From positions 1 through 25,360 of IMG/VR virus record IMGVR_UViG_2734482786_000001: a stretch of 25,360 nt of DNA; one strand, 5' to 3'. The translations under genes were made by a program, and so were the position numbers. The notes below the pieces were generated by a model. That model had not been told where the DNA came from and made no database searches. It saw only the letters and a list, made by a program, of their open reading frames with translations. Positions 1-25,360 of the stretch are shown here, one piece after another. How positions within the stretch are numbered: position 1 is the first letter of the stretch; each line of letters begins with the position of its first letter. The stretch comes from a virus (lineage: Duplodnaviria > Heunggongvirae > Uroviricota > Caudoviricetes).

Positions 1-1063
1 CTTCTCCCAAACCAAGGTATGTGAGAAGACCAGCTACATCCTTTCCACTCAAATTAGTCAGCGTATTGTCCAGCGGTTGTTTACCTGCCAGCGCATTAAG
101 CATTGTCGTGGCAAAGTTCGGATCATTCCCCAGTGCCGCCGCCAGTTCGTTCAGTGTATCCAGTGCCGCAGGTGCAGAACCCACCATTCCTGCAATCGCC
201 GATTTCACAAAAGCCGTAGTGGCAATCTGTGTATTATTGACCGACTGCGCCGCCGTAGGGGCTGTTGGCGTTCCGGTGAGTGCCGGACTCGACAGCGGCG
301 CTTTCAGTGCCAGCGCATTGTTAATGGTGGTACTGAATTTCGGATCATTGTTAATGGCTACGGCTATTTCTTTCAGCGTGTCCAGCGTGGCTGGCGCACC
401 ATTAATAAGAGCCGTCAGTGCCGCCTGAACAAACGCGGTGGTCGCAACCTGCGTGGTGTTATTCCCCGCCGCTGGCGTTGGCGCTTTGGGGGTTCCGGTA
501 AACGTCGGACTTTCTTTGGGCGCATACTGTGAATGCGGGTCCGGTGCGGCAAGATGTTTTGCCATCAGGTCATCCACGTACACCTTCAGCTCCAGTGCCT
601 TGTCATCCACATACTTGCGGGTTGCCAGCACTACGGCAGGGTCGATTTTCAGGGTGATATTGTCCGTGCTGCTGGTAATCAACACCATACGCACGGTCTG
701 GGTACGCCCGCTGCCTTCAGCCAGTTGCGGCTTATAGCTTTCCGGGCAGTTGCCCACGGCAATCAATGCCCCGGACTCATCAAACAGGCCCACTTCACGT
801 ATCCACCAACCGCCCTCGTTTTCAGGGATCACCTGTTCAGCAATAATCTGGCTGCTGTTCTGCGGGTCGATGTACAGCATATTCAGCGCAGCCCGGCGTT
901 TCTCATTTACTAATGCTGTCTGCTTTGCGTCCGGCGTTGGCAATGTTCCGCCGCCATCGCCTACCGCCATATGGGTAATTTTTAAAGGCACACCGAGCGC
1001 GGCGGCGCTGGCAAGTTTCGCCGCACCAATATCCGTCAGCAGGGTATAAAATTTTGTGCTCAT
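1..1063 (-). CDS. H: Tail fibre protein (gpH-like), N-terminal part; gene continues beyond window start
   Basis: Minus-strand ATG at 1063..1061 overlaps the stop of gene I; no in-frame stop before position 1. Manual translation gives a gpH-like N-terminus; no complete ORF in the track because the stop lies outside the window. Confidence 0.75.
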   Translation of the reverse strand, partial: MSTKFYTLLTDIGAAKLASAAALGVPLKITHMAVGDGGGTLPTPDAKQTALVNEKRRAALNMLYIDPQNSSQIIAEQVIPENEGGWWIREVGLFDESGALIAVGNCPESYKPQLAEGSGRTQTVRMVLITSSTDNITLKIDPAVVLATRKYVDDKALELKVYVDDLMAKHLAAPDPHSQYAPKESPTFTGTPKAPTPAAGNNTTQVATTAFVQAALTALINGAPATLDTLKEIAVAINNDPKFSTTINNALALKAPLSSPALTGTPTAPTAAQSVNNTQIATTAFVKSAIAGMVGSAPAALDTLNELAAALGNDPNFATTMLNALAGKQPLDNTLTNLSGKDVAGLLTYLGLGE

Positions 1064-1665
1064 GGATTCACTCTCATTGTGTCAATAACATGGACCGCCC
1101 CGCCTTCATGCGCGGTGCCACCGGAAATAATTGTTTCGTTGATATACGGATAGATCGTGATTTCTTCGCCAATATAGCTGGCGGCTCCCACCCAATGCGG
1201 GCCGCTGGTCTGCAGATTGATGGACATGCCGATCATGTGACGGCTACATGGCTTGGCATCGCTTATCAGTCGCTCAAGTTCCAGATAGGTATCTTCAGTG
1301 ATGCCCTGGTCCTGCACGCCGATATCTAGGCGAAACGTGCCCGGTGCCTCTCCGGTCTGCCACCACTCAATAATGCGGATCAGAAAGCCGAACGGCTCCA
1401 CCACCCGCCGCACGGCACTGGTGGTCCCTTTATGCTGATGAATATAAAAAGCATCCTTCACCACCTGGCGCTTGACGCTTTCTGTCCAGCCCTCGTCCCA
1501 GCGATCCACAGAGAACGCCCAGGCGAGATAAGGCAGGAAACTGACCGGACAGGTTGCCGGATTCCACAAGTCACGCAGCGGCACCTGCAGATCAGAAATC
1601 CCGCTGCAGGTTTGCGCCAGTCGTCGCTCCAGTGAAGTTGAACCCGGTGGCAGCAGACTATTCAT
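1060..1665 (-). CDS. I: Baseplate assembly protein gpI
   Basis: 201-aa ORF with ATG start; contains the conserved segment 'RDLWNPATCP...LPYLAWAFSVDRWDEGW' recalled from P2 gpI; sits between J and H. Confidence 0.8.
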   Translation of the reverse strand: MNSLLPPGSTSLERRLAQTCSGISDLQVPLRDLWNPATCPVSFLPYLAWAFSVDRWDEGWTESVKRQVVKDAFYIHQHKGTTSAVRRVVEPFGFLIRIIEWWQTGEAPGTFRLDIGVQDQGITEDTYLELERLISDAKPCSRHMIGMSINLQTSGPHWVGAASYIGEEITIYPYINETIISGGTAHEGGAVHVIDTMRVNP

Positions 1666-2566
1666 CCGTTCCTCCGTTGGTCACGCTCCACTGCGTACAT
1701 GATGCCGCCTGTGTTTTGTTCAGGACCACATCCGCCAGAGGAGAAGCCAGCTCCACACGCTGCACACCCTCAACATGCAGGGCGGCAAAGATGGCGCTAC
1801 GGCGAATATCCCGACCAAGACGCGTCTGACTGGCAATGTACCTCTGCAGGCTGGCTTTTGCCGCTGCCATTACCGGCTCTGCTTCCGGTCCCGGATAGAG
1901 AAAAATGGTGGCTTCCACGCGGTACGGGATGATTTCCGCGCTGCGAACCGTAAGACGGTCAGCCACCGGGCGGACGTTCTCACTGTTCAGAGCTTTTTCC
2001 ACCACGTCCAGCAGGTCTTTTTCTGCAGTTCCATCGCCTTCGCGGCTAAGGACAGTCAGCACCACCTCTGCAGGTGCCGGGCTGGTTGCACTGGCATCCG
2101 CCACCCGACCGTCGGCGCTTCGGGCATGAAATTCATAAGCTGCAGTTGGCCCCGCAACTGAAAGCCCTTCAAAGGCTGCAGGCACACGCAGGCGTAACGC
2201 TTCATCGCTTTCCATCACAGCTGCAACGGGCGGCACAGCGTCATTATCAGCAGGCGTCACCGTCAGGCGTTTCACGTTGTAGTTGGCAGCGAGCTGGTCA
2301 AGATCGCTGCCCGGCGCGTAAGCCACCATCACAGCCTGCGCGGCTTCGTTAATGCGCTGGCGCAGAAGCAACTCACGGTAAGCGTTCTCCTGCAGCAATT
2401 TGGTGACGGGTTCAGATTCCAGTTCCAGCGTGCGGATCACTGCTTCCTGCTCATCTTTCGGATGAAGCGCCACAAATTCTGCCTTGCGTTCGGCAAGCAG
2501 CGTCTCAAAGTCCGGCACATCCACAATCTGCGGCGCAGGCAACTGCGAAAGGTCAATCACTGCCAT
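1658..2566 (-). CDS. J: Baseplate protein gpJ
   Basis: Track ORF 1658..2605; start moved to the ATG at 2566 (MAVIDLSQLPAP...), which has an AGGAG RBS upstream and gives 302 aa, the P2 gpJ size. Confidence 0.85.
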   Translation of the reverse strand: MAVIDLSQLPAPQIVDVPDFETLLAERKAEFVALHPKDEQEAVIRTLELESEPVTKLLQENAYRELLLRQRINEAAQAVMVAYAPGSDLDQLAANYNVKRLTVTPADNDAVPPVAAVMESDEALRLRVPAAFEGLSVAGPTAAYEFHARSADGRVADASATSPAPAEVVLTVLSREGDGTAEKDLLDVVEKALNSENVRPVADRLTVRSAEIIPYRVEATIFLYPGPEAEPVMAAAKASLQRYIASQTRLGRDIRRSAIFAALHVEGVQRVELASPLADVVLNKTQAASCTQWSVTNGGTDE

Positions 2567-2912
2567 TCTCTGCTCCTGTTGATACGGAAAGGGAAACAGG
2601 CACACCGTTATTACGCCGCCCGTTCAGCGCCACCACCATTGAACCGTCAAAATTGCTGTTAATAGTGATGGAATCCAGCGTCAGCCGTGGCTCCCAGCGA
2701 CTCAGTGCCACATACACAGCCGACATAACCTGCAGGCGTAACGCCGGATTTTGTGGCTGATCTATCAGTGCCGACAGCAGGGAACCATATTCCCGACGAG
2801 CAATGCGGCTACCCTGCGGCGTCAGCAGAATGTCCCGCACCGACTGGCGCAGATGGTCAATATCAGTAATGGCTTTACCGCTGGTATTGTTCATCCCGCT
2901 ATAAAGCGTCAT
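2553..2912 (-). CDS. W: Baseplate wedge protein gpW (gp25-like)
   Basis: 119-aa ORF, ATG start overlapping the V stop; size and position match P2 gpW. Confidence 0.8.
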   Translation of the reverse strand: MTLYSGMNNTSGKAITDIDHLRQSVRDILLTPQGSRIARREYGSLLSALIDQPQNPALRLQVMSAVYVALSRWEPRLTLDSITINSNFDGSMVVALNGRRNNGVPVSLSVSTGAENGSD

Positions 2913-3487
2913 ACCGGGCCTCCGGTTGTGTCGCCGCCTTTCAGGACGCCAGTATGCTGATGCGCATCAACCACGATCCCGTTAGAACTCATCGCTCCGC
3001 CGCCCTGGGTAACGCCACCATTGATCACCACTTCGCTGTTAATGCGCGTGCGGTCAGCCTCCAGTACAAACTCACTGGTTTTCATGGTGATGTTGTCAGC
3101 GGCCTCAATGACCATTGATTTGATGCCCCTGACATACCAGCGCCCGGTGGCGGGTTCGTATTCAAACCAGCCACCGTCCGGGTACTCAACCACGTTGCCG
3201 TCCTCAGAATCTGAAGGTGGCGGAAACTGGTTTGAGTAGACCGCAGGCAGGGCAAACGCGGTTTCCAGATTGCCGCCCAGACTCAGCAGCACCACCTGCT
3301 CACCTTCCGATGGTTTCCACCATGTGCGGGCATTACCCGCGCGCAGCGTCAGCCAGTTAATCCAGTTGGTTTCAAGGTCGCCCGTTTTCACCCGGCAAAG
3401 CCAGTTTTCCCGGTCCACTTCGGTGACTACACCTGTGCGGATCAGGTTGGTGATAAGGCGCATGATTTCGGTTAATTGTGCGTTCAT
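2909..3487 (-). CDS. V: Baseplate spike/hub protein gpV
   Basis: 192-aa ORF with ATG start; N-terminus (…IRTGVV.E.D…CRVKTG…) resembles P2 gpV as recalled. Confidence 0.85.
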   Translation of the reverse strand: MNAQLTEIMRLITNLIRTGVVTEVDRENWLCRVKTGDLETNWINWLTLRAGNARTWWKPSEGEQVVLLSLGGNLETAFALPAVYSNQFPPPSDSEDGNVVEYPDGGWFEYEPATGRWYVRGIKSMVIEAADNITMKTSEFVLEADRTRINSEVVINGGVTQGGGAMSSNGIVVDAHQHTGVLKGGDTTGGPV

Positions 3488-3533
3488 AGGGAAAGGTTGC
3501 CATCAGGGGAAGAAAGCCGGCAGTGCTGCAACT

Positions 3534-3551
3534 TGTATCAGCGCTGATACA
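3534..3551. promoter_or_regulatory. Candidate late-promoter activator site: perfect palindrome TGTATCAGC|GCTGATACA (TGT-N12-ACA) between S and V
   Basis: Exact 18-bp dyad matching the TGT-N12-ACA motif bound by Ogr/Delta-type zinc-finger activators at P2-family late promoters; lies in the S-V intergenic region where P2 has its V promoter. Confidence 0.4.
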
Positions 3552-3555
3552 AAGA

Positions 3556-4002
3556 TCACCCCGCCAGCCATTGCAGAATCATGTCGCGGGTCATTGCCTC
3601 AACATCATCATTTACACCCAGAAGGCGACGCTCTGCGTAACGGACCTCAGGTCCTTTGCGACTGACGCGATCACGTAAGCCGTAGTGATGAACGCGGGCA
3701 ATACGCTGCACCTTACCTTCAAACTGTACGCTGGCAGAATCGGCGCTGGCTGCAGTTTTCAGGTATTTTGTGGTGCGCAGCTTTGCAAACATCTGACGTT
3801 TGATGCGCCCCTTTTTACTGCGTGCTGTTACCCGTCGAGGTTCATAGCTGCTGCCATCAGGGTTGCGCTGCATCCTGATATTCTGCTGCTGTGTCCGGCG
3901 CAGTTCCTGCGCCAGCTGGCGCATCATGCGGCTTCTTGCGGCTGGATCCAGATTCGCCAATAATGCACTCAGCCAGTTGTCCACCTTCTGCAGTTCAGCC
4001 AC
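3556..4002 (-). CDS. S: Tail completion protein gpS
   Basis: 148-aa ORF, apparent GTG start overlapping the R stop; position and size match P2 gpS. Confidence 0.75.
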   Translation of the reverse strand: MAELQKVDNWLSALLANLDPAARSRMMRQLAQELRRTQQQNIRMQRNPDGSSYEPRRVTARSKKGRIKRQMFAKLRTTKYLKTAASADSASVQFEGKVQRIARVHHYGLRDRVSRKGPEVRYAERRLLGVNDDVEAMTRDMILQWLAG

Positions 4003-4426
4003 GTTTCACCGTCCACATTTCTTCAGGTTCATCAGGTTCCGCTACCGCTTCAACGTTCGACACACTGCCGTCAGTTCTGACCAGCACACGTTCCGTCAGT
4101 TGCAGGTTAAGGCTGATATCACAGACATCGTTGCGCAGAATATCCACCTCAAAGGTGAATAGCTTTTCCCGTAACGCCGGGTTATTGATGGCATCGGGCT
4201 GGTTATCCCGCAGCCACAATAAAACCGGGGCCATCAGCAGATTCTGGTCGCCGCTGAAATCCTCAATCACCGCGTTCAGGGTGTAACGATACTCCCACGA
4301 CATGGAGCTGGCCCCCGTGGCAACCAGCGAACCGTTATCCACAAACAGATGCAGTTTGTCCGGGTTATTGCGGACATAAGGCACCGCTTTATTGAGGGCG
4401 TGGCGCAGGGATTGTGGTTTGTTCAC
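3995..4426 (-). CDS. R: Tail completion protein gpR
   Basis: Track ORF 3995..4447 begins at TTG; the GTG at 4426 (…NKPQSLRH…) has a GGAG RBS 7 nt upstream and aligns with the P2 gpR N-terminus as recalled. Confidence 0.7.
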   Translation of the reverse strand: MNKPQSLRHALNKAVPYVRNNPDKLHLFVDNGSLVATGASSMSWEYRYTLNAVIEDFSGDQNLLMAPVLLWLRDNQPDAINNPALREKLFTFEVDILRNDVCDISLNLQLTERVLVRTDGSVSNVEAVAEPDEPEEMWTVKRG

Positions 4427-4679
4427 TGTTTCGCTCCTGACACGCAATAATCATGTCCACTTTGTCTGCACAGACCGCCCAGGCGGCCTCCGTTTCATCC
4501 AGCAATGCGTTCAGATCACCGTTAGTGCGCGGCGCTGCCTGCTCCAGCCGACACGGCGTCACTCGCGGACAACCACTGACGGTAAGCTGCACCTCCGGTG
4601 AGTGCCGGACGTTCCCGCAGCCGGATAATGTCAGCAGGCAAAGGAGTATCAGCCCAGCGGCGTAAATCCTCGTTCTCAC
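4389..4679 (-). CDS. lysC: LysC, Rz1-like outer-membrane lipoprotein (o-spanin), overlapping lysB in another frame
   Basis: 96-aa ORF with signal peptide and lipobox (LLTLSGC), Pro-rich C-terminus; GTG start inside lysB, as in the P2 lysB/lysC arrangement. Confidence 0.6.
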   Translation of the reverse strand: MRTRIYAAGLILLCLLTLSGCGNVRHSPEVQLTVSGCPRVTPCRLEQAAPRTNGDLNALLDETEAAWAVCADKVDMIIACQERNSEQTTIPAPRPQ

Positions 4680-4950
4680 GTTTCAGTTCCTCCATCCGGC
4701 GTTGTCGTTGTCTCAGCAGTGCGCTGGTCTGTTCTGCTTCGGCGTAGAGCCGCGCCTGCTCCCGGTTGTTGGTTTCAGTCAGAATGGACAGGCTGATAAG
4801 CTGGCTGTTGCTCTTTGCCAGTGCCTGGCTTTTGCTCTGCAGCTCGTCTGCCTGCGTGCTGATGGTCTGGCTGGCATCAGCCAGCCGCCACGTCTGCCAA
4901 CCCAGCGCCGCCAGTAATAACGCCAGCATAACCAGCAGCAACCGGTTCAT
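4522..4950 (-). CDS. lysB: LysB, Rz-like inner-membrane spanin (i-spanin)
   Basis: 142 aa with N-terminal transmembrane segment (LLLVMLALLLAALGW) followed by a coiled-coil-like charged region; ATG start overlapping the lysA stop. Confidence 0.7.
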   Translation of the reverse strand: MNRLLLVMLALLLAALGWQTWRLADASQTISTQADELQSKSQALAKSNSQLISLSILTETNNREQARLYAEAEQTSALLRQRQRRMEELKRENEDLRRWADTPLPADIIRLRERPALTGGAAYRQWLSASDAVSAGAGSAAH

Positions 4951-5324
4951 GCTGCTACCTGTTGCGCCATCTGATTACGGGTGATCCAGAAGGCAATAAC
5001 GGTCAGCAGATAAAAGACCAGGGTAATAGCCCACCCCGTCCAGGCGAGACTTACGACAATCAGCAATCGCCTCACCCAGCTGATAAATACGTTTTCTTTT
5101 CGGGTAATGGTCTTCAGCAAAGATGCCCTCAACTCCTGCCAGAGCGAGCCATTCTTAATTAACGCAGCCAGTGCTACCGGAATTACCGCCCATGTCAGTA
5201 AACAGGCTACCCAAACGCCGGACGCTGCCAGTACCGGAAAAATCCCCTGCGGATACACCATTGCTGCAATTAACAGCGCCATCCATAACATCAGAAACAG
5301 CCCGCTGATTAATTTCTTTTTCAT
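4947..5324 (-). CDS. lysA: LysA-like lysis-timing membrane protein
   Basis: Multi-pass hydrophobic protein after the endolysin; start placed at MKKKLISGLF…, immediately after the K stop, rather than the longer track ORF to 5396. Confidence 0.55.
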   Translation of the reverse strand: MKKKLISGLFLMLWMALLIAAMVYPQGIFPVLAASGVWVACLLTWAVIPVALAALIKNGSLWQELRASLLKTITRKENVFISWVRRLLIVVSLAWTGWAITLVFYLLTVIAFWITRNQMAQQVAA

Positions 5325-5325
5325 T

Positions 5326-5838
5326 TCAGTTTGCTCCCTGTAAACACCAGGCCATCTCCCGCTCACGGCGGTTATCCAGCCCCTGATTAAACACACCTTT
5401 CACATAAACCCAGCGCGGCAACTGTCGGCACGCATCCGCCCAGCGCCGCTGGTTGAGCAATTTCACCAGCGTGGAACTGCAGGCATTGCCTGTCCCCACG
5501 TTGAAGGCAAACGACACCACCGAGTCATACACCTTTTGTGGCGGCTGTTGCTTCACACATCTTTCCAGCGCCCGCTCCACACGCAGCACGTTGGAGATAA
5601 GCCCTTCTGCTGCCTGTCGTTCCGTAATGGTTTTGCCGGGAATGACGCCCGACGTATTACCAATGCCGTCAGTCCATACACCCGCGCTGCACTGATACGG
5701 CTGCAGACGACAGCCTTCGTAATCGGCAATCAGTTTCAGCCCCTCCACGGAGGTGTGAAGCTGCTGAAAACCCGGCAGCGTGGCAGCAATAGCCAGCACG
5801 GCCCCTACAAGGCAGCGTTTAACGATTGATGGATTCAT
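5326..5838 (-). CDS. K: SAR-type endolysin (lysozyme, phage 21 R-like)
   Basis: 170 aa; N-terminal hydrophobic signal-anchor-release segment (CLVGAVLAIAATLPG); E-8x-D-5x-T lysozyme motif region and C-terminal similarity to recalled R21 (…LLRKINQ…RRWTYAGG…REIERE…CLWG). Confidence 0.85.
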   Translation of the reverse strand: MNPSIVKRCLVGAVLAIAATLPGFQQLHTSVEGLKLIADYEGCRLQPYQCSAGVWTDGIGNTSGVIPGKTITERQAAEGLISNVLRVERALERCVKQQPPQKVYDSVVSFAFNVGTGNACSSTLVKLLNQRRWADACRQLPRWVYVKGVFNQGLDNRREREMAWCLQGAN

Positions 5839-6034
5839 AGTCCTCCCGCGAGATCTGCCCGTCGCGCAGAAGCTGGTAGGCTTTGTGTTTGTAGTACCAG
5901 TTGATAGCCAGCATCAGCACACCAATCATCAGGCCGCCCAGCGTTGAGGCATCCTTGATGGACAAATCGCCCAGCCAGGCCAGCACAACGGCGATGCAGT
6001 ACGTGATAAAGGCGCTGATTCGCTCAAGCGTCAT
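5819..6034 (-). CDS. Y: Holin (two-TMD, pinholin-like)
   Basis: 71 aa with two hydrophobic helices and a charged C-terminus; directly upstream of and overlapping the SAR endolysin. Confidence 0.7.
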   Translation of the reverse strand: MTLERISAFITYCIAVVLAWLGDLSIKDASTLGGLMIGVLMLAINWYYKHKAYQLLRDGQISREDYESINR

Positions 6035-6037
6035 AAT

Positions 6038-6241
6038 TCAGTCCCATAGCTGGACGGTCTGCACGGTGGTGGTAGTCGGAATGTCCGGCAGCTCCACCTG
6101 CAGCCCGTGAGGTAAAAAGGGGCCGTATTCGGCAAGCCCCGGATTTGCCTTCAGTACCTGCTCCGTGACACCCTGCGTGCGCCCGTAATGACGCCAGCAA
6201 AGCGCGTCCACCGTGTCATACTGATGCGCACGCACTTTCAT
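6038..6241 (-). CDS. X: Tail protein gpX
   Basis: 67 aa, the same size and position as P2 gpX; start overlaps the L stop (ATGA). Confidence 0.7.
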   Translation of the reverse strand: MKVRAHQYDTVDALCWRHYGRTQGVTEQVLKANPGLAEYGPFLPHGLQVELPDIPTTTTVQTVQLWD

Positions 6242-6705
6242 CAGATAAGCTCCACTGTGCAGTGCGGCGCGTCCTGTACCCGGCTGATGGCCCAGCGGGC
6301 GTCACGCCATAAATCACCGCTGGCTTCCGCCAGTTCCTCGCCCCGCTTCACACCGGATGCCGTGGCGTCATAGTCCTGGTAACGTTCGTTGAGCATGGCG
6401 CGTGCCCAGCAGTAAACCGCGTTGAAATAGTGCTGAATGCGCTCACTTTTGCCGTCCAGCTGTTCCGCCGGAACCTCTGCCAGCGAGGCATACCCCAGCA
6501 TCTGCTGGCGTCTGCGAAACTCATACAGCTCTGCGTTGACCTCCGAAATTGCCGACAGCGCAACCTGCTTTAAACGCGGCTGCGTCACCGTGCCGTCAGT
6601 GCGCATGACACTGCGAAACTCCGACAGGTCCACATCAGGCCAGAACGGCGTATTTCTGATGATTTCCGCCTGTTCCGGTGCCTGTTCTGGCGCAACAAAC
6701 TTCAT
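6241..6705 (-). CDS. L: Head completion/stabilisation protein gpL
   Basis: Track ORF starts at GTG 6768 with no RBS; the ATG at 6705 has AGGAGAAAG upstream. Contains …NTPFWPDVD… resembling P2 gpL. Confidence 0.75.
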   Translation of the reverse strand: MKFVAPEQAPEQAEIIRNTPFWPDVDLSEFRSVMRTDGTVTQPRLKQVALSAISEVNAELYEFRRRQQMLGYASLAEVPAEQLDGKSERIQHYFNAVYCWARAMLNERYQDYDATASGVKRGEELAEASGDLWRDARWAISRVQDAPHCTVELI

Positions 6706-6800
6706 GCTGCTTTCTCCTGAAATAGAGGGCGGTGGACGGGGTTTTGATGTGGCAGTGCCTTTCTCCACCCCGTGCCGCCCGTGCGCGGGGGCACGTTCTG

Positions 6801-7451
6801 TCAGCGGCTGTCATTGCGCAGTCTGCGCTCCAGCTGCTGTTTGTCTTTTTTCACGCCACAGCGGGGATCGAGCTGTAACGCATGGTTGAGATGATTAAGG
6901 GCAGACGCCGGATTGCTTTCACTCAGGACCGCGCCAATCGCTTTATGCAGACGCGCCCGTGACTGGTCCGGCATATCCAGACCGTCTGTCAGCTCCAGCG
7001 TCTGCAGCAACAGATCGGCATCAAAGCCGGTGGTGGCAAGCATTGCGCTCTGCGCGGCGTCTGCCATTTCCTCTGCCAGCACGGTCTGCACGTTGCGGTT
7101 ACCCAGCGGCATCACCCAGCCATGACGCAGGGCATGACGCCCGATCTCCAGCGCTCCGGCATAATCTCCGGCATCAATGCGCCACAGCATCACGTACATC
7201 AGCACGTCATCCTGTTGAGCGCCTCCGGCAGCCAGGACACCCTCTGCCCAGGCGGCGTACTTCGGCAGCAGCTCCACCTTGATTTCCGCTTTTTTGACCG
7301 TGGACTGAACGCCCTTGAGACGGCGGCGGTCTTCCGCCAGTTGCAGCAGCATCAGGTCATAGCCCGATGCGTGGCGAACACTGCCGCCCTCGCGGGCGGC
7401 CTGTTCAGCCTGAACGCGCAGGCGATGCTGCCGTGCGGGACTCAGGCTCAT
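6801..7451 (-). CDS. M: Terminase small (endonuclease) subunit gpM
   Basis: 216-aa ORF with ATG start, between N and L as in P2. Confidence 0.8.
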   Translation of the reverse strand: MSLSPARQHRLRVQAEQAAREGGSVRHASGYDLMLLQLAEDRRRLKGVQSTVKKAEIKVELLPKYAAWAEGVLAAGGAQQDDVLMYVMLWRIDAGDYAGALEIGRHALRHGWVMPLGNRNVQTVLAEEMADAAQSAMLATTGFDADLLLQTLELTDGLDMPDQSRARLHKAIGAVLSESNPASALNHLNHALQLDPRCGVKKDKQQLERRLRNDSR

Positions 7452-7454
7452 GGA

Positions 7455-8513
7455 TTACGCTCCGATTTCGGCTGCGGCGGCGCTGAAATCACCAATCTGG
7501 ATGTTTTCCACCAGTGCGGCGCAGCGGTAGTCCTCAACCACATAGGCTTCGTTAACGGATTCAAAGTTTTCAATCCGGTCACGTTTCGGGTTGTCGATAA
7601 CTGAACGGCGGCGGGTGTCTTCCTGCCAGTAGATGGACAGGTTATCCAGACGGGTGATCAGCAGCGCATTCGGCGGGAAGAACGGCGCACGCACGGCCTG
7701 CAGGCCACCCATGCGTTTCTGACTGATGATCATATCGGCAGCCAGTTTTTCACTGTTTTCCTGCTCTTTGTTGACCAGCGGGAAATACTTGTCAGACAGC
7801 AGTTCACGACCGCAAATCACCACCAGATCGTCATCGTCCTGATAGACCACGTCGATAAGCTCATTAACGGCATCCATCACCACGGCGTCCAGGTTGGCAT
7901 ATTCGCCACCTTTCCCGACTTTCACCGCACCCGGTGTGGTTTCACCGCCCGTGGTGGTGCTGCCCATGACGTGATCCGGTGCATCCTCACGGATTTTCTG
8001 CAACCAGCCTTTATTCACATCCTGCAGTAACGGGTTTTCGCTACGGTTGGAGGTTTTCGCACGCTTCACGCCGTTAAAGCCGATCATGATGCGGTCCAGT
8101 GCCTGACGTTTCACGATGGCGTCACGGATACGCACCTGAAAATCCTGAAACTTCGCCCACAGGTCCAGCTTCGCGTAGGTCAGTACCGTGTCAAAGTTGG
8201 TCTGCTCGCATTTATATTCCACATCGACCATCAGCGTCGGATCGACAGGTTCACGCTCTTTCGCGGTGGTATCAGTGGTTCCGGCAATGGTGCTGCCAAC
8301 TCCCAACCCCAGCAGCTGACCGGACTGCTCAGTCACTGGCGTGACGTTAATCAGCGTCAGGAAAGCGGCGGACTGCTGGATCTGGTCTTCCAATGTCTGC
8401 TGCACGGACGGCTCTACGGTGAACTTGCTGGACAGTTCTTCAACTGCCACACCGTTCAGACGCGCCAGTTGCTGCAGGTAAGCGTTAAAAGCAAAGCGGG
8501 TATTCTTCTTCAT
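7455..8513 (-). CDS. N: Major capsid protein gpN
   Basis: 352 aa; ATG with GGAG RBS; long collinear similarity to P2 gpN as recalled (…FNAYL…KFTVEPSV…LDLWA.FQDFQ.RIR.AI.KRQ…GFNGVKRA…VIISQKR…). Confidence 0.9.
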   Translation of the reverse strand: MKKNTRFAFNAYLQQLARLNGVAVEELSSKFTVEPSVQQTLEDQIQQSAAFLTLINVTPVTEQSGQLLGLGVGSTIAGTTDTTAKEREPVDPTLMVDVEYKCEQTNFDTVLTYAKLDLWAKFQDFQVRIRDAIVKRQALDRIMIGFNGVKRAKTSNRSENPLLQDVNKGWLQKIREDAPDHVMGSTTTGGETTPGAVKVGKGGEYANLDAVVMDAVNELIDVVYQDDDDLVVICGRELLSDKYFPLVNKEQENSEKLAADMIISQKRMGGLQAVRAPFFPPNALLITRLDNLSIYWQEDTRRRSVIDNPKRDRIENFESVNEAYVVEDYRCAALVENIQIGDFSAAAAEIGA

Positions 8514-8529
8514 CAGGTTTTGTGCTCCA

Positions 8530-9363
8530 TCAGCAATTGGTCAGAGTGTCAGCGGGGGCGTTACCGCCTGTTGCACGCTGGCGGTAGTCCTGGCGGCTGT
8601 CTTCTTGGCTCAGCTTGTCCACCAGTTCGTTAAAGGCGGTCTGCTGTGCCTGCAGGGCAGTCTCCAGCTCAGACAGGCGTTCTTCCTGCTCAGACAGGGA
8701 TTTTTCGGTGCGCGCACTCAGGTTCTGCTGCTCAGTGGCGACCAGTTCCACGGCCTTATGCACATCAGAGAACCTGGCGTCATCGGACTGCTCTTTTTTG
8801 GTGAACAGCGCCGTGACACGGGCAAACAGGGACGGTTTGTCATCCTGGATTTCTTCCAGTTCGATCACCGTTTCCTCTGCAGCGGTAAAAAGATTGGCGG
8901 GATTCTGCTTGCGGTTTGCCAGCGGGTTATGGGCTGCACTGGCGCTGAATGTCAGCATTTCAGTGCCCAGACTGGCAGGGTCATCAGTGGCAGCCAGGCC
9001 AACCAGGTAGGCTTTTCCCGTATCAGCGAACTTCGGGCTGACTTCCATAGAGGTGAATAATTTCTGGCCTTTTTTCACCAGCTCCACCAGGGACTCCGTT
9101 GGCTCAACGTCGGCATACAGCGCCATCTTGCCTGCCAGTGGACCTTCCGTGATTTCTTCAGCAAACAGCGCCGTCACCTTGCCGTAGCGGTTAAAGGTGC
9201 TGTCCGGCAGATAAGACTTGATGTGCTCAAGGTTAATCAGCGCGGTATACACCGCCGGGTTGTAGCTGGCTGCCATCTGTTCCAGCCATTCACGCTGGAT
9301 TTCTCGTCCGTCGGTGGTGGCACCTTCCACCCCGATGCGAAAACGCTTTGCTTTCACTGTCAT
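8530..9363 (-). CDS. O: Capsid scaffolding protein gpO
   Basis: 277 aa; …FRIGVEG.T.DGR…INLEH…YLVGLA.TDDPASLGTE… matches the P2 gpO family; C-terminal …ATGG…TNC. Confidence 0.85.
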   Translation of the reverse strand: MTVKAKRFRIGVEGATTDGREIQREWLEQMAASYNPAVYTALINLEHIKSYLPDSTFNRYGKVTALFAEEITEGPLAGKMALYADVEPTESLVELVKKGQKLFTSMEVSPKFADTGKAYLVGLAATDDPASLGTEMLTFSASAAHNPLANRKQNPANLFTAAEETVIELEEIQDDKPSLFARVTALFTKKEQSDDARFSDVHKAVELVATEQQNLSARTEKSLSEQEERLSELETALQAQQTAFNELVDKLSQEDSRQDYRQRATGGNAPADTLTNC

Positions 9364-9441
9364 GAGCCGTGCTCCGTTAGAAAAAACTTACTGGAGCCTT
9401 ATGGTTGCGGTGATGGGGGCAGTGAAACAATGCGCGGTATT

Positions 9442-9459
9442 TGTACCGACAACCACACA
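9442..9459. promoter_or_regulatory. Candidate late-promoter activator site (TGT-N12-ACA) in the divergent O/P intergenic region
   Basis: TGTACCGACAACCACACA lies about 87 bp upstream of the O start codon, consistent with a dyad centred near -55 of a late promoter driving O-N-M-L. Confidence 0.4.
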
Positions 9460-9505
9460 AACCGCAGGCGGGGAAAGCCTTCATTCAAGGCTGTAGGTTT
9501 GTGCC

Positions 9506-11272
9506 ATGAACACCACACTGACACCCGCAGATCTCGATCCCCGTCGGCAGGCCATGCTGCTGTACTTTCAGGGATACCGCGTCGCCCGCATTGCTGAAAT
9601 GCTGGGAGAGAAAGTTGCAACCGTTCACAGCTGGAAAAAACGCGACAAGTGGGGTGACTATGGGCCGCTGGATCAGATGCAGCTCACCACCGCCGCACGC
9701 TACTGCCAGCTCATTATGAAGGAGCACAAAGAAGGGAAAGATTTCAAAGAGATTGACCTGCTGGCGCGCCAGTCGGAACGCCACGCGCGGATCGGCAAGT
9801 TTAACAATGGCGGCAACGAAGCCGACTTAAACCCTAACGTCGCCAACCGCAACAAAGGCCCGCGCCGTCAGCCGGAAAAGAACGTTTTCACCGATGAACA
9901 GATTGAGAAGCTGGAAGAAATCTTCCATTCCTCCATGTTCAACTACCAGCGCCACTGGTGGGAAGCCGGAAAAACCAACCGCATCCGCAACCTGCTGAAG
10001 TCACGCCAGATCGGCGCGACCTTCTATTTTGCCCGTGAAGCCCTGATTGACGCCCTGCTAACCGGGCGTAACCAGATTTTCCTTTCCGCCAGCAAGACTC
10101 AGGCCCACGTCTTTAAGCAGTACATCATCGACTTCGCCAAAGAAGTGGAGGTGGAGCTGAAAGGCGATCCGATGGTGCTTCCTAACGGGGCCACGCTTTA
10201 CTTCCTCGGCACCAATGCCCGCACTGCCCAGAGTTATCACGGCAACCTGTATCTGGATGAATATTTCTGGATACCGAAATTCCAGGAGCTGCGCAAAGTG
10301 GCTTCCGGTATGGCTATTCACAAGAAATGGCGACAAACCTATTTTTCCACGCCATCCAGCCTGACTCATAGTGCTTATCCGTTCTGGTCCGGTGCGCTGT
10401 TCAACCGTGGGCGCAACAAAGCCGACAAGGTGGACATCGACCTGTCCCACAGCAATCTGGCCCCCGGCCTGCTGTGCGCAGACGGGCAATACCGCCAGAT
10501 AGTCACCGTGGAAGATGCGGTGCGCGGCGGCTGTAACCTGTTCGACCTTGACCAGTTGCGCATGGAGTACAGCCCGGACGAATACCAGAACCTGCTGATG
10601 TGCGAGTTTGTGGACGATCTCGCGTCCGTGTTCCCGCTCAGCGAGCTGCAGGCGTGCATGGTGGACAGCTGGGAAGTCTGGACCGACTTTCATGCACTGG
10701 CTCTGCGCCCGTTTGGCTGGCGCGAAGTGTGGATCGGTTATGACCCGGCAAAAGGTACGCAAAACGGCGACAGCGCCGGATGCGTGGTGGTGGCACCGCC
10801 AGCCGTGCCTGGTGGTAAGTTCCGCATTCTTGAGCGTCACCAGTGGCGCGGGATGGACTTCCGCGCCCAGGCTGACGCCATCAAAAAACTGACCGAGCAG
10901 TACAACGTGACCTACATCGGCATCGACTCGACCGGCGTCGGCCACGGGGTTTACGAGAACGTGAAAGCGTTTTTTCCAGCCGTCCGGGAGTTTGTCTACA
11001 ACCCCAACGTTAAAAACGCTCTGGTACTCAAGGCCTACGACATTATCAGCCACCGCCGTCTGGAGTTTGACGCCGGGCACACCGACATTGCGCAGTCATT
11101 CATGGCAATCCGTCGCGCCACCACCGCCAGTGGCAACCGCCCAACCTATGAAGCCAGCCGCAGCGAAGAAGCCAGCCACGCCGATCTGGCCTGGGCAACA
11201 ATGCACGCACTGTTTAACGAACCGCTGCAGGGCGAGTCCGCCAATACCAGCAATATTGTGGAGATTTTTTGA
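9506..11272 (+). CDS. P: Terminase large (ATPase) subunit gpP
   Basis: 588 aa; ATG start; size and position divergent from O as in P2; plus-strand gene pair P-Q. Confidence 0.9.
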   Translation: MNTTLTPADLDPRRQAMLLYFQGYRVARIAEMLGEKVATVHSWKKRDKWGDYGPLDQMQLTTAARYCQLIMKEHKEGKDFKEIDLLARQSERHARIGKFNNGGNEADLNPNVANRNKGPRRQPEKNVFTDEQIEKLEEIFHSSMFNYQRHWWEAGKTNRIRNLLKSRQIGATFYFAREALIDALLTGRNQIFLSASKTQAHVFKQYIIDFAKEVEVELKGDPMVLPNGATLYFLGTNARTAQSYHGNLYLDEYFWIPKFQELRKVASGMAIHKKWRQTYFSTPSSLTHSAYPFWSGALFNRGRNKADKVDIDLSHSNLAPGLLCADGQYRQIVTVEDAVRGGCNLFDLDQLRMEYSPDEYQNLLMCEFVDDLASVFPLSELQACMVDSWEVWTDFHALALRPFGWREVWIGYDPAKGTQNGDSAGCVVVAPPAVPGGKFRILERHQWRGMDFRAQADAIKKLTEQYNVTYIGIDSTGVGHGVYENVKAFFPAVREFVYNPNVKNALVLKAYDIISHRRLEFDAGHTDIAQSFMAIRRATTASGNRPTYEASRSEEASHADLAWATMHALFNEPLQGESANTSNIVEIF

Positions 11273-12303
11273 TGGGAAAGAGTAAGAAGAACCGCGCTGC
11301 GTCGACGAAACAGATCCAGCATAAAAGCCAGACTTCAGCCGAAGCATTCAGCTTCGGTGATCCCGTTCCTGTTCTGGACCGCCGCGAATTGCTGGACTAT
11401 GTGGAATGCGTACAGATGGATCGCTGGTATGAGCCGCCCGTCAGCTTTGACGGACTGGCACGAACCTTCCGCGCCGCCGTGCATCACAGCTCACCGATTG
11501 CGGTGAAATGCAACATTCTGACCAGCACCTACATCCCTCACCCGCTGCTCAGCCAGCAGGCTTTTTCACGTTTTGTGCAGGACTATCTGGTATTCGGTAA
11601 CGCCTACCTGGAGAAACGCACGAATCGATTCGGTGAAGTTATCGCCCTTGAGCCTGCGCTGGCAAAATACACCCGACGCGGATTAGATCTGGATACCTAC
11701 TGGTTTGTGCAATACGGCATGACTACGCAGCCGTATCAGTTCACGAAAGGCAGCATCTTTCATCTGATGGAACCGGATATCAACCAGGAGATCTACGGCC
11801 TGCCCGGTTATCTTTCTGCCATTCCGTCAGCCCTGCTCAACGAGTCCGCCACGCTGTTCCGCCGCAAGTATTACATTAACGGCAGTCATGCAGGCTTCAT
11901 CATGTACATGACCGATGCAGCGCAAAACCAGGAGGATGTGAACAACCTCCGCAATGCGATGAAAAGCGCCAAAGGTCCTGGTAACTTCCGTAACCTGTTT
12001 ATGTACTCGCCTAACGGTAAAAAGGACGGGCTTCAGATTATCCCGTTGTCAGAAGTGGCGGCGAAGGATGAGTTCCTGAATATCAAGAACGTGAGCCGGG
12101 ACGACATGATGGCGGCGCATCGTGTGCCGCCACAAATGATGGGGATAATGCCTAATAATGTCGGGGGGTTTGGGGATGTGGAGAAGGCCAGTCTCGTTTT
12201 TGTTCGTAATGAGTTAATACCATTGCAGAAACGACTAAAGGAACTAAATCACTGGCTTGGTGAGAAAGTAGTTAACTTTAAAACTTATGCCTTAAACTGT
12301 TAA
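11272..12303 (+). CDS. Q: Portal protein gpQ
   Basis: Track ORF starts at TTG 11269; the ATG at 11272 overlaps the P stop. About 343 aa. The last ~35 codons are AT-rich (see findings). Confidence 0.9.
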   Translation: MGKSKKNRAASTKQIQHKSQTSAEAFSFGDPVPVLDRRELLDYVECVQMDRWYEPPVSFDGLARTFRAAVHHSSPIAVKCNILTSTYIPHPLLSQQAFSRFVQDYLVFGNAYLEKRTNRFGEVIALEPALAKYTRRGLDLDTYWFVQYGMTTQPYQFTKGSIFHLMEPDINQEIYGLPGYLSAIPSALLNESATLFRRKYYINGSHAGFIMYMTDAAQNQEDVNNLRNAMKSAKGPGNFRNLFMYSPNGKKDGLQIIPLSEVAAKDEFLNIKNVSRDDMMAAHRVPPQMMGIMPNNVGGFGDVEKASLVFVRNELIPLQKRLKELNHWLGEKVVNFKTYALNC

Positions 12304-12320
12304 AAATTATTATGAAACAA

Positions 12321-12339
12321 GGCGCTTAACATAAGCGCC
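12321..12339. terminator. Bidirectional stem-loop between convergent Q and the DUF262 gene
   Basis: GGCGCTTA-aca-TAAGCGCC hairpin; on the minus strand it is followed by TTGTTTCATAATAATTTTT. Confidence 0.45.
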
Positions 12340-12348
12340 CAATATATA

Positions 12349-14130
12349 TTAGATTATATTATAGGCCTTCGCTGACATAGATAATGTTCTAATCTGAACT
12401 TTTTGGGCATTCCATTCCTCATCGTTAGATGAATACTCATCAATAAACTCATTAACCACCTTAAGGTTTGACTTCTTATACTCGTTTATTTTTTTACTTA
12501 AGCTATCATTTTTACATGATTCATTCAAAGTAAAGCAAAGAGGAAGAAGATTCCCCATTAATCCAACAACCTCTGAGTCAAAACTACTTTGTGCACCAAT
12601 ATGCTCGAGTGAAACTAAGTCTAATTTTAACTCATTAGTTCCTCGCAATTTCTTTTCAAAACGTTCAAAAATATACATTATGAGCTTACGCTGGGAGGCT
12701 TTTTTATTTGTATAAAATAAATTTTTAACAAATGCCTCATTGAATACTTTTTCATTTGGACTTTTCGCAGAAAAGTATGCTATTGCTTCACTAATGGTTG
12801 ATTCGATACTACGTTTATTAGTAGCTTTATCAAGGCTTACTGCTAATACTGAATACTTGGCGTCTATGCCAGAGGGTCTTAATCGGCAAATAGCATTAAA
12901 TCTAAAGTGGAATCTCTCTAAACACATTAGACACTCTATTAAACTTTTTTGCGAAAGACTTCTAGATTTATCTCTTCTTTTTCTTAATAATGACAAAATG
13001 AATGGGCGAGGGATTGAAACATTGAATATTTCAAATGCTTTAAGTGAATTGTAAATATCTCGCTGATCCTGTTGAGGCCAATCATCAATATCTGGAGAAA
13101 TTATCTTACAATATAAATCAACATCTTTATGCAACTCATCCAAAAATGAAATTGCAGTTAATCCATAAACACCATCATTTATCTCTCTTTTAAAGGCACG
13201 GTATAGTTGATCTTCACCTATATAATTAAACTTAGAAAGCCACCAACACCTGACATAATCAACCATTGTAGCGTTACTATCTCTAGCTTCGATGCAATTA
13301 GTAATATAATCCCATTTCTCTTTGGCTTTATCTATTGGATATGTTTCAATACAACTCTGGAAAACTTTATTTTTAATCAGATCAAGGGAGCTTAAGTTTA
13401 TTCCCCTTGCATTCAAAACCTCGAAAATATCATACGCGTCATCTTCCTTGCCTACTGATATCCTTACTAATTTAAGATAATTAGTAACCATATTGTAAAC
13501 GGCATTCAAGCAAAAAAGGTAATCTTCCTTTTTATACTTTACTGCACCGTCACGCAACAAAGAAGAACATAATGCTTTCTTTCCTAGCTTTCTGCTTAAA
13601 TACAACCCAGCATATTGAATCTTTTTATCTTCATCGCAAGTCACATCAGCTTTATGCTCAACTCTATCTTGGAATTTTAGTTTAAAAAAAGCCCTGTCAC
13701 TATTTTTAGAAAGCTTCTCAACTACTGAGTCGCCATTAGAACTGACAGAATTTCTATTGAACGTCTGATTTGCGGTTACGATATATGTTTTAAAAATATC
13801 ATCAGCAAATTCGGCCTTCCCATTTTTTCTTAAAAACCTAGAAATTAAAGAAAGTAGAATTGTAATAACACTGAAACGCTGCTGACCATCAACAATCTCC
13901 AAAACATTATCACTGTCAGCACCAGACAATACAATTGTACCAATAAAGTACTCATTGAATTCAAAGTCATCCCCTTTGGGATTTAATTTTATATTTCTTA
14001 TTATGTCTTGCCACAATTCATCAAGTTGTAACTTTTCCCAACTAAATTCTCGTTGATTCCGTGGAATCACATAACGCTGTTTAACAGAAAGTATATTTTT
14101 AATATTTAAAGGAGTTGCATCAAAATTCAT
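12349..14130 (-). CDS. DUF262/DUF1524 (GmrSD-like) nuclease family protein; candidate anti-phage defence gene
   Basis: N-terminal DUF262 signatures (VIPRNQREFSW, EIVDGQQRF, FEVLNARGINLSSLDLIKN) and C-terminal His-Me/HNH-like DUF1524 signature (SLEHIGAQ…GNLLPL…N). Start set at first ATG 14130 (RBS-like AGGGAA); the track ORF starts at TTG 14181. Strongly AT-rich relative to flanking phage genes. Confidence 0.75.
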   Translation of the reverse strand: MNFDATPLNIKNILSVKQRYVIPRNQREFSWEKLQLDELWQDIIRNIKLNPKGDDFEFNEYFIGTIVLSGADSDNVLEIVDGQQRFSVITILLSLISRFLRKNGKAEFADDIFKTYIVTANQTFNRNSVSSNGDSVVEKLSKNSDRAFFKLKFQDRVEHKADVTCDEDKKIQYAGLYLSRKLGKKALCSSLLRDGAVKYKKEDYLFCLNAVYNMVTNYLKLVRISVGKEDDAYDIFEVLNARGINLSSLDLIKNKVFQSCIETYPIDKAKEKWDYITNCIEARDSNATMVDYVRCWWLSKFNYIGEDQLYRAFKREINDGVYGLTAISFLDELHKDVDLYCKIISPDIDDWPQQDQRDIYNSLKAFEIFNVSIPRPFILSLLRKRRDKSRSLSQKSLIECLMCLERFHFRFNAICRLRPSGIDAKYSVLAVSLDKATNKRSIESTISEAIAYFSAKSPNEKVFNEAFVKNLFYTNKKASQRKLIMYIFERFEKKLRGTNELKLDLVSLEHIGAQSSFDSEVVGLMGNLLPLCFTLNESCKNDSLSKKINEYKKSNLKVVNEFIDEYSSNDEEWNAQKVQIRTLSMSAKAYNII

Positions 14131-14224
14131 ATCATCATTCCCTAGACATGACCATGGGTTGATCGTTAATTTACTTAACAAGATAGATTAAAACAACTAT
14201 TACTAATTCATATCTCAGCGCGCG

Positions 14225-14243
14225 CTCGTATCCCCGCCACGCC
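14225..14243 (-). other. Candidate cos site (19-nt cohesive end of P2/186-type)
   Basis: Minus strand reads GGCGTGGCGGGGATACGAG followed by CGCGCGCTGA; the first 13 nt match the 186 cos (GGCGTGGCGGGGAAAGCAT) as recalled, and the following GCGCGCTGA resembles the P2 left end. Confidence 0.4.
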
Positions 14244-14292
14244 TGCCCGCTTTATGTAGTGGTTTTCATGCACCTGCATGATCTACGCAAAA

Positions 14293-14312
14293 GCCCGCCA
14301 GTTCTGGCGGGC
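14293..14312 (-). terminator. Rho-independent terminator after the tum/DinI-like operon
   Basis: GCCCGCCAG-tt-CTGGCGGGC hairpin followed on the minus strand by TTTTGCG. Confidence 0.45.
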
Positions 14313-14447
14313 CTTAGCAAAAACGATCCTCAAACGATCATGCGATCTCATGCGGCATAGACATGCACTACAGAGCTAACGCCTCGCAAGGGCTCGTTGT
14401 TCAACCTTGCTGACGCCAGAAGCAAGTTCAGACGCCAGCAACGTTTC

Positions 14448-14681
14448 TTAATGCAGCCAGCTGTCGTCTTCCCACACCTTCTGCATAATTTTCATCACTT
14501 GTTTTCTTTCTTCGTCCTGTTGCAGCCCAGTCAGTTCCACACCGTTAGAGCTACCTTTGCGGATACGAATTACCGTTTTTGGATACAGGGGGCGCAGATT
14601 GCGGTAAAGCTCGGATTCAAGGGCGTCCAGGGTAGACTGGCTAATCTTCTGCTCTTTATCGATCATTATTTCAATGCGCAT
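14448..14681 (-). CDS. DinI-like protein (or C-terminal DinI-like domain of a Tum-type antirepressor)
   Basis: Start at MRIEIMIDK… with GAGGTGA RBS; MRIE…DAL..EL…WED.SW pattern matches the DinI family as recalled. The track ORF extends upstream to 14753. Confidence 0.7.
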   Translation of the reverse strand: MRIEIMIDKEQKISQSTLDALESELYRNLRPLYPKTVIRIRKGSSNGVELTGLQQDEERKQVMKIMQKVWEDDSWLH

Positions 14682-14691
14682 AAAAGTCACC

Positions 14692-14880
14692 TCAGCTGAT
14701 GACATCCATTGAGCGGTTGTATTCGTGGCTTCTGATTTTTGCCATGAGTTCATCAGTCAATTCAGAAACCCACTGCAGAGCCAGCCCCTTCTCTTCATCA
14801 CTACACTCACTAGCCGCTACAAGCTTAAGAAAAAAATCAATGCGCTGGAGCTTCAAAGACTCCAAAAAATAGTCCTGCAT
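14692..14880 (-). CDS. Small SOS-regulated protein, possibly the N-terminal part of a Tum-like antirepressor
   Basis: ATG at 14880 with AGGAGG RBS, about 45 bp downstream of a LexA box; the longer track ORF (to 14982) would start upstream of the operator and is rejected. Confidence 0.5.
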   Translation of the reverse strand: MQDYFLESLKLQRIDFFLKLVAASECSDEEKGLALQWVSELTDELMAKIRSHEYNRSMDVIS

Positions 14881-14921
14881 CTTTCCTCCTATGACACCAC
14901 AAGCAATACTGTATACATAAC

Positions 14922-14941
14922 CACTGTTTATATTTACAGTA
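14922..14941. promoter_or_regulatory. LexA box (SOS operator)
   Basis: cACTGTttatatttACAGta fits CTGT-N8-ACAG and the 20-bp consensus TACTGTATATATATACAGTA; overlaps candidate -10 elements on the minus strand. Confidence 0.6.
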
Positions 14942-15033
14942 TATAATAATCTTACTGATGTAAAACGTTTTTTTACGTTCATCAGCCTGATATGCCTGGT
15001 ATTATTAAGAGCACGAATTGTTAACCCGCGTAA

Positions 15034-17448
15034 TTAATACAGGTTTCGCCACTTATCATCTTCCTGCAAACGCTGGTTCCGATAGAAGATACGCAGGCCT
15101 GCTCCTGACGGAATACTGCCGCCGCGAAGGAGTAAATCGACCTCTTTCTCGCTGCCATCAAATCCTCTGGACTTCAGTTCGTAGACGAGCTGCTGTCGCT
15201 GATGGTCTGTAATTCGCTGTTTGTAGTCTTTACGCCGTTTCGGTTTCACCAGGCGTAACCTTGCAGCCAGTTCCCGGCGCTCTTTTTTGCTCATACTGTG
15301 CAGGTAATCGTGCAACTCCTTGTCATCCATGCGGGTAATGTCCGTCCTGGTATCCCCATCAGCTGATTTGTCTTTCCCTTGTTGGTTCAAATTTTCAGCA
15401 AGGGGACAGTTATTGCCACGAGTCCAAGGGGCGCAAGCGCCCTGGTCGGCTGCCGCCTCCTGAACGTCAACGGCTTTACGAACCATTTTCCACTTCACTG
15501 CATGAGTGCAGATCTTGCCCTCTGCAATGGGTGACCAGATGCCATAAATACGAATGCCGTGATCGCCATAGGCGGTCGGCTCTTCGTTGATTTCATAAGC
15601 GGTTCTGATGAGGTGATATTTACGGGGAACCAGTACGCCGCCCTGCTTCATGATGTAGGTGGCAAAACAACCAGCATCAGCAGCAGCCAGAATGGCATCA
15701 AGACGCGGGTTATCCAGTACCGGCGCACCTGCATTTTTGTCCCCCTGTTGCCTTGCCGCCTGACCAGCCAACAATCGCAGTTCACGGTAAGCCTGACGCC
15801 CCGGAATGCCAAAGAAGCGGAATTGCTGAACACGATGCAAAGACGCCCAGGCATTCACGTATTCAGCGTTATCACGCAGAGATTTACCCGTTTCCTTGCT
15901 GATCTCGCCAGCCAGACCACGACCGTCAATGTTCTTACTGATATATTTCGCGATGTAGCTTGTCGGCGTTCCTTTGCGCGGGTTAATCAACTCAGACTTA
16001 AAGCGCGGCCCAGTGTTATTGCCCAGCTCCTCGCGGTCTTCACGGATGGCAAACTTACGCAGTAATGCAGTGATGGCACGGCGGTCTTTTTTGCGCATGA
16101 AACACAACAGGTGCCAGTGAACTGTGCCATCATGATGCGGCTCAGCCACCCGCACGCCATACCAGCGCAACCCGGCTTTGTGCATCGCCTTACGAAATGC
16201 AGCAAACATGCCGACCAGATAATCGCTGCTTTGTCTTACCGTCGCGTTTGTCCAGGTCGGGTTTGGTCTGCCGTTATTTAGCGTGGAATGGAAACGCGAC
16301 GGACAGGTGATAGTGTAGAAAACGGCGCAGTCACCGCGCATTTCCGCGATAAGCTCCAGACCTTTAACACAGGCCATCATCTCATTGCGGCGATGCGCAG
16401 GGTTGCTGCTGCTGGCGTTTACCACATCCTCCATGTCCAGCGTGTCGCCGTCTTCGTTCACCAGTTCATGAGAACGGAAAAACTCCAGCGACTTACGGCG
16501 CTGCTCACGTTTATGCATCACGGCTTCATAGCTGACATAAGGAGATGCTTTTTTGCTGACCAGGCAAACAGCGCGCAACTGCTCTTCCCGCCATTCGCAA
16601 CGCATCTTCCATAATTTCCGATACCACCAGTCGGCGCACAACATACGCGCCAGCGAACCCGGAATGAGTTCATAGGGCACGGGTTTACGGCGGTTTCTTT
16701 TCCGACGGAGTTGCTCAAACGCAGGTGGGATGACATCCAGACGCAGGGTCTCCGCTGCCACCTTTTCCCATGTCTTGCGGATTTCTTCTGGCTTAACGTC
16801 ATCGGTGGCATACAAATCACCACAAGCTGCATCAAGGCACATACTCATATGCGCAGCTACCAGGGTGGACAGGCGTTTCACCTGATCCTGACTCATTTCA
16901 GGCAGGATCAGCAGGCCGTCCAGCCCTTCATGGCTTGCCATAAAGCGAAAAGATGCAGATAGCTGACTGTCGCGTACATGCTCCAGTCGTTCCAGACATG
17001 GCTTAATCGTCTCACGTAAATAGCGGGAATAAGCCTTTGGCCTGCCCAGGCTGCTGAAGTATTCAATACGTTGCATCAGCGGCTTGCTGATATGGGAAGG
17101 CTGGGCGTTGACGTCCGCCAGAATGACCATGTCTGAATTAAAACGCTGCTGCTCATGCGCCAGCTTTGCCCGGCTAATGAGCTTATCCTGCTCCATTTCG
17201 CGCTGGACAGGATCACGTGATTCATTAAAGAAATAACGCTCCCAGACCTGATCACTCAGTGCCTCGCGGCGCAACTGTTCCTGCTCGTTATCGGCAGCGT
17301 ACAGAGTGATCAGGTTTGAAAGCGTAGAAACCGGCGCAACTTCCGCCGGGTCCAGATAAGGGTTAATGGCCTTTTTCGGGCTGTTCCATGAGAATGCTGC
17401 GGCAGCCTCGTTAAAGCCGCAGCAGTTGTTCATATCGGCATGAGTCAT
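15034..17448 (-). CDS. A: Replication initiation protein gpA (rolling-circle endonuclease)
   Basis: 804 aa; HUH-like motif region (…[10 protein letters not shown]…) and active-site Tyr region (…[10 protein letters not shown]…); ATG start overlapping the dam stop. Confidence 0.85.
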
Positions 17449-18302
17449 GCACGTACTCCGTACACGGCAGAACTATCCACGCCACGCGAATAATCAAATC
17501 CCATCCAGCAGCACGGCCCGGAAACAGCAATGATTTCTGTTGCTGATTTACCCTCGCCAGCTGCCACACCGATGCTGCGTTTTACCTTGATATAGTGGTG
17601 AGTAAAATTGCGATACAGCGAACGGATCAGGGATGTGTCACTGTTAGAAACAATGACTGGATGTCCTTCTGATGACCGATGTTCAAGAACGGATGCCAGG
17701 TGATACTGGTCATCTTCAGTGAAACCATCAGTGTGATAGCCGGAAAACGTACCGTCATACGGCGGATCGCAATACACCACATCTCCCGCGTGCAACATTG
17801 CCAGCGTTTCATCGAAGCTGGCGCAGATAAATGTTGCCCGCTGGGCTTTTTCTGCAAATGCACGAATTTCTTTTTCAGGGAAATACGGATTTTTATAATT
17901 ACCGTAGGGAATGTTGAAATGCCCGCTCTTGTTATAGCGACATAAACCACGGTAACCGTGCCGATTGAGATACAGGAAATATACCGCTTTCATGAAATCA
18001 GTAATTTCAGTGGAGTAATTAAACTCCTGCCTTATGTTGTAATAAGCCACCTCCCTGTTTGCGATCTCAAATAAAACTCTGGCGCGAGATATAAACGATT
18101 CACAATCAGCGGCAACCTTTTTATAGAGGTTGATTAAATCAGGATTAATATCCGCAACCAAATAGCTGGGGTAATCCGTCTCCATCATCACAGCACAAGA
18201 ACCCGCGAAAGGTTCAACCAGTCGCGGGCCAGCAGGAAGGTGTTTTTTCAGTTCGGACATAATGGCGGTTTTATTACCCGCCCATTTCAGGATGGTGCTC
18301 AT
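17445..18302 (-). CDS. dam: DNA adenine methyltransferase (Dam family, N6-adenine)
   Basis: 285 aa; AdoMet motif I ([10 protein letters not shown]) and catalytic DPPY ([12 protein letters not shown]). Confidence 0.85.
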
Positions 18303-18526
18303 ACAGCACCTCCGTTGTAATGTTTACCTTTCAGCTCTGCGATTTCCTGACAGGTAATGCAAAGCTGCACTCCCGGAATGGCGCGGCGGCGTGCTGGCGG
18401 AATTGGCGCTTCACACTCAATGCAAAGCACGCGAGACACGCCCGGTGTTTTGGCACGGGCAGCACGGATGTGGCGCTGGCGTTCTTCTTCAACGCGCTGC
18501 TGTACGAGATCCATTGCATCAGCCAT
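18299..18526 (-). CDS. TraR/DksA-family C4 zinc-finger protein
   Basis: 75 aa; CxxC…CxxC (CIECEAP…LCITCQ). Confidence 0.65.
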   Translation of the reverse strand: MADAMDLVQQRVEEERQRHIRAARAKTPGVSRVLCIECEAPIPPARRRAIPGVQLCITCQEIAELKGKHYNGGAV

Positions 18527-18759
18527 TAGTGGATCTCCTGCGCTTCGTTCTGGATTGCTTCAGCAGTCACACGCAGCAGTTCTGCCGCTTCGACGTGGTT
18601 TAGCTGGCGGGATGTAATATGACACGCCAGACTATCAAGGCGAGCTGCCATTGCTTCAGCCCTTGCCCGGCGTTCTTCCAGACGAGCCTCTGTCAGTAAA
18701 ATATTAAGCCCTGCGTCATCCGGTCCGGTTTTGGTCGTGAGGGTTTCAATATTACGCAT
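18526..18759 (-). CDS. Hypothetical early protein
   Basis: ATG at 18759 with AGGAG RBS; translationally coupled to the downstream zinc-finger gene (TAATG). Confidence 0.5.
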   Translation of the reverse strand: MRNIETLTTKTGPDDAGLNILLTEARLEERRARAEAMAARLDSLACHITSRQLNHVEAAELLRVTAEAIQNEAQEIH

Positions 18760-18826
18760 AATCAATTCTCCTGAATTTAGATAAAGGGATGCCTGGCGGG
18801 TTTACGCCATTAATTTCATTAGTTGG

Positions 18827-19168
18827 TTAATTCGGCATGGTTAGCCGTCTGGGAAATAAGCTCACCACTGCACGAAAATGATTCATTGTTTTAATCAACT
18901 CCCGCTTTTCGTCAGTGGTCAGCTCATTAATGCTGATGCTATGACGTTCAGCTGGAATTTTTGCCATAAAGAATATGGCAGCCAGTGCCCGTTTATTTTG
19001 TTCGCTATTAATATCCCGTGAATCACGCATATCTTTAATAAACCGCTCAAGCTCTGACTCAATATTCAGGCCAAAAACTTTCGCCCTTAACTCCGCAATG
19101 TGATTAAGTCCATTCAGGCGTTCACCGGGGCTTAATGGAACAGTCGCCGCAGTGCAATTAATTGCCAT
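18827..19168 (-). CDS. Hypothetical early protein (113 aa)
   Basis: ATG with GGGGA RBS; in the early lytic operon between CII and A. Confidence 0.5.
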   Translation of the reverse strand: MAINCTAATVPLSPGERLNGLNHIAELRAKVFGLNIESELERFIKDMRDSRDINSEQNKRALAAIFFMAKIPAERHSISINELTTDEKRELIKTMNHFRAVVSLFPRRLTMPN

Positions 19169-19190
19169 AATTCATATCCCCAAAACGCAA

Positions 19191-19415
19191 CTATCGTTGT
19201 TTGTTATTACGGTAACGTTCAAGAGGAGATACATTTTTTCGTATCGTCTCTTTAACCTGCTCTCCCCGTAAAAACGTCCCATCCTTTAGCGTGAAAAAGT
19301 AACTGCCATCGCCCGACAACGACGGATAACAACAGAGCAAATCATCTTCAGGTACTGAATAACTCTCCCCTCTGTAACGAAACTGATAAACCACTTCACC
19401 TTCCGCTGCATACAT
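19191..19415 (-). CDS. Hypothetical early protein (74 aa), possibly Fil/Dhr-position gene
   Basis: ATG preceded by GAGGAAACAGAGAAA; overlaps another ORF in a different frame (see findings). Confidence 0.4.
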   Translation of the reverse strand: MYAAEGEVVYQFRYRGESYSVPEDDLLCCYPSLSGDGSYFFTLKDGTFLRGEQVKETIRKNVSPLERYRNNKQR

Positions 19416-19582
19416 TTTGACTTTCTCTGTTTCCTCGTGGTCAATTCAGACAGCAATTCGTCTTGTGAATGACATGGATGCCAGCGTTTTCCATCCTCAC
19501 CCATGATCCAGCCGTGACCGTAGTGCATTGCCGGGCTTTGCTTTACCAGCAGCGATGCAAATGATGGTTCTTTCGTCAGCAT
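19286..19582 (-). CDS. Hypothetical ORF immediately downstream of cII, overlapping the 74-aa ORF
   Basis: ATG at 19582 with GAGGTG RBS, 8 nt after the cII stop; the 3' two thirds overlap 19191..19415 out of frame, so extent is uncertain. Confidence 0.3.
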   Translation of the reverse strand: MLTKEPSFASLLVKQSPAMHYGHGWIMGEDGKRWHPCHSQDELLSELTTRKQRKSKCMQRKVKWFISFVTEGRVIQYLKMICSVVIRRCRAMAVTFSR

Positions 19583-19589
19583 AAGCACC

Positions 19590-20099
19590 TCACAGCAACC
19601 CGAATGAAGCACCGAGACCAGTTACGGTATCAACTGCACTTGCCATCGCAGGATTAGCCTGTAAACGGGCCTGCAATGAAACAGCAGCCAGCGCCATCAG
19701 TCGTGTAACAGAGTTAATGCTGCTGATCGCATCACGACGGCCTGCACTGGTTTTTACATCGCCAGAAACCGCACCAGCCGCGACACGCCCTATCTCTGCA
19801 GTTGCACTCATGACGTAATGCGGTAGTTTCTCTTTTGCCACCTCATTAATCGGAACACATGGCAGACAATGAATCTGTGCCAGAAAACCATCTACCAGCG
19901 TTGAATCTTCAGTCAGATCGGTAAGTAGCCAGATATCTCGTGCAGTGAGCTGATGCGGTTGTTCCGGGTTCAGCTTGTTACGCAGCGTCTGGACGTTCAT
20001 TCCCGCGAGTTCTGCTAGCTTCGCCATATTGTGACGTAGTGCAAAAGCTCTACAGGCTTCATCAAAATGCGGATGTTTGGAAATCTTGTAATCAAACAT
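19590..20099 (-). CDS. cII: CII-like lysogeny establishment activator (phage 186 CII family)
   Basis: 169 aa, same length as 186 CII; HTH segment NMAKLAELAGMNVQTLRNKLNPEQPH matches 186 CII as recalled; AGGGAG RBS. Confidence 0.8.
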   Translation of the reverse strand: MFDYKISKHPHFDEACRAFALRHNMAKLAELAGMNVQTLRNKLNPEQPHQLTARDIWLLTDLTEDSTLVDGFLAQIHCLPCVPINEVAKEKLPHYVMSATAEIGRVAAGAVSGDVKTSAGRRDAISSINSVTRLMALAAVSLQARLQANPAMASAVDTVTGLGASFGLL

Positions 20100-20131
20100 G
20101 GTGCTCCCTTAGAAAGTTCCCATAATTGAAA

Positions 20132-20374
20132 TTACTTACCAACAATGACGCGGAAGTTGGAATGACCGAGGGATTCACGGACCTGATCAGTTTTGTACAT
20201 CAGATAACGCAGGCTTACGCGGCCTTTGTTTTTTTCTTTCTTGACCATGTACTTAGCGAGTTGACCATGGTGAATTTTTTGGTAAACAGACCCGCGGGAA
20301 ATCCCTTCCCATTCAGCGAATTCAGCAGGCGTAGCCATCTCTTTTGGTACACGAATTGAAATATCTGTGCTCAT
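20132..20374 (-). CDS. apl: Apl/Cox-like HTH excisionase-regulator
   Basis: 80-aa HTH protein, first gene of the lytic operon, oriented away from the CI repressor gene. Confidence 0.65.
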   Translation of the reverse strand: MSTDISIRVPKEMATPAEFAEWEGISRGSVYQKIHHGQLAKYMVKKEKNKGRVSLRYLMYKTDQVRESLGHSNFRVIVGK

Positions 20375-20420
20375 AGTGCAGTATCTCTTGGTTTAAGCTC
20401 GTTTTATGATGTTTAACCCC

Positions 20421-20447
20421 AACTTCTAAACTCTCATATTAGAAGTT
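20421..20447. promoter_or_regulatory. Candidate repressor operator: AACTTCTAA-N9-TTAGAAGTT perfect inverted repeat
   Basis: 9-bp perfectly complementary arms around a 9-bp spacer in the apl/cI intergenic region, adjacent to the predicted lytic-promoter start site. Confidence 0.45.
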
Positions 20448-20454
20448 AAATACA

Positions 20455-20483
20455 AAAATACGATCTCGTTATTGGATTGTCAA
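20455..20483 (-). promoter_or_regulatory. Candidate lytic promoter (pR-like): TTGACA-17 bp-TATTTT on the minus strand
   Basis: Consensus -35 (rc of 20478..20483), 17-bp spacer, -10 TATTTT (rc of 20455..20460); directs transcription toward apl/cII. Confidence 0.45.
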
Positions 20484-20497
20484 ATGGAGAGTTCATC

Positions 20498-21127
20498 TTG
20501 AAGATTAGTACAGGTGCAAATACGGGAGGGAGAGAGACCATCAAAAGGCTGATGACAGCCTATGGTTTCAACACTCAGATAGCGTTGGTTGAACACCTCG
20601 AAGCATCAAAAAGCACCATGGCAAACAGGATGTTACGTGATAGCTTCCCTGCTGACTGGGTTATTCAATGTGCCCTTGAAACAGGTATTTCTCTTCTTTG
20701 GCTGACAACGGGCCAAGGGGAAATGTATCCTCAAACAGAAGAAAAAAATAAGTTCAAAAACGAGAGTTCACCTACAGTTCGCCCCCTTTCAAAGATAGTT
20801 ATCCCATCAGTAAGGCAGGCAACCATTGAGAACGGAACGCTCGAAGAGATGGGGGATGTTTTCCTTGATCAGACTTTGATACCCGGAAAAGCCGAATATT
20901 GTTTGTACGTCAAAGCTAACGACGGCAATTACATTGTTGATACATCAACAAAACAGCTTAGTAACGGAATTTGGCTCATAGACATCGACGGTATGAAAAA
21001 CATCGTCAAAATTGCGCGCATACCTGGAAACAAAATAGTAGTTAACCAAGATGACACTTCATTTGAATGTTCTGTAGATGATGTGGAAGTCGTAGGACGT
21101 GCAGTCAAAGTAATCAAGAACCTCTAA
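20498..21127 (+). CDS. cI: CI-type immunity repressor (186 CI-like)
   Basis: HTH region …AYGF…CALETGISLLWLTTGQGE… resembles 186 CI. The track ORF starts at TTG 20477 without RBS; TTG 20498 is preceded by GGAGAG at 6-nt spacing. Start uncertain. Confidence 0.75.
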   Translation: MKISTGANTGGRETIKRLMTAYGFNTQIALVEHLEASKSTMANRMLRDSFPADWVIQCALETGISLLWLTTGQGEMYPQTEEKNKFKNESSPTVRPLSKIVIPSVRQATIENGTLEEMGDVFLDQTLIPGKAEYCLYVKANDGNYIVDTSTKQLSNGIWLIDIDGMKNIVKIARIPGNKIVVNQDDTSFECSVDDVEVVGRAVKVIKNL

Positions 21128-21130
21128 CTT

Positions 21131-22150
21131 ATGACCATCAGAAAACAGCCGAACGGAAAATGGTTGTGTGAGTGCTATCCCAATGGACGCAATGGTAAGC
21201 GCGTGCGTAAGCAATTTGCTACCAAAGGCGAAGCTATTGCATTTGAAAGCTTCACAATGGAAGAAGTGAACAAAAAACCATGGCTGGGGGAAAAGGAAGA
21301 TCGGCGACATTTATCAGAATTAATTGAGCTGTGGTATTCCCTGTATGGTCAAACACTCACAGACCCCAAGCGCCTCATGGCGAAACTTAGTATTATCTGT
21401 AATGGTCTAGGCGATCCCATCGCTTCAGAACTGACAGCCGGTGACTTTACGAAATACCGCGAAGCACGGTTAAAAGGTGAAGTACGAAATGAAGATGGCA
21501 CGCTTATGTCGCCCGTTAAGCCCCGCACGGTAAACCTTGAACAGCGCAATCTATCATCTGTTTTTGGTACACTGAAAAAGCTGGGCCACTGGTCAGCCCC
21601 CAACCCGCTTGCCGGGCTGCCAACATTTAAAATTGCTGAGAGTGAATTGGCGTTCCTGACCCCGGAAGAAATTAAACGTCTGCTGGATGCCTGTGCTGAT
21701 TCTCAAAGCTCTAGTCTGCTGACGGTTGCAAAAATATGTCTGGCCACCGGCGCGAGATGGAGTGAAGCCGAAAACCTGCAGGGCCATCAATTATCAAAAT
21801 ACCGGATCACCTACACCAAAACTAAAGGCAAGAAAAACCGAACCGTACCGATATCTCAGGAGCTATATGAAGAACTCCCCAAAAACAGAGGGAAACTATT
21901 CACGCCCTGCAGAAAAGCTTTTGAGCGCGCAGTAAAACGAGCCGGTATAGACCTGCCTGAAGGCCAGTGCACACACGTGTTGCGCCATACATTCGCCAGT
22001 CACTTCATGATGAATGGCGGAAACATATTGGTACTACGCGATATTCTTGGTCACTCTGATATAAAAATGACGATGGTTTATGCTCATTTTTCGCCAGATC
22101 ATTTAGAAGATGCTGTAACAAAAAATCCACTGGCTATGTTGGGATACTGA
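21131..22150 (+). CDS. int: Tyrosine integrase (P2/186 family)
   Basis: 339 aa; C-terminal catalytic region HVLRHTFASH…LGHSDIKMTMVYAH (R…H-x-x-R…Y). Confidence 0.9.
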   Translation: MTIRKQPNGKWLCECYPNGRNGKRVRKQFATKGEAIAFESFTMEEVNKKPWLGEKEDRRHLSELIELWYSLYGQTLTDPKRLMAKLSIICNGLGDPIASELTAGDFTKYREARLKGEVRNEDGTLMSPVKPRTVNLEQRNLSSVFGTLKKLGHWSAPNPLAGLPTFKIAESELAFLTPEEIKRLLDACADSQSSSLLTVAKICLATGARWSEAENLQGHQLSKYRITYTKTKGKKNRTVPISQELYEELPKNRGKLFTPCRKAFERAVKRAGIDLPEGQCTHVLRHTFASHFMMNGGNILVLRDILGHSDIKMTMVYAHFSPDHLEDAVTKNPLAMLGY

Positions 22151-22152
22151 TA

Positions 22153-23184
22153 ATGGAAAAAAGCATTAGCACATTTATGTACCTATCCGTTTTATTAGGT
22201 TGTATATTCTTATTTATAAAATATCGACTTTATGTTCTCGATCATAGAAGCCTGTTCCAACAACCCTTGTTCTGGGCTGCAATAGGCCTACCTTTATTCA
22301 CCAGCCTTTACTTTGGTTCTTTTGTCTGGATAGATAAAATACACTCTTTTAGTCTTACAAGTCACGGTTATGAGAGATTTTTAGATATCTCGAAATTACC
22401 ATTACTCATCCTTGCATCTGCAGTACCTTTAGTTTCAATAGTAAACAACCTACACAGAACCAAACAAACAGAAAAACAGATCTCAGAGGCAGAAAGGAAA
22501 AACAGGGTAGATTTATATTACAACCACATGAAATTTCATCTTGATTTATATAAAAAAATCGAAGGAAAAAGAATAGGCAGCTACTACCCGGTTCAGGAAG
22601 CTCAAGCTGAAGCAATCTACCAACATTTTATAAAACATCCACAAGAACTATATAGAAAAGCATACCCACAATCTACGCCTGATGATTCTCAACAATTAGA
22701 TATTAATGAGCAATTTGTTATTGATTTACACAAATGTTGGGTAGAAATCAACGCAAGACTCAAGCAATTATCCGAGAGTGAAAATCAAATACATCCTACA
22801 GAGGAACTTTGCACAACAAAGATGAGAATATTTGTAGGAGTTATGATTATTTATGAAAAAACTTGTAAACTGTTGTGTTTAGGTGGATTTCATTATAAAA
22901 AGTCATTTGTAATAAATGATAGTTATAATAAATACCAAGTTTATTCACCATTTTATGATTTTGGCACTCTGTACGAATCACTGCAATCCTTAGAAGAGAT
23001 AACCTACGCCTTCTTGGATACTTGCAGAAATGAAGTGGTAAACTTGTACTTCCCTATAGAAGATAAAATTTTGATATATGGTGAAGGGATTCTAGAGAAT
23101 TGGTTCAAGTATTCTCAGTTCTTGATCACTATAGCTTATCAACCCGCCAAGATGTCTCGCTTACCCCAGCTGAGACGCGATTGA
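22153..23184 (+). CDS. Membrane-anchored protein of unknown function (cargo between int and att)
   Basis: 343 aa; ATG 2 nt after the int stop; three predicted N-terminal transmembrane helices, then a ~230-aa soluble domain with no motif recognised by eye; markedly AT-rich. Confidence 0.6.
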   Translation: MEKSISTFMYLSVLLGCIFLFIKYRLYVLDHRSLFQQPLFWAAIGLPLFTSLYFGSFVWIDKIHSFSLTSHGYERFLDISKLPLLILASAVPLVSIVNNLHRTKQTEKQISEAERKNRVDLYYNHMKFHLDLYKKIEGKRIGSYYPVQEAQAEAIYQHFIKHPQELYRKAYPQSTPDDSQQLDINEQFVIDLHKCWVEINARLKQLSESENQIHPTEELCTTKMRIFVGVMIIYEKTCKLLCLGGFHYKKSFVINDSYNKYQVYSPFYDFGTLYESLQSLEEITYAFLDTCRNEVVNLYFPIEDKILIYGEGILENWFKYSQFLITIAYQPAKMSRLPQLRRD

Positions 23185-23300
23185 TGATGGCGACATTTTG
23201 GCGGCAGAGCTTTAAAAACAGATAAAACTGTCAAACACCACATAACACTAAAGTATTGTTTTTAAACATAAATCATTATTTTTTCTGTAGTAAAAATGGT

Positions 23301-23345
23301 ATGTAGGAATTTCGGACGCGGGTTCAACTCCCGCCAGCTCCACCA
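23301..23345 (+). repeat. Prophage attachment-site core: 45-nt duplicate of the ssrA (tmRNA) 3' end
   Basis: ATGTAGGAATTTCGGACGCGGGTTCAACTCCCGCCAGCTCCACCA matches the 3' terminus of E. coli tmRNA as recalled; upstream flank is AT-rich phage DNA, not tmRNA body. Confidence 0.75.
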
Positions 23346-23472
23346 ATCATGATTGGACGGTGTAAGGACAACACCAACAAAAACAGGAAGTTAGAAGTCT
23401 CAGCAAAACACCGACCAGACGGTGAGGAGACATAAAAGGATACGCAAAGGAGCCGCGGCTCCTGGTAACATG

Positions 23473-23496
23473 AAAGCCCACAGATGTGGGCTTTTT
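23473..23496. terminator. Stem-loop terminator between the att core and the convergent autotransporter gene
   Basis: AAAGCCCACA-ga-TGTGGGCTTT followed by TT on the plus strand; 10 bp beyond the autotransporter stop. Confidence 0.4.
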
Positions 23497-23505
23497 CGTT
23501 GATGG

Positions 23506-25360
23506 TCAGAACGACCAGTTCACACCAGCTACCGCGTTCCACGGGGATTCCACACCGGCACTATGGCTATACCCCACCCCAAGATGCCCGCTTAACGTAC
23601 TGCTGAATGAGGCTTTAATACCTGCCTGGTATATTCCACGTCTGCCCGACAAATAATTGACGAAATTACCGTCACTATTCACTTTCACCCGGTTATCATC
23701 GACAAATTCTTTGCGCACAGCCGCCTTCAGCCACGGCTCAACTTCCATACCGTTCCCCAGACGCATGTTGTAACTCAGCGTTGCGCCCAGTTCACGATAT
23801 ATACTGCGGGTATCGACTGATTTCGATTTCATGCCATTGGATAAATGATATTCGGGGTTATCAGCGGTGAACCCCGTTAACGATGCATACGGCGTCAGGT
23901 TCCAGTTACCATCGGTAAATCGCATCCCGGTTTCAATGTGACCGCCCAGCCCGTTGCTGTGGTAACTGCCATTGGCGGCTCCACCGCTGCTCATTTTACC
24001 TGCTACGTTACTTTTAAAACGGTTCAGCTTCACGACACCGTCCAGATAGAAACCACTTTCATGTTCCCAACTGGCATAGCCGCCCAGAGAATAACTGCCC
24101 ACACTGCCATGTCCTCCGCGATCAAAACCGATATGTGAATGGGAATAGCCCATAAAAGCGCCTAGCGTGGTAATTCCTTCAGGAATATCATTACGGCTGT
24201 CGATCCCCACTGTCATTCCGGTCAGCGTCTGCTCAAACCCGGCACCCGCATCGGTGGTGACATTATTACGGGTGTTATACGTCGCCCCCCAGACATTATT
24301 GTTGTGTGGACTCGCTTTCATTATGTTCAACCGCTCGCGAATACTGTTTAGCTCAGCATCAAATACCAACGGTAATGTTGCTGCCATATTGAGTACGGCT
24401 GCCGTAGAAGGCGTAATGCGTTTCTCCGGAACGGGTGTCGGCGTTGGATCGGGAGTAGGGTCTGGTTTTGGATTTGGGTCTGGCTTTGGATCGGGTTTTG
24501 GGTCTGGCTTTGGATTTGGGATGGGGTCCGGGTTGGGTTTGACATCATTGGTCAGGTTCCAGTTGCTGTTGCCGTCACTTTTCAGGACATACTCATAGGT
24601 CCCAAGATCAACGAAACCGCCGGTATTGCCCAGCGTAAACGAAGCATCCCCTCCCCCTGTTTTCACCAGCGTCATCGCGTCGTCAGACTGTGGGCTGACG
24701 CCGGTATCCTGAACAAAGATTTTAAAATTACCAGTGGCGTTGTTGTTGACGACCAGTTGATCGCCCCGGGAGCCTGCAACGTTGGTATGCAGGTAGAAAT
24801 TACCGCTACCGGAAAGTTCATTGGTTGTCAGCGTATTGTAGATACCGTTAGTTGTGGCAGGCGCTGCTGTTTGTGCTGACAAATAAACATCACCGTCGTT
24901 GAGTAGCAAACTGTTTACTCTATATTCGCAGTTGCTGGTACCTGCACAGGAATTATTGCTGTTAAGCCAGACACTGCCCCGGCTGGCAGCCGTCAGGTCG
25001 GCAAGCGTGGTATCGACGCCATTTCCCAGAGTCAATGTCGCGCTATCGGTAATCCGGACCGCCCCTTCGAGTTTAACTGGCGTAACATTATCCCGTGGCG
25101 TCATTAACGACAGGCTTCCTGTCGCGCCACTGACCGATGCATCCGCCAGCGTACCTGCGTAGACGATTGCCGTACCGCCAGCGACCTGGAGATCTTCTGC
25201 CCGGGCCAGAGCCTGAAACTCATCTTTTGACCGCCCAAGGGTATATTGCCCGCCAGAGTTAACCTTTGTGGCGGAGTCCTGACCCAGGTTTTGCATTGCC
25301 CCACCCTTGCCAACCGTGGAGTCGCGAGCTTCGGTACCTGCTAAGGAAGGTGCGAACAAG
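23506..25360 (-). CDS. Autotransporter (type Va) outer-membrane protein, C-terminal part; gene continues beyond window end (host gene, possibly YpjA-like)
   Basis: C-terminal beta-barrel-type domain ending …VNWSF, Pro-rich PDPKPDP linker, Ser/Thr/Gly/Asn-rich passenger; no start codon context in window. Confidence 0.8.
   Translation of the reverse strand, partial: LFAPSLAGTEARDSTVGKGGAMQNLGQDSATKVNSGGQYTLGRSKDEFQALARAEDLQVAGGTAIVYAGTLADASVSGATGSLSLMTPRDNVTPVKLEGAVRITDSATLTLGNGVDTTLADLTAASRGSVWLNSNNSCAGTSNCEYRVNSLLLNDGDVYLSAQTAAPATTNGIYNTLTTNELSGSGNFYLHTNVAGSRGDQLVVNNNATGNFKIFVQDTGVSPQSDDAMTLVKTGGGDASFTLGNTGGFVDLGTYEYVLKSDGNSNWNLTNDVKPNPDPIPNPKPDPKPDPKPDPNPKPDPTPDPTPTPVPEKRITPSTAAVLNMAATLPLVFDAELNSIRERLNIMKASPHNNNVWGATYNTRNNVTTDAGAGFEQTLTGMTVGIDSRNDIPEGITTLGAFMGYSHSHIGFDRGGHGSVGSYSLGGYASWEHESGFYLDGVVKLNRFKSNVAGKMSSGGAANGSYHSNGLGGHIETGMRFTDGNWNLTPYASLTGFTADNPEYHLSNGMKSKSVDTRSIYRELGATLSYNMRLGNGMEVEPWLKAAVRKEFVDDNRVKVNSDGNFVNYLSGRRGIYQAGIKASFSSTLSGHLGVGYSHSAGVESPWNAVAGVNWSF

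Follow-up and report, generated by a model that had tools for sequence, protein, structure and literature searches.

The question raised by this locus is why a phage portal gene changes its base composition abruptly before its own stop codon. The window, that is, the whole stretch of 25,360 nucleotides that we analyzed, is a P2-like (Peduoviridae, Elveevirus-like) E. coli prophage, and its GC content steps from about 53% to about 32% at position 12189, within the portal gene Q (11272-12303). The initial annotation had placed the recombination junction of an AT-rich cargo island inside this gene. Our results suggest that 12189-14216 is probably one exchangeable cassette of a cos-proximal defence hotspot, swapped by means of a crossover and cutting at cos.

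Composition and homology of the portal gene

The backbone genes on the left side and the parts of Q are as follows.

9506-11272, plus strand: terminase large subunit gene (gpP-like), backbone (ORF list, homologous CDS annotation)
11272-12303, plus strand: portal gene Q, 343 aa (Pfam PF04860 Phage_portal, E = 1.5e-17)
11272-12188, plus strand: backbone part of Q, codons 1-305/306, GC-normal and common to prophages with different cargo (identity comparisons)
12187-12195, plus strand: left junction of the cassette, codons Ala306-Ser307-Leu308
12189-12303, plus strand: cassette-linked AT-rich allele of the portal C-terminus, the last ~38 codons and the stop (GC 0.33, GC3 0.29)

Q belongs to the P2 gpQ type of portal: its product has the PF04860 domain and the C-terminal motif of the type, its gene follows that of the large terminase, and the protein is 61.5% identical to P2 Q and 64% identical to 186 W. 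RefSeq labels it 'phage portal protein' in a 99.8%-identical E. coli locus. For the CDS homologous to the upstream gene, four E. coli loci (L085-L088) have the annotation 'terminase ATPase subunit family protein', and a single terminase accession, WP_001098431.1, is common to prophages with three cargo types.

A sliding GC plot placed the switch at about 12190. GC in 200-nt windows was 0.50-0.53 through 12000-12199, 0.445 at 12100-12299 and 0.32 at 12200-12399, and beyond that it stayed at about 0.30-0.35 as far as 14100-14299. The Q tail at 12196-12300 has a GC of 0.33, and no 105-nt window below 0.42 was found in 1-12190, where the mean is 0.56. GC3 was 0.66 in the Q body, 0.29 in the last 35 codons and 0.27 in the cargo gene. 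These data agree with the initial annotation, which described an abrupt switch in the last ~35 codons of Q, continuous with the AT-rich cargo island; the C-terminal peptide that it quoted (...NELIPLQKRLKELNHWLGEKVVNFKTYALNC) is right for the frame 11272-12303.

Relatives of the window located the border more closely. E. coli near-isogenic prophages with other cargo were 100% identical to it up to 12177-12193 and 60-70% identical thereafter, and the mismatches became dense at 12178-12194. One locus (L085) was 100% identical over 11926-12193 despite its different cargo, and another (L086), whose cargo also differs, was identical over 11926-12177 save one mismatch at 12105. Forty-nine cassette types had a mean pairwise identity of 0.91 and a GC of 0.53 over 11904-12177. 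Their change-points had a median of 12189 (IQR 12183-12193); the consensus-based scan may lean toward the earliest common divergence, and it was cross-checked by the near-isogenic pairs and by reading the alignment directly, which gave multi-allelic divergence from 12189 onward. GC plot, alignment and relatives thus all back a recombination junction within Q. The left border would lie at Q codon ~306, where the last helix is predicted to start. In the AF2 model of Q (mean pLDDT 46), the predicted helix 303-329 was the sole confident part, and no solved structure homologous to Q was detectable by sequence. A Chi site as the cause of the fixed left border was ruled out because GCTGGTGG is absent from both strands of the whole window.

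The sequence beyond the border still encodes a portal C-terminus. It retains the motif VFVRNEL.PLQ.R..E.N.W.G..V..F..Y.L in AT-rich codons, and GC3 over the same C-terminal stretch is 0.74 in P2, 0.89 in 186 and 0.29 in the window. Residues F310, N313, E314, Q319, N326, W328, F336 and Y339 were invariant across 54 homologues, a pattern that points to purifying selection. The initial annotation had proposed that the island replaced the native C-terminal coding sequence. The C-terminus was indeed replaced, but by a homologous functional allele and not by unrelated island DNA: when aligned with P2 and 186, similarity continues through the motif, and only the codons turn AT-rich.

This homology bears on the literal reading of that replacement, namely that a foreign island was inserted once at the 3' end of Q, by an illegitimate or site-specific event, and that unrelated island DNA happened to supply the open C-terminus. 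Such an event would account for an abrupt GC drop inside an ORF and for an island with a single, horizontally mobile defence gene. However, the tail, invariant residues included, has its homologues at the portal C-terminus in P2, in 186 and in about 130 relatives, so a one-off insertion is already contradicted at the protein level, and about 50 other cargo types use the same border. Two P2-clade loci that do have cargo between Q and cos have no AT-rich tail, and their junction lies 3' of the Q stop and a terminator, not in Q. We consider a one-off insertion extremely improbable. The island, which contains one ORF, has no integrase gene, and no direct repeats were found that pair or bracket the two junctions; with neither att-like direct repeats nor an integrase, site-specific or integrase-mobilized insertion was ruled out. 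What stands of the earlier island reading is that the junction lies in Q; what does not is its one-off nature, as the junction appears to be the standard left border of a cassette system.

Cargo, hairpin and the cos side

The rest of the cassette and its right flank consist of the following features.

12320-12340, minus strand: intergenic hairpin, terminator-like for the cargo transcript (9-bp stem with 5 GC pairs, 3-nt loop, T-rich tail)
12349-14130, minus strand: cargo gene of the GmrSD family (DUF262 + DUF1524-type), 593 aa, GC 0.32 (Pfam, PADLOC)
14131-14216, minus strand: cassette-specific AT-rich upstream region, presumed promoter (column conservation 0.2-0.5)
14217-14321, no strand: conserved cos block, its first base being the right junction of the cassette (column conservation)
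14225-14243, no strand: putative 19-nt cohesive end CTCGTATCCCCGCCACGCC (complement GGCGTGGCGGGGATACGAG), by homology to P2/186
14287-14318, minus strand: conserved GC-rich hairpin right of cos, backbone and not cassette (inverted repeat I14, 15-nt arms)

The cargo gene is predicted to encode a type IV restriction or HEC-06-like defence protein. Its translation matched GmrSD_N (PF03235, E = 4.2e-32, residues 11-258) and GmrSD_C (PF07510, E = 3.4e-9, 37.1 bits against a cut-off of 23, residues 460-586), and PADLOC matched HEC-06 over the full model length (E = 3.4e-73). The DGQQR motif is present, as 'VDGQQRF', and RefSeq annotates a 'DUF262 domain-containing protein' at the same coordinates in locus L087. 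No sigma-70-like promoter match was found in 14131-14216.

The hairpin GGCGCTTA-ACA-TAAGCGCC occupies 12321-12339, in the gap that separates the stop codons of Q (12303) and of the convergent cargo gene (12349). Its folding dG is about -13 kcal/mol, and its z-score is -3.5 for the plus strand and -2.2 for the minus strand. It had been described as a bidirectional hairpin separating the convergent genes. The hairpin is real, but a terminator scan called only the minus strand terminator-like, with the tail TGTTTCAT; the plus strand continues as CAATATATAT with no T-run after the hairpin, so it does not qualify as a bidirectional terminator. In 47 of the 49 cassette types, a hairpin of the type's own, differing in sequence (dG below -10 kcal/mol), was found within 70 nt of the Q stop.

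On the right side, every cassette type shows column conservation climbing to 0.9 or more at 14217. The stretch 14225-14243 aligns with the annotated P2 cosL (GGCGAGGCGGGGAAAGCAC) and with 186 cos, and the sharp right border at 14217 would lie 8 nt from the cohesive end assigned by this homology. The hairpin at 14287-14318 was present in all loci compared. The gene order is P, Q, cargo, cos (14217-14321), a DinI-like gene, a 96-aa ORF and an 804-aa A-like ORF, and RefSeq loci annotate the same P-Q-cargo-cos-DinI-A order.

Pairing of tail with cargo and a proposed mode of exchange

Linkage between tail and cargo was analyzed in 86 loci with at least 93% Q identity. The 49 cargo clusters and 51 tail clusters paired essentially 1:1. 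Tails of different cassettes had a mean identity of 0.62 and a maximum of 0.82, whereas pairs with the same cassette were 99-100% identical in the cassette and 92-100% identical in the Q body. Near-identical cassettes were thus found on Q bodies differing by up to 8%, and different cassettes on identical bodies. In a survey of E. coli, the Q body was matched in 1231 of 5426 genomes and the window's tail and cargo in only 18; megablast matches ended at 12192-12283 and resumed at 14215-14219. An isolated phage, Cartapus, also has a cassette and tail of this kind. Relatives did not share one AT-rich tail whatever their cargo: the tails were cargo-specific.

Relatives lacking an island had GC-normal tails. 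Median tail GC3 was 0.74 in loci without cargo between Q and cos (n=11) and 0.39 in loci with it (n=48; p = 6e-6), and 78 of 80 true P2-clade loci had no cargo between Q and cos and GC-normal tails. These results bear on the reading that the AT-rich tail is an element selected for the phage's own use regardless of cargo, for H-NS nucleation, slowing of translation by rare codons or termination of convergent transcription. The tail does have rare codons (ATA, CGA, and CTA twice), it adjoins a terminator-like hairpin, and AT-rich tails are widespread in the clade. However, the GC-normal tails of cargo-free phages of the same family suggest that AT-richness is not needed for the function of Q or of the phage. 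Furthermore, the tails are private to each cargo type and unconserved at the nucleotide level, and their GC follows that of the island (GC: tail 0.34, island 0.36, Q body 0.53; r = 0.46, p = 9e-4, for tail against island). A tail selected irrespective of cargo is therefore improbable.

Where the composition came from is a separate matter. Tails and cassettes may have been imported from P2-like phages of low-GC hosts, with a wholly AT-rich Q, and trimmed later; this is a variant of the best explanation that bears on the origin of the composition only. Tail GC3 (0.29) equals that of the cargo (0.27), tail GC correlates with island GC, and the distances among tails are like those among the Q genes of separate genera, all of which would fit import. 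Yet across 50,697 phage records, nothing matched the tail better than 84% over 63 nt, and none of them had the tail plus hairpin. Most tails bear the clade's PLQKR and not the PLQDR of P2/186, which argues that they descend from this very Q subfamily, known from hosts of 50-57% GC, and trimming of random imports alone would not give one common breakpoint. Import from low-GC hosts is thus rather unlikely, though it has some chance of being right.

Amino acid identity fell from 0.99 in the body to 0.455 in the last 22 residues, and about 50 tail variants occurred on near-identical bodies, as might be expected if diversifying selection acted on the portal C-terminus (escape from portal-sensing immunity or from satellites) and linkage to cargo were secondary. 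But synonymous sites are saturated too, with a same-codon fraction of 0.39-0.51, suggesting that the divergence is old at both classes of site; for a shared amino acid, the same codon was used at a frequency of 0.75 in the body against 0.39 in the conserved VFVRNELIPLQKR block. The tails of the P2-clade controls, without cargo on the Q side, are invariant at the protein level although they occur in the same host species, and the amino acid changes follow AT pressure (more N, K, I and F). Diversifying selection as the driver is very improbable.

The pairing of cargo and tail has a limit in depth. Six IMG/VR loci with GmrSD homologues all had them between Q and cos. Where cargo homologues were 71-85% identical in nucleotides, the tails were 63-79% identical to that of the window, one identical copy aside, and one locus with a divergent GmrSD homologue (L174) had a GC-rich tail. 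The idea that tail and cargo are always inherited together was thus rejected for deep divergence; the linkage is not absolute and holds at shallow to moderate depth only.

Linkage of the cassette to its two flanks was compared in 20 multi-member clusters (11 in a P2-clade replicate), with prophage and IMG/VR sampling. On the left side, the discordance ratio rose with distance to 1.5 kb as 0.13, 0.32, 0.39, 0.42, 0.58 and 0.75. On the right side, it was 0.03 at the cassette edge and 0.95 (CI 0.69-1.19) at 56-103 nt, beyond cos. The P2 clade, with its cargo right of cos, gave the mirror image: 0.03-0.04 at 12-111 nt right of the cos core and a flat 0.68-0.73 left of cos. Linkage to the cassette thus fades over more than 1 kb into Q/P and is lost fully across the ~55-nt cos block, as would be expected if one homologous crossover were combined with terminase cleavage at cos. 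The SNPs right of cos may be part of a second variable module.

The following mechanism is proposed. The cassette, which comprises an AT-rich functional allele of the portal tail, a hairpin, a convergent GmrSD-type gene and the upstream region of that gene, would sit at the extreme end of a linear genetic map delimited by cos. A swap would then need no more than a homologous crossover at any point of the conserved Q/P backbone and terminase cutting at cos; the cos step could be cos-to-cos packaging of a heterodimer or recombination begun at cos ends. With tails ~62% identical and synonymous sites saturated, no stretch would be long enough for homologous recombination, and crossovers would halt at the last well-conserved block (...GGFGDVEKA). 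The tails being too divergent to recombine, the border would lie in the gene and the tail would ride with the cargo. The very sharp left border (~5 nt for most) could be passive, formed by the unconstrained codons 307-308 and then a 39-nt block too short to recombine; alternatively, an active, site-directed process may lie behind it. AT-richness could come from AT-biased mutation in a segment kept out of backbone homogenization, or from descent in lower-GC hosts, while purifying selection preserves the portal motif. P2 packages its DNA from monomeric circles and rarely recombines in vegetative growth, and this rarity counts against the crossover model.

A more speculative reading, to which we give a slim chance, is that the last portal helix and the C-terminal extension form a hypervariable module co-adapted with its defence cargo. 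If so, the tail may label capsids or packaging complexes as 'self', and the prophage would be spared by its own immune gene, or the tail may tune the packaging of a genome with different terminal DNA, and the 1:1 pairing would be selected and not a passive by-product of suppressed recombination.

The locus among known systems

The locus is a GmrSD-type cargo member of a known hotspot, here refined, and not a new kind of system. The cos-proximal hotspot of P2-like phages between gpA and gpQ (tin/old, or 'TO' region) has been described (Rousset 2022, PMC9122126; Vassallo 2022, PMC9519451; Moura de Sousa 2026, PMC13586616). For E. coli, the cos-proximal hotspots of P2 and P4 serve as a major reservoir of anti-phage systems. 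The window shares with the gpA-gpQ hotspot the cos-adjacent order P-Q, cargo, cos, DinI, A and the AT-rich, hypervariable and rapidly swapped predicted defence cargo in near-identical prophages; its cargo lies in the Q-to-A interval beside cos, and 49 cargo clusters sit on near-identical cores. In P2 the cargo is on the gpA side of cos, whereas in this clade it is on the Q side. The hotspot papers treated the portal gene as a conserved flank, whereas here codon ~306 of Q marks the border, and a private portal C-terminus and hairpin go with each cargo type. The gpQ breakpoint was unmentioned in the texts of the hotspot papers searched, and full-text literature searches, which did not cover the TO-region paper of Odegrip et al. 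2006, returned no earlier account of a border within the portal coding sequence.

The mechanism of the very rapid swapping is given as unknown in the cited hotspot literature (PMC9122126 among it), and cos ends plus a second homologous event were proposed as a possible route by Rousset et al. 2022 (PMC9122126). Borders at the nucleotide level and the asymmetry of linkage make 'cos end plus one homologous crossover' directly testable. There are practical consequences as well. Pipelines that mine hotspots by cutting at the portal stop codon lose part of the cassette, and portal clustering and phylogeny in this clade are contaminated by ~38 cassette-derived codons. When P2-like vectors are engineered to exchange cargo, the tail and hairpin that belong to the cargo should be moved as well. 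The AT-rich tail, conserved as a protein, is a small natural experiment in base composition without backbone recombination.

The cargo itself resembles GmrSD and HEC-06 in having both Pfam domains in the canonical order and DGQQR. It differs from the GmrSD-family enzymes in being a single-gene version inside a prophage cassette, with its activity and modified-DNA target predicted from sequence.

Two older ideas on phage genetics also apply. Stahl and colleagues reportedly established that cos phages have a linear vegetative genetic map and that cos is a recombination hotspot in lambda. The present locus is similar in that markers across cos are unlinked, whereas at the cassette's other flank linkage falls off gradually, and different from the lambda and cos-phage crosses in that linkage is known here from population genomics alone. 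The modular evolution of tailed phages, with mosaic junctions and 'morons', is said to go back to Hendrix and to Juhala. Like a moron, the cassette has an AT-rich accessory gene with its own terminator; conserved late genes flank it on one side and a conserved site on the other, and base composition changes sharply at the border. Unlike a moron, the cassette has a junction that cuts into an essential structural gene instead of falling between genes; a homologous allele stands in for the part displaced there, and about 50 cassettes reuse the same junction.

A composition switch inside the portal gene

The window is a P2-like prophage. Among named phages it is closest to Escherichia phage Cartapus (genus Elveevirus), and its portal gene Q shares just 61.5% identity with P2 Q and 64% with 186 W. 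The chromosome of E. coli strain 63-2 matches it at 99.8% over 11700-12700 and at 99.9% over 12150-14260, and the RefSeq annotation of that locus gives the same genes. A single cargo gene lies downstream of Q, and beyond the homologue of the cohesive-end site cos there is a DinI-like gene and then an 804-aa ORF that occupies the place of replication gene A.

Features of the window (coordinates, strand, description)
9506-11272, +, large-terminase gene (P)
11272-12303, +, portal gene Q (Pfam Phage_portal, E = 1.5e-17)
12349-14130, -, cargo gene, 593 aa, with GmrSD_N and GmrSD_C domains and full-length matches to HEC-06, a PADLOC candidate system
14232, core CCCCGCCACGCC of the homologue of the P2 and 186 cohesive ends, right of the cargo gene
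14448-14753, -, DinI-like gene (Pfam DinI, E = 5.8e-23)
14692-14982, -, small ORF without a family match; like the DinI-like gene, it lies between cos and the replication gene

For the last two, RefSeq gives proteins of 77 and 62 aa in sister loci; the longest ORFs in the window are longer.

The GC content in 200-nt windows was 0.50-0.53 until 12199, fell to 0.32 at 12200-12399 and persisted at 0.30-0.35 to ~14100 before returning to 0.5, bearing out the initial annotation of an abrupt AT-rich switch inside the 3' end of Q. The tail of Q has a GC content of 0.33 between 12196 and 12300, whereas every 105-nt stretch of the 12 kb before it has 0.42 or more. GC3 drops from 0.66 over the Q body to 0.29 over the final 35 codons, against 0.27 for the cargo gene. 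Four codons rare in E. coli (ATA, CGA and CTA twice) occur at 12196-12303.

We then considered what the tail encodes. The window's VFVRNELIPLQKRLKELNHWLGEKVVNFKTYALNC can be aligned with VFVRNELIPLQDRIREINGWLGQEVIRFKNYSLDTDND of P2 and with the 186 tail, and F310, N313, E314, Q319, N326, W328, F336 and Y339 are invariant in 54 homologues, showing that the portal keeps a constrained C-terminus, encoded in AT-rich codons. The initial annotation had placed the island's junction within Q and supposed that it replaced the native C-terminal sequence; the breakpoint is real, but the tail is a homologous portal C-terminus and not foreign filler. Although AF2 modelled Q poorly as a whole (mean pLDDT 46), it gave one long helix at 303-329 (pLDDT 64-86), so that the composition switch is predicted to coincide with the start of the last helix; no solved structure for Q was detectable by sequence.

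A hairpin does separate the convergent genes at 12321-12339 (dG about -13 kcal/mol; z = -3.5 and -2.2), but the bidirectionality claimed for it was not borne out, a T-rich intrinsic-terminator tail being present on the minus strand only. A strong hairpin of its own, at most 70 nt from the Q stop, was found in 47 of 49 cassettes. Right of cos, a conserved GC-rich hairpin at 14287-14318 (arms GCAAAAGCCCGCCAG/CTGGCGGGCCTTAGC, with a minus-strand T-run) was found in all related loci and was unflagged by the terminator scan; its probable role is to end the A/DinI-side transcript ahead of cos. The 10-nt sequence AATTCATATC occurs twice as an exact direct repeat, at 14124-14133 (over the cargo start codon) and at 14205-14214 (immediately within the right border of the cassette), possibly by chance in DNA so rich in AT. 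We recognised no promoter upstream of the cargo gene, and found no Chi site in the window, no att-like repeat pair bracketing the two junctions and no integrase in the island.

The in-gene breakpoint and the pairing of tail with cargo

Three E. coli prophages share an identical terminase protein accession and carry as cargo a DUF4145 gene, a three-gene set, or the GmrSD gene of the window; in a fourth the cargo is an AIPR gene. From 11926 to 12193 the DUF4145 prophage matches the window at 100% and is ~30% divergent thereafter, and the three-gene prophage has its sole mismatch in 11926-12177 at 12105 and is then ~40-50% divergent. Among 5,426 complete E. coli genomes, the Q body was matched in 1,231 and this tail plus cargo in only 18, with partial matches ending at 12192-12283 and resuming at 14215-14219. 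The in-gene junction is a true recombination breakpoint.

The borders were located by comparing cassettes. Change-points of 49 cassette types against the consensus have a median of 12189 (IQR 12183-12193); left of 12186 the alignment holds few SNPs, mostly two-state and synonymous, and from 12189 on it is multi-allelic at nearly every third position. On the right the change falls exactly at 14217 (AGCGCGCGCTCGTATCCCCGCC...), where conservation of 0.2-0.5 gives way to at least 0.9; the 19-nt cohesive end, placed by P2 homology at 14225-14243, is 8 nt further right.

In a sample of 80 genome loci, taken from a collection in which each species is represented by a single genome, the median tail GC3 was 0.39 in 48 loci with cargo, compared with 0.74 in 11 loci, including P2 and 186, where cos lies just 111-256 nt past the Q stop (Mann-Whitney p = 6e-6). 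Tail GC3 followed downstream GC (Spearman rho = 0.71). We also compared 86 close relatives (Q identity at least 93%; 80 of the 86 from IMG/VR), which formed 49 island-DNA clusters and 51 tail clusters. Every cargo cluster had its own tail, the sole splits being two cargo clusters with two related tail variants each, and no tail among the 86 was common to two cargo types. Between different cassettes, mean identity was 0.91 in the body and 0.62 (maximum 0.82) in the tail. The same amino acid used the same codon at a frequency of 0.39 in the protein-conserved block VFVRNELIPLQKR vs 0.75 in the body, so synonymous sites are saturated and the tails old. GC was 0.34 +/- 0.065 in the tail, 0.36 in the island and 0.53 in the body, and tail GC correlated with island GC (r = 0.46, p = 9e-4).

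Pairs with the same cassette were 99-100% identical in tail and island; for the Q body the figure was only 92-100%, and for the terminase gene 88-100%. Identical Q bodies can carry different cassettes. Cassettes thus reassort with backbones, and the one-to-one pairing is not an artefact of clonal sampling. The linkage is looser at deeper divergence: GmrSD homologues at 71-85% nucleotide identity all lie between Q and cos, with tails 63-79% identical to the window's, one of them GC-rich. In-frame stop codons in the portal tails of three loci (L077, L069, L038) suggest decaying prophages. An enterobacterial-type Q with cassette and cos also occurs on a MAG labelled Bacillota (L064; 95% identity) and in a Chryseobacterium sp. 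assembly (L067; 66%), probably mis-binned or contaminant contigs and not true hosts.

Loss of linkage at cos

Linkage was expressed as the ratio of common-SNP discordance in same-cassette pairs to that between cassettes, cluster-weighted and bootstrapped over 20 clusters.

On the left of the cassette, going into Q and P, this ratio rose with distance from the border: it was 0.13 at 0-10 nt, 0.32 at 10-58 nt, 0.39 at 60-150 nt, 0.42 at 150-300 nt, 0.58 at 0.3-0.9 kb and 0.75 at 0.9-1.5 kb. On the right it was 0.03 at the edge of the cassette (14217-14222) and already 0.95 (CI 0.69-1.19) at 56-103 nt, on the far side of cos.

The true P2 clade (L175-L254, IMG/VR) is the mirror image, with its AT-rich cargo right of cos where the window's clade has it left. 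There, Q and cos have no cargo between them in 78 of 80 loci, the GC of the Q tails is normal (0.49-0.54), and the tail protein is almost invariant, the listed variants differing at the last residue only. The cargo border lies at most about 12 nt from the cos core; SNPs 12-111 nt right of the core are fully cargo-linked (ratio 0.03-0.04), and left of cos the ratio is a flat baseline of 0.67-0.73 throughout. The asymmetry in both clades indicates that linkage breaks at cos itself.

Two rare P2-clade loci have an AT-rich island between Q and cos and keep the native GC-rich tail, so the in-gene border is a property of the cassette system of the window's clade and not a necessity. With the Q stop at 6035 in both, the left junction is ~150 nt past the stop in L216 (+1446 nt to cos) and just past the tQ hairpin in L241 (+1882 nt to cos); these islands look like independent acquisitions with a different junction.

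A second variable spot lies beyond cos (window 14322-14447), with the conserved cos block on one side and the DinI-like gene on the other. This spot is empty in the window and holds an HNH endonuclease gene in the DUF4145 prophage (L085, 5626-6345) and the three-gene prophage (L086, 7662-8381), and a 141-aa hypothetical gene in the prophage with the window's GmrSD cassette (L087, 6887-7312).

A proposed exchange mechanism and relation to the known hotspot

The gpA-gpQ cos-proximal defence hotspot is known, and segment 12189-14216 is one of its cassettes, at the extreme end of the cos-delimited linear map. A swap probably proceeds by one homologous crossover within the conserved Q/P backbone together with terminase cutting at cos or, alternatively, recombination initiated at cos ends; Rousset et al. 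2022 (PMC9122126) speculated on a similar route. The left border would fall within Q for a passive cause, codons 307-308 being the first unconstrained positions. The next 39-nt conserved-protein block may be too short and synonymously too diverged for homologous exchange, which would leave the tail permanently cargo-linked and untouched by the homogenisation through which bodies stay 91-100% alike. The AT-richness of the tail would then reflect the cassette's compositional regime, arising from AT-biased mutation in a recombination-cold segment or from descent in lower-GC hosts, both of which fit. Most tails carry the clade-specific PLQKR, where P2 and 186 have PLQDR, which argues against import from distant P2-like clades; our search found no donor phage for the tail.

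In the literature searched, which did not extend to Odegrip et al. 2006, we found no mention of a left border inside the portal gene, of a private, functional, AT-rich portal C-terminus and hairpin for each cargo type, of borders common at nucleotide precision, or of linkage loss across cos. The hotspot itself, its AT-rich hypervariable cargo and their rapid swapping were already known (Rousset et al. 2022, PMC9122126; Vassallo et al. 2022, PMC9519451; Moura de Sousa et al. 2026, PMC13586616). The window's locus is one more member of this hotspot, with a GmrSD-type gene, and our result is not a new kind of system; it usefully refines what was known and opens the mechanism of exchange to testing.

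Follow-up and report, generated by a model that had tools for sequence, protein, structure and literature searches.

A gene lying between the cos site and the portal gene Q of a 186/P2-like E. coli prophage integrated at ssrA is probably a lysogenic-conversion defence gene, encoding a single-protein restriction enzyme of the GmrSD superfamily (Type IV-like) and carried as exchangeable, cos-proximal cargo. The protein would most likely cut chemically modified DNA of invading phages; we infer this modification dependence from relatives of 22–24% identity. The initial annotation had proposed a prophage-borne defence gene in a variable locus, and the domains, the intact motifs and the swap-in slot described below support that proposal. 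Throughout, the window is the whole stretch of DNA that was analysed (25,360 nucleotides).

The initial annotation had placed the gene at 12349-14181. An open reading frame of 610 codons does span 12349..14181 on the minus strand, where the ORF list opens it with TTG, but translation probably starts at an ATG at 14130:

12349..14130, minus strand: coding sequence (593 aa) for the GmrSD-superfamily protein, equal to RefSeq WP_047662251.1

RefSeq calls the identical gene from this ATG as a 593-aa ‘DUF262 domain-containing protein’ (WP_047662251.1), in a locus 99.8% identical to that in the window. Because 35/35 aligned homologs begin at the corresponding methionine (M1, invariant), 12349..14130 is the likely CDS, and the in-frame TTG at 14181, 17 codons upstream, is probably not used as a start. 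The protein is 100% identical to a cluster with 178 member sequences (P0001) and was assigned to PHROG 21165, whose function is given as unknown in PHROG. Its gene has a GC content of 32.5%.

The surroundings of the gene define an exchangeable module:

14217..14275, minus strand: cos region, matching in all 59 bp the ‘putative cos site’ annotated in phage Cartapus
14243-14225, minus strand: 19-nt cohesive-end sequence GGCGTGGCGGGGATACGAG, aligning with its flanks to P2
12250..14216, no strand: exchangeable AT-rich cargo module of about 1.97 kb, delimited by composition, BLAST limits and Q 3′ ends
11269..12303, plus strand: portal gene Q (PF04860; RefSeq ‘phage portal protein’)
12320..12340, no strand: GC-rich hairpin with a 9 bp stem, picked up by the scan as terminator-like (minus strand)
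14448..14681, minus strand: DinI-like gene (PF06183, 5.8e-23; RefSeq annotation)

The cos site was located by reading the sequence, by alignment to the Cartapus annotation and by a relaxed pattern search; a search with the exact P2 cos 19-mer, allowing <=3 mismatches, gave 0 matches. An alignment pairs GGCGTGGCGGGGATACGAG and its flanks with the cosR/cosL junction of P2; this and the identity to the Cartapus site bear out the candidate cos named in the initial annotation. With cos found at 14243-14225, the gene lies between cos and Q. The cos region is conserved in 10 related loci, whose sequences split by cargo type directly after GCGCGCGCT, making it the last conserved DNA ahead of the variable cargo. 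BLAST homology to other prophages likewise ends at cos on one side and at ~12210-12267 on the Q side. Between these limits, the AT-rich segment that had been noticed at the outset has 32.4% GC (12250-14216) versus 52.1% for the remaining window and contains one intact gene.

On its right-hand side the slot is anchored by the conserved gene Q. The cargo module extends from just past cos into the final codons of Q, and alignment of Q 3′ ends indicated that the final ~40-90 nt of Q are AT-rich and travel with the cargo. Q (stop at 12303) and the GmrSD-like gene (stop at 12349) converge on the hairpin at 12320..12340, which is likely to be a terminator shared by the two; P2 has its tQ terminator at the equivalent place. 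Across cos from the cargo, the DinI-like gene forms the end of the early (gpA) operon, giving the gene order Q, GmrSD-like gene, cos, DinI, orf, gpA. A further hairpin followed by a T-run (~14289-14312), read by eye and not called by the terminator scan, lies after the DinI-like gene.

A promoter of its own is probable for the gene, since a terminator and cos separate it from the repressed early operon. A promoter scan of positions 12200-14500 returned 8 sites versus a shuffle expectation of 8.5. None of them, and no sigma-70-like promoter above background, falls in the interval from cos to the ATG; this weighs against the defence reading, for which expression in the lysogen is assumed.

Occupancy of the slot is highly variable. 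The gene is present in 18 of 5,426 complete E. coli genomes, and the same flanks enclose other cargo in 1,287, including TIR, PIN, SEFIR, SieB, DprA+PRTase, RES and DUF4145 genes. On these numbers a core phage gene was rejected; the gene is a presence/absence polymorphism in a slot that otherwise holds other defence-type genes. An ‘HNH endonuclease’ gene is present in the adjoining sub-slot of other prophages. In P2 itself only 167 bp separate cosL (1-19) from the Q stop (187), in agreement with the short stretch described in the initial annotation, and the present gene fills that side. The P2 genes old and tin are located on the gpA side of cos, whereas the present gene is on the Q side, and their proteins are unrelated to the one described here.

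The locus shares both its concept and its flanking genes with the P2-like gpA-gpQ hotspot, and the gpA-cos-gpQ defence hotspot has already been published (Rousset 2022, PMC9122126; Vassallo 2022, PMC9519451). WP_047662251 is itself listed in a supplementary table of Rousset 2022 (PMC9122126) as ‘DUF262/DUF1524’ cargo of NZ_CP035312. We found no paper combining ‘GmrSD’ with ‘P2-like’, and DUF262/GmrSD is absent from the main text of Vassallo 2022 and of a 2026 NAR P2/P4 paper.

The cos–Q position is shared by orthologs in Salmonella (91% identity) and in Enterobacter (82%), as well as by an E. coli allele of 37% identity. The gene is under strong purifying selection (dN/dS = 0.049 versus the Salmonella ortholog; 0.03-0.05 overall). 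It stands alone, without a conserved partner: among 125 nearest-neighbour ORFs at about 70 loci, representing 183 Pfam families, no recurrent partner gene emerged. In the phage isolate collection, no sequenced isolate has the gene, which also counts against the defence reading, and tblastn against phage records returned weak matches only (<30% identity, with one short 34% fragment) in unrelated phages, mostly of Listeria. Outside phages, homologs are stand-alone chromosomal genes in many phyla.

These distributions bear on whether the gene serves defence at all. A selfish or phage-lifecycle nuclease acting near cos, such as a homing-type element, a factor for host-DNA degradation or a packaging accessory, would fit a gene that adjoins cos and the packaging genes, given that HNH-type nucleases assist packaging in some phages and that the neighbouring sub-slot can hold the ‘HNH endonuclease’ gene. 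However, >98% of the related prophages with the same cos, Q and P lack the gene, P2 needs nothing at the cos–Q position, the homologs outside phages are free-standing, and the layout and motifs match validated defence proteins; we consider such a role extremely unlikely.

The following domains and motifs were located in the protein:

13360..14103, minus strand: N-terminal DUF262 / ParB-like NTPase domain (aa 10-257; PF03235)
12376..12756, minus strand: C-terminal nuclease domain, DUF1524 His-Me finger (aa 459-585; PF07510)
14038-14055, minus strand: QREFSW motif, N-terminal domain
13876-13890, minus strand: DGQQR motif (D81-R85), N-terminal domain
13402-13425, minus strand: FEVLNARG motif, N-terminal domain
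13369-13383, minus strand: DLIKN motif, N-terminal domain
12598-12606, minus strand: EHI motif (E509-H510), nuclease domain
12538-12555, minus strand: GNLLPL motif (contains N527), nuclease domain
12508-12528, minus strand: LNESCKN motif (contains N536), nuclease domain

Both domains that the initial annotation had read from motifs exceeded the gathering scores by which Pfam membership was judged: PF03235 (GmrSD_N) at 112.2 bits (cut-off 33.2; E 4.5e-32; profile positions 1-199/199) and PF07510 (GmrSD_C) at 37.1 bits (cut-off 23; E 3.6e-9; profile positions 3-135/138). All the motifs it named (DGQQR, FEVLNARG, DLIKN, EHI and GNLLPL) are present. In an alignment of 35 homologs spanning 36-91% identity, the N-terminal motifs, including DGQQR (D81-R85), are invariant, as are E509, H510, G526, N527, L528, N536 and K547, so that the catalytic motifs are kept throughout. 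An AF2 model (pLDDT 85.8) places strand 506-510, strand 528-532 and helix 533-539 in a beta-beta-alpha arrangement. The overall layout is a ParB-like DUF262 NTPase, then a helical linker, then the DUF1524 His-Me nuclease; neither the Pfam search nor the AF2 model revealed a sensor domain outside it, and an NCBIfam search of the protein matched nothing meaningful.

The protein had been described as GmrSD/BrxU-type. The superfamily architecture holds, but the nearest characterised proteins are HEC-06 and DndI and not canonical GmrSD or BrxU. Canonical GmrSD (EcoCT596, Eco94GmrSD) shares the Pfam domains but belongs to another prophage type and position, being located in an SfII-like prophage next to its tail fibre genes. 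The GmrSD-type mREase_IV profile PDLC03655 matched the present protein in the N-terminal domain only (50.7 bits; residues 24-284, positions 5-265 of 629), and the canonical type was set aside. BrxU (PDB 7P9K) has in common the GmrSD-family fold, DGQQR and a (D/E)HI nuclease motif. It gave no phmmer match at E<=1 and a weak fold match (E 7.5e-6, TM 0.32, Foldseek); its RLFDS motif is missing in the present protein, which reads LDELWQDI; and it is embedded in BREX, whereas the neighbours here are phage genes. A BrxU-type assignment was therefore rejected.

The top PADLOC matches were HEC-06 models, near full length (PDLC04154, 3e-73; PDLC04157, 4.5e-72; PDLC04155, 1.6e-65), the best of them pairing residues 18-609 with profile positions 5-563 of 569. 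Identity to the HEC-06 protein is 24% over 437 aa (E 3e-27), and the HEC-06 model scored 245 bits for the present protein versus 551 for the first 399 aa of HEC-06. HEC-06 (E. coli WP_096851903.1) is a validated stand-alone anti-T4 system in which mutating the DGQQR Q/R or EH (E471/H472, the counterparts of E509/H510) abolishes defence (Payne et al. 2024, bioRxiv 10.1101/2024.01.29.577857). A 22%-identical homolog, HEC-06_Bact, blocks T2/T4/T6 and not the cytosine-unmodified T4-GT7. The present gene resembles HEC-06 in its single-gene DUF262-linker-DUF1524 organization, similar length, DGQQR with an EHI-type His-Me motif, and lack of a modification partner; it differs in setting, HEC-06 having been found embedded in Hma/RM systems and the present gene being prophage hotspot cargo.

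Structural comparison pointed to a second relative. DndI (9JFL) was the top PDB sequence match (E 4.8e-9, phmmer) and, with the AF2 model, the top full-length fold match (TM 0.69, E 4.4e-16, Foldseek), followed by SspE (E 2.4e-14). At E <= 0.001 the significant PDB fold matches were confined to DndI, SspE and BrxU and, close to the cut-off, the C-terminal domain of SspE on its own. In DndI the domains follow the same order, with DGQQR in the ATPase and a nickase of HNH type; identity in the structural alignment is ~17%. The DndI/ORF5 protein of the Salmonella dnd (dpt) cluster attacks unmodified DNA, is held back by the host mark and is toxic without phosphorothioation by IscS-DndBCDE; mutation of its DGQQR Q/R abolishes ATPase activity, and N541 is essential (PMC11662687).

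On one alternative reading the protein is a nickase of the DndI/SspE type, which would attack DNA without a self-mark of the host, for example phosphorothioate (PT), and which a mark-triggered NTPase would release from host DNA. Besides the DndI and SspE matches, PADLOC ‘Orf5’ models, which overlap with those of HEC-06, scored up to 208 bits; a DndI fragment matches Orf5 model PDLC02701 at 738 bits, which identifies ‘Orf5’ as DndI-family. The true DndI cluster, however, scored just 115 bits. The gene has no dndBCDE/sspABCD neighbours in the window, at the E. coli twin locus or at 11 more homolog loci (6 proteins). Of the 25 Pfam families met most often among the 125 nearest-neighbour ORFs (about 70 loci), none was a Dnd/Ssp family. 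The carrier prophage is mobile across genera (E. coli, Salmonella, Enterobacter and others), and DndI without PT is toxic. The PT-sensing Y25 of DndI, an aromatic residue in the N-terminal hydrophobic pocket, aligns with N25, a single pairwise alignment that is modest evidence; across the family this position holds N (18 sequences), F (9) or Y (8). With no dnd/ssp genes linked at the loci surveyed and N25 in place of Y25, a PT-dependent DndI-type role was judged unlikely, and we hold the reading as a whole to be decidedly so.

Modification-dependent restriction, the reading we prefer, could also be wrong in its trigger. A GmrSD-like defence nuclease might respond to a different base modification, to DNA structure or to a phage protein, or might act as a host-damaging abortive-infection nuclease. 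The protein reaches a member-level score in no PADLOC cluster and falls in its own subfamily (PHROG 21165); HEC-06 itself was reported to be structurally distinct from GmrSD, BrxU and SspE (Payne et al. 2024); and specificity is plastic in nucleases of the same functional class (PD-T4-3 on Mu DNA). The Salmonella prophage with the 91% ortholog also carries a C5 DNA methylase, and therefore 5mC must be tolerated at least in the sites of that methylase. Against another trigger, both assayed HEC-06-group members hit T-even phages, one of them requiring cytosine modification, and the protein has the DUF262-linker-DUF1524 layout without an added sensor. We regard another trigger as unlikely. It is unlikely, too, that the PHROG 21165 subfamily represents a stand-alone GmrSD-like enzyme with a new recognition logic, aimed at some modification besides hmC/glc-hmC or following the ‘attack unless restrained’ mode of DndI without linked modification genes; under such a reading, the fixed site ~95 bp from cos, where the packaged genome ends, could be relevant to expression or timing.

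For the modification-dependent enzyme that we favour, we envisage the following course. The lysogen would express the protein, probably through a promoter of the gene's own, and the protein would probably be dimeric, by analogy with DndI, SspE and BrxU. NTP binding and hydrolysis at DGQQR would couple DNA sensing to an active site formed by E509/H510/N527/N536, which would nick or cleave incoming phage DNA. The non-self mark would most likely be a hypermodified base (hmC or glucosyl-hmC), as suggested by HEC-06 and HEC-06_Bact, and host and prophage DNA with ordinary Dam/Dcm methylation would be spared. Both self/non-self logics occur within the GmrSD superfamily, because DndI attacks unmodified DNA.

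The gene is an ordinary example of an established phenomenon. The first GmrSD enzymes were prophage-borne exclusion genes, the original paradigm for the enzyme family, and canonical GmrSD acts against glc-hmC T-even phages (PMC4437046, PMC4619093); with hotspot, architecture and exclusion role all established, the locus opens no new question. If active, the gene would add to the interchangeable Type IV-like restriction genes that prophages carry, helping to set the phage susceptibility of certain E. coli, Salmonella and Enterobacter lysogens, and would bear on phage-therapy host range and on the set of modification-dependent nucleases that serve as epigenetic tools. As the subfamily stands between HEC-06 (modification-dependent) and DndI (self-mark-restrained), its phenotype would help to map the logic switch in the GmrSD superfamily.

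The window contains a 186/P2-like prophage oriented opposite to the P2 map, in which the GmrSD-like gene lies between cos and the portal gene:

Features around cos in the prophage
9506-11272, plus strand: terminase gene P
11269-12303, plus strand: portal gene Q
12349-14130, minus strand: GmrSD-like gene, next after Q and before cos
14243-14225: cos, GGCGTGGCGGGGATACGAG, aligned with its flanks to the joined P2 cosR/cosL
14448-14681, minus strand: DinI-like gene, followed by a small ORF
15034-17448, minus strand: replication gene A
Beyond gene A: Dam-like methylase, CII/Fil/CI region, integrase

The exact P2 cos 19-mer had no match in the window; the GGCGTGGCGGGGATACGAG site is identical to the cos annotated in phage Cartapus and, by alignment, to that of ten related prophage loci. 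The position initially proposed for the gene, between cos and Q where P2 has only a short stretch (167 bp from cosL to the Q stop), is correct. P2 carries tin and old on the gpA side of cos, whereas the window gene is on the other side, between cos and Q.

The initial annotation placed the gene at 12349-14181, and the ORF list does contain a 610-codon minus-strand ORF from a TTG at 14181 to 12349, but the TTG is probably not the start. For E. coli strain 573, whose locus is 99.8% identical, RefSeq begins the 593-aa product (‘DUF262 domain-containing protein’, WP_047662251.1) at an internal ATG equivalent to window 14130, and this Met is the first residue in all 35 aligned homologs, making 12349-14130 (minus strand) the likely CDS. 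A scan between cos and this ATG found no promoter above background. The gene has a GC content of 32.5% against 52.1% in the remainder of the window, in agreement with the AT-rich island first noted, and its homologs range from 33 to 38% irrespective of host, even at an Aeromonas locus whose flanks have 62.5% GC. It is under strong purifying selection (dN/dS = 0.049 against the Salmonella ortholog).

The gene is cargo. The whole region occurs in 18 of 5,426 complete E. coli genomes and its flanks in 1,287, ruling out a core gene of all P2/186-like phages; comparison of the cos-Q interval across related prophages likewise revealed variable cargo between shared flanks. In other prophages, the portal-DinI interval holds DUF4145, HNH, TIR, SEFIR, PIN, SieB, S1 peptidase, DprA with phosphoribosyltransferase, RES, TIGR02391 or hypothetical genes. 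Two sub-slots flank cos and can be occupied together: one related locus (L014) combines DUF262 on the Q side with ComF and a hypothetical gene on the DinI side, and another (L013) has DUF4145 with HNH. The latter's ‘HNH endonuclease’ (WP_000207842, L013:1726-2445, DinI side of cos) recurs in prophages whose Q-side cargos differ; one of these cargos is a further DUF262/DUF1524 allele, WP_094658700 (Rousset 2022 supplementary table). Orthologs hold the same cos-Q place in Salmonella (91% identity) and Enterobacter (82%), as does a divergent E. coli allele (37%), and in Aeromonas, Vibrio and a different E. coli element, stand-alone relatives (47-51% identity) lie at other sites.

Cargo-type-dependent divergence begins directly past ...GCGCGCGCT, at about window 14216, and on the Q side similarity to other prophages stops within the final 40-90 nt of Q, so that the exchangeable module spans about 12250-14216. 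The Q 3′ end (window 12210-12303) is AT-rich in its last ~40-90 nt and varies between prophages with the adjoining cargo, which places the recombination junction of the cargo module inside Q; the portal C-terminal residues are thus exchanged together with the defence gene.

Both domains initially read from the sequence scored above their Pfam cut-offs (GmrSD_N/DUF262, 112 bits against 33; GmrSD_C/DUF1524, 37 bits against 23), and every motif quoted there was found. Across 35 homologs (36-91% identity), QR..SW, D81-G-Q-Q-R85, E509-H510, G526-N527-L528, N536 and K547 are invariant. The AlphaFold2 model (pLDDT 85.8) has a strand-strand-helix element near H510, N527 and N536, and its significant PDB folds were DndI, a phosphorothioate (PT)-linked nickase (9JFL, TM 0.69, E 4e-16), SspE (E 2e-14) and BrxU (E 7.5e-6, TM 0.32), with the isolated SspE C-terminal domain (7DRI) right at the E 0.001 cut-off. 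Phmmer matched DndI (4.8e-9) and the SspE N-domain and did not recover BrxU. The top PADLOC matches were models of HEC-06, a single-gene anti-T4 system (3e-73, full length), followed by ‘Orf5’ models; SspE and mREase_IV matched the N-domain only.

The GmrSD/BrxU-type architecture first proposed thus stands for the domains but not for close kinship to canonical GmrSD or BrxU, from which the protein is distant; it is nearer HEC-06 than DndI. Given its modest cluster scores (245 bits against HEC-06, 115 against DndI) and 24% identity to HEC-06, the protein forms, on sequence comparison, a subfamily of its own within the HEC-06/DndI-like branch of the superfamily GmrSD and corresponds to PHROG 21165 (‘unknown function’, 2.7e-173). 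In PADLOC-DB v2.0.0, validated HEC-06 reaches 551 bits with PDLC04154 (HEC-06) and 465 bits with PDLC02687 (Orf5, DndI-family), so the labels overlap and automatic GmrSD-like annotation can be ambiguous. DndI itself matches Orf5 model PDLC02701 (738 bits); ORF5 is the former name of the DndI gene in the Salmonella dpt cluster.

Other genes of the prophage and its relatives bear on DNA modification or possible cargo. Directly upstream of gpA, a D12-class N6-adenine (Dam-like) orphan methyltransferase (17445-18302, minus strand; PF02086 3.6e-76; PADLOC oMTase 3.5e-111) is also found next to gpA in Salmonella and Enterobacter relatives; the GmrSD-like enzyme must tolerate that methylation. Beside the 91% Salmonella ortholog, the DinI-cos side carries one gene for a C5 cytosine DNA methylase (PF00145) and another encoding 285 aa (L003:3705-5749), which suggests that the enzyme spares that 5mC pattern or that the two genes are expressed at different times. 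A 343-aa ORF (22153-23184, plus strand) that follows the integrase (21131-22150) and precedes the prophage end had no match in Pfam or PADLOC; it lies at the int-att position, which NAR 2026 gives as a minor P2 defence hotspot, so it may be an uncharacterised cargo gene. An Rfam tmRNA match (23169-23345, plus strand, 52 bits) includes the ssrA 3′ end at 23305-23345, GGACGCGGGTTCAACTCCCGCCAGCTCCACCA, read directly, indicating integration at ssrA with this site as its att copy; ARAGORN called no complete tmRNA. The DNA beyond the prophage contains a gene for an autotransporter adhesin (23506-25359, minus strand), which matches AIDA, Pertactin and the Autotransporter beta-domain and extends up to the edge of the window.

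The gpA-cos-gpQ interval of P2-like prophages has already been described as a defence hotspot (Rousset 2022, PMC9122126; Vassallo 2022, PMC9519451; NAR 2026). Among the arrangements in the Rousset supplementary table, ‘DUF262/DUF1524’ appears repeatedly, including ‘hypothetical + DUF262/DUF1524 + DinI’ in NZ_CP035312 (WP_001154434 + WP_047662251 + WP_001217575), of which WP_047662251 is the window protein; the tested candidates in supplementary file 7 include no DUF1524 protein (PMC9122126). The family was first exemplified by prophage-borne GmrSD acting in phage exclusion (CT596, Eco94GmrSD; PMC4437046, PMC4619093). Our literature search found no paper testing the PHROG 21165 subfamily or naming GmrSD together with P2-like phages. 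With hotspot, family and prophage-exclusion role known beforehand, the window gene is not surprising there, and we hold with high confidence that it encodes a defence nuclease of the GmrSD superfamily and travels as hotspot cargo.

HEC-06 and DndI use the same parts differently. HEC-06 is a validated single-gene defence that blocks T4 and loses protection with Q79A/R80A (DGQQR) or E471A/H472A (EHICP) (Payne et al. 2024, 10.1101/2024.01.29.577857), whereas DndI is a nickase active by default, with an ATPase that phosphorothioate in self DNA stimulates, leading to release, and is toxic without PT (PMC11662687). No dnd or ssp genes were present in the window, the E. coli twin locus or 11 further homolog loci. 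A nearest-neighbour survey of ~70 loci from many phyla returned 183 different Pfam families, the commonest being RE_AlwI (6), N6_N4_Mtase (4) and ResIII (3), and no recurrent partner gene; in the alignment, Asn25 of the window protein takes the place of DndI's PT-sensing Tyr25. This stand-alone, highly mobile context favours the HEC-06 logic, and a recognition logic or specificity new to the PHROG 21165 subfamily seems unlikely. The analysis establishes architecture, motifs, selection and cargo status; expression, oligomeric state, substrate and phenotype of the product we infer. A modification-dependent, Type IV-like nuclease is the best-supported explanation, and we consider it, modification dependence included, somewhat probable: the protein would be an NTP-dependent restriction nuclease that, expressed from the prophage, would exclude hypermodified phages such as T-evens.

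Follow-up and report, generated by a model that had tools for sequence, protein, structure and literature searches.

A probable P2-family cos site bordered by a GmrSD-like cargo gene in an Escherichia coli prophage

The window (the whole 25,360-nt stretch of DNA that was analyzed) represents a prophage of the P2 family, reversed relative to the P2 map. Pfam matches place the small terminase gpM (6801..7451, minus strand; Phage_term_smal, 1.4e-40), the capsid protein gpN (7455-8513, minus strand), and the scaffold gpO (8530-9363, minus strand) ahead of two genes on the plus strand: the large terminase gpP (9506..11272; ATPase and nuclease, matching Terminase_5, Terminase_6N, and Terminase_6C) and the portal protein gpQ (11269..12303; Phage_portal). 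Within such a system gpM is expected to recognize the cos site, and the gpP homolog is the enzyme expected to cut there. Baseplate-J and gpV genes are also present, and the other tail genes lie beyond the start of the window. At the opposite side of the candidate cos, the last right-end gene encodes a DinI/Tum-like protein (14448..14753, minus strand; Pfam DinI, 5.8e-23), for which the 234-nt RefSeq homolog corresponds to 14448..14681. It is followed by the genes for the replication protein gpA (15034-17448, minus strand) and a Dam methylase (17445-18302, minus strand), both recognized by Pfam, and, farther along, by 186-type CII, CI, and Int genes; lysis genes are present as well. A 3′ fragment of ssrA (∼23300-23345) marks the prophage border. 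The gene order is thus gpA, DinI, cos, cargo, Q, P, with Q and P both running toward cos, and the site is located between the right-end genes and the portal/large-terminase genes, as in P2 and 186. The DinI/Tum-like gene occupies the position of tum in 186 and of DinI in Fels-2, SEN8, and the E. coli HS prophage. The 2.9 kb around cos are 97.7-99.6% identical in 18 complete E. coli genomes from different hosts, and, judged from this sequence identity, the host of the prophage is E. coli.

Between the portal gene and cos lies a GmrSD-like cargo gene (12349..14181, minus strand), which is transcribed away from cos and toward Q. Its start codon is likely the ATG at 14130, as in its RefSeq homologs (annotated as DUF262 proteins, 1782 nt), or alternatively position 14181, which gives the longest open reading frame; with the former, the coding sequence begins 95 nt past the overhang. 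The product combines, in one polypeptide, an N-terminal DUF262 domain (ParB-like NTPase; PF03235, GmrSD_N, residues 27-274, 4.5e-32) and a C-terminal DUF1524 domain (His-Me nuclease; PF07510, GmrSD_C, residues 476-602, 3.6e-9), with both Pfam matches exceeding the gathering cut-offs. Additionally, the protein matches the PADLOC model HEC-06 (3e-73), and type IV REase-like models match it too. Based on these models, the gene is classified with the GmrSD-type (DUF262/DUF1524) type IV restriction enzymes and has defense-type domains; an anti-phage function, by modification-dependent cleavage of phage DNA, is putative.

The island around this gene has a GC content of 0.31-0.35, vs. ∼0.52 in the flanks; a drop from ∼0.53 to ∼0.32 coincides with a junction at +26 (positions are given relative to the first base of the cohesive-end overhang), and the values stay low until ∼12200. 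The island joins foreign composition to defense-type domains, in keeping with hotspot cargo. The full swapped AT-rich segment (12190..14217) starts within the 3′ end of the portal gene and stops 7 nt beyond the cohesive end. Variability extends into the last ∼37 portal codons: starting at 12169, the nucleotide identity of Q to its HS counterpart declines from ∼92% first to 77% and further on to 62%, and relatives with the same cargo have the same Q tail. A terminator scan detected a hairpin between the convergent cargo gene and Q (12320..12340; -13.0 and -11.9 kcal/mol on the two strands), which is a probable bidirectional terminator and the positional counterpart of tQ in P2 and tW in 186. 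A promoter scan found no sites between cos and the cargo gene, and its matches overall were no more numerous than in shuffled sequences.

The candidate cos itself was recognized on the minus strand, where positions 14243..14225 read GGCGTGGCGGGGATACGAG, followed by CGCGCGC; on this strand the 19-mer is preceded by CATAAAGCGGGCA and continues into CGCGCGCTGAGATATG. The earlier note had placed a cos site within 14195-14260 through its resemblance to the 19-nt cohesive ends of 186 and P2; the reference records bear out these end sequences, and the 19-mer falls inside that interval. Positions 1-19 of P2 (NC_001895) are GGCGAGGCGGGGAAAGCAC, annotated as "cosL; left cohesive end," and positions 1-19 of 186 (NC_001317) are GGCGTGGCGGGGAAAGCAT, annotated as a cos cohesive end, with the top strand cut at the 5′ end and the bottom strand at the 3′ end. 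The resemblance to the left-end continuation of P2, which had also been claimed, likewise stands: P2 continues with TGCGCGCTGA, and YGCGCGC comes after the overhang in both. The window 19-mer is identical to that of 186 at 15 of 19 positions, including all of the first 13 nt, and to those of P2 and P4 at 14/19 each. Alignment to the P2 and 186 termini, one of the checks that had been proposed, succeeds, and window, P2, 186, and P4 align ungapped and in register from ∼-125 to +25.

Several elements are common to these four sequences: the overhang start GGCGNGGCGGGG; YGCGCGC directly after the overhang; TGCAT(T/G)AAAACC at ∼-29..-18, along with the AAGNGGGC motif directly before the cut; and GCAT-N6-GCAT at -110..-97 in the same register, with a further TGCAT near -124. 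The overhang of the window differs from those of P2 and 186 at positions 14, 16, 17, and 19 (ATACGAG vs. AAAGCAC/T), and these differences lead us to expect imperfect annealing with P2 or 186 ends. Around the overhang, a 55-bp core (-29..+25; 14218..14272, minus strand) contains TGCATGAAAACC...AAAGCGGGCA, the 19-mer, and CGCGCGC. Over this core the window is identical to P2 at 42/55 positions, to 186 at 44/55, and to P4 at 43/55, and it matches Fels-2 and the E. coli HS prophage at all 55; the identity to Fels-2 is 100% across 78 nt of the cos region. P2 and P4 agree at 52/55 positions, which fits the published "55-bp core" of the P2 family (Ziermann and Calendar, 1990, as cited in PMC5694545, PMC9594776, and PMC2231350), and from the sequence comparison we would set the exact limits of that core at -29 and +25.

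Experimental evidence that this sequence is used as a cos comes from a phage that is nearly identical to the one in the window. After the HS prophage of E. coli had been induced, PhageTerm and an analysis of read start sites gave a cos with the ends 5′-GGCGTGGCGGGGATACGAG-3′ (Zuend et al., 2021; PMC8008629), and the packaging site was reported at NC_009800 926016-926034 (PMC8008629, Suppl. Table 4; Microbiome 9:77). This interval was retrieved and contains GGCGTGGCGGGGATACGAG, in agreement with the published coordinates. The large terminase of the window is identical to that of HS at 587/588 amino acids, the small terminase at 214/216, and the portal protein at 95%, and 144 of 151 positions agree across the whole conserved cos module delimited below. 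A terminase of the HS type cutting at GGCGTGGCGGGGATACGAG is thus backed by strong evidence, which is indirect for the strain of the window. SEN8, a plaque-forming Salmonella phage, has the same 19-mer, and its record is permuted to begin there; the site is labeled "putative cos," an assignment by annotation rather than end mapping. The synteny of the cos module, the 19-mer, and the 55-bp core are the same in HS, Fels-2, and SEN8. Upstream of ∼-125 HS departs from the window, because it has an extra gene between DinI and cos; Fels-2 has an extra gene there as well, and in SEN8 there is one on the opposite strand. The att core of HS (AACAAAAAACCCAT) was not found in the window, which indicates that the integration sites of the two prophages differ.

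The conserved module was delimited from 114 usable IMG/VR loci, gathered by a degenerate pattern ending at +12. Conservation from -24 to +12 in this sample is partly imposed by the search pattern; positions past +12 lie outside it, and conservation there is therefore informative. The 19-mer of the window was the commonest type (48 of the 114 loci), followed by the exact P2 (31) and 186 (19) sequences. Position +19 is Y, and +20..+25 (GCGCGC) are 91-100% conserved across the 114 loci, with a few already deviating at +24 or +25; from +26 onward the information content is at background. Within the 48 same-class loci, conservation rises at -125 and collapses at +26, and 43 distinct downstream 60-mers occur. 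These limits define a module of 151 bp (-125..+25; 14218..14368, minus strand), which has variable DNA on both sides in the relatives. A comparison of ten named relatives (Fels-2, SEN8, Cartapus, five E. coli/Klebsiella prophages, FCI51, and the window) agrees: the stretch common to all of them comprises over 110 nt ahead of the 19-mer, the 19-mer itself, and CGCGCGC, after which each continues into different DNA. From +26 to +85, the window agrees with HS, Fels-2, P2, 186, and P4 at 12-19 of 60 positions, which is the level expected by chance. The functional limits of the module are drawn from comparative conservation and secondary citations rather than mutagenesis. Six IMG/VR loci had cos near a locus edge, and none of these ended at the cut. 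Among 5426 complete E. coli genomes, 1277 (about a quarter) have the module, and a cos annotation was absent from all 10 of the module-bearing genome matches that were sampled.

Within the module, the 19-nt cohesive-end sequence GGCGTGGCGGGGATACGAG (14225..14243, minus strand) is assigned from the mapped HS ends, the "putative cos" of SEN8, and homology to P2 and 186. With nick positions taken from the P2 and 186 annotations, the minus strand would be cut 5′ of the G at 14243 and the plus strand between 14225 and 14224, leaving 19-nt 5′ overhangs. The left-end flank of the cut, CGCGCGC (14218..14224, minus strand), is recognized through its conservation and the symmetry of the flanks, and it comprises the sole conserved bases on that side. 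In the window, P2, 186, and P4 alike, GCGGGCA before the first nick and CGCGCGC after the second make up an imperfect inverted repeat, and CGCGCGC probably represents a second, quasi-symmetric nicking half-site; two such half-sites would account for the constraint on exactly 5-7 bases. The module is therefore asymmetric, with nearly all of the conserved sequence on the right-end side and CGCGCGC alone on the left-end side.

The right-end side includes four same-strand GCATG repeats, at -123, -110, -100, and -28 (window starts 14366, 14353, 14343, and 14271). Four copies in the module compare with an expectation of 0.11, and only 2 of 20,000 shuffles reach this number; the repeats hold their register in P2, 186, and P4, with variable DNA in between. 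By analogy to lambda cosB, they are candidate recognition sites for the terminase (gpM). The cos of lambda is composed of cosN, with quasi-symmetric nick sites, and cosB, with terminase-binding repeats on one side. Similar to lambda cos, the site described here has staggered nicks with imperfect inverted repeats and short repeated motifs on one side only; the two differ in overhang length (19 nt here, 12 nt in lambda) and show no sequence similarity. Further differences from lambda are the preference of the P2/P4 terminase for covalently closed circular monomers (PMC2231350) and a recognition side that corresponds to the right end of the P2 map.

A GC-rich hairpin with a T-run (GGCCCGCCAGAACTGGCGGGCTTTTGCG; 14286..14315, minus strand) also lies inside the module. 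It is predicted to fold at -25.1 kcal/mol (z = -5.0), and none of 200 shuffles was equally stable. It is 93% paired in the Fels-2-type class, and its eight core pairs are 64% paired in the 186-type and 52% in the P2-type, the inner pairs being kept best, with neither covariation nor compensatory changes across the cos classes. Since the hairpin forms well in the Fels-2-type class alone and lacks covariation, a role common to all cos sites was rejected; it probably acts as an intrinsic terminator of rightward DinI/early transcription that is specific to this class. Rfam and tRNA scans of the cos region gave no matches.

The placement of the island relative to cos was a further claim of the earlier note, which had it beginning within ∼30 bp of the site and thereby occupying the outermost left end of the genome as packaged. 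The first part is confirmed and the distance is even shorter: homology to every relative ends 5-7 nt past the 19-mer (window 14220-14218), so that the mature left end passes into island DNA at about base 27. The second part follows from the cos assignment, in that island DNA would start at this base of the packaged left end. The DUF262 island is present in 18 of the 5426 E. coli genomes, every time in the cos-adjacent slot; the sampled IMG/VR loci all lack it, and it is not covered by any deposited phage record.

Cos-adjacent cargo is an established feature of P2-like phages. The retrons Ec67 and Ec86 are examples (Dodd and Egan, 1996, as cited in PMC5694545), and Rousset et al. [quoted passage not shown] Consistent with such a hotspot, gpA-gpQ content varies among homologous prophages here: 1288 E. 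coli genomes match the flanks, the 18 with DUF262 cargo among them, and alternative cargos in near-identical prophages include HNH, DUF4145, ImmA/IrrE, AIPR/Abi, and Hypoth_Ymh. Past +26, HS encodes a hypothetical protein of 463 aa and Fels-2 one of 565 aa; SEN8 has two genes there, one of them for an HNH endonuclease, and the window has GmrSD/DUF262. The 151-bp module lies between two variable slots, one toward DinI and one toward Q. Of these, the slot toward DinI is empty in the window and contains genes in HS, Fels-2, Ec5735 (HNH), FCI51 (a ComF-like gene and one other), and a Klebsiella phage. P2 and 186 have ∼170-180 bp of non-coding DNA with a terminator between cos and Q, where the window has a 1.9-kb island, and the cargo of P2 (old, tin) lies on the other side of cos.

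Judged against the available portions of these reports, nothing essential sets the slot of the window apart from the published cos-adjacent hotspot; the identity of the cos, given by the HS end mapping and by the annotations of SEN8 and Cartapus, and the cos-adjacent position of the cargo are both already known and ordinary. The nucleotide-level junction (+24 to +26), the two slots, and the co-swapped 3′ end of Q were not found in the portions available of Dodd and Egan, Rousset et al., and PMC13586616. The additions made here, which may be incremental, are the limits at -125 and +25, the GCATG repeats, the 5-7-nt left flank, the two slots, and the co-swapped Q 3′ end.

The locus presents all the sequence and positional features of a P2-family cos, namely a homologous 19-mer, the core, the position, and cognate gpP/gpM-type terminase genes, and we conclude that it is very probably the cos of an ssrA-integrated E. 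coli prophage of the P2 family (Fels-2/186-like, Peduoviridae). Once the prophage has excised and replicated, the gpM/gpP terminase would recognize the ∼151-bp module, almost wholly on the right-end side, through the GCATG repeats and the TGCATGAAAACC...AAAGCGGGCA core. Two nicks made by the terminase 19 nt apart would then yield a linear genome with 19-nt 5′ cohesive ends, GGCGTGGCGGGGATACGAG. Since the P2/P4 terminase prefers covalently closed circular monomers as its substrate (PMC2231350), cutting would come after excision and circle formation. With only 5-7 left-end bases constrained, everything between about base 27 and the portal gene's 3′ end would be free to vary, and this stretch would act as the cargo slot, filled in the window by the AT-rich GmrSD/DUF262 gene. 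For this model, the sequence, the synteny, and the conservation limits are shown by the present comparisons, and the cut positions by published mapping of the identical site of another strain; the continued activity of the prophage and the roles assigned to the 7-nt flank and the GCATG repeats are to be read as suggested by these comparisons.

The most serious alternative is that the site is a cos by descent in a defective or cryptic prophage, uncut in this strain, with the island as merely chromosomal cargo. The window covers only part of the prophage, with tail genes beyond position 1 out of view; P2-like remnants do occur in E. coli, and one relative has a truncated portal pseudogene. Even so, the packaging and head genes in the window are all intact, full-length open reading frames, identity to the inducible HS phage reaches 99% for gpM and gpP and 95% for the portal, and the cos core equals that of HS at 55/55 positions. 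CI, CII, Int, gpA, and lysis genes are also present, and the arrangement has been kept at 97.7-99.6% identity in the 18 genomes from different hosts, all of which makes a defective prophage improbable in our view.

Far less credible still is a site that belongs to, or mainly serves, a P4-like satellite. This idea draws on the P4 core, which is 43/55 identical to the window and 52/55 to P2 and diverges right after CGCGCGC, and on the cos-adjacent hotspot that P4 also has according to Rousset et al. (2022; PMC9122126). Yet a full P2-type set flanks the site (gpM, N, O, P, Q, gpA, CI, and Int), no psu, delta, or sid-type genes adjoin cos, and a satellite with the same cos that is packaged by the phage of the window would be an additional use of the site and not a competing identity.

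A chance match in a GC-rich intergenic stretch with no packaging role, such as a terminator region, is refuted: despite the terminator-like hairpins of the region, the 29-mer GGCGTGGCGGGGATACGAGCGCGCGCTGA occurs once in the window (minus strand, 14243..14215) and in none of 100 dinucleotide-preserving shuffles with up to 3 mismatches permitted, blastn of the cos region against P2-like phages gives E-values of 1e-113 to 1e-116, the position relative to Q and gpA is the same in all relatives, the register is kept over 150 bp in P2, 186, and P4, and an identical sequence has experimentally mapped ends (PMC8008629).

Taking the site as the cos of a P2-family prophage fixes the physical ends of the packaged genome for annotation, and it makes the GmrSD/DUF262 gene the first gene at the left end of the virion DNA, in the cos-proximal cargo slot. 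The comparative limits may also be taken as a minimal packaging cassette for Fels-2-type phages and as targets for mutagenesis, an incremental gain. A bolder and unlikely extension is that the very sharp and recurrent junction has a mechanistic origin in addition to selection: the left end made by the terminase, or a cos boundary protected by it, would be the entry point at which foreign DNA is captured. Dozens of unrelated cargos, in P2-like phages and P4, all start 5-7 nt past the cohesive end. If true, this would account for the cos-adjacent position as the dominant defense hotspot in both helper and satellite. More weakly, the location of all recognition elements on the right-end side hints at packaging from right to left, with the cargo packaged last; in that case, a newly infected cell would receive the cargo ahead of all other phage DNA.

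The exchange of the cargo in this prophage seems not to be confined to the GmrSD/DUF262 gene. At the 3' end of the portal gene Q (12169-12303), the last ∼37 codons diverge along with the cargo, and the resulting Q tail is common to relatives with the same cargo: the window matches FCI51, and Cartapus matches Ec5735. A hairpin predicted to act as a bidirectional terminator (12320-12340, both strands) lies after the end of Q, within 12304-12348. Judging from these sequence comparisons, the cassette seems to be swapped as a unit, running from inside Q, through the terminator hairpin, to 7 nt beyond the cohesive-end sequence, cos.

In relatives, cargo is also found on the opposite side of cos, in a second slot between DinI and position -125 from the cut (L136, 1166-1843; L007, 2148-2879; L009, 576-1295; L014, 543-1684; handles denote loci of relatives). 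Examples of its contents include an HNH endonuclease, and a ComF-like gene together with a hypothetical gene. In the window this slot (14369-14447) is empty, and consists of ∼80 nt with a hairpin (-30 kcal/mol, z = -2.3).

The conserved cos module carries four copies of GCATG on the minus strand, at -28 (14267-14271), -100 (14339-14343), -110 (14349-14353), and -123 (14362-14366) from the cut, vs. 0.11 expected per 153 nt; four copies were reached by 2 of 20000 shuffles. The register of these repeats is kept in P2, 186, and P4, with no conservation of the intervening DNA, and they are candidate terminase-binding sites. Also within the module is a strong GC-rich hairpin followed by a T-run (14286-14315, minus strand; -25.1 kcal/mol, z = -5); the Fels-2-type cos class is the only one in which it is well formed. 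Of its eight core pairs, 64% are kept in the 186 class and 52% in the P2 class, the inner pairs being best kept in these partly paired forms, and no compensatory changes were seen across the cos classes.

Of the 5426 complete E. coli genomes in RefSeq, 1277 carry the cos module when searched with window positions 14218-14370, in no more than three copies per genome, with eight places on plasmids. Among ten sampled matches, none was annotated as cos; seven were without any annotated feature, and the other three overlapped protein-coding annotations.

This prophage has inserted at ssrA (tmRNA), a 3' fragment of which (about 23300-23345, plus strand) marks the attachment site, whereas the E. coli HS relative is integrated differently and its att core is absent from the window. 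Between the integrase and the ssrA fragment is a 343-aa ORF (22153-23184, plus strand) with no match in Pfam or PADLOC; its position may represent an additional cargo site at the prophage edge. Adjoining the border on its outer side is an autotransporter adhesin gene (23506-25359, minus strand; Pertactin, Autotransporter, and AIDA domains), which runs off the window end.

Finally, the end of gpA overlaps with a D12-class, Dam-type adenine methyltransferase gene (17445-18302, minus strand); this one prophage thus contains both a methylase and the GmrSD-like cargo nuclease, the latter possibly modification-dependent.

Follow-up and report, generated by a model that had tools for sequence, protein, structure and literature searches.

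The locus directly downstream of replication gene A in this Caudoviricetes sequence is, with high confidence, an intact SOS induction operon of a Fels-2-like prophage (Peduoviridae, P2 family), comprising a LexA-controlled switch, a 62-residue antirepressor (TumA, encoded by ORF1) and a 77-residue DinI homolog (TumB, encoded by ORF2). Comparative sequence evidence indicates that the Tum antirepressor and the DinI-like protein are products of naturally separate genes, and not of a broken or mis-sequenced tum gene. The anatomy of the operon, its conservation, the purifying selection acting on it and its identity to a tum gene that has been deleted elsewhere were computed here from the 25,360-nucleotide stretch of virus record IMGVR_UViG_2734482786_000001 (the window), whereas it was published work on an identical gene in Escherichia coli HS that showed induction to fail when tum is deleted and in a lexA(Ind-) background.

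In the lysogen, LexA would occupy a double operator that covers the -10 element of a promoter located just downstream of gene A. DNA damage would lead to cleavage of LexA and transcription of the operon, and TumA and TumB would then be made separately, each from its own ribosome-binding site. TumA, a predicted helical hairpin, would inactivate the 186-type CI repressor encoded at 20477..21127, so that the lytic promoter fires and the prophage enters lytic growth. TumB, which corresponds to the truncated form of 186 Tum made from an internal start, presumably modulates RecA filaments and the SOS response. The operon transcript probably ends at a hairpin followed by TTTT (14312..14289).

Organisation of the operon and its neighbourhood

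The features of the tum operon all lie on the minus strand (Table 1). The operon (14448..14964) lies close to the genome's cargo end, immediately after replication gene A (15034..17448), with which it shares its direction, in a layout collinear with those of Fels-2 and 186. The window and Fels-2 are collinear over the whole stretch from the tail genes to int (79-86% nucleotide identity). The first-pass annotation had described a 62-residue ORF followed 10 nt later by a DinI-like ORF in another frame, and both coordinates and Pfam agree with this; its view that LexA controls the locus as part of the SOS response, and that the 186 tum operon is its counterpart, holds. Its description of 186 Tum as a LexA-controlled protein of about 146 residues encoded at the same genome end was also accurate (146 residues, promoter p95, downstream of gene A).

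Table 1. Positions of the operon features and of the CI repressor gene within the window.
Feature	Position	Strand	Basis
TTTACA, putative -35 of the SOS promoter (equivalent to 186 p95)	14959..14964	-	Homology; conserved A-tract upstream
LexA box 1; left half doubling as putative -10 TACTGT (14941..14936)	14922..14941	-	Consensus scan, conservation
LexA box 2 CAGTGGTTATGTATACAGTA, core GTGG-N8-ACAG, overlapping box 1	14907..14926	-	Conservation
Shine-Dalgarno AGGAGG of tumA	14885..14890	-	Read from sequence
tumA (ORF1), 62 aa, stop included	14692..14880	-	ATG 14880 to TGA 14692
tumB Shine-Dalgarno GAGGTG; overlaps the stop codon of tumA	14688..14693	-	Read from sequence
tumB (ORF2), 77 aa, stop included	14448..14681	-	ATG 14681 to TAA 14448; Pfam DinI
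Stable RNA hairpin directly 3' of the tumB stop, without U-run	14403..14445	-	RNA fold
Probable intrinsic terminator, GC-rich hairpin GCCCGCCA-GAAC-TGGCGGGC then TTTT	14289..14312	-	Fold and sequence
cI, 186-type immunity repressor, putative TumA target	20477..21127	+	Pfam Phage_CI_repr (E 1.5e-28), Phage_CI_C (E 2.1e-30)

The motif GAGG(G/A)AA-N-ATG at the start of tumA is kept in all loci compared. The two genes are separated by a 10-nt gap (GGTGACTTTT), and the frame of ORF2, which is +1 relative to that of ORF1, is open upstream to an ATG at 14753. A run of five A residues (A5, 14740..14736) lies inside codons Ala47-Lys48-Ile49 of ORF1. A 101-residue reading of ORF2, with a 25-codon extension, was rejected: only members of the Fels-2 clade have it open, its length in other relatives is 1-22 codons, and no coding constraint was detected in it. 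A hairpin over the tumA stop codon and the tumB Shine-Dalgarno sequence was considered as a translational-coupling device and dropped, its stability being no greater than that of shuffled sequence (z = -0.6).

The ATG at 14982, which would give tumA a 96-residue reading, lies upstream of the promoter and operator and is therefore not the real start. Many database entries (P0001, P0004, P0009 and others) begin ORF1 at such an upstream ATG, with lengths of 96 and also 87-101 residues; the N-terminal extension of the 96-residue calls (14881..14982, minus strand) contains the promoter and both LexA boxes, so that this false start, frequent in annotations, swallows the gene's own promoter. The identity of tum is further masked by names such as “levan regulatory protein” or “hypothetical protein”, which the 62-residue gene bears in many phage records and in roughly one in five complete E. 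coli genomes.

Downstream of tumB, an 83-nt segment (14367..14449) that includes the first hairpin stands in place of a third gene related to orf97 and STM2726. This third gene of the SOS operon (orf97 in 186, STM2726 in Fels-2, ECHS_RS25360 in E. coli HS) is absent from the window; the corresponding Fels-2 region is 24553..25397 of locus L045. The hairpin motif (AACGTTGCTGGCGT...) is also found directly 3' of tumA in L018, L030 and L044, loci that have no DinI gene. The probable terminator lies inside a block that is 96% identical to Fels-2 sequence downstream of STM2726; a pattern scan made no terminator call at this position.

A GmrSD-type (type IV, modification-dependent) restriction endonuclease of 610 residues (12349..14181, minus strand; GmrSD_N, E 4.5e-32; GmrSD_C, E 3.6e-9) fills the cargo slot, with the SOS operon on one side and the portal gene on the other, in place of Fels-2 STM2723.1. 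A 343-residue ORF without a Pfam match (22153..23184, plus strand) lies between int and the prophage end, where 23187..23324 matches the att-proximal end of Fels-2 at 79%. A large ORF with PDPK-type repeats and a putative autotransporter-like C-terminus occupies 23506..25359 (minus strand).

A predicted colicin-type double operator over the SOS promoter

LexA box 1 (TACTGTAAATATAAACAGTG, 14941..14922 on the minus strand) has three mismatches to the 20-nt consensus and a perfect CTGT-N8-ACAG core. It is the sole site of such quality found by motif scan in the window, and none of 100 shuffled sequences reached the same score, in keeping with its first-pass description as near-consensus. The box is kept 5' of every ORF1 homolog examined, and ORF1 starts 41 nt 3' of it here.

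A scan with a generic sigma-70 pattern called no promoter at the tum operon, so its assignment relies on homology to 186 p95 and on conservation. The TTTACA hexamer (14964..14959) is separated by a 17-nt spacer from TACTGT (14941..14936), which in phage 186 is the annotated -10 of p95; TTTAC(A) and the A-run upstream of it are kept in 20 or more loci from different genera. The predicted layout, with a LexA box over the promoter -10, agrees with that annotated for p95.

LexA box 2 is off consensus at two core positions, and is kept in Fels-2-type loci with a long 5' UTR. The 45-nt stretch over both boxes is 86-88% identical to operators situated just 5' of the colicin N and colicin R genes. Judged by this resemblance and by its conservation, the operator (14907..14941, minus strand) is a colicin-type pair of overlapping SOS boxes and not a single box, and would be expected to accommodate two LexA dimers. 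A single LexA box is found in phage 186, PSP3, the Pantoea/Erwinia relatives and the ESSI-2-like relatives. We found no mention of a double SOS operator for Fels-2-like tum in the literature searched; its likeness to the colicin operators provides a modest lead on induction thresholds.

TumA alone is the functional Tum protein

ORF1 is identical at all 62 residues to ECHS_RS04495 of E. coli HS, a 189-nt CDS followed by a 10-nt gap and a DinI-like gene, and at 60 of 62 residues to STM2728 of Fels-2. Deletion of ECHS_RS04495 (“tum”) in the HS prophage DuoHS gave neither lysis nor virions after mitomycin C, and lexA(Ind-) likewise blocks mitomycin C induction of DuoHS (PMC12055606). The primers used for this deletion (NHR24 and NHR28) match the window exactly at 14878..14900 and 14672..14694; they fuse the ATG to the TGA and retain both GGTGACTTTTATGCGCATTG and the DinI gene. 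Because removal of ORF1 with the DinI gene still in place abolishes induction, the functional Tum is the 62-residue protein by itself, and the DinI gene does not suffice for induction. This small protein decides the SOS inducibility of Fels-2-like prophages.

ORF1 is under strong purifying selection (dN/dS 0.087; Nei-Gojobori, 33 unique sequences). AlphaFold2 models TumA with confidence as a hairpin of two helices (2-23 and 28-61; pLDDT 89.8). This fold is uninformative because it is too generic, and a Foldseek comparison of the model with viral models produced nothing significant (best E 0.66). Pfam returned only a sub-threshold chance match for ORF1, a profile search of the PDB found nothing, and a literature search on the names TumA and TumB produced no relevant match.

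The CI repressor as the likely target

[quoted passage not shown] The window also carries CII (CP76 family) and an ORF in the position of apl, and the region is collinear with cI-apl-cII of Fels-2. We compared the CI proteins of the window, of DuoHS (L046, 18700..19269) and of Fels-2 (L045, 31891..32523). TumA is 97-100% identical in these three prophages, whereas their CI proteins are only 38-62% identical, the window CI sharing 38% of its residues with that of the HS prophage and 62% with that of Fels-2. This divergence is unevenly distributed: the N-terminal domains of the three are 58-67% identical to each other, against 35-45% to those of 186 and PSP3, while the C-terminal domains are 26-27% identical in the two pairs that include HS and 58% identical between the window and Fels-2. 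The combination of a conserved N-terminal and a divergent C-terminal domain hints that the former is targeted, and suggests that TumA docks on it.

It might be argued that near-identical TumA proteins found alongside such different repressors (38% identity overall and 27% in the C-terminal domain) bring about induction by a route other than sequestration of CI, through Apl, CII or a host factor, with TumB perhaps acting as a partner that confers CI specificity; the authors of the Phollow paper state only that tum “inhibits pro-lysogenic regulators” (PMC12055606). We regard this as improbable. The binding of CI reported for 186 Tum speaks against it, the similarity of the N-terminal domains fits a conserved docking surface, and since many prophages possess tumA without tumB, TumB cannot be required.

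Inactivation of CI by TumA is the reading that we favour. A more ambitious extension, which we put forward tentatively and think less probable than not, is that TumA is a “universal” trans-acting antirepressor of Fels-2-like prophages which acts on the N-terminal domain of CI and cross-induces co-resident prophages with divergent CI proteins, the double operator setting a high, switch-like threshold. That TumA stays invariant while the CI repressors diverge offers a modest lead on prophage cross-talk.

TumB is a DinI homolog that looks dispensable

ORF2 matches the whole of the Pfam DinI profile (PF06183; all 63 profile positions, E 3e-23, 82.3 bits with the gathering cut-off at 24.2) and the structure of E. 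coli DinI (1GHH; E 1.6e-6). It is identical to Fels-2 STM2726.1 at 76 of 77 residues, 77% identical to PSP3 TumB and 41% identical to residues 71-145 of 186 Tum, Met1 aligning exactly with the internal GTG start (codon 71) of the latter. ORF2 is also under purifying selection (dN/dS 0.070, Nei-Gojobori).

The DinI-like gene has been lost or shortened repeatedly while tumA remained intact behind its LexA box. A shortened DinI ORF is found in L015, L026 and L043, and there is no DinI-like sequence within 1.5 kb in 13 loci (L009, L010, L016, L018, L027, L030, L035-L037, L039-L041 and L044). In view of these repeated losses TumB looks dispensable for the module.

Two genes are the normal state of the lineage

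ORF1 is present in 66 phage records and in 33 species-representative genomes from about 15 enterobacterial genera; wherever these carry an annotation, it gives two genes. The module is carried by 1083 of 5426 complete E. coli genomes, in which it is annotated as two genes; some E. coli genomes contain up to three copies. Across the 33 genome loci and the phages, ORF1 is 62 residues long in nearly all cases and a LexA box is always located 40-97 nt 5' of it. Where an intact DinI ORF follows, it begins 8-12 nt after ORF1 and its relative frame is 0 in six loci, +1 in 10 and +2 in seven; all relatives have a G-rich Shine-Dalgarno sequence in this gap, whatever the relative frame.

The DinI domain is absent from all of the best 120 homologs of ORF1, and no uninterrupted fused ORF occurs among these, the 66 phage records or the 33 genome loci. 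Within the phage collection fused Tum is restricted to a tight 186 clade (at least 92% identity), and the PSP3-type and Fels-2-type genes are split. The division of tum into two halves in Fels-2 and PSP3 has been described, with the antirepressor activity of PSP3 assigned to the upstream gene (PMC3121763); Bunny et al. 2002 is the primary source for the Fels-2 split, as cited in PMC3121763 and PMC8072944. The two-gene arrangement is therefore already known and experimentally characterised. It represents the normal state of this lineage, and the fused 146-residue Tum of 186 is another state of the same module. Once the split is seen as normal, such prophages need no longer be scored as defective.

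A programmed +1 frameshift, or other re-coding, could in principle add a minor TumA-TumB fusion that mimics 186 Tum to the products of two separate genes: members of the Fels-2 clade have no stop in the +1 frame over the junction, and the single gene of 186 yields both full-length and truncated Tum. This is very unlikely, as the relative frame is variable in relatives, with a stop codon separating the pairs that are in frame, and deletion of ORF1 alone produces the full non-inducible phenotype. Moreover, we detected no dual-coding constraint in the overlap region and no recognisable slippery site with a stimulator, and the junction hairpin does not exceed shuffled sequence in stability (z = -0.6).

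The sequence 3' of the A5 run bears directly on whether the gene has been broken. Codons 47-62 of ORF1 (IRSHEYNRSMDV) have a dN/dS of 0.10 in their own frame, compared with about 1.0-1.25 in the two other frames; these residues are kept as protein across genera, and the +1 frame over them contains stops in 12 of the 33 sequences. The first-pass annotation had suggested that tum might be split into two frames by a frameshift or a sequencing indel at the A5 run. The two ORFs probably do correspond to the two halves of Tum, but there is no lesion at this run, and the two-ORF layout that was to count against such a lesion recurs across many genera with each ORF conserved independently. That a once-fused, 186-like tum was recently broken by a single-nucleotide indel at 14736..14740, or by a sequencing error, with inducibility altered or lost, is refuted by the comparative data: the joined reading of about 143-145 residues is arithmetically possible and close to the 146 of 186 Tum, as the ORF2 frame is open for 25 codons 5' of its ATG, but an open stretch of this length is expected by chance in about 30% of cases, the ORF1 tail is conserved in its own frame, the best 120 homologs include no fused Fels-2-type protein, relatives either lack the DinI gene or have it in any of the three frames, and the identical split occurs in the 1083 E. 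coli genomes as well as in Fels-2 and in phages of Klebsiella and Yersinia, and is functional in E. coli HS.

One phage record departs from the common pattern. In phage 500465-1 (L001, NC_049342; 1721..2251) ORF1 is locally scrambled, with ERGWLCSGVSEL instead of EKGLALQWVSEL, the DinI ORF is annotated as 105 residues, and the length differs by 2 nt; errors of sequencing or assembly are the probable cause.

Probable relationship of TumA to the N-terminal half of 186 Tum

Alignment of both frames to 186 Tum, proposed at first pass, succeeded for ORF2 (see above) but gave no BLASTP hit for ORF1. A profile alignment (hhalign) of the ORF1 family with the family of Tum N-terminal halves pairs columns 4-43 with columns 4-43 (68% probability, E 4.7e-5), a weak direct similarity in which both profiles share the pattern (I/L)ERV/QRI ... 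C ... (I/L)AL..(I/V).E(I/L). In a tblastn search, residues 5-145 of 186 Tum form a single collinear alignment (30% identity) with the two ORFs of Yersinia phage MLG42, which share a frame. Since BLASTP finds nothing and the profile match is moderate, the probable homology of ORF1 to 186 Tum rests partly on synteny. Among the best 120 of 274 homologs of the 186-type N-terminal half, most are short stand-alone proteins of 63-91 residues, several of them named “Tum protein”, and only two of these 120 possess a DinI domain.

Comparison with known systems

One close counterpart is DuoHS, in which ECHS_RS04495 is followed by the DinI-like ECHS_RS04500. TumA is identical and TumB differs at one of 77 residues, and the 10-nt gap, Shine-Dalgarno sequence, double operator and position after gene A are the same as in the window. 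In contrast to the window, DuoHS retains the third gene, ECHS_RS25360 (678 nt), after the DinI gene, and its cargo genes differ. Fels-2 (STM2728, STM2726.1 and STM2726) has the same operator as the window, and its record likens STM2726.1 to TumB of PSP3; it keeps the orf97-like STM2726, which the window lacks, while the window has the GmrSD gene in the cargo slot. Null alleles of lexA kill LT2 through induction of Fels-2 (Bunny et al. 2002, as cited in PMC8072944).

PSP3 resembles the window in having a LexA-controlled pair after gene A, a 60-residue antirepressor gene followed by a 77-residue DinI homolog. Its record describes tumA as “similar to 5' end 186 tum; UV induction of prophage” and tumB as “similar to dinI and 3' end of 186 tum”. 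However, PSP3 TumA is of another sequence type than TumA of the window, the two genes are in the same frame with a stop and one codon between them, and the pair is preceded by one LexA box and a short 5' UTR. Phage 186 has tum at the same genome position, with a LexA box over the -10 and a C-terminal DinI domain, and an internal start that gives a DinI-only product equivalent to TumB. Unlike the window, it has the antirepressor and DinI parts fused in one ORF, with no more than a remote similarity between the N-terminal half and TumA; it also has just one LexA box, and orf97 downstream.

More distant parallels are found outside this phage family. The dinI-antirepressor operons of Gifsy-1 and Gifsy-2 (GfoA, GftA) are also LexA-controlled and combine a small antirepressor with a DinI homolog (PMC3121763), but the gene order is reversed, with dinI first, and these lambdoid phages use unrelated antirepressor and repressor families. 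The operators of colicin N and colicin R contain a 45-nt CTGT-N8-(A/C)CAGTGGTTATGT(A/G)TACAGTATT that is likewise placed directly 5' of the regulated gene. Their -35 region and downstream leader are unrelated to those of the window, and they drive a bacteriocin or lysis operon, whereas the operator in the window drives a prophage antirepressor.

What the first reader, a model, noticed from the sequence alone, without database searches (positions are those of the whole stretch)
17445..18302. Phage-encoded Dam-family adenine methyltransferase embedded in the early/replication operon
Clear motif I (FAGS) and motif IV (DPPY) N6-adenine methyltransferase, translationally coupled to replication gene A (ATGA overlap). 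It could protect phage DNA from restriction or alter host methylation-dependent regulation; target sequence is unknown. Notable given the neighbouring candidate modification-dependent nuclease on the same prophage.
Basis: partly seen in the sequence, partly recalled or inferred. Interest (0 to 1): 0.4.

Follow-up and report, generated by a model that had tools for sequence, protein, structure and literature searches.

The report
Known P2-like prophage Dam methylase
This is an intact, well-known DNA adenine methylase gene (the "retron Ec67 / Fels-2" Dam family, almost certainly marking GATC) that sits just ahead of the replication gene of a P2/186-like prophage, is present in about a quarter of complete E. 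coli genomes, and is ordinary rather than new.

Summary
Window 17445-18302 (- strand) is an intact 285-aa ORF with motif I (FAGS) and motif IV (DPPY). It shares ATGA stop/start overlaps with the DksA-like zinc-finger gene upstream and with replication gene A downstream.

It is a Dam-family (D12 class) N6-adenine methyltransferase: Pfam E=4e-76, TIGR00571 320 bits, about 46% identity to E. coli Dam, and an AF2 model with TM 0.82/0.95 to 2G1P.

The target is predictable. The residues E. coli Dam uses to read GATC (K9, Y119, L122, R124, P134, Y138) are all kept. The deviations (N120R, G39C, short post-DPPY loop) lie at positions where GATC-specific T4 Dam also differs.

The gene is already annotated:
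- 99% identical in phage Cartapus, with homologues in Fels-2, RE2010 and many Klebsiella phages.
- Present in 1239 of 5426 complete E. coli genomes.
- Its 90% cluster carries the name "retron EC67 DNA adenine methylase" (Hsu et al. 1990).

It lies in the CI-repressed early lytic operon, in a variable cargo slot before gene A that in relatives also holds other DNA-modification genes.

There is no linkage to the neighbouring GmrSD nuclease. Verdict: already known, low interest.

One side lead: conserved GATC sites next to cos.

The parts
17445..18302 (-). dam: 285-aa orphan Dam-family (D12 class, alpha-type) DNA N6-adenine methyltransferase
   Evidence: ORF. PF02086 E=3.6e-76. TIGR00571 320.6 bits. 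phrog_56. EcoDam 2g1p E=5e-74. AF2 pLDDT 90, TM 0.82/0.95 to EcoDam. dN/dS 0.06-0.25.
18198..18209 (-). Motif I (SAM binding), FAGS within EPFAGSCAV. The second Gly of FxGxG is Cys.
   Evidence: Read. F32 and G34 are invariant and C36 is invariant within the clade. 14 of 115 family representatives have Cys there and T4Dam has Leu.
17757..17768 (-). Motif IV (catalytic), DPPY, residues 179-182
   Evidence: Read. Aligned to EcoDam D181-Y184.
17895..17954 (-). DNA-recognition segment (residues 117-136: Y117, R118, L120, R122, N124, P132, Y136), equivalent to EcoDam Y119-Y138
   Evidence: Alignment to EcoDam. Roles of the EcoDam residues come from PMC4417163. Only N120 is changed, to Arg.
17445..17448 (-). 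ATGA overlap: dam stop / gene A start
   Evidence: The same 4-nt overlap and a conserved junction occur in phage 186 orf84/A, where the record says translation to the end of orf84 appears necessary for A translation.
18299..18302 (-). ATGA overlap: DksA-like zinc-finger gene stop / dam start
   Evidence: The same arrangement is seen in Cartapus, E. coli 2011C-3911 and Fels-2.
15034..17448 (-). Replication initiator gene A (rolling-circle nickase), immediately downstream. The putative ori nick region is at about 15406-15443.
   Evidence: PF05840 E=1.4e-127. phrog_91. The ori was placed by local alignment to the annotated P2 and 186 ori.
18299..18526 (-). DksA/TraR-like zinc-finger gene, immediately upstream
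   Evidence: PF01258 E=3e-11. phrog_54.
20455..20483 (-). pR-like early lytic promoter (TTGACA-17-TATTTT), divergent from cI. It is the only promoter-like site on the - strand between 14000 and 21200.
   Evidence: By analogy to the annotated pR of phage 186, which is repressed by CI and Apl.
14287..14313 (-). Strong intrinsic terminator at the end of the early/DinI transcription unit
   Evidence: dG -23.4 kcal/mol, z -4.4, 0 of 200 shuffles fold as well. Conserved in 74 related segments.
14325..14347 (.). Cluster of three GATC sites (14325, 14336, 14344) among GCATG/TGCAT repeats, 85-104 nt from cos. A possible physiological Dam target (a lead only).
   Evidence: The sites at 14325 and 14336 are invariant in 72-73 of 74 related segments while the spacer between them varies.
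14225..14243 (-). Putative cos cohesive-end 19-mer GGCGTGGCGGGGATACGAG. It marks the boundary between the conserved backbone and the variable cargo.
   Evidence: Homology to the annotated P2 cosR GGCGAGGCGGGGAAAGCAC. Conservation among relatives stops about 7 nt beyond it.

Best explanation
The ORF encodes an active, solitary (orphan) Dam-family DNA methyltransferase. It uses S-adenosylmethionine to methylate the N6 of adenine in 5'-GATC-3' on both strands.

It belongs to the lineage first described as the Dam methylase of retron Ec67 (retronphage phiR67) and later annotated in Fels-2, RE2010, Cartapus and many Klebsiella P2-like phages.

It is not expressed from the quiescent prophage. It lies in the long early lytic operon that starts at the CI-repressed pR-like promoter (cox/apl, cII, DUF5347, DUF2732, zinc finger, dam, A). 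Ribosomes finishing the zinc-finger gene reinitiate on dam, and ribosomes finishing dam reinitiate on A, so methylase and replication initiator are made together.

The most likely role is to keep the burst of rolling-circle replication products fully GATC-methylated when host Dam is limiting. Packaged DNA would then be protected from nucleases that cut unmethylated GATC, and would not be treated as hemimethylated or unmethylated DNA (SeqA, MutH) in the cell.

Shown here: family membership, motifs, recognition residues, fold, purifying selection, gene order and overlaps.
Inferred: GATC specificity, lytic-only expression, translational coupling, and the biological role.
For: Family membership:
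- PF02086 E=3.6e-76.
- TIGR00571 320.6 bits against a cutoff of 114.85.
- PADLOC best hit is 'orphan methyltransferase' at 3.5e-111.
- EcoDam structures hit at E=5e-74.
- AF2 model pLDDT 90, TM 0.82/0.95 and rmsd 1.6-2.2 A to 2G1P/4RTx.

Specificity residues:
- K9, W10, R95, R116, Y119, L122, R124, N126, P134, Y138 and DPPY are all conserved in the query and in 104 clade members.
- Their roles in reading GATC are described in PMC4417163.
- The clade-specific differences (N120R, G39C, G13N, 5-residue shorter loop after DPPY) are at positions where GATC-specific T4Dam also differs.
- R at position 120 occurs in 10 of 115 family representatives.

Already named:
- A member of the same 90% cluster is called 'retron EC67 DNA adenine methylase'.
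- The Fels-2 STM2730 note says the same.
- Hsu et al. [quoted passage not shown]

Selection: all 67 homologues in related loci are intact, with dN/dS 0.06-0.25.

Operon:
- The only - strand promoter-like site is at 20483-20455, opposite cI.
- The 186 record annotates pR as CI-repressed and driving the early lytic operon. It also says translation to the end of the gene preceding A appears necessary for A translation.
- The junction CGGnGTAnGTGnATGAC is conserved between dam/A here and orf84/A in 186.

Role:
- The slot before A also carries a C5-cytosine MTase, a TGT/DpdA-like gene or a PAPS-reductase-like gene in relatives.
- It carries two MTases in ESSI2_ev129.
- This fits a DNA-modification cargo slot tied to replication.
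- The review PMC12707154 states that temperate phages express modifying enzymes upon induction.
Against: - No activity or methylome data exist for this exact protein. The 1990 paper could not be read here, and I could not compare the sequence directly with the original Ec67 protein.
- The host (E. coli) already has Dam, so the added benefit is inferred, not shown. Reviews say the in vivo role of phage Dam enzymes is still unclear.
- GATC is only mildly under-represented in the window (observed/expected 0.80), which gives no signal of selection from GATC-cutting nucleases.
- Dam is not always adjacent to A. In 14 of 67 Dam-positive relatives another gene lies between them, so coupling to A is not a fixed property of Dam.
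- N120R is invariant in the clade, and its effect on base flipping or flank preference is untested.
Confidence: 0.82

Rival explanations
1. The main job of the enzyme is regulatory, not protective. It would methylate the conserved GATC sites that sit among the TGCAT/GCATG repeats 85-104 nt from cos. Terminase recognition or cos cleavage would then be gated by methylation state, as at the P1 pac site. Alternatively, transcription across the terminator into the cargo hotspot would be gated.
For: - GATC at 14325 and 14336 is invariant in 72-73 of 74 distinct related segments, while the 7-nt spacer between them varies.
- The sites are 11 bp apart (one helical turn) and overlap a GCATGA repeat shared with the cos-proximal regions of P2 and 186.
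- Fels-2 has the same four GATC sites.
- P2 and 186 lack both Dam and these GATC sites.
- P1 needs Dam methylation of pac for packaging (PMC12707154; Sternberg and Coulby 1990 in the reference list).
Against: - The GATC pair is equally conserved in the 9 related loci that lack Dam, so host Dam would suffice.
- A three-site cluster in 25 kb is not rare by chance (50 of 300 Markov simulations).
- No experiment links P2-family cos cleavage to methylation.
- The sites may be conserved simply as part of a protein-binding sequence.
Confidence: 0.1
2. The clade-specific substitutions (N120R, G39C, shorter post-DPPY loop) give the enzyme a relaxed or different specificity, so it is not simply a second GATC methylase.
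For: - These three features are invariant in 104 clade members and differ from EcoDam.
- N120 makes a base contact in EcoDam complexes.
- Some prophage MTases of other families are non-specific.
Against: - All residues that discriminate base pairs 1, 3 and 4 of GATC are kept.
- T4Dam, which is GATC-specific, has Ser at position 120, Leu at position 39 and a short loop.
- The family is named and was described as having Dam function.
Confidence: 0.05
3. The gene is a lysogenic-conversion factor. It would be expressed from the prophage and change host GATC methylation, gene regulation, mutation rate or antibiotic tolerance.
For: A Klebsiella study speculated that the adenine methylase on an amplified Fels-2-like prophage might affect colistin resistance (PMC7826664).
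Against: - The gene is in the middle of the lytic operon, with no promoter-like site of its own.
- The host already methylates more than 99% of its GATC sites (PMC4659465).
- Reviews describe such prophage MTases as silent in lysogens.
Confidence: 0.04
4. Dam and the neighbouring GmrSD-family nuclease form a functional pair: a modification mark plus a modification-dependent nuclease carried by the same prophage.
For: Both are on one prophage, 3.3 kb apart. The neighbour has GmrSD_N/C domains and matches HEC-06 models.
Against: - Only 1 of 66 Dam-positive related loci has a GmrSD homologue, at 37% identity.
- An identical dam sits next to a SEFIR-domain gene in strain 2011C-3911.
- The nuclease gene has 32.6% GC against 46.3% for dam. 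It lies beyond the terminator and cos, in the variable hotspot.
- A nuclease that attacked GATC-methylated DNA would kill a dam-positive host (inference).
Confidence: 0.02

Closest known systems
Retron Ec67 / retronphage phiR67 Dam methylase (M.Eco67Dam; Hsu, Inouye and Inouye 1990) and its annotated orthologues in Fels-2 (STM2730), RE2010, Cartapus and Klebsiella P2-like phages
   Same: - Same family and length (285 aa).
- Same kind of 186-related prophage.
- Same position between the DksA-like gene and gene A.
- Shared name within the 90% cluster.
- 99.3% nucleotide identity to Cartapus, 95.7% to RE2010 and 75.5% to Fels-2.
   Different: Nothing of substance. The cargo in the hotspot beyond cos differs: GmrSD here, a retron in phiR67, a SEFIR-domain gene in other strains. 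I could not align against the original Ec67 protein itself.
E. coli chromosomal Dam (EcoDam, PDB 2G1P/4RTx)
   Same: - Same fold (TM 0.82/0.95) at 46% identity.
- Same catalytic DPPY.
- Same GATC-reading residues K9, Y119, L122, R124, P134, Y138.
   Different: - Not the chromosomal orthologue: it scores 289 bits against the 441-bit equivalog cutoff of NF008152.
- Differs by N120R, G39C, G13N and a loop after DPPY that is 5 residues shorter.
- Has a 22-residue low-confidence C-terminal tail.
- Phage-borne and embedded in a lytic operon.
Phage T4 Dam (PDB 1YFJ/1Q0S)
   Same: Phage-encoded, GATC-specific D12-class enzyme. It shares the short post-DPPY loop and the non-Gly, non-Asn residues at EcoDam positions 39 and 120.
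   Different: Only 23% identical. It belongs to a virulent phage with hydroxymethylcytosine DNA, and its genomic context is different.
Phage P1 Dam (Dmt) with its methylation-dependent pac site
   Same: A temperate enterobacterial phage that carries its own GATC methylase and has clustered GATC sites in its packaging region. Here 2-4 conserved GATC sites lie 40-104 nt from cos.
   Different: - P1 uses headful pac packaging with seven GATC sites whose methylation is experimentally required.
- Here packaging is cos-type, no dependence is known, and Dam-less relatives keep the sites.

Membership tests
Dam family / D12 class N6-adenine DNA methyltransferases (PF02086, TIGR00571) | Score above the curated family thresholds over the full-length model | tested here: met
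   PF02086 scores 256.7 bits against a cutoff of 22, covering model positions 1-253 of 253. TIGR00571 scores 320.6 bits against a cutoff of 114.85.
Dam family / D12 class N6-adenine DNA methyltransferases (PF02086, TIGR00571) | SAM-binding motif I (FxGxG) placed N-terminal of catalytic motif IV (alpha-class order) | tested here: met
   EPFAGSC at residues 30-36, with F32 and G34 conserved. The last Gly is Cys, as in 14 of 115 representatives, and T4Dam has Leu there.
Dam family / D12 class N6-adenine DNA methyltransferases (PF02086, TIGR00571) | Catalytic motif IV, DPPY | tested here: met
   D179-P-P-Y182 aligns to EcoDam 181-184.
Dam family / D12 class N6-adenine DNA methyltransferases (PF02086, TIGR00571) | EcoDam-like fold (Rossmann catalytic domain plus DNA-binding domain with recognition hairpin) | tested here: met
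   AF2 model with pLDDT 90 and pTM 0.87. Foldseek to 2g1p/4rtx gives TMq 0.82, TMt 0.93-0.95 and rmsd 1.6-2.2 A.
GATC-specific Dam enzymes | Residues that read GATC in EcoDam: K9 and Y138 (base pair 1), Y119 (intercalation), L122 and P134 (base pair 3), R124 (base pair 4), N120 (base contact) | tested here: met
   Six of seven are conserved (K6, Y136, Y117, L120, P132, R122). N120 is Arg, invariant in the clade, but T4Dam has Ser there.
GATC-specific Dam enzymes | Demonstrated m6A at GATC (DpnI-sensitive, MboI-resistant DNA, or methylome) | not testable with these tools
   There is only indirect support: the family name and the 1990 title. The paper is not held.
Chromosomal Dam equivalog (NF008152, PRK10904) | Score at or above the equivalog cutoff | tested here: not met
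   289.2 bits against a cutoff of 441. It is a paralogous phage lineage, not the host dam.
Retron Ec67 / Fels-2-type prophage Dam | 285-aa Dam homologue in a 186-related prophage, between the DksA-like gene and gene A, and so named by public sources | tested here: met
   Gene order is shown. The name appears in the 90% cluster (P0282) and in the Fels-2 note. A direct alignment to the original Ec67 sequence was not possible.
Type II restriction-modification system | A cognate restriction endonuclease gene adjacent to the methyltransferase | tested here: not met
   The flanking genes are the DksA-like zinc finger and gpA. PADLOC's best model is 'orphan methyltransferase'.
P1-like methylation-gated packaging | Clustered GATC sites inside the packaging recognition site whose methylation is required for cleavage | tested here: inconclusive
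   Conserved GATC sites lie 85-104 nt from cos. However, they are also present in Dam-less relatives, such a cluster is not rare by chance, and there are no functional data.

The most novel reading that the evidence does not exclude
The physiologically important targets of this phage Dam may be the two invariant GATC sites (14325 and 14336; four sites in this phage and in Fels-2). They are embedded in the TGCAT/GCATG repeats next to the terminator and 85-104 nt from cos. Their methylation state would gate terminase action at cos, a cos-type counterpart of the methylation-regulated P1 pac site. Alternatively, it would gate read-through into the adjacent defence-cargo hotspot.
Probability: 0.08. 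Interest if true: 0.45.

Novelty: already known. Interest (0 to 1): 0.1.

Why it matters
It matters little as a discovery. The gene is annotated in public phage records and in about 23% of complete E. coli genomes, and its family was described in 1990.

The check is still useful in three ways:
- It replaces 'target unknown' with a well-supported GATC prediction.
- It removes the suggested link to the GmrSD nuclease.
- It places the gene in a variable slot before the replication gene that, in relatives, collects DNA-modification enzymes.

The open question is the same as for other phage Dam enzymes: why a phage of Dam-positive hosts keeps its own GATC methylase under strong purifying selection. 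The conserved GATC sites beside cos offer one cheap experiment on that question.

Tried and rejected
1. I tried to equate the gene with M.EcoMIV of E. coli ST131 EC958, a prophage 'Dam homolog' with no assigned motif and low transcription (PMC4659465). Fetching the EC958 region showed that M.EcoMIV is a 254-aa methylase of a Mu-like prophage. That paper's data therefore do not apply here.

2. I looked for GATC sites at the replication origin. The ori nick region, placed by homology to P2 and 186 at about 15406-15443, contains no GATC.

3. I looked for GATC avoidance as a sign of selection. Observed/expected is 0.80, in the middle of the range for 4-bp palindromes, so it is uninformative.

4. 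I looked for a 186 tM1-like terminator early in gene A. A hairpin at 17331-17349 exists but is no better than shuffled sequence (z -0.72).

5. I tested whether the triple GATC cluster is significant in its own right. It is not: 50 of 300 simulated sequences have one. Only its conservation across relatives is notable.

6. Literature searches for experimental work on the Dam of Fels-2, RE2010 or other P2-like phages found none in the held library. Hsu et al. 1990 and Fang et al. 2012 are not held.

7. A first version of the simulation script timed out and was rerun.
Full report
**Observation.** The window holds a P2/186-like prophage.
- Structural genes include the P2-type capsid, the GPO scaffold, terminase and portal.
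- A divergent CI repressor and integrase lie on the + strand. On the - strand there is an early lytic operon: Cox/Apl-like, CII, DUF5347, DUF2732, a DksA/TraR-like zinc finger, the ORF in question, and replication gene A.
- The ORF at 17445-18302 (-) is 285 aa with an ATG start.
- The dam stop codon overlaps the A start as ATGA (17445-17448). A second ATGA joins the zinc-finger gene's stop to the dam start (18299-18302).
- A GGAGG lies 6 nt upstream of the dam ATG, and a GGAG lies 7 nt upstream of the A ATG, inside dam.

**What it is.** The protein is a full-length Dam-family methyltransferase.
- PF02086 (D12 class N6-adenine methyltransferase) matches at E=3.6e-76 over the whole model.
- TIGR00571 'dam' scores 320.6 bits against a cutoff of 114.85.
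- It does not reach the equivalog cutoff of the chromosomal Dam model NF008152 (289 against 441 bits), so it is a separate lineage.
- PHROG 56 and PADLOC 'orphan methyltransferase' are the best hits in those libraries.
- The closest solved structures are E. coli Dam entries (E=5e-74).
- An AlphaFold2 model built on 89 homologues has mean pLDDT 90. It superposes on 2G1P/4RTx with TM 0.82 (query) and 0.93-0.95 (target), rmsd 1.6-2.2 A.
- Only the last ~22 residues, which extend beyond EcoDam, are of low confidence.

**Specificity.** The crystallographic literature on EcoDam assigns the following roles (PMC4417163):
- K9 and Y138 read the first base pair.
- Y119 intercalates.
- L122 and P134 read the third base pair.
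- R124 reads the fourth base pair.
- N120 makes a base contact.

In the window protein, and in all 104 full-length close homologues, K9, Y119, L122, R124, P134, Y138 and the DPPY motif are conserved. So are R95, R116, N126 and R249.

The clade differs from EcoDam at four places: N120R, G39C (motif I reads FAGSC), G13N, and a loop after DPPY that is five residues shorter. All four are invariant in the clade.

None of these positions is fixed among GATC enzymes. T4 Dam has Ser, Leu and Asn at the three positions and also has a shorter post-DPPY loop than EcoDam. I verified the T4 sequence as 100% identical to the T4 record. Across 115 representatives of the wider family, position 120 is Arg in 10 and position 39 is Cys in 14.

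I therefore predict GATC specificity with high confidence. 'Target unknown' is too cautious.

**Is it functional?** All 67 homologues found next to related A genes are intact (266-295 aa). Pairwise dN/dS against the window gene is 0.06-0.25.

**Is it known?** Yes.
- The DNA is 99.3% identical to 'Dam DNA adenine methylase' of Escherichia phage Cartapus (Peduoviridae, Elveevirus). It is 95-97% identical to Klebsiella and Salmonella P2-like phages, including RE2010, and 75.5% identical to Fels-2 STM2730.
- 1239 of 5426 complete E. coli genomes hold it, annotated 'DNA adenine methylase' and flanked by the same two genes.
- The exact protein sequence is on 342 contigs in the public collection. A member of its 90% cluster is named 'retron EC67 DNA adenine methylase'.
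- The Fels-2 record makes the same comparison.
[quoted passage not shown] Dodd and Egan 1996 showed that retron to be an insert in a 186-related prophage. Both references are taken from the reference list read.
- I could not read the 1990 paper. My recollection that it reports a 285-residue ORF 44% identical to Dam, with three GATC sites nearby, is memory and not a tool result.
- A Klebsiella study lists the same gene order (DksA-like 228 bp, adenine methylase 858 bp, replication endonuclease 2415 bp) on a Fels-2-like prophage.

**Context and expression.**
- The only promoter-like site on the - strand between 14000 and 21200 is TTGACA-17-TATTTT at 20483-20455, facing away from cI.
- In the annotated phage 186 record, the equivalent pR is repressed by CI and Apl and drives the early lytic operon.
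- Dam is therefore most likely silent in the lysogen and made on induction or infection. This is an inference. [quoted passage not shown]
- Orf84 is an unrelated PAPS-reductase-like protein, but it occupies the same place as dam and has the same 4-nt overlap with A. The junction CGGnGTAnGTGnATGAC is conserved, and so are the last residues (SSAVYGVRA* here, SSVYAGVCE* in 186).
It also suggests the 3' end of whatever gene sits before A is a shared coupling module.

**The slot.** P2 has only DUF5405 between the zinc-finger gene and A, and no methylase (also stated in PMC3091744). Phage 186 has an RNase_T-like exonuclease, DUF5405 and the PAPS-reductase-like orf84 there.

Of 80 IMG/VR loci with gpA 77-100% identical to the window's, 77 contained both the zinc-finger gene and A and could be classified. 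67 carry Dam and 10 do not:

| Arrangement between the zinc-finger gene and A | Loci |
|---|---|
| Dam directly before A, abutting the zinc-finger gene | 39 |
| Dam directly before A, with 300-1100 bp of unassigned sequence before dam | 13 |
| Exonuclease-like gene, then Dam, directly before A | 1 |
| Dam, then a TGT/DpdA-like gene (phrog_887, no Pfam hit) | 8 |
| Dam, then a PAPS-reductase-like gene | 5 |
| Dam, then a C5-cytosine methyltransferase (PF00145) | 1 |
| No Dam | 10 |

A phage of another genus, ESSI2_ev129, has two methyltransferase genes directly before A.

Dam has lower GC (46.3%) than its neighbours: 53.1% for A and 56.6% for the zinc-finger gene. The picture is a variable cargo slot, upstream of and co-translated with the replication initiator, that collects DNA-modification enzymes. 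The sample is biased to this lineage, so the proportions are not general.

**The neighbouring nuclease.**
- The 610-aa ORF at 12349-14181 (-) has GmrSD_N and GmrSD_C domains and matches HEC-06 models.
- It is 32.6% GC.
- It lies beyond a strong terminator (14287-14313, dG -23.4, z -4.4) and beyond the cos 19-mer (14225-14243, by homology to the annotated P2 cosR).
- That places it in the segment where conservation among relatives stops abruptly.
- Only 1 of 66 Dam-positive relatives with enough flank has any GmrSD homologue, at 37% identity.
- Strain 2011C-3911 has a 100% identical dam but a SEFIR-domain gene there.
- The two genes are independently acquired cargo. The suggested pairing is not supported.

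**Mechanism and role.** The enzymatic mechanism follows from family membership: SAM-dependent methyl transfer to the N6 of a flipped-out adenine in GATC.

The biological role is inferred. Co-production with gpA fits a need to keep rolling-circle products fully methylated when host Dam is limiting. That would protect packaged DNA from nucleases that cut unmethylated GATC. It would also avoid SeqA binding or MutH incision of under-methylated DNA. Reviews agree that the in vivo role of phage Dam enzymes is not settled (PMC7556043; PMC12707154).

**A side lead.** Three GATC sites lie within 23 bp at 14325-14347, and a fourth lies at 14280. They flank the terminator, 40-104 nt from cos.
- In 74 distinct related segments, the sites at 14325 and 14336 are invariant in 72-73, although the 7-nt spacer between them varies. 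This includes the nine loci that lack Dam.
- They sit among GCATG/TGCAT repeats that P2 and 186 also have near cos. P2 and 186 have no GATC there, and no Dam.
- Fels-2 has the same four sites.
- P1 packaging depends on Dam methylation of pac, so methylation-gated cos recognition is conceivable.
- Against it: the cluster alone is not statistically unusual, Dam-less relatives keep the sites, and there are no functional data.
- I rate this at about 0.1.

**Verdict.** The finding is real, and its main interpretation is right. The gene is already known and common, its target is predictable, and the proposed connection to the nuclease does not hold. Interest is low.

Noticed in passing
window 17445-18526, compared with loci L005 (phage 186), L006 (P2), L007-L086 and L088: The interval between the DksA-like zinc-finger gene and replication gene A is a variable cargo slot. 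In relatives it holds Dam alone, or Dam followed by a TGT/DpdA-like gene (L038:3162-3992), a PAPS-reductase-like gene or a C5-cytosine methyltransferase (L063:2826-4010). ESSI2_ev129 has two methyltransferases there, and some loci have nothing. It looks like a DNA-modification slot tied to replication.
   Followed up: partly
window 17445-17475; L005:5720-5760: The last ~27 nt of dam resemble the 3' end of the unrelated phage 186 orf84 (protein tails SSAVYGVRA* and SSVYAGVCE*). The junction CGGnGTAnGTGnATGAC, including the Shine-Dalgarno for A, is conserved. This suggests a shared translational-coupling module kept when the cargo is exchanged.
   Followed up: partly
window 14215-14370: A ~150-bp backbone segment is conserved in 75 of 80 related loci. 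It contains GCATG/TGCAT repeats, two invariant GATC sites 11 bp apart (14325, 14336) plus two more in close relatives, a strong terminator (14287-14313) and the putative cos 19-mer (14225-14243). Similarity to relatives ends about 7 nt past cos, where the variable cargo starts.
   Followed up: partly
window 12349-14181 (-): A 610-aa GmrSD-family protein (GmrSD_N and GmrSD_C domains; best PADLOC models HEC-06). Its gene has 32.6% GC and lies between cos and the portal gene, in the position where phiR67 carries retron Ec67 and other strains carry a SEFIR-domain gene. It is a defence-cargo hotspot.
   Followed up: partly
window 22153-23184 (+): A 343-aa ORF directly after the integrase gene has no Pfam or PADLOC hit. 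It is annotated 'hypothetical protein' in strain 2011C-3911. Phage Cartapus has a different gene there, a putative RES-domain protein. It may be a second cargo position at the prophage end.
   Followed up: no
window 23506-25359 (-): This is the C-terminal part of an AIDA/pertactin-type autotransporter, which marks the chromosomal flank of the prophage. The gene is annotated as frameshifted in strain 2011C-3911.
   Followed up: no
window 19191-19612 (-); L004:6721-7112: Between cII and DUF5347, the related E. coli record annotates a truncated Fil-family pseudogene and a small hypothetical gene. The window has overlapping ORFs at 19191-19415 (phrog_4312, unknown function) and 19286-19612. This region looks rearranged relative to 186 fil/dhr.
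   Followed up: no
L003:46787-47551 (E. coli EC958 chromosome): M.EcoMIV of ST131 strain EC958 was discussed in the literature as a prophage Dam homologue with no assigned motif. It is a 254-aa methylase on a Mu-like prophage and is unrelated in context to the gene studied here.
   Followed up: yes

Follow-up and report, generated by a model that had tools for sequence, protein, structure and literature searches.

Organisation of a predicted immunity switch in a 186-family prophage of Escherichia coli, with a candidate CI operator at the lytic start

We asked how the choice between lytic and lysogenic growth may be encoded between the apl and cI genes of an E. coli prophage, and what recognises the perfect palindrome that lies between them. 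The window, that is the whole stretch of DNA that was analysed (25,360 nt), comes from a P2/186-like E. coli prophage (Peduoviridae), of which it makes up the right-hand 25 kb. The immunity (switch) region occupies positions 20375-20497, between apl and cI. The switch segment is 100% identical to that of E. coli strain 2011C-3911 and was detected in 22 of 5426 complete E. coli genomes at an identity of at least 93.6% (at least 98.9% in 21 of these). The same immunity type is also present in Klebsiella phages. For switches of the Fels-2 type, our search of the literature turned up neither mapped operators nor mapped transcripts.

The module cII, apl, cI, int is almost certainly the immunity switch of a 186-family prophage with a Fels-2-type Apl. 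The two operons, cI-int and apl-cII, are divergent, as in switches of the 186/P2 type, and coliphage 186 (NC_001317) has the same gene order and the same CI domains. CI matched PF07022 (residues 14-77, 99 bits) and PF16452 (residues 105-203, 105 bits) and no other family. It therefore consists of a helix-turn-helix (HTH) domain (Phage_CI_repr) and a C-terminal oligomerisation domain (Phage_CI_C), as a 186-type repressor does, and is without an S24 peptidase domain. The protein was aligned with the structure of 186 CI (2FJR) over residues 13-206 (E 2.5e-26). Apl showed 30% identity to 186 Apl (E 4e-13) and matched PHROG 575, described as Cox-like excisionase and repressor. A homologue of CII is present as well (Table 1), which by homology supplies the CII-dependent establishment function of the family. 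The prophage is inserted in ssrA, and an intact ssrA was found at its opposite end (L179, 1233-1595), while phage 186 uses an Ile tRNA gene.

Phages P2 and WPhi (C, Cox, Pe/Pc) likewise have face-to-face early promoters and Cox/Apl proteins acting on direct repeats (PMC1904263, PMC7498355). However, the P2 C repressor is a different protein of half the size which binds direct and not inverted repeats, and P2 is without CII. We rejected the P2 C/Cox switch as the identity of the locus, as the locus has CI of the 186 type and CII. Within the 186 family the prophage falls in the Fels-2/PhiECO subgroup. The Fels-2 and PhiECO1-PhiECO2-PhiSEN1 prophages have the same CI-type repressor and an Apl of the Fels-2 subgroup, and their cI-apl spacers are 116-125 nt long (Nilsson et al. 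2011, PMC3448106), compared with 123 nt here. CI immunity classes exist in that group but are unstudied, and the same work gives no mapped operators or promoters (PMC3448106).

Table 1. Positions of genes and predicted elements in the window, and dyads of the six immunity types
Feature	Positions	Strand	Remarks
cII, 169 aa	19590..20099	-	second gene of the lytic operon; PF06892 Phage_CP76, E 6e-43; called CII in RefSeq
apl, 80 aa	20132..20374	-	first gene of the lytic operon; Cox/Apl-type excisionase and repressor
Predicted pL	20356..20384	+	-35 TTGAAA 20356-61, 17 nt, -10 CAGTAT 20379-84; within the first apl codons
Direct repeats GTTTAA / GTTTTA / GTTTAA	20391..20416	+	10 bp apart; putative Apl operators
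Perfect dyad AACTTCTAA-actctcata-TTAGAAGTT	20421..20447	.	candidate immunity-specific CI operator; approximately +1 to +27 of the lytic transcript; arms 20421-20429 and 20439-20447, 9-nt gap, 100% complementarity
Predicted lytic promoter (pR equivalent) TTGACA-17-TATTTT	20455..20483	-	-35 20483-20478, -10 20460-20455
Degenerate dyad ATCTCGT-T-ATTGGAT	20463..20477	.	in the lytic promoter spacer; possible second CI site; 4/7 pairs, weak
cI Shine-Dalgarno GGAGAG	20486..20491	+	6 nt upstream of TTG 20498; GGAG kept in types A, D, E and F
cI, 209 aa	20498..21127	+	TTG-initiated 186-family immunity repressor; PF07022, PF16452 and 2FJR matches
int	21131..22150	+	PF24624 and PF00589; order as in 186, predicted co-transcription with cI
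GTTTGA / GTTTTA / GTTTTT	23214..23236	-	8-10 bp apart; approximately 80 bp from the att core; putative Apl (excisionase) sites
att core, duplicated ssrA 3' end	23313..23346	+	sequence GGACGCGGGTTCAACTCCCGCCAGCTCCACCA
Type A dyad			AACTTCTAA-N9-TTAGAAGTT, at approximately +1
Type B dyad			ATTCAATATTTGAT, two copies, one at +1 and the other in the promoter spacer (30 bp apart)
Type C dyad			GGTTTG-N5-CAAACC, at approximately +1; extra outer half-site in some
Type D dyad (phage Cartapus)			GTCTCTT-N13-AAGAGAC, at approximately +1
Type E dyad			GATTCCCC-N5-GGGATAATC, at approximately +1
Type F dyad			GACTCTC-N13-AAGAGTC, at approximately +1

For comparison we collected approximately 175 loci by Apl and CI searches, which yielded 84 distinct intergenic sequences. 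Loci with an Apl 92-100% identical to that of the window formed six groups, which we call immunity types A (the window) to F. Klebsiella phage ST437-OXA245phi4.1 (NC_049448) has the same immunity type as the window at 79% DNA identity, with a dyad AACTTCCAA-N9-TTAGAAGTT and a TTG start of cI. Escherichia phage Cartapus (NC_070909) is approximately 86-97% identical in apl and cII and shares the 27-bp frame of the dyad; it differs in the sequence of the arms, in an ATG start, in a perfect spacer dyad and in the linker and C-terminal domain of CI. Cartapus is presumably heteroimmune to the prophage in the window.

The initial annotation had proposed a minus-strand promoter for the lytic operon and a face-to-face arrangement resembling that of 186 and P2, and both proposals agree with what we found. 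The lytic promoter matches the consensus at 10 of 12 positions and was the sole promoter-like site returned by a scan of 20000-20700. Since 1.2 such sites are expected by chance in the scanned stretch, this match by itself is not significant. TTGAC(A/G) was, though, present at the same position in 81 of the 84 unique homologous intergenic regions, with TAnnnT following after 17 nt in all but two of those 81. Judging from this conservation, we regard TTGACA-17-TATTTT as a highly probable lytic promoter, its activity being predicted. Its -35 hexamer is the consensus, while 186 has TTTACT. Measured from the apl ATG, the predicted pL is in register with the annotated 186 pL (TTGCGA-17-CATGAT); both have 8 of 12 consensus matches, which is below the threshold of our scan. 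We infer that TTGAAA-17-CAGTAT is the lysogenic promoter. The architecture would be face-to-face, as this positional homologue of pL, inside the start of apl, points towards the conserved lytic promoter. The estimated separation of the start sites, with pL placed by homology to 186 only, is approximately 55 bp here; among the relatives it is 46 bp in one and 51-56 bp in the others. The face-to-face start sites of P2-like phages are 40-60 bp apart (PMC7498355).

Between these start sites lie three GTTTWA repeats, one helical turn apart. GTTTWA-N4-GTTTWA occurred 4 times in the window (0.43 expected), twice at the switch, once by att and once at 22189. The repeats at the switch were kept in all immunity types with this Apl. 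The att-side element also adjoins the attP of phage Cartapus, and its spacing is less regular than at the switch. Phage 186 has direct-repeat sites of the Apl type in the corresponding places, between the starts and near att; its Apl sites are 6-bp direct repeats located 10-11 bp apart between pR and pL (PMC7498355). By this analogy, the repeats at 20391-20416 are probably Apl sites, and Apl binding at the switch and at att is putative.

The start codon of cI proposed in the initial annotation, TTG 20498 behind GGAGAG, was borne out. This codon (20498-20500) is in frame with cI and is the start given by RefSeq/PGAP (WP_032326671.1, 209 aa), likewise in the RefSeq record of the Klebsiella relative. 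All 25 unique type-A relatives (CI identity 80-100%) start with TTG, and the five other immunity types have ATG at the equivalent codon. We are therefore confident that cI translation starts at TTG 20498, where 186 has ATG. It had further been claimed that no in-frame ATG precedes the HTH. This is correct for the whole domain, which by Pfam begins at residue 14, but not for helices 2-3, which are preceded by ATG 20552 (Met19). Met19 is part of both helix 1 and the Pfam HTH domain. The 18 codons ahead of it are clearly coding: the motif (T/S)GG(R/K) is kept in all six types, and changes relative to the Klebsiella relative are largely synonymous. In E. coli a TTG initiation codon lowers synthesis. 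Judged from the codon alone, translation of CI would be weak owing to this TTG.

The perfect 9-N9-9 palindrome described before was confirmed (Table 1). It starts 7 nt past the lytic -10, at the predicted +1, and has no second copy elsewhere in the prophage. When the 123-bp intergenic region was shuffled 20000 times by dinucleotides, 215 of the shuffled sequences contained a perfect inverted repeat of this kind (9-nt arms, gap no longer than 15 nt; p ~0.011). The centres of the arms are 18 bp apart and the outer hexamers 21 bp apart. Absence of the palindrome from functional relatives had been named as one observation that would speak against the proposed switch; all 25 unique type-A sequences (CI identity down to 80%, mostly from Klebsiella) retained at least 8 of the 9 arm pairs. 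Types A and D have the central 9 bp (AAACTCTCA) in common, which a pure operator spacer would not need.

Each immunity type has its own dyad, starting 3-8 nt past the lytic -10. In types A, D and F a common 27-bp frame is kept by compensatory changes in the arms. We analysed co-variation in 18 distinct sequences of these three types (type C was left out because of misalignment by MAFFT). Five of the 9 arm pairs were changed on both sides (27 cells), and 88.9% of the cells were paired, compared with 26-46% after sliding one arm by 1-3 columns. None of 500 shuffles matched the observed pairing, two-sided changes or covariation score. On the evidence of these alignments, the dyad symmetry is under selection.

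We compared the pairwise identity of heteroimmune relatives along the locus. It was 90-97% through apl, 37-63% at 20400-20460, where the dyad lies, and 37-70% at 20490-20600 (CI residues 1-35). It rose again to 77-90% at 20610-20670 (recognition helix to helix 5) and dropped once more past approximately 20700 (CI linker and C-terminal domain). In the homoimmune Klebsiella relative, the operator stretch was 70-93% identical although cII was only 57-83% identical. The dyad is thus inherited together with the variable N-terminus of CI and independently of Apl, and this is our main argument that it is a CI operator and not an Apl site. In type B the dyad is doubled and unable to form an RNA hairpin, which argues for protein binding at this position in the family. 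Since the palindrome is type-specific, fixed in position and kept by compensatory changes, its most likely function is that of an immunity-specific CI operator, and we consider this reasonably probable. Because the same data also fit an RNA hairpin, we infer this function and do not assert it.

The CI operator might also be built differently. CI may read a shorter, 186-like site inside the dyad, for example AACTCTCA-TAT-TAGAAGTT (20429-20447; 19 bp, 5/8 pairs). The left arm would then serve as an additional half-site, and CI would also use the dyad in the promoter spacer, giving a composite operator wrapped on a CI multimer. Consistent with this, the centre AACTCTCA repeats the left arm AACTTCTA in direct orientation, though imperfectly, and type C has the same layout (AGGGTT-AGGGTTTG-TTTTT-CAAACCCT in L010, TGGTTTG-GTTTTG-CTTTT-CAAACCA in L007). 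Some members of type C have the inner 17-bp 6-N5-6 site only, which is the geometry of 186. Moreover, the distance to the spacer dyads (29-36 bp) is similar to that between the two CI sites at 186 pB, which is 32 bp (PMC3675496). Near-perfect spacer dyads were observed in the same place in type A (ATCCCAT-T-ATTGGAT in L111), type B (ATCCAAT-ATTTGAT), type D (ATCTTGA-T-TCAAGAT) and type E (GATCACTT-T-AAGTGGTC), and the one at 20463-20477 is, by its sequence, a possible second CI site. However, the spacer dyad of the window is poor (4/7 pairs), perfection and co-variation are found in the outer arms and not in the inner pairing, and the shorter site was derived from inspection of few sequences. 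We regard it as unlikely.

A similarly unlikely, slightly less favoured explanation is that the palindrome acts mainly as RNA. With the predicted lytic start on the first base of the dyad, the mRNA would begin with a stem-loop (9-10 bp, 9-nt loop) at its 5' end, which could protect early lytic mRNA from 5'-end-dependent decay or tune apl/cII, while CI would bind elsewhere, e.g. in the promoter spacer. The hairpin begins at nt 1-2 of the predicted transcript, with -8.9 to -11 kcal/mol in types A, D and F and -4.6 to -10.4 kcal/mol in type C (z -1.4 to -6.3 over these four types). The compensatory changes keep pairing, and the same co-variation would be expected of an RNA hairpin. Its loop half, AAACTCTCA, is shared by types A and D, and hairpin loops are often conserved. 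The recognition helix of CI stays constant while the arms change, and most of the non-Watson-Crick cells become G-U on the strand of the lytic transcript, but approximately 5 against 2-3 independent events are too few to separate selection on RNA from selection on DNA. On the other hand, the dyad of type B, in the same place, does not fold (-0.1 to -3.0 kcal/mol, z ~0) and that of type E folds weakly, so the hairpin is not the shared feature of this position, whereas DNA dyad symmetry is. The 5' UTR as a whole is not unusually structured (z -1.1), and an Rfam search of 20100-20700 (E up to 1) gave no match. Furthermore, the arms belong to a block that is inherited together with the variable N-terminus of CI, and an element acting on mRNA stability would have no need of such linkage. 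The CI operator is the better reading because type B has no foldable element and the dyad is linked to the CI N-terminus. The two functions are compatible and not mutually exclusive; the dyad might double as the 5'-terminal hairpin of the lytic mRNA.

We consider it very improbable that Apl or a host protein is the ligand of the palindrome, or that the palindrome arose by chance. Apl sites fill the equivalent interval between the start sites of 186, but Apl is 92-100% identical across types whose dyads are entirely different, and the sites of such recombination directionality factors are direct repeats, which occur apart from the dyad at 20391-20416 and close to att. Inspection by eye revealed neither a LexA-like CTGT-N8-ACAG nor an IHF-like motif, and a chance palindrome (with the p value given above) would not be expected to be conserved with compensatory changes.

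Returning to the palindrome as CI operator, we searched for further CI sites. In the whole prophage, a search for a second copy of the dyad (at most 6 arm mismatches, gaps of 5-13, plus outer-hexamer dyads) gave 58 matches, compared with 50 in shuffles, and no second strong site. Phages of the 186 family have FL and FR approximately 300 bp to either side, which loop on a 14-mer wheel of CI. No FL/FR-like site was found for type A in the prophage, though sites of a second, unrecognised sequence type may exist. FL of 186 lies in the CI linker. A search for dyads in this linker gave candidates for types B, C, D and E and recovered the known 186 FL, but showed no type-specific dyad for type A. Third-codon-position variability in type A dips at 20733-20762. 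We did not call FL there, as the segment is without a dyad and encodes a conserved protein motif K-x-x-x-N-E. Local alignment of the operator of each type with the cI of each type gave scores of 6-12 everywhere and is therefore non-discriminating for an own-type FL. The apl-cII junction is the same in the heteroimmune types and is thus without a type-specific FR. At the other end of the prophage, the ogr/B promoter has a TTCTCAATATTGATA element resembling an element of the pR spacer, a pattern derived after seeing both. This element was ruled out as an immunity-specific site, being identical in the type-D phage Cartapus.

The predicted recognition helix of CI (SKSTMANR) is identical in all six types, and in types B and C helix 2 is identical as well. 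Specificity would therefore lie either in the residue that follows NR or in approximately the first 37 residues of CI; the alternative is that this helix does not read the dyads. The flexible recognition by a single HTH that this may entail has a precedent in 186 CI, which, going by the title of a paper cited in PMC3675496 (its reference 5), binds two distinct sequence types with one HTH. A tentative possibility, which we hold to be rather doubtful, is that in the widespread Fels-2-type branch specificity comes not from the recognition helix but from the first approximately 37 residues of CI (N-terminal tail, helix 1 and the start of helix 2) acting on a single 27-bp dyad with its outer hexamers two helical turns apart.

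Taken together, we consider a model of the whole switch, comprising the promoters, the Apl repeats, CI on the dyad and the TTG start, to be fairly probable. A strong lytic promoter would direct transcription from approximately 20447 leftward through apl and cII, and a weak lysogenic promoter, located in the first codons of apl, from approximately 20391 rightward through cI and int. Because the lytic promoter is predicted to be strong and the starts face each other, it should suppress pL by transcriptional interference, as in 186. Apl would bind the three repeats between the start sites. CI, translated from its TTG, would have the 27-bp dyad at the lytic start as its main immunity-specific site, and may also bind the degenerate spacer dyad three helical turns away. 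By blocking the lytic promoter from the dyad, CI would relieve the lysogenic promoter. As a general rule for P2-like phages, the repressor has its operators over the lytic promoter, and Apl or Cox acts at sites that either cover the lysogenic promoter or are placed between the two starts (PMC7498355).

The arrangement of CI sites differs from that of 186, which has three 17-bp operators (6-N5-6) covering -50 to +7 of pR, in addition to FL, FR and two sites at pB. Thus 186 CI uses seven or more sites, whereas here we found one 27-bp dyad and the degenerate spacer dyad. The central operator of 186 lies in the pR spacer, where the window has only the degenerate dyad, and the 27-bp dyad is downstream of the 186 operator positions, in the interval that 186 gives to Apl.

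In summary, face-to-face switches of the 186/P2 kind are textbook material, and RefSeq already has correct annotation for the genes described here, so that little is fundamentally new in this respect. These results provide a concrete map for an unstudied immunity type, with a lytic promoter, pL, Apl repeats, a candidate CI operator and a TTG start. If the proposed mode of recognition is true, the geometry of binding and the route of specificity change would be unlike the 17-bp A/B-type operators and the multi-site wheel of 186. At least six heteroimmune modules combine one Apl and one recognition helix with different dyads, and they form a natural series for changes of operator specificity.

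We compared the CI repressors of the six immunity types (A to F) and observed that residues 36-75 (approximately window 20603-20722) were nearly invariant at all loci of these heteroimmune types. This stretch comprises the recognition helix together with helices 4-5 (SKSTMANRxLRDSFPAxWxIQCALETGxSLLWLxTGQG). The six types diverged over the first 35 residues of CI, in the linker and in the C-terminal domain. Types B and C had helices 2 and 3 in common, despite their very different dyads (the inverted repeats proposed as CI operators).

In type-A relatives, variability at third codon positions dipped within the CI linker (20733-20770), with values of 0.38-0.40 vs. the typical 0.6-0.8. The place matches that of FL, the operator which phage 186 carries within its own cI. 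The minus strand of this segment reads AACTCTC-N7-AACTT, which recalls the centre and one arm of the dyad; no inverted repeat was found there.

A Dam site (GATC) was noted at 20462-20465, within the spacer of the lytic promoter and 1 nt away from its -10 element. In five of the six types, nearly all relatives kept it at this position. The prophage also encodes a D12-class adenine methylase, and it is conceivable that lytic-promoter activity or repressor binding is sensitive to methylation at this GATC.

At the start of cI there is a mini-ORF, ATG GAG AGT TCA TCT TGA (20484-20501), out of frame with cI. Its terminal TGA overlaps the TTG start codon of the repressor gene (TTGA), and type-A relatives from Klebsiella retained it. 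The mini-ORF could provide translational coupling to the weak cI start codon; alternatively, it may have arisen incidentally from the -35 and Shine-Dalgarno sequences.

The integration site of the prophage is ssrA (tmRNA), and a duplicated 3' end of this gene forms the att core (23313-23346). The gene is intact at 1233-1595 of L179, the sequence carrying the other prophage end. ARAGORN found no gene in the window, because ssrA is represented there by a 3' fragment only.

Features encoded by the prophage
Feature	Position	Strand	Match
609-aa protein, GmrSD N- and C-terminal domains	12349-14181	minus	PADLOC HEC-06/Orf5 models, E 3e-73
D12-class adenine methylase	17445-18302	minus	PF02086
343-aa ORF between int and att	22153-23184	plus	none in Pfam or PADLOC
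ogr/B promoter	L179 2447-2514	minus	

Judged by its sequence, the GmrSD gene is a prophage-borne, type IV (modification-dependent) restriction-like defence gene. The position of the 343-aa ORF is occupied by a RES-domain protein in Cartapus and by another, different hypothetical gene in Klebsiella phage ST437-OXA245phi4.1; therefore we regard it as a variable cargo slot.

The -35 region of the ogr/B promoter contains TTCTCAATATTGATA, similar to the element ATCTCGTTATTGGAT in the lytic-promoter spacer, and a 6-2-6 palindrome (ATCATT-AC-AATGAT) overlaps its -10. Since this region is nearly the same in Cartapus (type D, presumed heteroimmune), any action of CI there would proceed via a site that several immunity types share.

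Follow-up and report, generated by a model that had tools for sequence, protein, structure and literature searches.

ORF343, a 343-codon gene lying between the integrase gene (int) and the attachment site of an ssrA-integrated prophage, belongs to a large gene family (hereafter family X) that is undescribed: it has no match in the defense libraries, in Pfam or NCBIfam, or among solved or viral predicted structures, and we found no paper naming it. We put at roughly 0.5 the probability that ORF343 has an anti-phage role of some kind, as a membrane protein expressed in the lysogen. This reading is based on the slot in which the gene sits, the operon to which it belongs, the architecture of the protein, the split between its conserved and variable parts, and the lack of a catalytic constellation in its soluble domain.

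The ORF343 locus

The element that carries ORF343 is a 186/P2-like prophage integrated at ssrA, and its right end closes the window (the whole 25,360-nt stretch of DNA that was analyzed). The features of this end are as follows:

20498..21127, + strand: CI-type immunity repressor, first gene of the lysogenic operon (Pfam Phage_CI_repr and Phage_CI_C; RefSeq CDS in the identical locus L001; the mechanical ORF call begins at 20477 instead of 20498)
21131..22150, + strand: tyrosine integrase, ssrA-specific, 186-like (Pfam Int_N and Phage_integrase)
22153..23184, + strand: ORF343, cargo gene of family X, encoding a 343-aa membrane protein, ATG start (RefSeq WP_001676483.1, hypothetical protein)
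23187..23300, + strand: attP arm, starting TGGCGACA-N4-TGGCGGCA, the right boundary of the cargo slot (alignment A4, 7 prophages)
23301..23345, + strand: att core, identical to the last 45 nt of E. coli ssrA (tmRNA), ending in CCA
23506..25359, − strand: 3' part of the ypjA/ehaD autotransporter gene, bacterial flank outside the prophage

A preliminary description of this DNA had placed a 343-aa ORF between int and the att core, in DNA more AT-rich than the phage backbone. Both statements held. The ORF (22153-23184) lies between the int stop at 22150, a TGA that falls 2 nt upstream of the ORF343 ATG, and the core at 23301-23345, and its GC content is 0.342 (GC3 0.31), against 0.469 for int and 0.564 for positions 1-12000 of the window, the structural half of the phage. 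At 34% GC about 7% of random codons are stops, which by simple arithmetic puts the chance of 343 open codons at about e^-26. Compared with two homologues of 76-80% identity, ORF343 shows a pN of 0.12-0.14 and a pS of 0.68-0.77, with a dN/dS of about 0.03-0.07 at saturated dS, which shows that the gene has been maintained. ORF343 is a real, intact coding gene under purifying selection. There was no sign of positive selection in these comparisons, in which dS is saturated, and purifying selection was strong in the C-terminal domain as well. We set aside dN/dS as a test for diversifying selection, since with dS saturated all regions look purifying and the ratio is uninformative about an arms race.

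Among 5426 complete E. coli genomes, 20 carry the exact ORF343 gene, every copy being at least 99.7% identical, in strains from varied sources (human, poultry, cattle). A megablast search with the gene against 50,697 phage records gave no match. One family X copy, that of strain 58-3, is frameshifted, and the gene is therefore dispensable for the prophage. Because neither a sigma-70-like promoter nor a convincing terminator was found at the int-ORF343 junction in the window, the simplest reading of the junction is that ORF343 is most likely co-transcribed and translationally coupled with int.

The attP arm that bounds the slot on the right is conserved 3' of every cargo type, and it lies directly 3' of int in cargo-free phages. 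In the two prophages with an empty slot, 2824 and TUM13936, no cargo separates the int stop from the arm, which spans about 115 nt, starts TGGCGRCA-N3-4-TGGCGRCA and precedes the core, in agreement with the earlier statement that int normally abuts attP. The corresponding cargo slot in the window is 22151..23186. The att core is a displaced ssrA fragment and not a gene, and the DNA past it matches, at 100% identity, what lies downstream of ssrA in other strains.

A tmRNA at 23169-23345, matched by Rfam and annotated in the RefSeq/PGAP copies, was rejected as spurious, being produced by the 45-nt att core together with chance pairing on the 5' side. The Rfam match covers 177 nt, into which it fits model positions 1-374 by skipping 267 of them, and only the 3' 45 nt are true ssrA; a complete tRNA-like domain, a tag reading frame and pseudoknots are missing from 23169-23345, and ARAGORN found no tmRNA at the att core. 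Comparison with cargo-free prophages also led us to reject the idea that the C-termini 'GDTLAAE' of many homologues are integrase 3' remnants; these C-termini arise because the ORFs run into the TGGCGRCA repeats of the attP arm.

Extent of family X

ORF343 had no match in Pfam, NCBIfam or PADLOC and was absent from every defense library searched. Profile and structure searches revealed no homology to a housekeeping, structural or regulatory protein, and the C-terminal domain (about 230-245 aa), which had been called unrecognizable, was likewise without a match in Pfam, NCBIfam and PADLOC. In BFVD no Foldseek match improved on E 0.6, PDB chains searched with a sequence profile yielded designed helix bundles only, and literature searches for the ORF343 accession found nothing. 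The only library match was a full-length one to PHROG phrog_17460 (1-343 of 343, E 5e-203), which carries no functional annotation.

The family itself is large. An initial search recovered 48 homologues. When a profile was run against 1.84 billion cluster representatives, 955 clusters at 50% identity, spread across Enterobacterales, came in at E 1e-3 or lower, 197 of them at 1e-30 or lower, and hundreds of the homologues are full-length. Named sources include Escherichia, Citrobacter, Klebsiella, Enterobacter, Kosakonia, Kluyvera, Cronobacter, Salmonella, Serratia, Dickeya, Pectobacterium, Rahnella, Cedecea and Erwinia, and in these the annotation is always 'hypothetical protein'. One homologue, in Pseudomonas chlororaphis, is preceded by umuDC, with no int in its vicinity. 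The Vibrio inovirus VALG_phi6 encodes a 279-aa protein that shares the hairpin of the family up to 'FRTKQ' (hhalign probability 97%) and differs in its C-terminal part. When the conserved block was used to survey E. coli at the DNA level, only 27 genomes turned up, since family X is too divergent at that level, and a related-locus search with alignment A1 gave 4 loci.

Predicted architecture and conservation of the protein

Hydrophobic segments (Kyte-Doolittle, 19-residue) were found at aa 3-30 (maximum 2.15), 42-60 (1.56) and 76-101 (2.06), and the AlphaFold2 (AF2) helices at 2-23, 38-61 and 81-88/90-135 agree with these peaks. The three N-terminal transmembrane (TM) helices proposed from the sequence earlier are thus confirmed as predictions by two methods, with TM2 being borderline by hydropathy alone. 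The protein divides into four parts:

22165..22233, + strand: TM1, variable (about aa 5-27; hydropathy and AF2 helix 2-23)
22237..22446, + strand: conserved 2-TM hairpin, comprising the LxxQxLFW motif, TM2, a periplasmic loop and TM3 (alignments A1 and A2 plus AF2)
22447..22536, + strand: juxtamembrane polar 'neck' of the stalk helix (aa 99-128; family signature NxHRTxQTxxQI-x5-KNxxDxxxxHxK)
22537..23181, + strand: variable alpha/beta domain, predicted to be cytoplasmic (aa 129-343; helices packed on the stalk and three beta-hairpins)

The full-length AF2 model has a pLDDT of 90.2 and a pTM of 0.71, and the model of aa 99-343 a pLDDT of 93.3 and a pTM of 0.89. TM3 is predicted to run unbroken into a 45-residue stalk helix (aa 90-135) that forms part of the alpha/beta domain together with three more long helices and the three beta-hairpins. 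Within the hairpin, the cytoplasmic LxxQxLFW motif is followed by TM2 (aa 38-60, with P47, G55 and W59), a short periplasmic loop (G72, F76, ISKLP) and TM3 (aa 81-98, with P83, L87 and P92).

Across 112 diverse members of the family, L34, F40, H101 and Q105 are invariant, and a further set of residues is at least 90% conserved (Q37, P47, W59, G72, F76, P83, L87, R102, T103, T106, Q109, I110, K116, N117, D120, H125, K127 and Y167). Conservation peaks in the neck: pairwise identity averages 0.55-0.74 over aa 79-128 (TM3 and neck), 0.39-0.50 over aa 29-78 and 0.16-0.26 over aa 129-343, and the signature HR[TS]xQ[TS]xxQ is present in 225 of the 250 family X proteins collected. Because the polar residues of the neck recur every 3-4 positions (101/102, 105/106, 109/110, 116/117, 120, 123-125 and 127), they would be expected to form a single polar face of about 40 Å along the neck, just below the membrane.

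Upstream of the hairpin, 12 of the 112 members have no TM-like segment, 84 have one and 16 have two, so that the constant unit of the family is the 2-TM hairpin plus the neck. Forms with zero or two extra helices imply that both of their termini lie on one side of the membrane, and same-side termini combined with the lack of a signal peptide suggest that the 230-aa domain is cytoplasmic. The three-helix form would then probably be oriented N-out/C-in, an arrangement with which the positive charges agree (K23, R25 and R32; R102, K104 and K108).

The C-terminal domain retains a few conserved positions (P163, L166, Y167, W196, I199, C238 and D289), and the family alignment shows no conserved catalytic-looking constellation among them, which favors a binding role over an enzymatic one. 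With 31 K+R and 32 D+E, the domain is not basic. The TM helices are not markedly amphipathic, and pore formation is not evident from the sequence. A PLD-like motif noticed by eye (H125-x-K127-xxx-D/E) was discarded, as its spacing is off by one and its residues lie on a long helix with no PLD fold.

The lysogenic operon and the int-att slot

All 14 of the homologue contexts that we inspected (Enterobacterales, 26-80% identity) fall in the lysogenic operon of a 186-like prophage, with Apl/Rha-like, CII, Fil, DUF5347, DUF2732, TraR and GpA genes as opposite-strand neighbors. The order is cI-int-X in 13 of these (E. hormaechei, C. freundii and three further loci; Kosakonia and two Citrobacter loci; Klebsiella phage Kp4865-2; P0003 and P0002; Klebsiella; E. 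coli), with the start of X abutting or overlapping the int stop. In the remaining one, from Serratia marcescens, the family X gene lies between cI and int, so the constant is the cI-int operon rather than the int-att junction. ORF343 is no one-off insertion but a member of a large family tied to this operon.

The int type of the ORF343 prophage (at least 81% DNA identity) is present in 214 of 5426 E. coli genomes, about 4% of complete genomes. We examined the slot in 15 E. coli prophages, drawn from matches listed at even steps down the int-match ranking, leaving out the copies that carry ORF343 itself, and classified the cargo of the slot with the family X HMM, BLASTP and NCBIfam. Seven occupancy states were found:

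Family X, 4/15: FDAARGOS_1287, MS1665, KL53 and 58-3 (frameshifted)
Family Y, a second uncharacterized soluble protein of about 400 aa, 2/15: S88 (WP_001244285.1) and MS20649
Anti-phage dCTP deaminase NF041025 (425.5 bits, cutoff 400), 3/15: E47, 2020N21-246-1 and LF4-1
GapS1 NF047931 (428.5 bits, cutoff 320), 2/15: PCP06235 and MFDS1019527
Another uncharacterized gene, 222 aa, 1/15: W12-1
ISKpn26, 1/15: TBE6
Empty, 2/15: 2824 and TUM13936

The GC content of all slot cargo genes is 31-35%. This survey bears out the suggestion that ORF343 is accessory, AT-rich cargo, and the occurrence of family X in four of the 15 related prophages means that it is not a gene common to all of them; it nevertheless appears to be the most frequent cargo of this int type in the sample. 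Separately, an X+Y pair is carried by E. hormaechei. Known anti-phage genes, namely the dCTP deaminase and GapS1, occupy the slot of five of the 15 sister prophages, and this lends the defense reading circumstantial weight that is suggestive only.

By location, the slot belongs to the class of P2-like int-att hotspots: the cargo lies between the int stop and the attP arm, within the prophage, its occupancy varies and includes empty sites, and recognized anti-phage systems are among the occupants. A 2026 survey of 8165 P2-like prophages (NAR; PMC13586616) describes the int-att region of P2-like phages as a minor defense hotspot, with 3% of the systems found in P2, and reports that six of eight genes of unknown function from P4 hotspots were protective. 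The slot is thus already described, and the new part is the gene family alone.

A putative anti-phage role and its alternatives

By analogy, three TM helices joined to a cytoplasmic domain would be an architecture typical of single-protein membrane Abi or exclusion factors. In the mechanism that we propose, ORF343 would be co-transcribed and translationally coupled with cI and int, would thus be made in the lysogen, and would sit in the inner membrane, probably N-out/C-in. The 2-TM hairpin and the invariant polar neck (HRTxQTxxQ...KNxxD....HxK) could serve as effector or transducer, and the fast-diverging alpha/beta domain as a specificity determinant that senses a component of the incoming phage. 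Recognition would alter how the neck and TM hairpin pack or oligomerize, and the membrane might then be compromised by ion leak or depolarization, so that the infection is aborted. We count in support of this scheme the reuse of the hairpin with a different C-terminal part in the Vibrio inovirus, the variation of upstream helix number from 0 to 2, and weak, scattered matches of single family X members to CBASS 2TM effector and KwaA profiles.

The specific route, from sensing through loss of membrane integrity to abortive infection, nevertheless strikes us as somewhat improbable. The TM helices are not obviously pore-like, the invariant neck could just as well be where a conserved partner, from host or phage, docks, and the 2TM effector matches are confined to single members, are sub-significant at the family level and do not include ORF343 itself. 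The broader anti-phage reading also has evidence against it: purifying selection is strong even in the C-terminal domain, the frameshifted copy in 58-3 marks the gene as dispensable for the prophage, and two other slot occupants are likewise without known function, so that guilt by association with the hotspot goes no further than suggestion. Extended to the whole family, we hold tentatively, at a little short of even odds, that family X is a new and widespread single-protein anti-phage system. In such a system the 2-TM hairpin and neck would be an effector coupled to a novel-fold cytoplasmic sensor of interchangeable specificity, a module reused by filamentous Vibrio phages, and the cI-int operon would be a dedicated expression platform.

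Protection might instead take the form of superinfection exclusion at entry, as with P22 SieA, T4 Imm or HK97 gp15, in which DNA translocation across the inner membrane is blocked and the cell is not killed. A predicted inner-membrane protein from a lysogenic operon suits this idea, and the periplasmic loop and TM hairpin are conserved, as expected for contact with a conserved entry machine. An immunity or exclusion gene, glo, is reportedly located near cI and int. It is termed an immunity gene and is found in K139-family P2-related phages (PMC4870250). However, the cytoplasmic domain makes up two thirds of ORF343 and is its most variable part, which would be odd for a factor acting at the periplasmic face; periplasmic exposure amounts to only about 20 residues, and no Pfam similarity to any Sie, Imm or Cor family was found. 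We therefore regard exclusion at entry as unlikely. Lysogenic conversion unrelated to phages, by a membrane protein acting on host envelope physiology, stress tolerance or colonization, would fit the location, since Shigella and Salmonella phages classically carry their conversion genes, gtr and oac among them, at the int-att junction; it would also be compatible with the lack of any functional annotation and with the varied sources of the host strains. Yet nothing resembling GtrA, GtrB, GtrC, Oac or an envelope enzyme of any kind emerged from searches of Pfam and NCBIfam, the sole trace of a GtrA, glycosyltransferase or acyltransferase family being noise-level matches to Acyl_transf_3 (E 1e-3) in 2 members. 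In the slot, moreover, bona fide anti-phage genes alternate with the family, which across many genera stays with the phage lysogeny operon, and we consider a conversion role quite unlikely.

If the protein were the phage's own regulator, a membrane-tethered modulator of integration, excision, immunity or induction, that would account for how tightly the gene is coupled to int: its start codon touches or overlaps the int stop in nearly all members, and it lies within the cI-int operon throughout the Enterobacterales contexts inspected. We find this very improbable. Most sister prophages, whose cI, int and attP are nearly identical, lack the gene or have other cargo in its place; the copy in strain 58-3 carries a frameshift; the P. 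chlororaphis homologue adjoins umuDC without int; and part of the module occurs in an inovirus. Finally, the protein might be a membrane-anchored, RiboL-PSP-HEPN-like ribonuclease that degrades RNA on infection. This idea is not supported for ORF343 and is largely refuted, leaving it scarcely credible: ORF343 has no match to the HEPN family PF18735, matches occur in 3 of 40 and 1 of 112 family X members, the best homologue reaches 25.1 bits against a Pfam gathering score of 28.4, and the conserved Rx4-6H motif is absent from family X, in which the conserved polar residues are H101, R102, Q105, Q109, K116, N117, D120, H125 and K127.

Significance

Should the anti-phage role of ORF343 be borne out, family X would be a common defense family that no current defense finder detects, with a novel fold predicted at high confidence. 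The cI-int operon and int-att slot of 186-like prophages would then be a place to mine for further systems, family Y and the 222-aa gene being found in the same slot. The contrast between an invariant neck and a variable cytoplasmic domain offers handles on mechanism, through point mutants and domain swaps, and the frequency of this int type in E. coli would make any effect of ORF343 relevant to phage therapy and phage typing. If family X is not protective, ORF343 is an ordinary prophage gene.

Comparison with known systems

In kind, ORF343 falls within what is already known, as prophage hotspot cargo and as a membrane-anchored protein of the exclusion or Abi sort. The closest parallel in location is the P2-like int-att hotspot, whose cargo has the same position, from the int stop to the attP arm, and is mobilized with the phage (PMC13586616); in the sister prophages this slot holds the recognized dCTP deaminase and GapS1. 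That survey catalogues recognizable systems, whereas family X is unrecognized by PADLOC, NCBIfam and Pfam, and we found no mention of it in the accessible sections of the survey.

The lactococcal AbiP and the S. aureus prophage protein PdpSau (PMC10127798) resemble ORF343 in being encoded by mobile elements or prophages and in combining an N-terminal anchor with a cytoplasmic domain. PdpSau causes membrane depolarization on infection (PMC10127798), the behavior that the working model proposes for ORF343. The two differ from ORF343 in having one TM helix and an OB-like nucleic-acid-binding domain, with no similarity to ORF343 in sequence or fold; ORF343 instead combines the conserved 2-TM hairpin and polar neck with a novel, non-basic alpha/beta domain.

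The 2TM effectors of CBASS and related signaling systems (PADLOC 'Effector 2TM' and '2TM_IV') share with family X a conserved unit made of a two-helix hairpin and a cytoplasmic helix. Four family X proteins, three of the 112 members and the FDAARGOS_1287 protein, match these profiles weakly (E 4e-5 to 5e-3), but ORF343 does not, and the family matches are single-member and could reflect hydrophobic composition. Neither a cyclase nor a SAVED domain nor any other nucleotide sensor is present at the ORF343 locus, where int and the att site are the only neighbors, and no SLATT Pfam family was among the family X matches.

The exclusion proteins RexB and SieB of lambda, SieA of P22 and Glo of K139 show no detectable homology to ORF343 and differ from it in size, in topology and with respect to its large variable cytoplasmic domain. 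These proteins are expressed with the repressor in the lysogen, are located in the membrane or envelope and exclude other phages. What ORF343 would have in common with them, going by its predicted expression, is that it is a membrane protein of the lysogenic operon.

Annotation and cargo at the att site

The family X gene, which encodes a 343-aa membrane protein between the integrase gene and the attP arm, overlaps at its last codons a 177-nt 'ssrA' annotated by RefSeq/PGAP at window 23169-23345; 18 of the 20 copies in E. coli carry this annotation. This interval does match the Rfam tmRNA model at 52 bits (gathering score 47). We nevertheless rejected a tmRNA gene here because only the last 45 nt are true ssrA, the Rfam alignment skips 267 model positions, and ARAGORN called no tmRNA in the interval. 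At the attR of ssrA-integrated prophages, such a call appears to be a recurring artefact of annotation.

The attP arm opens with a direct repeat, TGGCGRCA-N3-4-TGGCGRCA (window 23187-23210), that was kept in all seven prophages aligned. These repeats are probably arm-type sites of the integrase. Cargo ORFs that read into the repeat gain a 'GDTLAAE' C-terminus, and one homologue (P0023) extends into an integrase-like tail, 'HLEDVVTKNPL', which hints at recombination scars.

Genes considered alongside the family X gene of the window (coordinates of each locus; last line, of the window)
L015 4525-5748: family Y gene, E. coli S88
L044 3527-4732: family Y gene, MS20649
L002 9191-10381: family Y gene, E. 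hormaechei
L010 4070-4999: extra gene of 309 aa, in the cI-int interval
L031-L033 5001-5990: family X member, Serratia marcescens
L020 5845-6990: family X member (381 aa, 37% identity), Pseudomonas chlororaphis EA105
L017 4526-5510: family X copy, E. coli 58-3
L025 4447-5286: 279-aa hypothetical protein, Vibrio inovirus VALG_phi6
12349..14181, minus strand: 610-aa ORF

A further cargo family of this slot, family Y, comprises soluble proteins of ~400 aa encoded at 31-35% GC, with 38-48% identity among the three listed. Its gene is the sole one between int and att in E. coli and lies directly 3' of the family X gene in E. hormaechei. Searches of Pfam, PADLOC and NCBIfam returned nothing for family Y; by eye, we spotted a putative RES-domain-like string, RFSVSGLPCLYLGTS..CWQE. 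At L010, where a family X gene follows int, the extra protein has N-terminal TM segments and a weakly WYL-like C-terminus (Pfam E 0.004; PADLOC RTasWYL E 2.5e-4).

In many strains the att core is directly followed by another integrase, whose type (Arm-DNA-bind_3/Phage_int_M) differs from that of the first (loci L003, L017, L019, L034-L036, L038-L041 and L044), and the ssrA site thus often holds tandem elements. Several of these have defence-like cargo, such as an AAA ATPase with HNH, LmuB_C, or kinases.

A second defence candidate in the window

Another AT-rich island, with GC 0.32-0.43, occupies window 12000-14500. It separates the replication gene (15034..17448, minus strand) from the portal/terminase side, and this position is the classic P2 old/tin hotspot. 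Its 610-aa ORF matches PADLOC HEC-06 (E 3e-73) and also Orf5/SspE-like profiles, which makes it probable that, besides the family X gene, this prophage has another defence candidate, and a recognisable one.

Family X in other contexts

The Serratia marcescens member lies not after int but between cI and int, the interval that Rousset et al. (2022; PMC9122126) described as a hotspot in the K139-like phages of Vibrio. The P. chlororaphis EA105 gene lies just downstream of umuD-umuC, and neither an integrase gene nor any P2 gene is present within 6 kb of it; this was the sole context inspected outside a prophage operon. A frameshift breaks the E. coli 58-3 copy into two ORFs, of 182 aa and 154 aa; decay of the gene can therefore occur in some lysogens.

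The protein of VALG_phi6, a filamentous phage, has the TM2-TM3 hairpin common to family X (hhalign probability 97%); related Vibrio prophage elements were grouped with VALG_phi6 in this observation. Since the hairpin occurs there without the family X C-terminal domain, the comparison suggests that it is a mobile membrane module.

Follow-up and report, generated by a model that had tools for sequence, protein, structure and literature searches.

A 45-nt copy of the ssrA 3' end is very probably the core of the int-proximal junction of a P2-like prophage in Escherichia coli

The window studied here (the whole 25,360-nt stretch of DNA from a viral genome record) contains, on its plus strand at positions 23301 to 23345, the sequence ATGTAGGAATTTCGGACGCGGGTTCAACTCCCGCCAGCTCCACCA, which reads like the end of a tmRNA gene. 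What does a piece of ssrA do at this place, and is it a gene of its own, a relic of some older element, or one end of the phage? The original prediction took it for the boundary of a prophage inserted into ssrA. Our analysis leads to the same answer, and we hold with high confidence that the 45-mer is the core of the int-proximal junction of a Fels-2/186-type P2-like prophage in the 3' end of E. coli ssrA. Oriented as here, the prophage has this junction at its right end; it would be attL on the usual P2 map, where int is drawn at the left.

RESULTS

The 45-mer is an ssrA fragment

To establish the identity of the segment, we compared it with complete ssrA genes and with the Rfam tmRNA model. 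The proposed match to the tmRNA 3' terminus proved exact on alignment. The 45-mer equals the last 45 nt of the 363-nt ssrA gene of E. coli S1-CAM-01-A (45/45; ssrA nucleotides 319 to 363), and together with the A that follows it, it is identical to the 3' end of K-12 ssrA (46/46). Rfam agrees, placing the segment at model positions ~330 to 374 with a posterior of ~1; in that alignment, the matched part consists of the T-arm and the 3' acceptor strand ending in CCA. The 45-mer occurs once in the window, where no second copy of the core was found, and 100 shuffles with up to 3 mismatches allowed gave 0 matches. ARAGORN, run over the whole window, found neither a tRNA gene nor a tmRNA gene, and we therefore regard the 45-mer as a fragment. 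As it has no 5' partner and no tag-coding region, it is a scar and an excision substrate rather than a gene. On its own, the 45-mer folds no better than shuffled sequences (z = -0.22).

RefSeq annotation by PGAP suggests something else, namely, a second, short tmRNA gene of 177 nt at positions 23169 to 23345 (plus strand). PGAP calls "ssrA" there in sister genomes, and Rfam family RF00023 reaches 52.0 bits over the same interval (gathering score, 47). However, the Rfam alignment sets 82 unrelated nucleotides against 267 model positions and leaves 3 of the 7 acceptor-stem pairs mispaired. Its supposed 5' part falls inside the end of a 343-amino-acid (aa) open reading frame, and only a chance match within the last 16 nt of that frame lifts the score above the threshold. 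Four loci that have the same 45-mer and adjoining phage arm with other cargo genes stay below the threshold; only the locus with the same cargo scores, again at 52.0 bits. ARAGORN finds no gene, and the features of a functional tmRNA (a complete tRNA-like domain, a tag reading frame, and pseudoknots) are not what this interval offers. We consider a second tmRNA gene so improbable that it can be set aside for practical purposes, and we retain the reading of the 45-mer as an attachment core. The possibility that the Rfam 5' extension (23169 to 23300) is real was rejected separately, since it vanishes in loci with other cargo genes. The 177-nt annotation overlaps the coding sequence of the cargo gene, and loci with other cargo and the same 45-mer are not called.

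A Fels-2/186-type P2-like prophage lies to the left of the 45-mer

Positions 1 to 23300 hold about two-thirds of a P2-like (Peduoviridae) prophage of ~33 kb, recognized from the layout of open reading frames, Pfam and PHROG matches, and the annotation of near-identical genomes. The left part carries tail, lysis, and head genes on the minus strand, followed by the terminase ATPase and portal genes (9506 to 12303, plus strand), replication gene A (15034 to 17448, minus strand), and the CII gene (19590 to 20099, minus strand), all assigned from open reading frame layout, domains, and sister annotation. The late genes show P2-type synteny, with portal and terminase opposite to scaffold, capsid, small terminase, and head completion genes, and the GpA endonuclease is present. 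The regulatory switch is of the 186 type (CI, Apl/Cox, CII, and Fil, with fil truncated in sister genomes). The element is thus a Fels-2/186-type P2-like prophage.

The genes closest to the 45-mer are those of lysogeny and integration. An Apl/Cox-type excisionase and switch protein (20132 to 20374, minus strand; PHROG 6912, excisionase, and PHROG 575, Cox-like excisionase and repressor) is encoded divergently from a 186-type CI repressor (20477 to 21127, plus strand; Phage_CI_repr and Phage_CI_C domains). The cI reading frame as listed begins with TTG and is annotated as 630 nt in sister genomes. Downstream of cI and on the same strand lies the gene for a 339-aa tyrosine integrase (21131 to 22150, plus strand; Int_N and Phage_integrase domains). 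Int is 91 to 94% identical to the integrases of Cartapus, Fels-2, and two E. coli prophages, and R209, H282, R285, H308, and Y317 are invariant across the alignment, so that the catalytic R/H/R/H/Y residues are conserved. This full-length gene lies 1.15 kb upstream of the 45-mer and is transcribed toward it, as expected of the int-proximal junction that had been predicted. Between them are a 343-aa cargo gene (22153 to 23184, plus strand) and a noncoding stretch (23185 to 23300). The phage DNA before the 45-mer had also been described as AT rich, which its GC content bears out: 0.336 for positions 22001 to 23000 and 0.366 for 22501 to 23500. Late genes have a GC content of 0.55 to 0.60, versus 0.34 to 0.37 across 22001 to 23500.

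Two further loci of the prophage deserve mention. A low-GC island (32 to 38% GC, about 12234 to 14218) encodes a 610-aa GmrSD-type protein (12349 to 14181, minus strand), a type IV restriction enzyme with DUF262/DUF1524 (Pfam; PADLOC HEC-06, E = 3e-73). The island lies in the A-to-Q slot, flanked by the gene A side and the portal gene; this is the known old/tin defense hotspot of P2. In the otherwise near-identical prophage of S1-CAM-01-A, the same slot holds a different gene of 470 aa. At ~19472 to 19582 (minus strand), mapping of the PGAP annotation from sister genomes places a pseudogene, the truncated form of fil (phage filamentation), and after it a gene for a hypothetical 74-aa protein. 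The truncated fil points to slight decay or replacement in the early region; fil is dispensable for integration or excision.

The DNA to the right is the host flank of ssrA

The window continues with a host intergenic flank (23347 to 23505), the downstream region of the ancestral ssrA, which is identical to the K-12 sequence after the CP4-57 remnant and is continuous with an intact ssrA in unoccupied strains. It includes a strong host terminator, a hairpin with a U-run, at ~23472 to 23497 (-17.5 kcal/mol; z = -3.84). The convergent host autotransporter gene of the original prediction follows on the minus strand (23506 to 25359): the C-terminal 617 codons of ypjA/EhaD, an AIDA-type autotransporter adhesin with Pertactin and Autotransporter beta-domains. 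Its reading frame converges on the fragment and runs off the window end, and its name comes from the annotation of matching genomes.

K-12 aligns with the window only from position 23331 rightward, at 99.95% identity. The match begins with the final 15 nt of the core, where K-12 has one deletion, and extends through all DNA to the right. In K-12, this stretch stands after the cryptic prophage CP4-57 and just before ypjA, and it is annotated as a pseudo-ssrA remnant, psaA; relative to window positions 23331 to 23345, psaA lacks one T (ssrA T357). Because K-12 shares the sequence to the right of 23345 after its CP4-57 remnant, we regard that sequence as the ancestral DNA downstream of ssrA. We constructed an unoccupied attB from 120 nt of the ssrA end and 120 nt of the window flank. 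At least 80% of this construct is covered in 2,528 of the 5,426 complete E. coli genomes, and many of them match it at 100% identity over the 240 nt. These empty-site matches fix the phage/host boundary at 23345/23346.

A conserved arm with putative Int sites precedes the core

We aligned the region before the core in six family members (the window, two E. coli prophages, Cartapus, RE-2010, and Fels-2). Conservation begins sharply at 23187, directly after the variable cargo gene, and defines a 114-nt int-proximal att arm of phage DNA (23187 to 23300, plus strand). The arm is kept in Fels-2-group phages regardless of the cargo gene that precedes it. It opens with a nearly invariant doublet, ATGGCGRCA-N-TGGCGGCAG, in which one position is R. 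In the window, the doublet (23188 to 23206, plus strand) consists of two tandem putative Int arm-type sites 11 bp apart, TGGCGACA (23188 to 23195) and TGGCGGCA (23199 to 23206). They match the reverse complement of the published 186-type Int arm consensus, tgccGCCActt (PMC3448106), and 8-mers of this type number only five in the whole window, counting both strands. A matching doublet in the same orientation is found on the ogr-side arm in a sister genome and in Cartapus, which gives at least two 186-type arm repeats on each side of the core. Int presumably binds these repeats. A search of the arm for an IHF site returned a single candidate with 1 mismatch (23249 to 23261, minus strand), which is poorly conserved in relatives.

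Of the 5,426 complete E. coli genomes, 212 hold the junction of arm and core. In many genomes, the match to the window starts only at ~23181 to 23188, because the related prophages at that place hold other cargo. A true phage end at ~23185 was considered on account of these matches and rejected, as 23187 to 23300 is the common att arm.

The same arrangement is found in phage genomes. Cartapus and RE-2010, both deposited as phages, carry an identical 45-mer between int plus cargo and ogr, and the Fels-2 record lists a 47-bp attP (24 + 23 bp) that begins with the same 24 nt as the core. Joining the 114-nt window arm, the core, and the far-side flank of a sister prophage rebuilds the attP of Cartapus, with 95/115 identical positions in the int-side arm and 125/130 in the other. 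Directly after the CCA, the phage arm has a 12-bp hairpin followed by a U-run (-19.8 kcal/mol; z = -4.27). The presence of a terminator hairpin at this point of attP implies that the phage replaces both the 3' end of the gene and its terminator.

These data also bear on the idea that the fragment was left by an older, unrelated ssrA island of the CP4-57 or P4 type, with the P2-like prophage merely adjacent. The psaA remnant does occupy the same host position in K-12, and a tandem array with a P4-like satellite occurs at the ssrA site (see below). The K-12 remnant, however, has no more than the final 15 nt of the core in common with the window, with T357 deleted, and its upstream DNA is unrelated. 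Moreover, free phages of the same family have the 45-mer directly joined to the 114-nt arm in their attP, and no DNA of another element lies between arm and host flank. An origin from an older island is therefore very improbable, and the 45-mer is better explained as the core of the P2-like prophage itself. A remnant specifically of the CP4-57 type (~14 nt at the distal end, with CP4-57 DNA before it) was likewise rejected, given that the K-12 alignment starts only at 23331.

Close relatives carry the second copy within an intact ssrA

The far end of the window's own prophage lies outside the window, and we therefore looked for it in the closest complete genomes, 63-2, S1-CAM-01-A, and PSS-08-2. 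Among complete E. coli genomes, strain 63-2 is the best match, covering the whole window (100%) at 98.6% identity. In this genome, smpB is followed by an intact ssrA, a 160-aa gene, ogr, and D, and further on by int, the 343-aa gene, the fragment, and ypjA. The order is the same in S1-CAM-01-A, and the left end of PSS-08-2 is also the same, with an intact ssrA beside smpB at the ogr end. The intact ssrA expected at the other prophage end is thus there in all three genomes. The original prediction had suggested locating a second core copy and the tmRNA body, and this check, carried out in relatives, gave an exact repeat in two genomes. In both 63-2 and S1-CAM-01-A, the direct repeat is exactly 46 bp (the 45-mer plus one A), with copies 34,502 bp apart in 63-2 and 33,248 bp apart in S1-CAM-01-A, and the far copy completes the 363-nt ssrA next to smpB. 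The att core of the window accordingly spans 23301 to 23346 (plus strand), that is, the last 45 nt of ssrA and one A. For the window prophage, a second core copy at the far end is predicted from these close relatives, which are 98 to 99% identical.

PSS-08-2 (NZ_AP027679.1, 2260 to 47119) has a tandem array at this locus: intact ssrA, the same P2-like prophage, the 45-mer, a P4-like satellite, and ypjA. The satellite carries genes for an integrase, psu, a delta-like gene, and a primase-helicase, so that a helper-type phage and a satellite use one attachment gene. A search for a third copy of the final 15 core nucleotides at the far end of the satellite, with 1 mismatch allowed, found none. Given that tandem arrays at ssrA exist, an additional element may lie between the intact ssrA and the far end of the prophage in the genome from which the window derives.

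Could the junction be a fossil, with a defective prophage that has lost excision and a 45-mer that is only a historical scar? The truncated fil annotated in sister prophages and the split tail-fiber gene of S1-CAM-01-A would fit such decay. Against this, every gene for integration, excision, and structure in the window has a full-length reading frame (Int, Apl/Cox, CI, CII, and gene A are present in full, as are the terminase, portal, capsid, and lysis genes), relatives have two perfect core copies, and the arm repeats are intact. The tail-fiber gene is whole in the closest genome, 63-2. In addition, about half of the strains are empty at the site and 212 hold related prophages with different cargo, which indicates ongoing traffic at ssrA. 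We regard a fossil junction as unlikely and favor the 45-mer as the core of a prophage that is probably competent for excision, as far as its gene content and att sites allow us to tell.

A proposed course of integration and excision

The attP of the incoming phage would have three parts: on the int side, an arm with two repeats of the Int arm type; a core of 45 to 46 bp identical to ssrA nucleotides 319 to 363; and, on the ogr side, an arm that begins with the terminator hairpin and has two more arm repeats. Acting on arm and core sites, the tyrosine integrase would recombine the attP core with the identical 3' end of the chromosomal ssrA. After integration, the body of ssrA would be joined to a core copy and to phage DNA with the phage terminator, and the tmRNA gene would stay intact at the far end. 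The last 45 nt displaced from the host gene would be left between the int-side arm and the flank toward ypjA, where the window copy is found. As attP brings its own copy and its own terminator, the window copy is best read as the displaced original 3' end of the host gene. The crossover presumably falls somewhere within the core, whose identical repeats are compatible with any position in it. In the reverse reaction, Int and the Apl/Cox excisionase would recombine the two copies, free a circular phage, and restore wild-type ssrA; the latter is expected because the window copy is perfect and keeps T357.

The slot between int and att holds a cargo gene

The 343-aa cargo gene lies between int and the att arm on the same strand as cI and int, and it is presumably expressed in the lysogen for that reason. 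The protein belongs to PHROG 17460, a family of unknown function, and has no match in Pfam, PADLOC, or NCBIfam. It is predicted to be membrane anchored, with three hydrophobic helices at its N terminus. Relatives share an invariant N-x-H-R-T-x-Q-T-E-K-Q-I...K-N-x-x-D block with it, and their C terminus has diverged. Its structure model is confident (pLDDT, 88.7), and a fold search with it gave no informative match. Homologs occupy the same slot in other prophages of E. coli and Enterobacter. The slot itself is variable: VG888-46E9 has an anti-phage dCTP deaminase there, and Cartapus and RE-2010 have a 401-aa protein that is described as RES/NAD+-binding in the Cartapus record and as hypothetical in RE-2010. 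In a 2026 survey, the interval between int and att already appears as a minor defense hotspot of P2 (PMC13586616). Tentatively, the 343-aa protein could be an undescribed anti-phage or superinfection-exclusion effector, although we would not call this the likelier outcome.

More speculatively, the lysogenic transcript may pass through the ssrA fragment and gain a tRNA-like 3' element from it, since no terminator was detected between the stop codon of the cargo gene and the host terminator at ~23472 to 23497.

DISCUSSION

The reading of this junction as an ssrA attachment site is correct, and the arrangement is a well-known and ordinary one. ssrA had been called an integration hot spot, and its use by this phage group is documented for SopEPhi and Fels-2 (PMC3448106). 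The junction raises no new question about integration. What the analysis adds is that one prophage boundary is fixed to the base (23345/23346), the element and its host locus are identified, and the place of the other end is predicted. It also exposes a recurring RefSeq artifact: genomes that have this prophage with the 343-aa cargo gene are given a spurious second "ssrA" of 177 nt. Finally, loss of the prophage should leave the tmRNA wild type, in contrast to loss of CP4-57 in K-12, and this matters when ssrA-linked phenotypes are compared between strains.

The nearest described relatives are the Salmonella prophages Fels-2 and SopEPhi (Felsduovirus, Peduoviridae), which integrate in ssrA according to Pelludat et al. 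(2003) as cited in PMC3448106. As in these prophages, int of the window element is at the end distal to the intact ssrA. With Fels-2, it also shares the base at which the attP core starts, an Int of 92% identity, a conserved int-side arm with invariant arm repeats, and the 186-type CI/Apl/CII/Fil switch. Unlike Fels-2 and SopEPhi, the window element resides in E. coli with ypjA as the downstream neighbor and has different cargo in the A-to-Q slot. Its 343-aa gene between int and arm also has no counterpart in Fels-2, where 117 nt separate the end of int from the core.

Escherichia phage Cartapus and Salmonella phage RE-2010 have the identical 45-mer core, with int-side and ogr-side arms that are 83% and 96% identical in Cartapus, and the common layout of int, cargo, arm, core, terminator, 160-aa gene, and ogr. 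They differ from the window in their slot cargo (401 aa rather than 343 aa) and in having an uninterrupted attP. Coliphage 186 is similar in its regulatory module, Int family, and arm-repeat type, and its long core likewise rebuilds the target gene (PMC3448106). It targets tRNA-Ile genes, however, so that the core specificity differs. CP4-57, the cryptic prophage of K-12 with the P4-type integrase IntA, uses the same ssrA target and has the same flank toward ypjA, but its IntA adjoins the intact ssrA rather than the distal end. Excision of CP4-57 is reported to drop T357 and inactivate tmRNA and trans-translation (PMC10107115). The distal remnant of CP4-57 is ~14 to 15 nt long and lacks T357, whereas the distal copy in the window is a perfect 45-mer.
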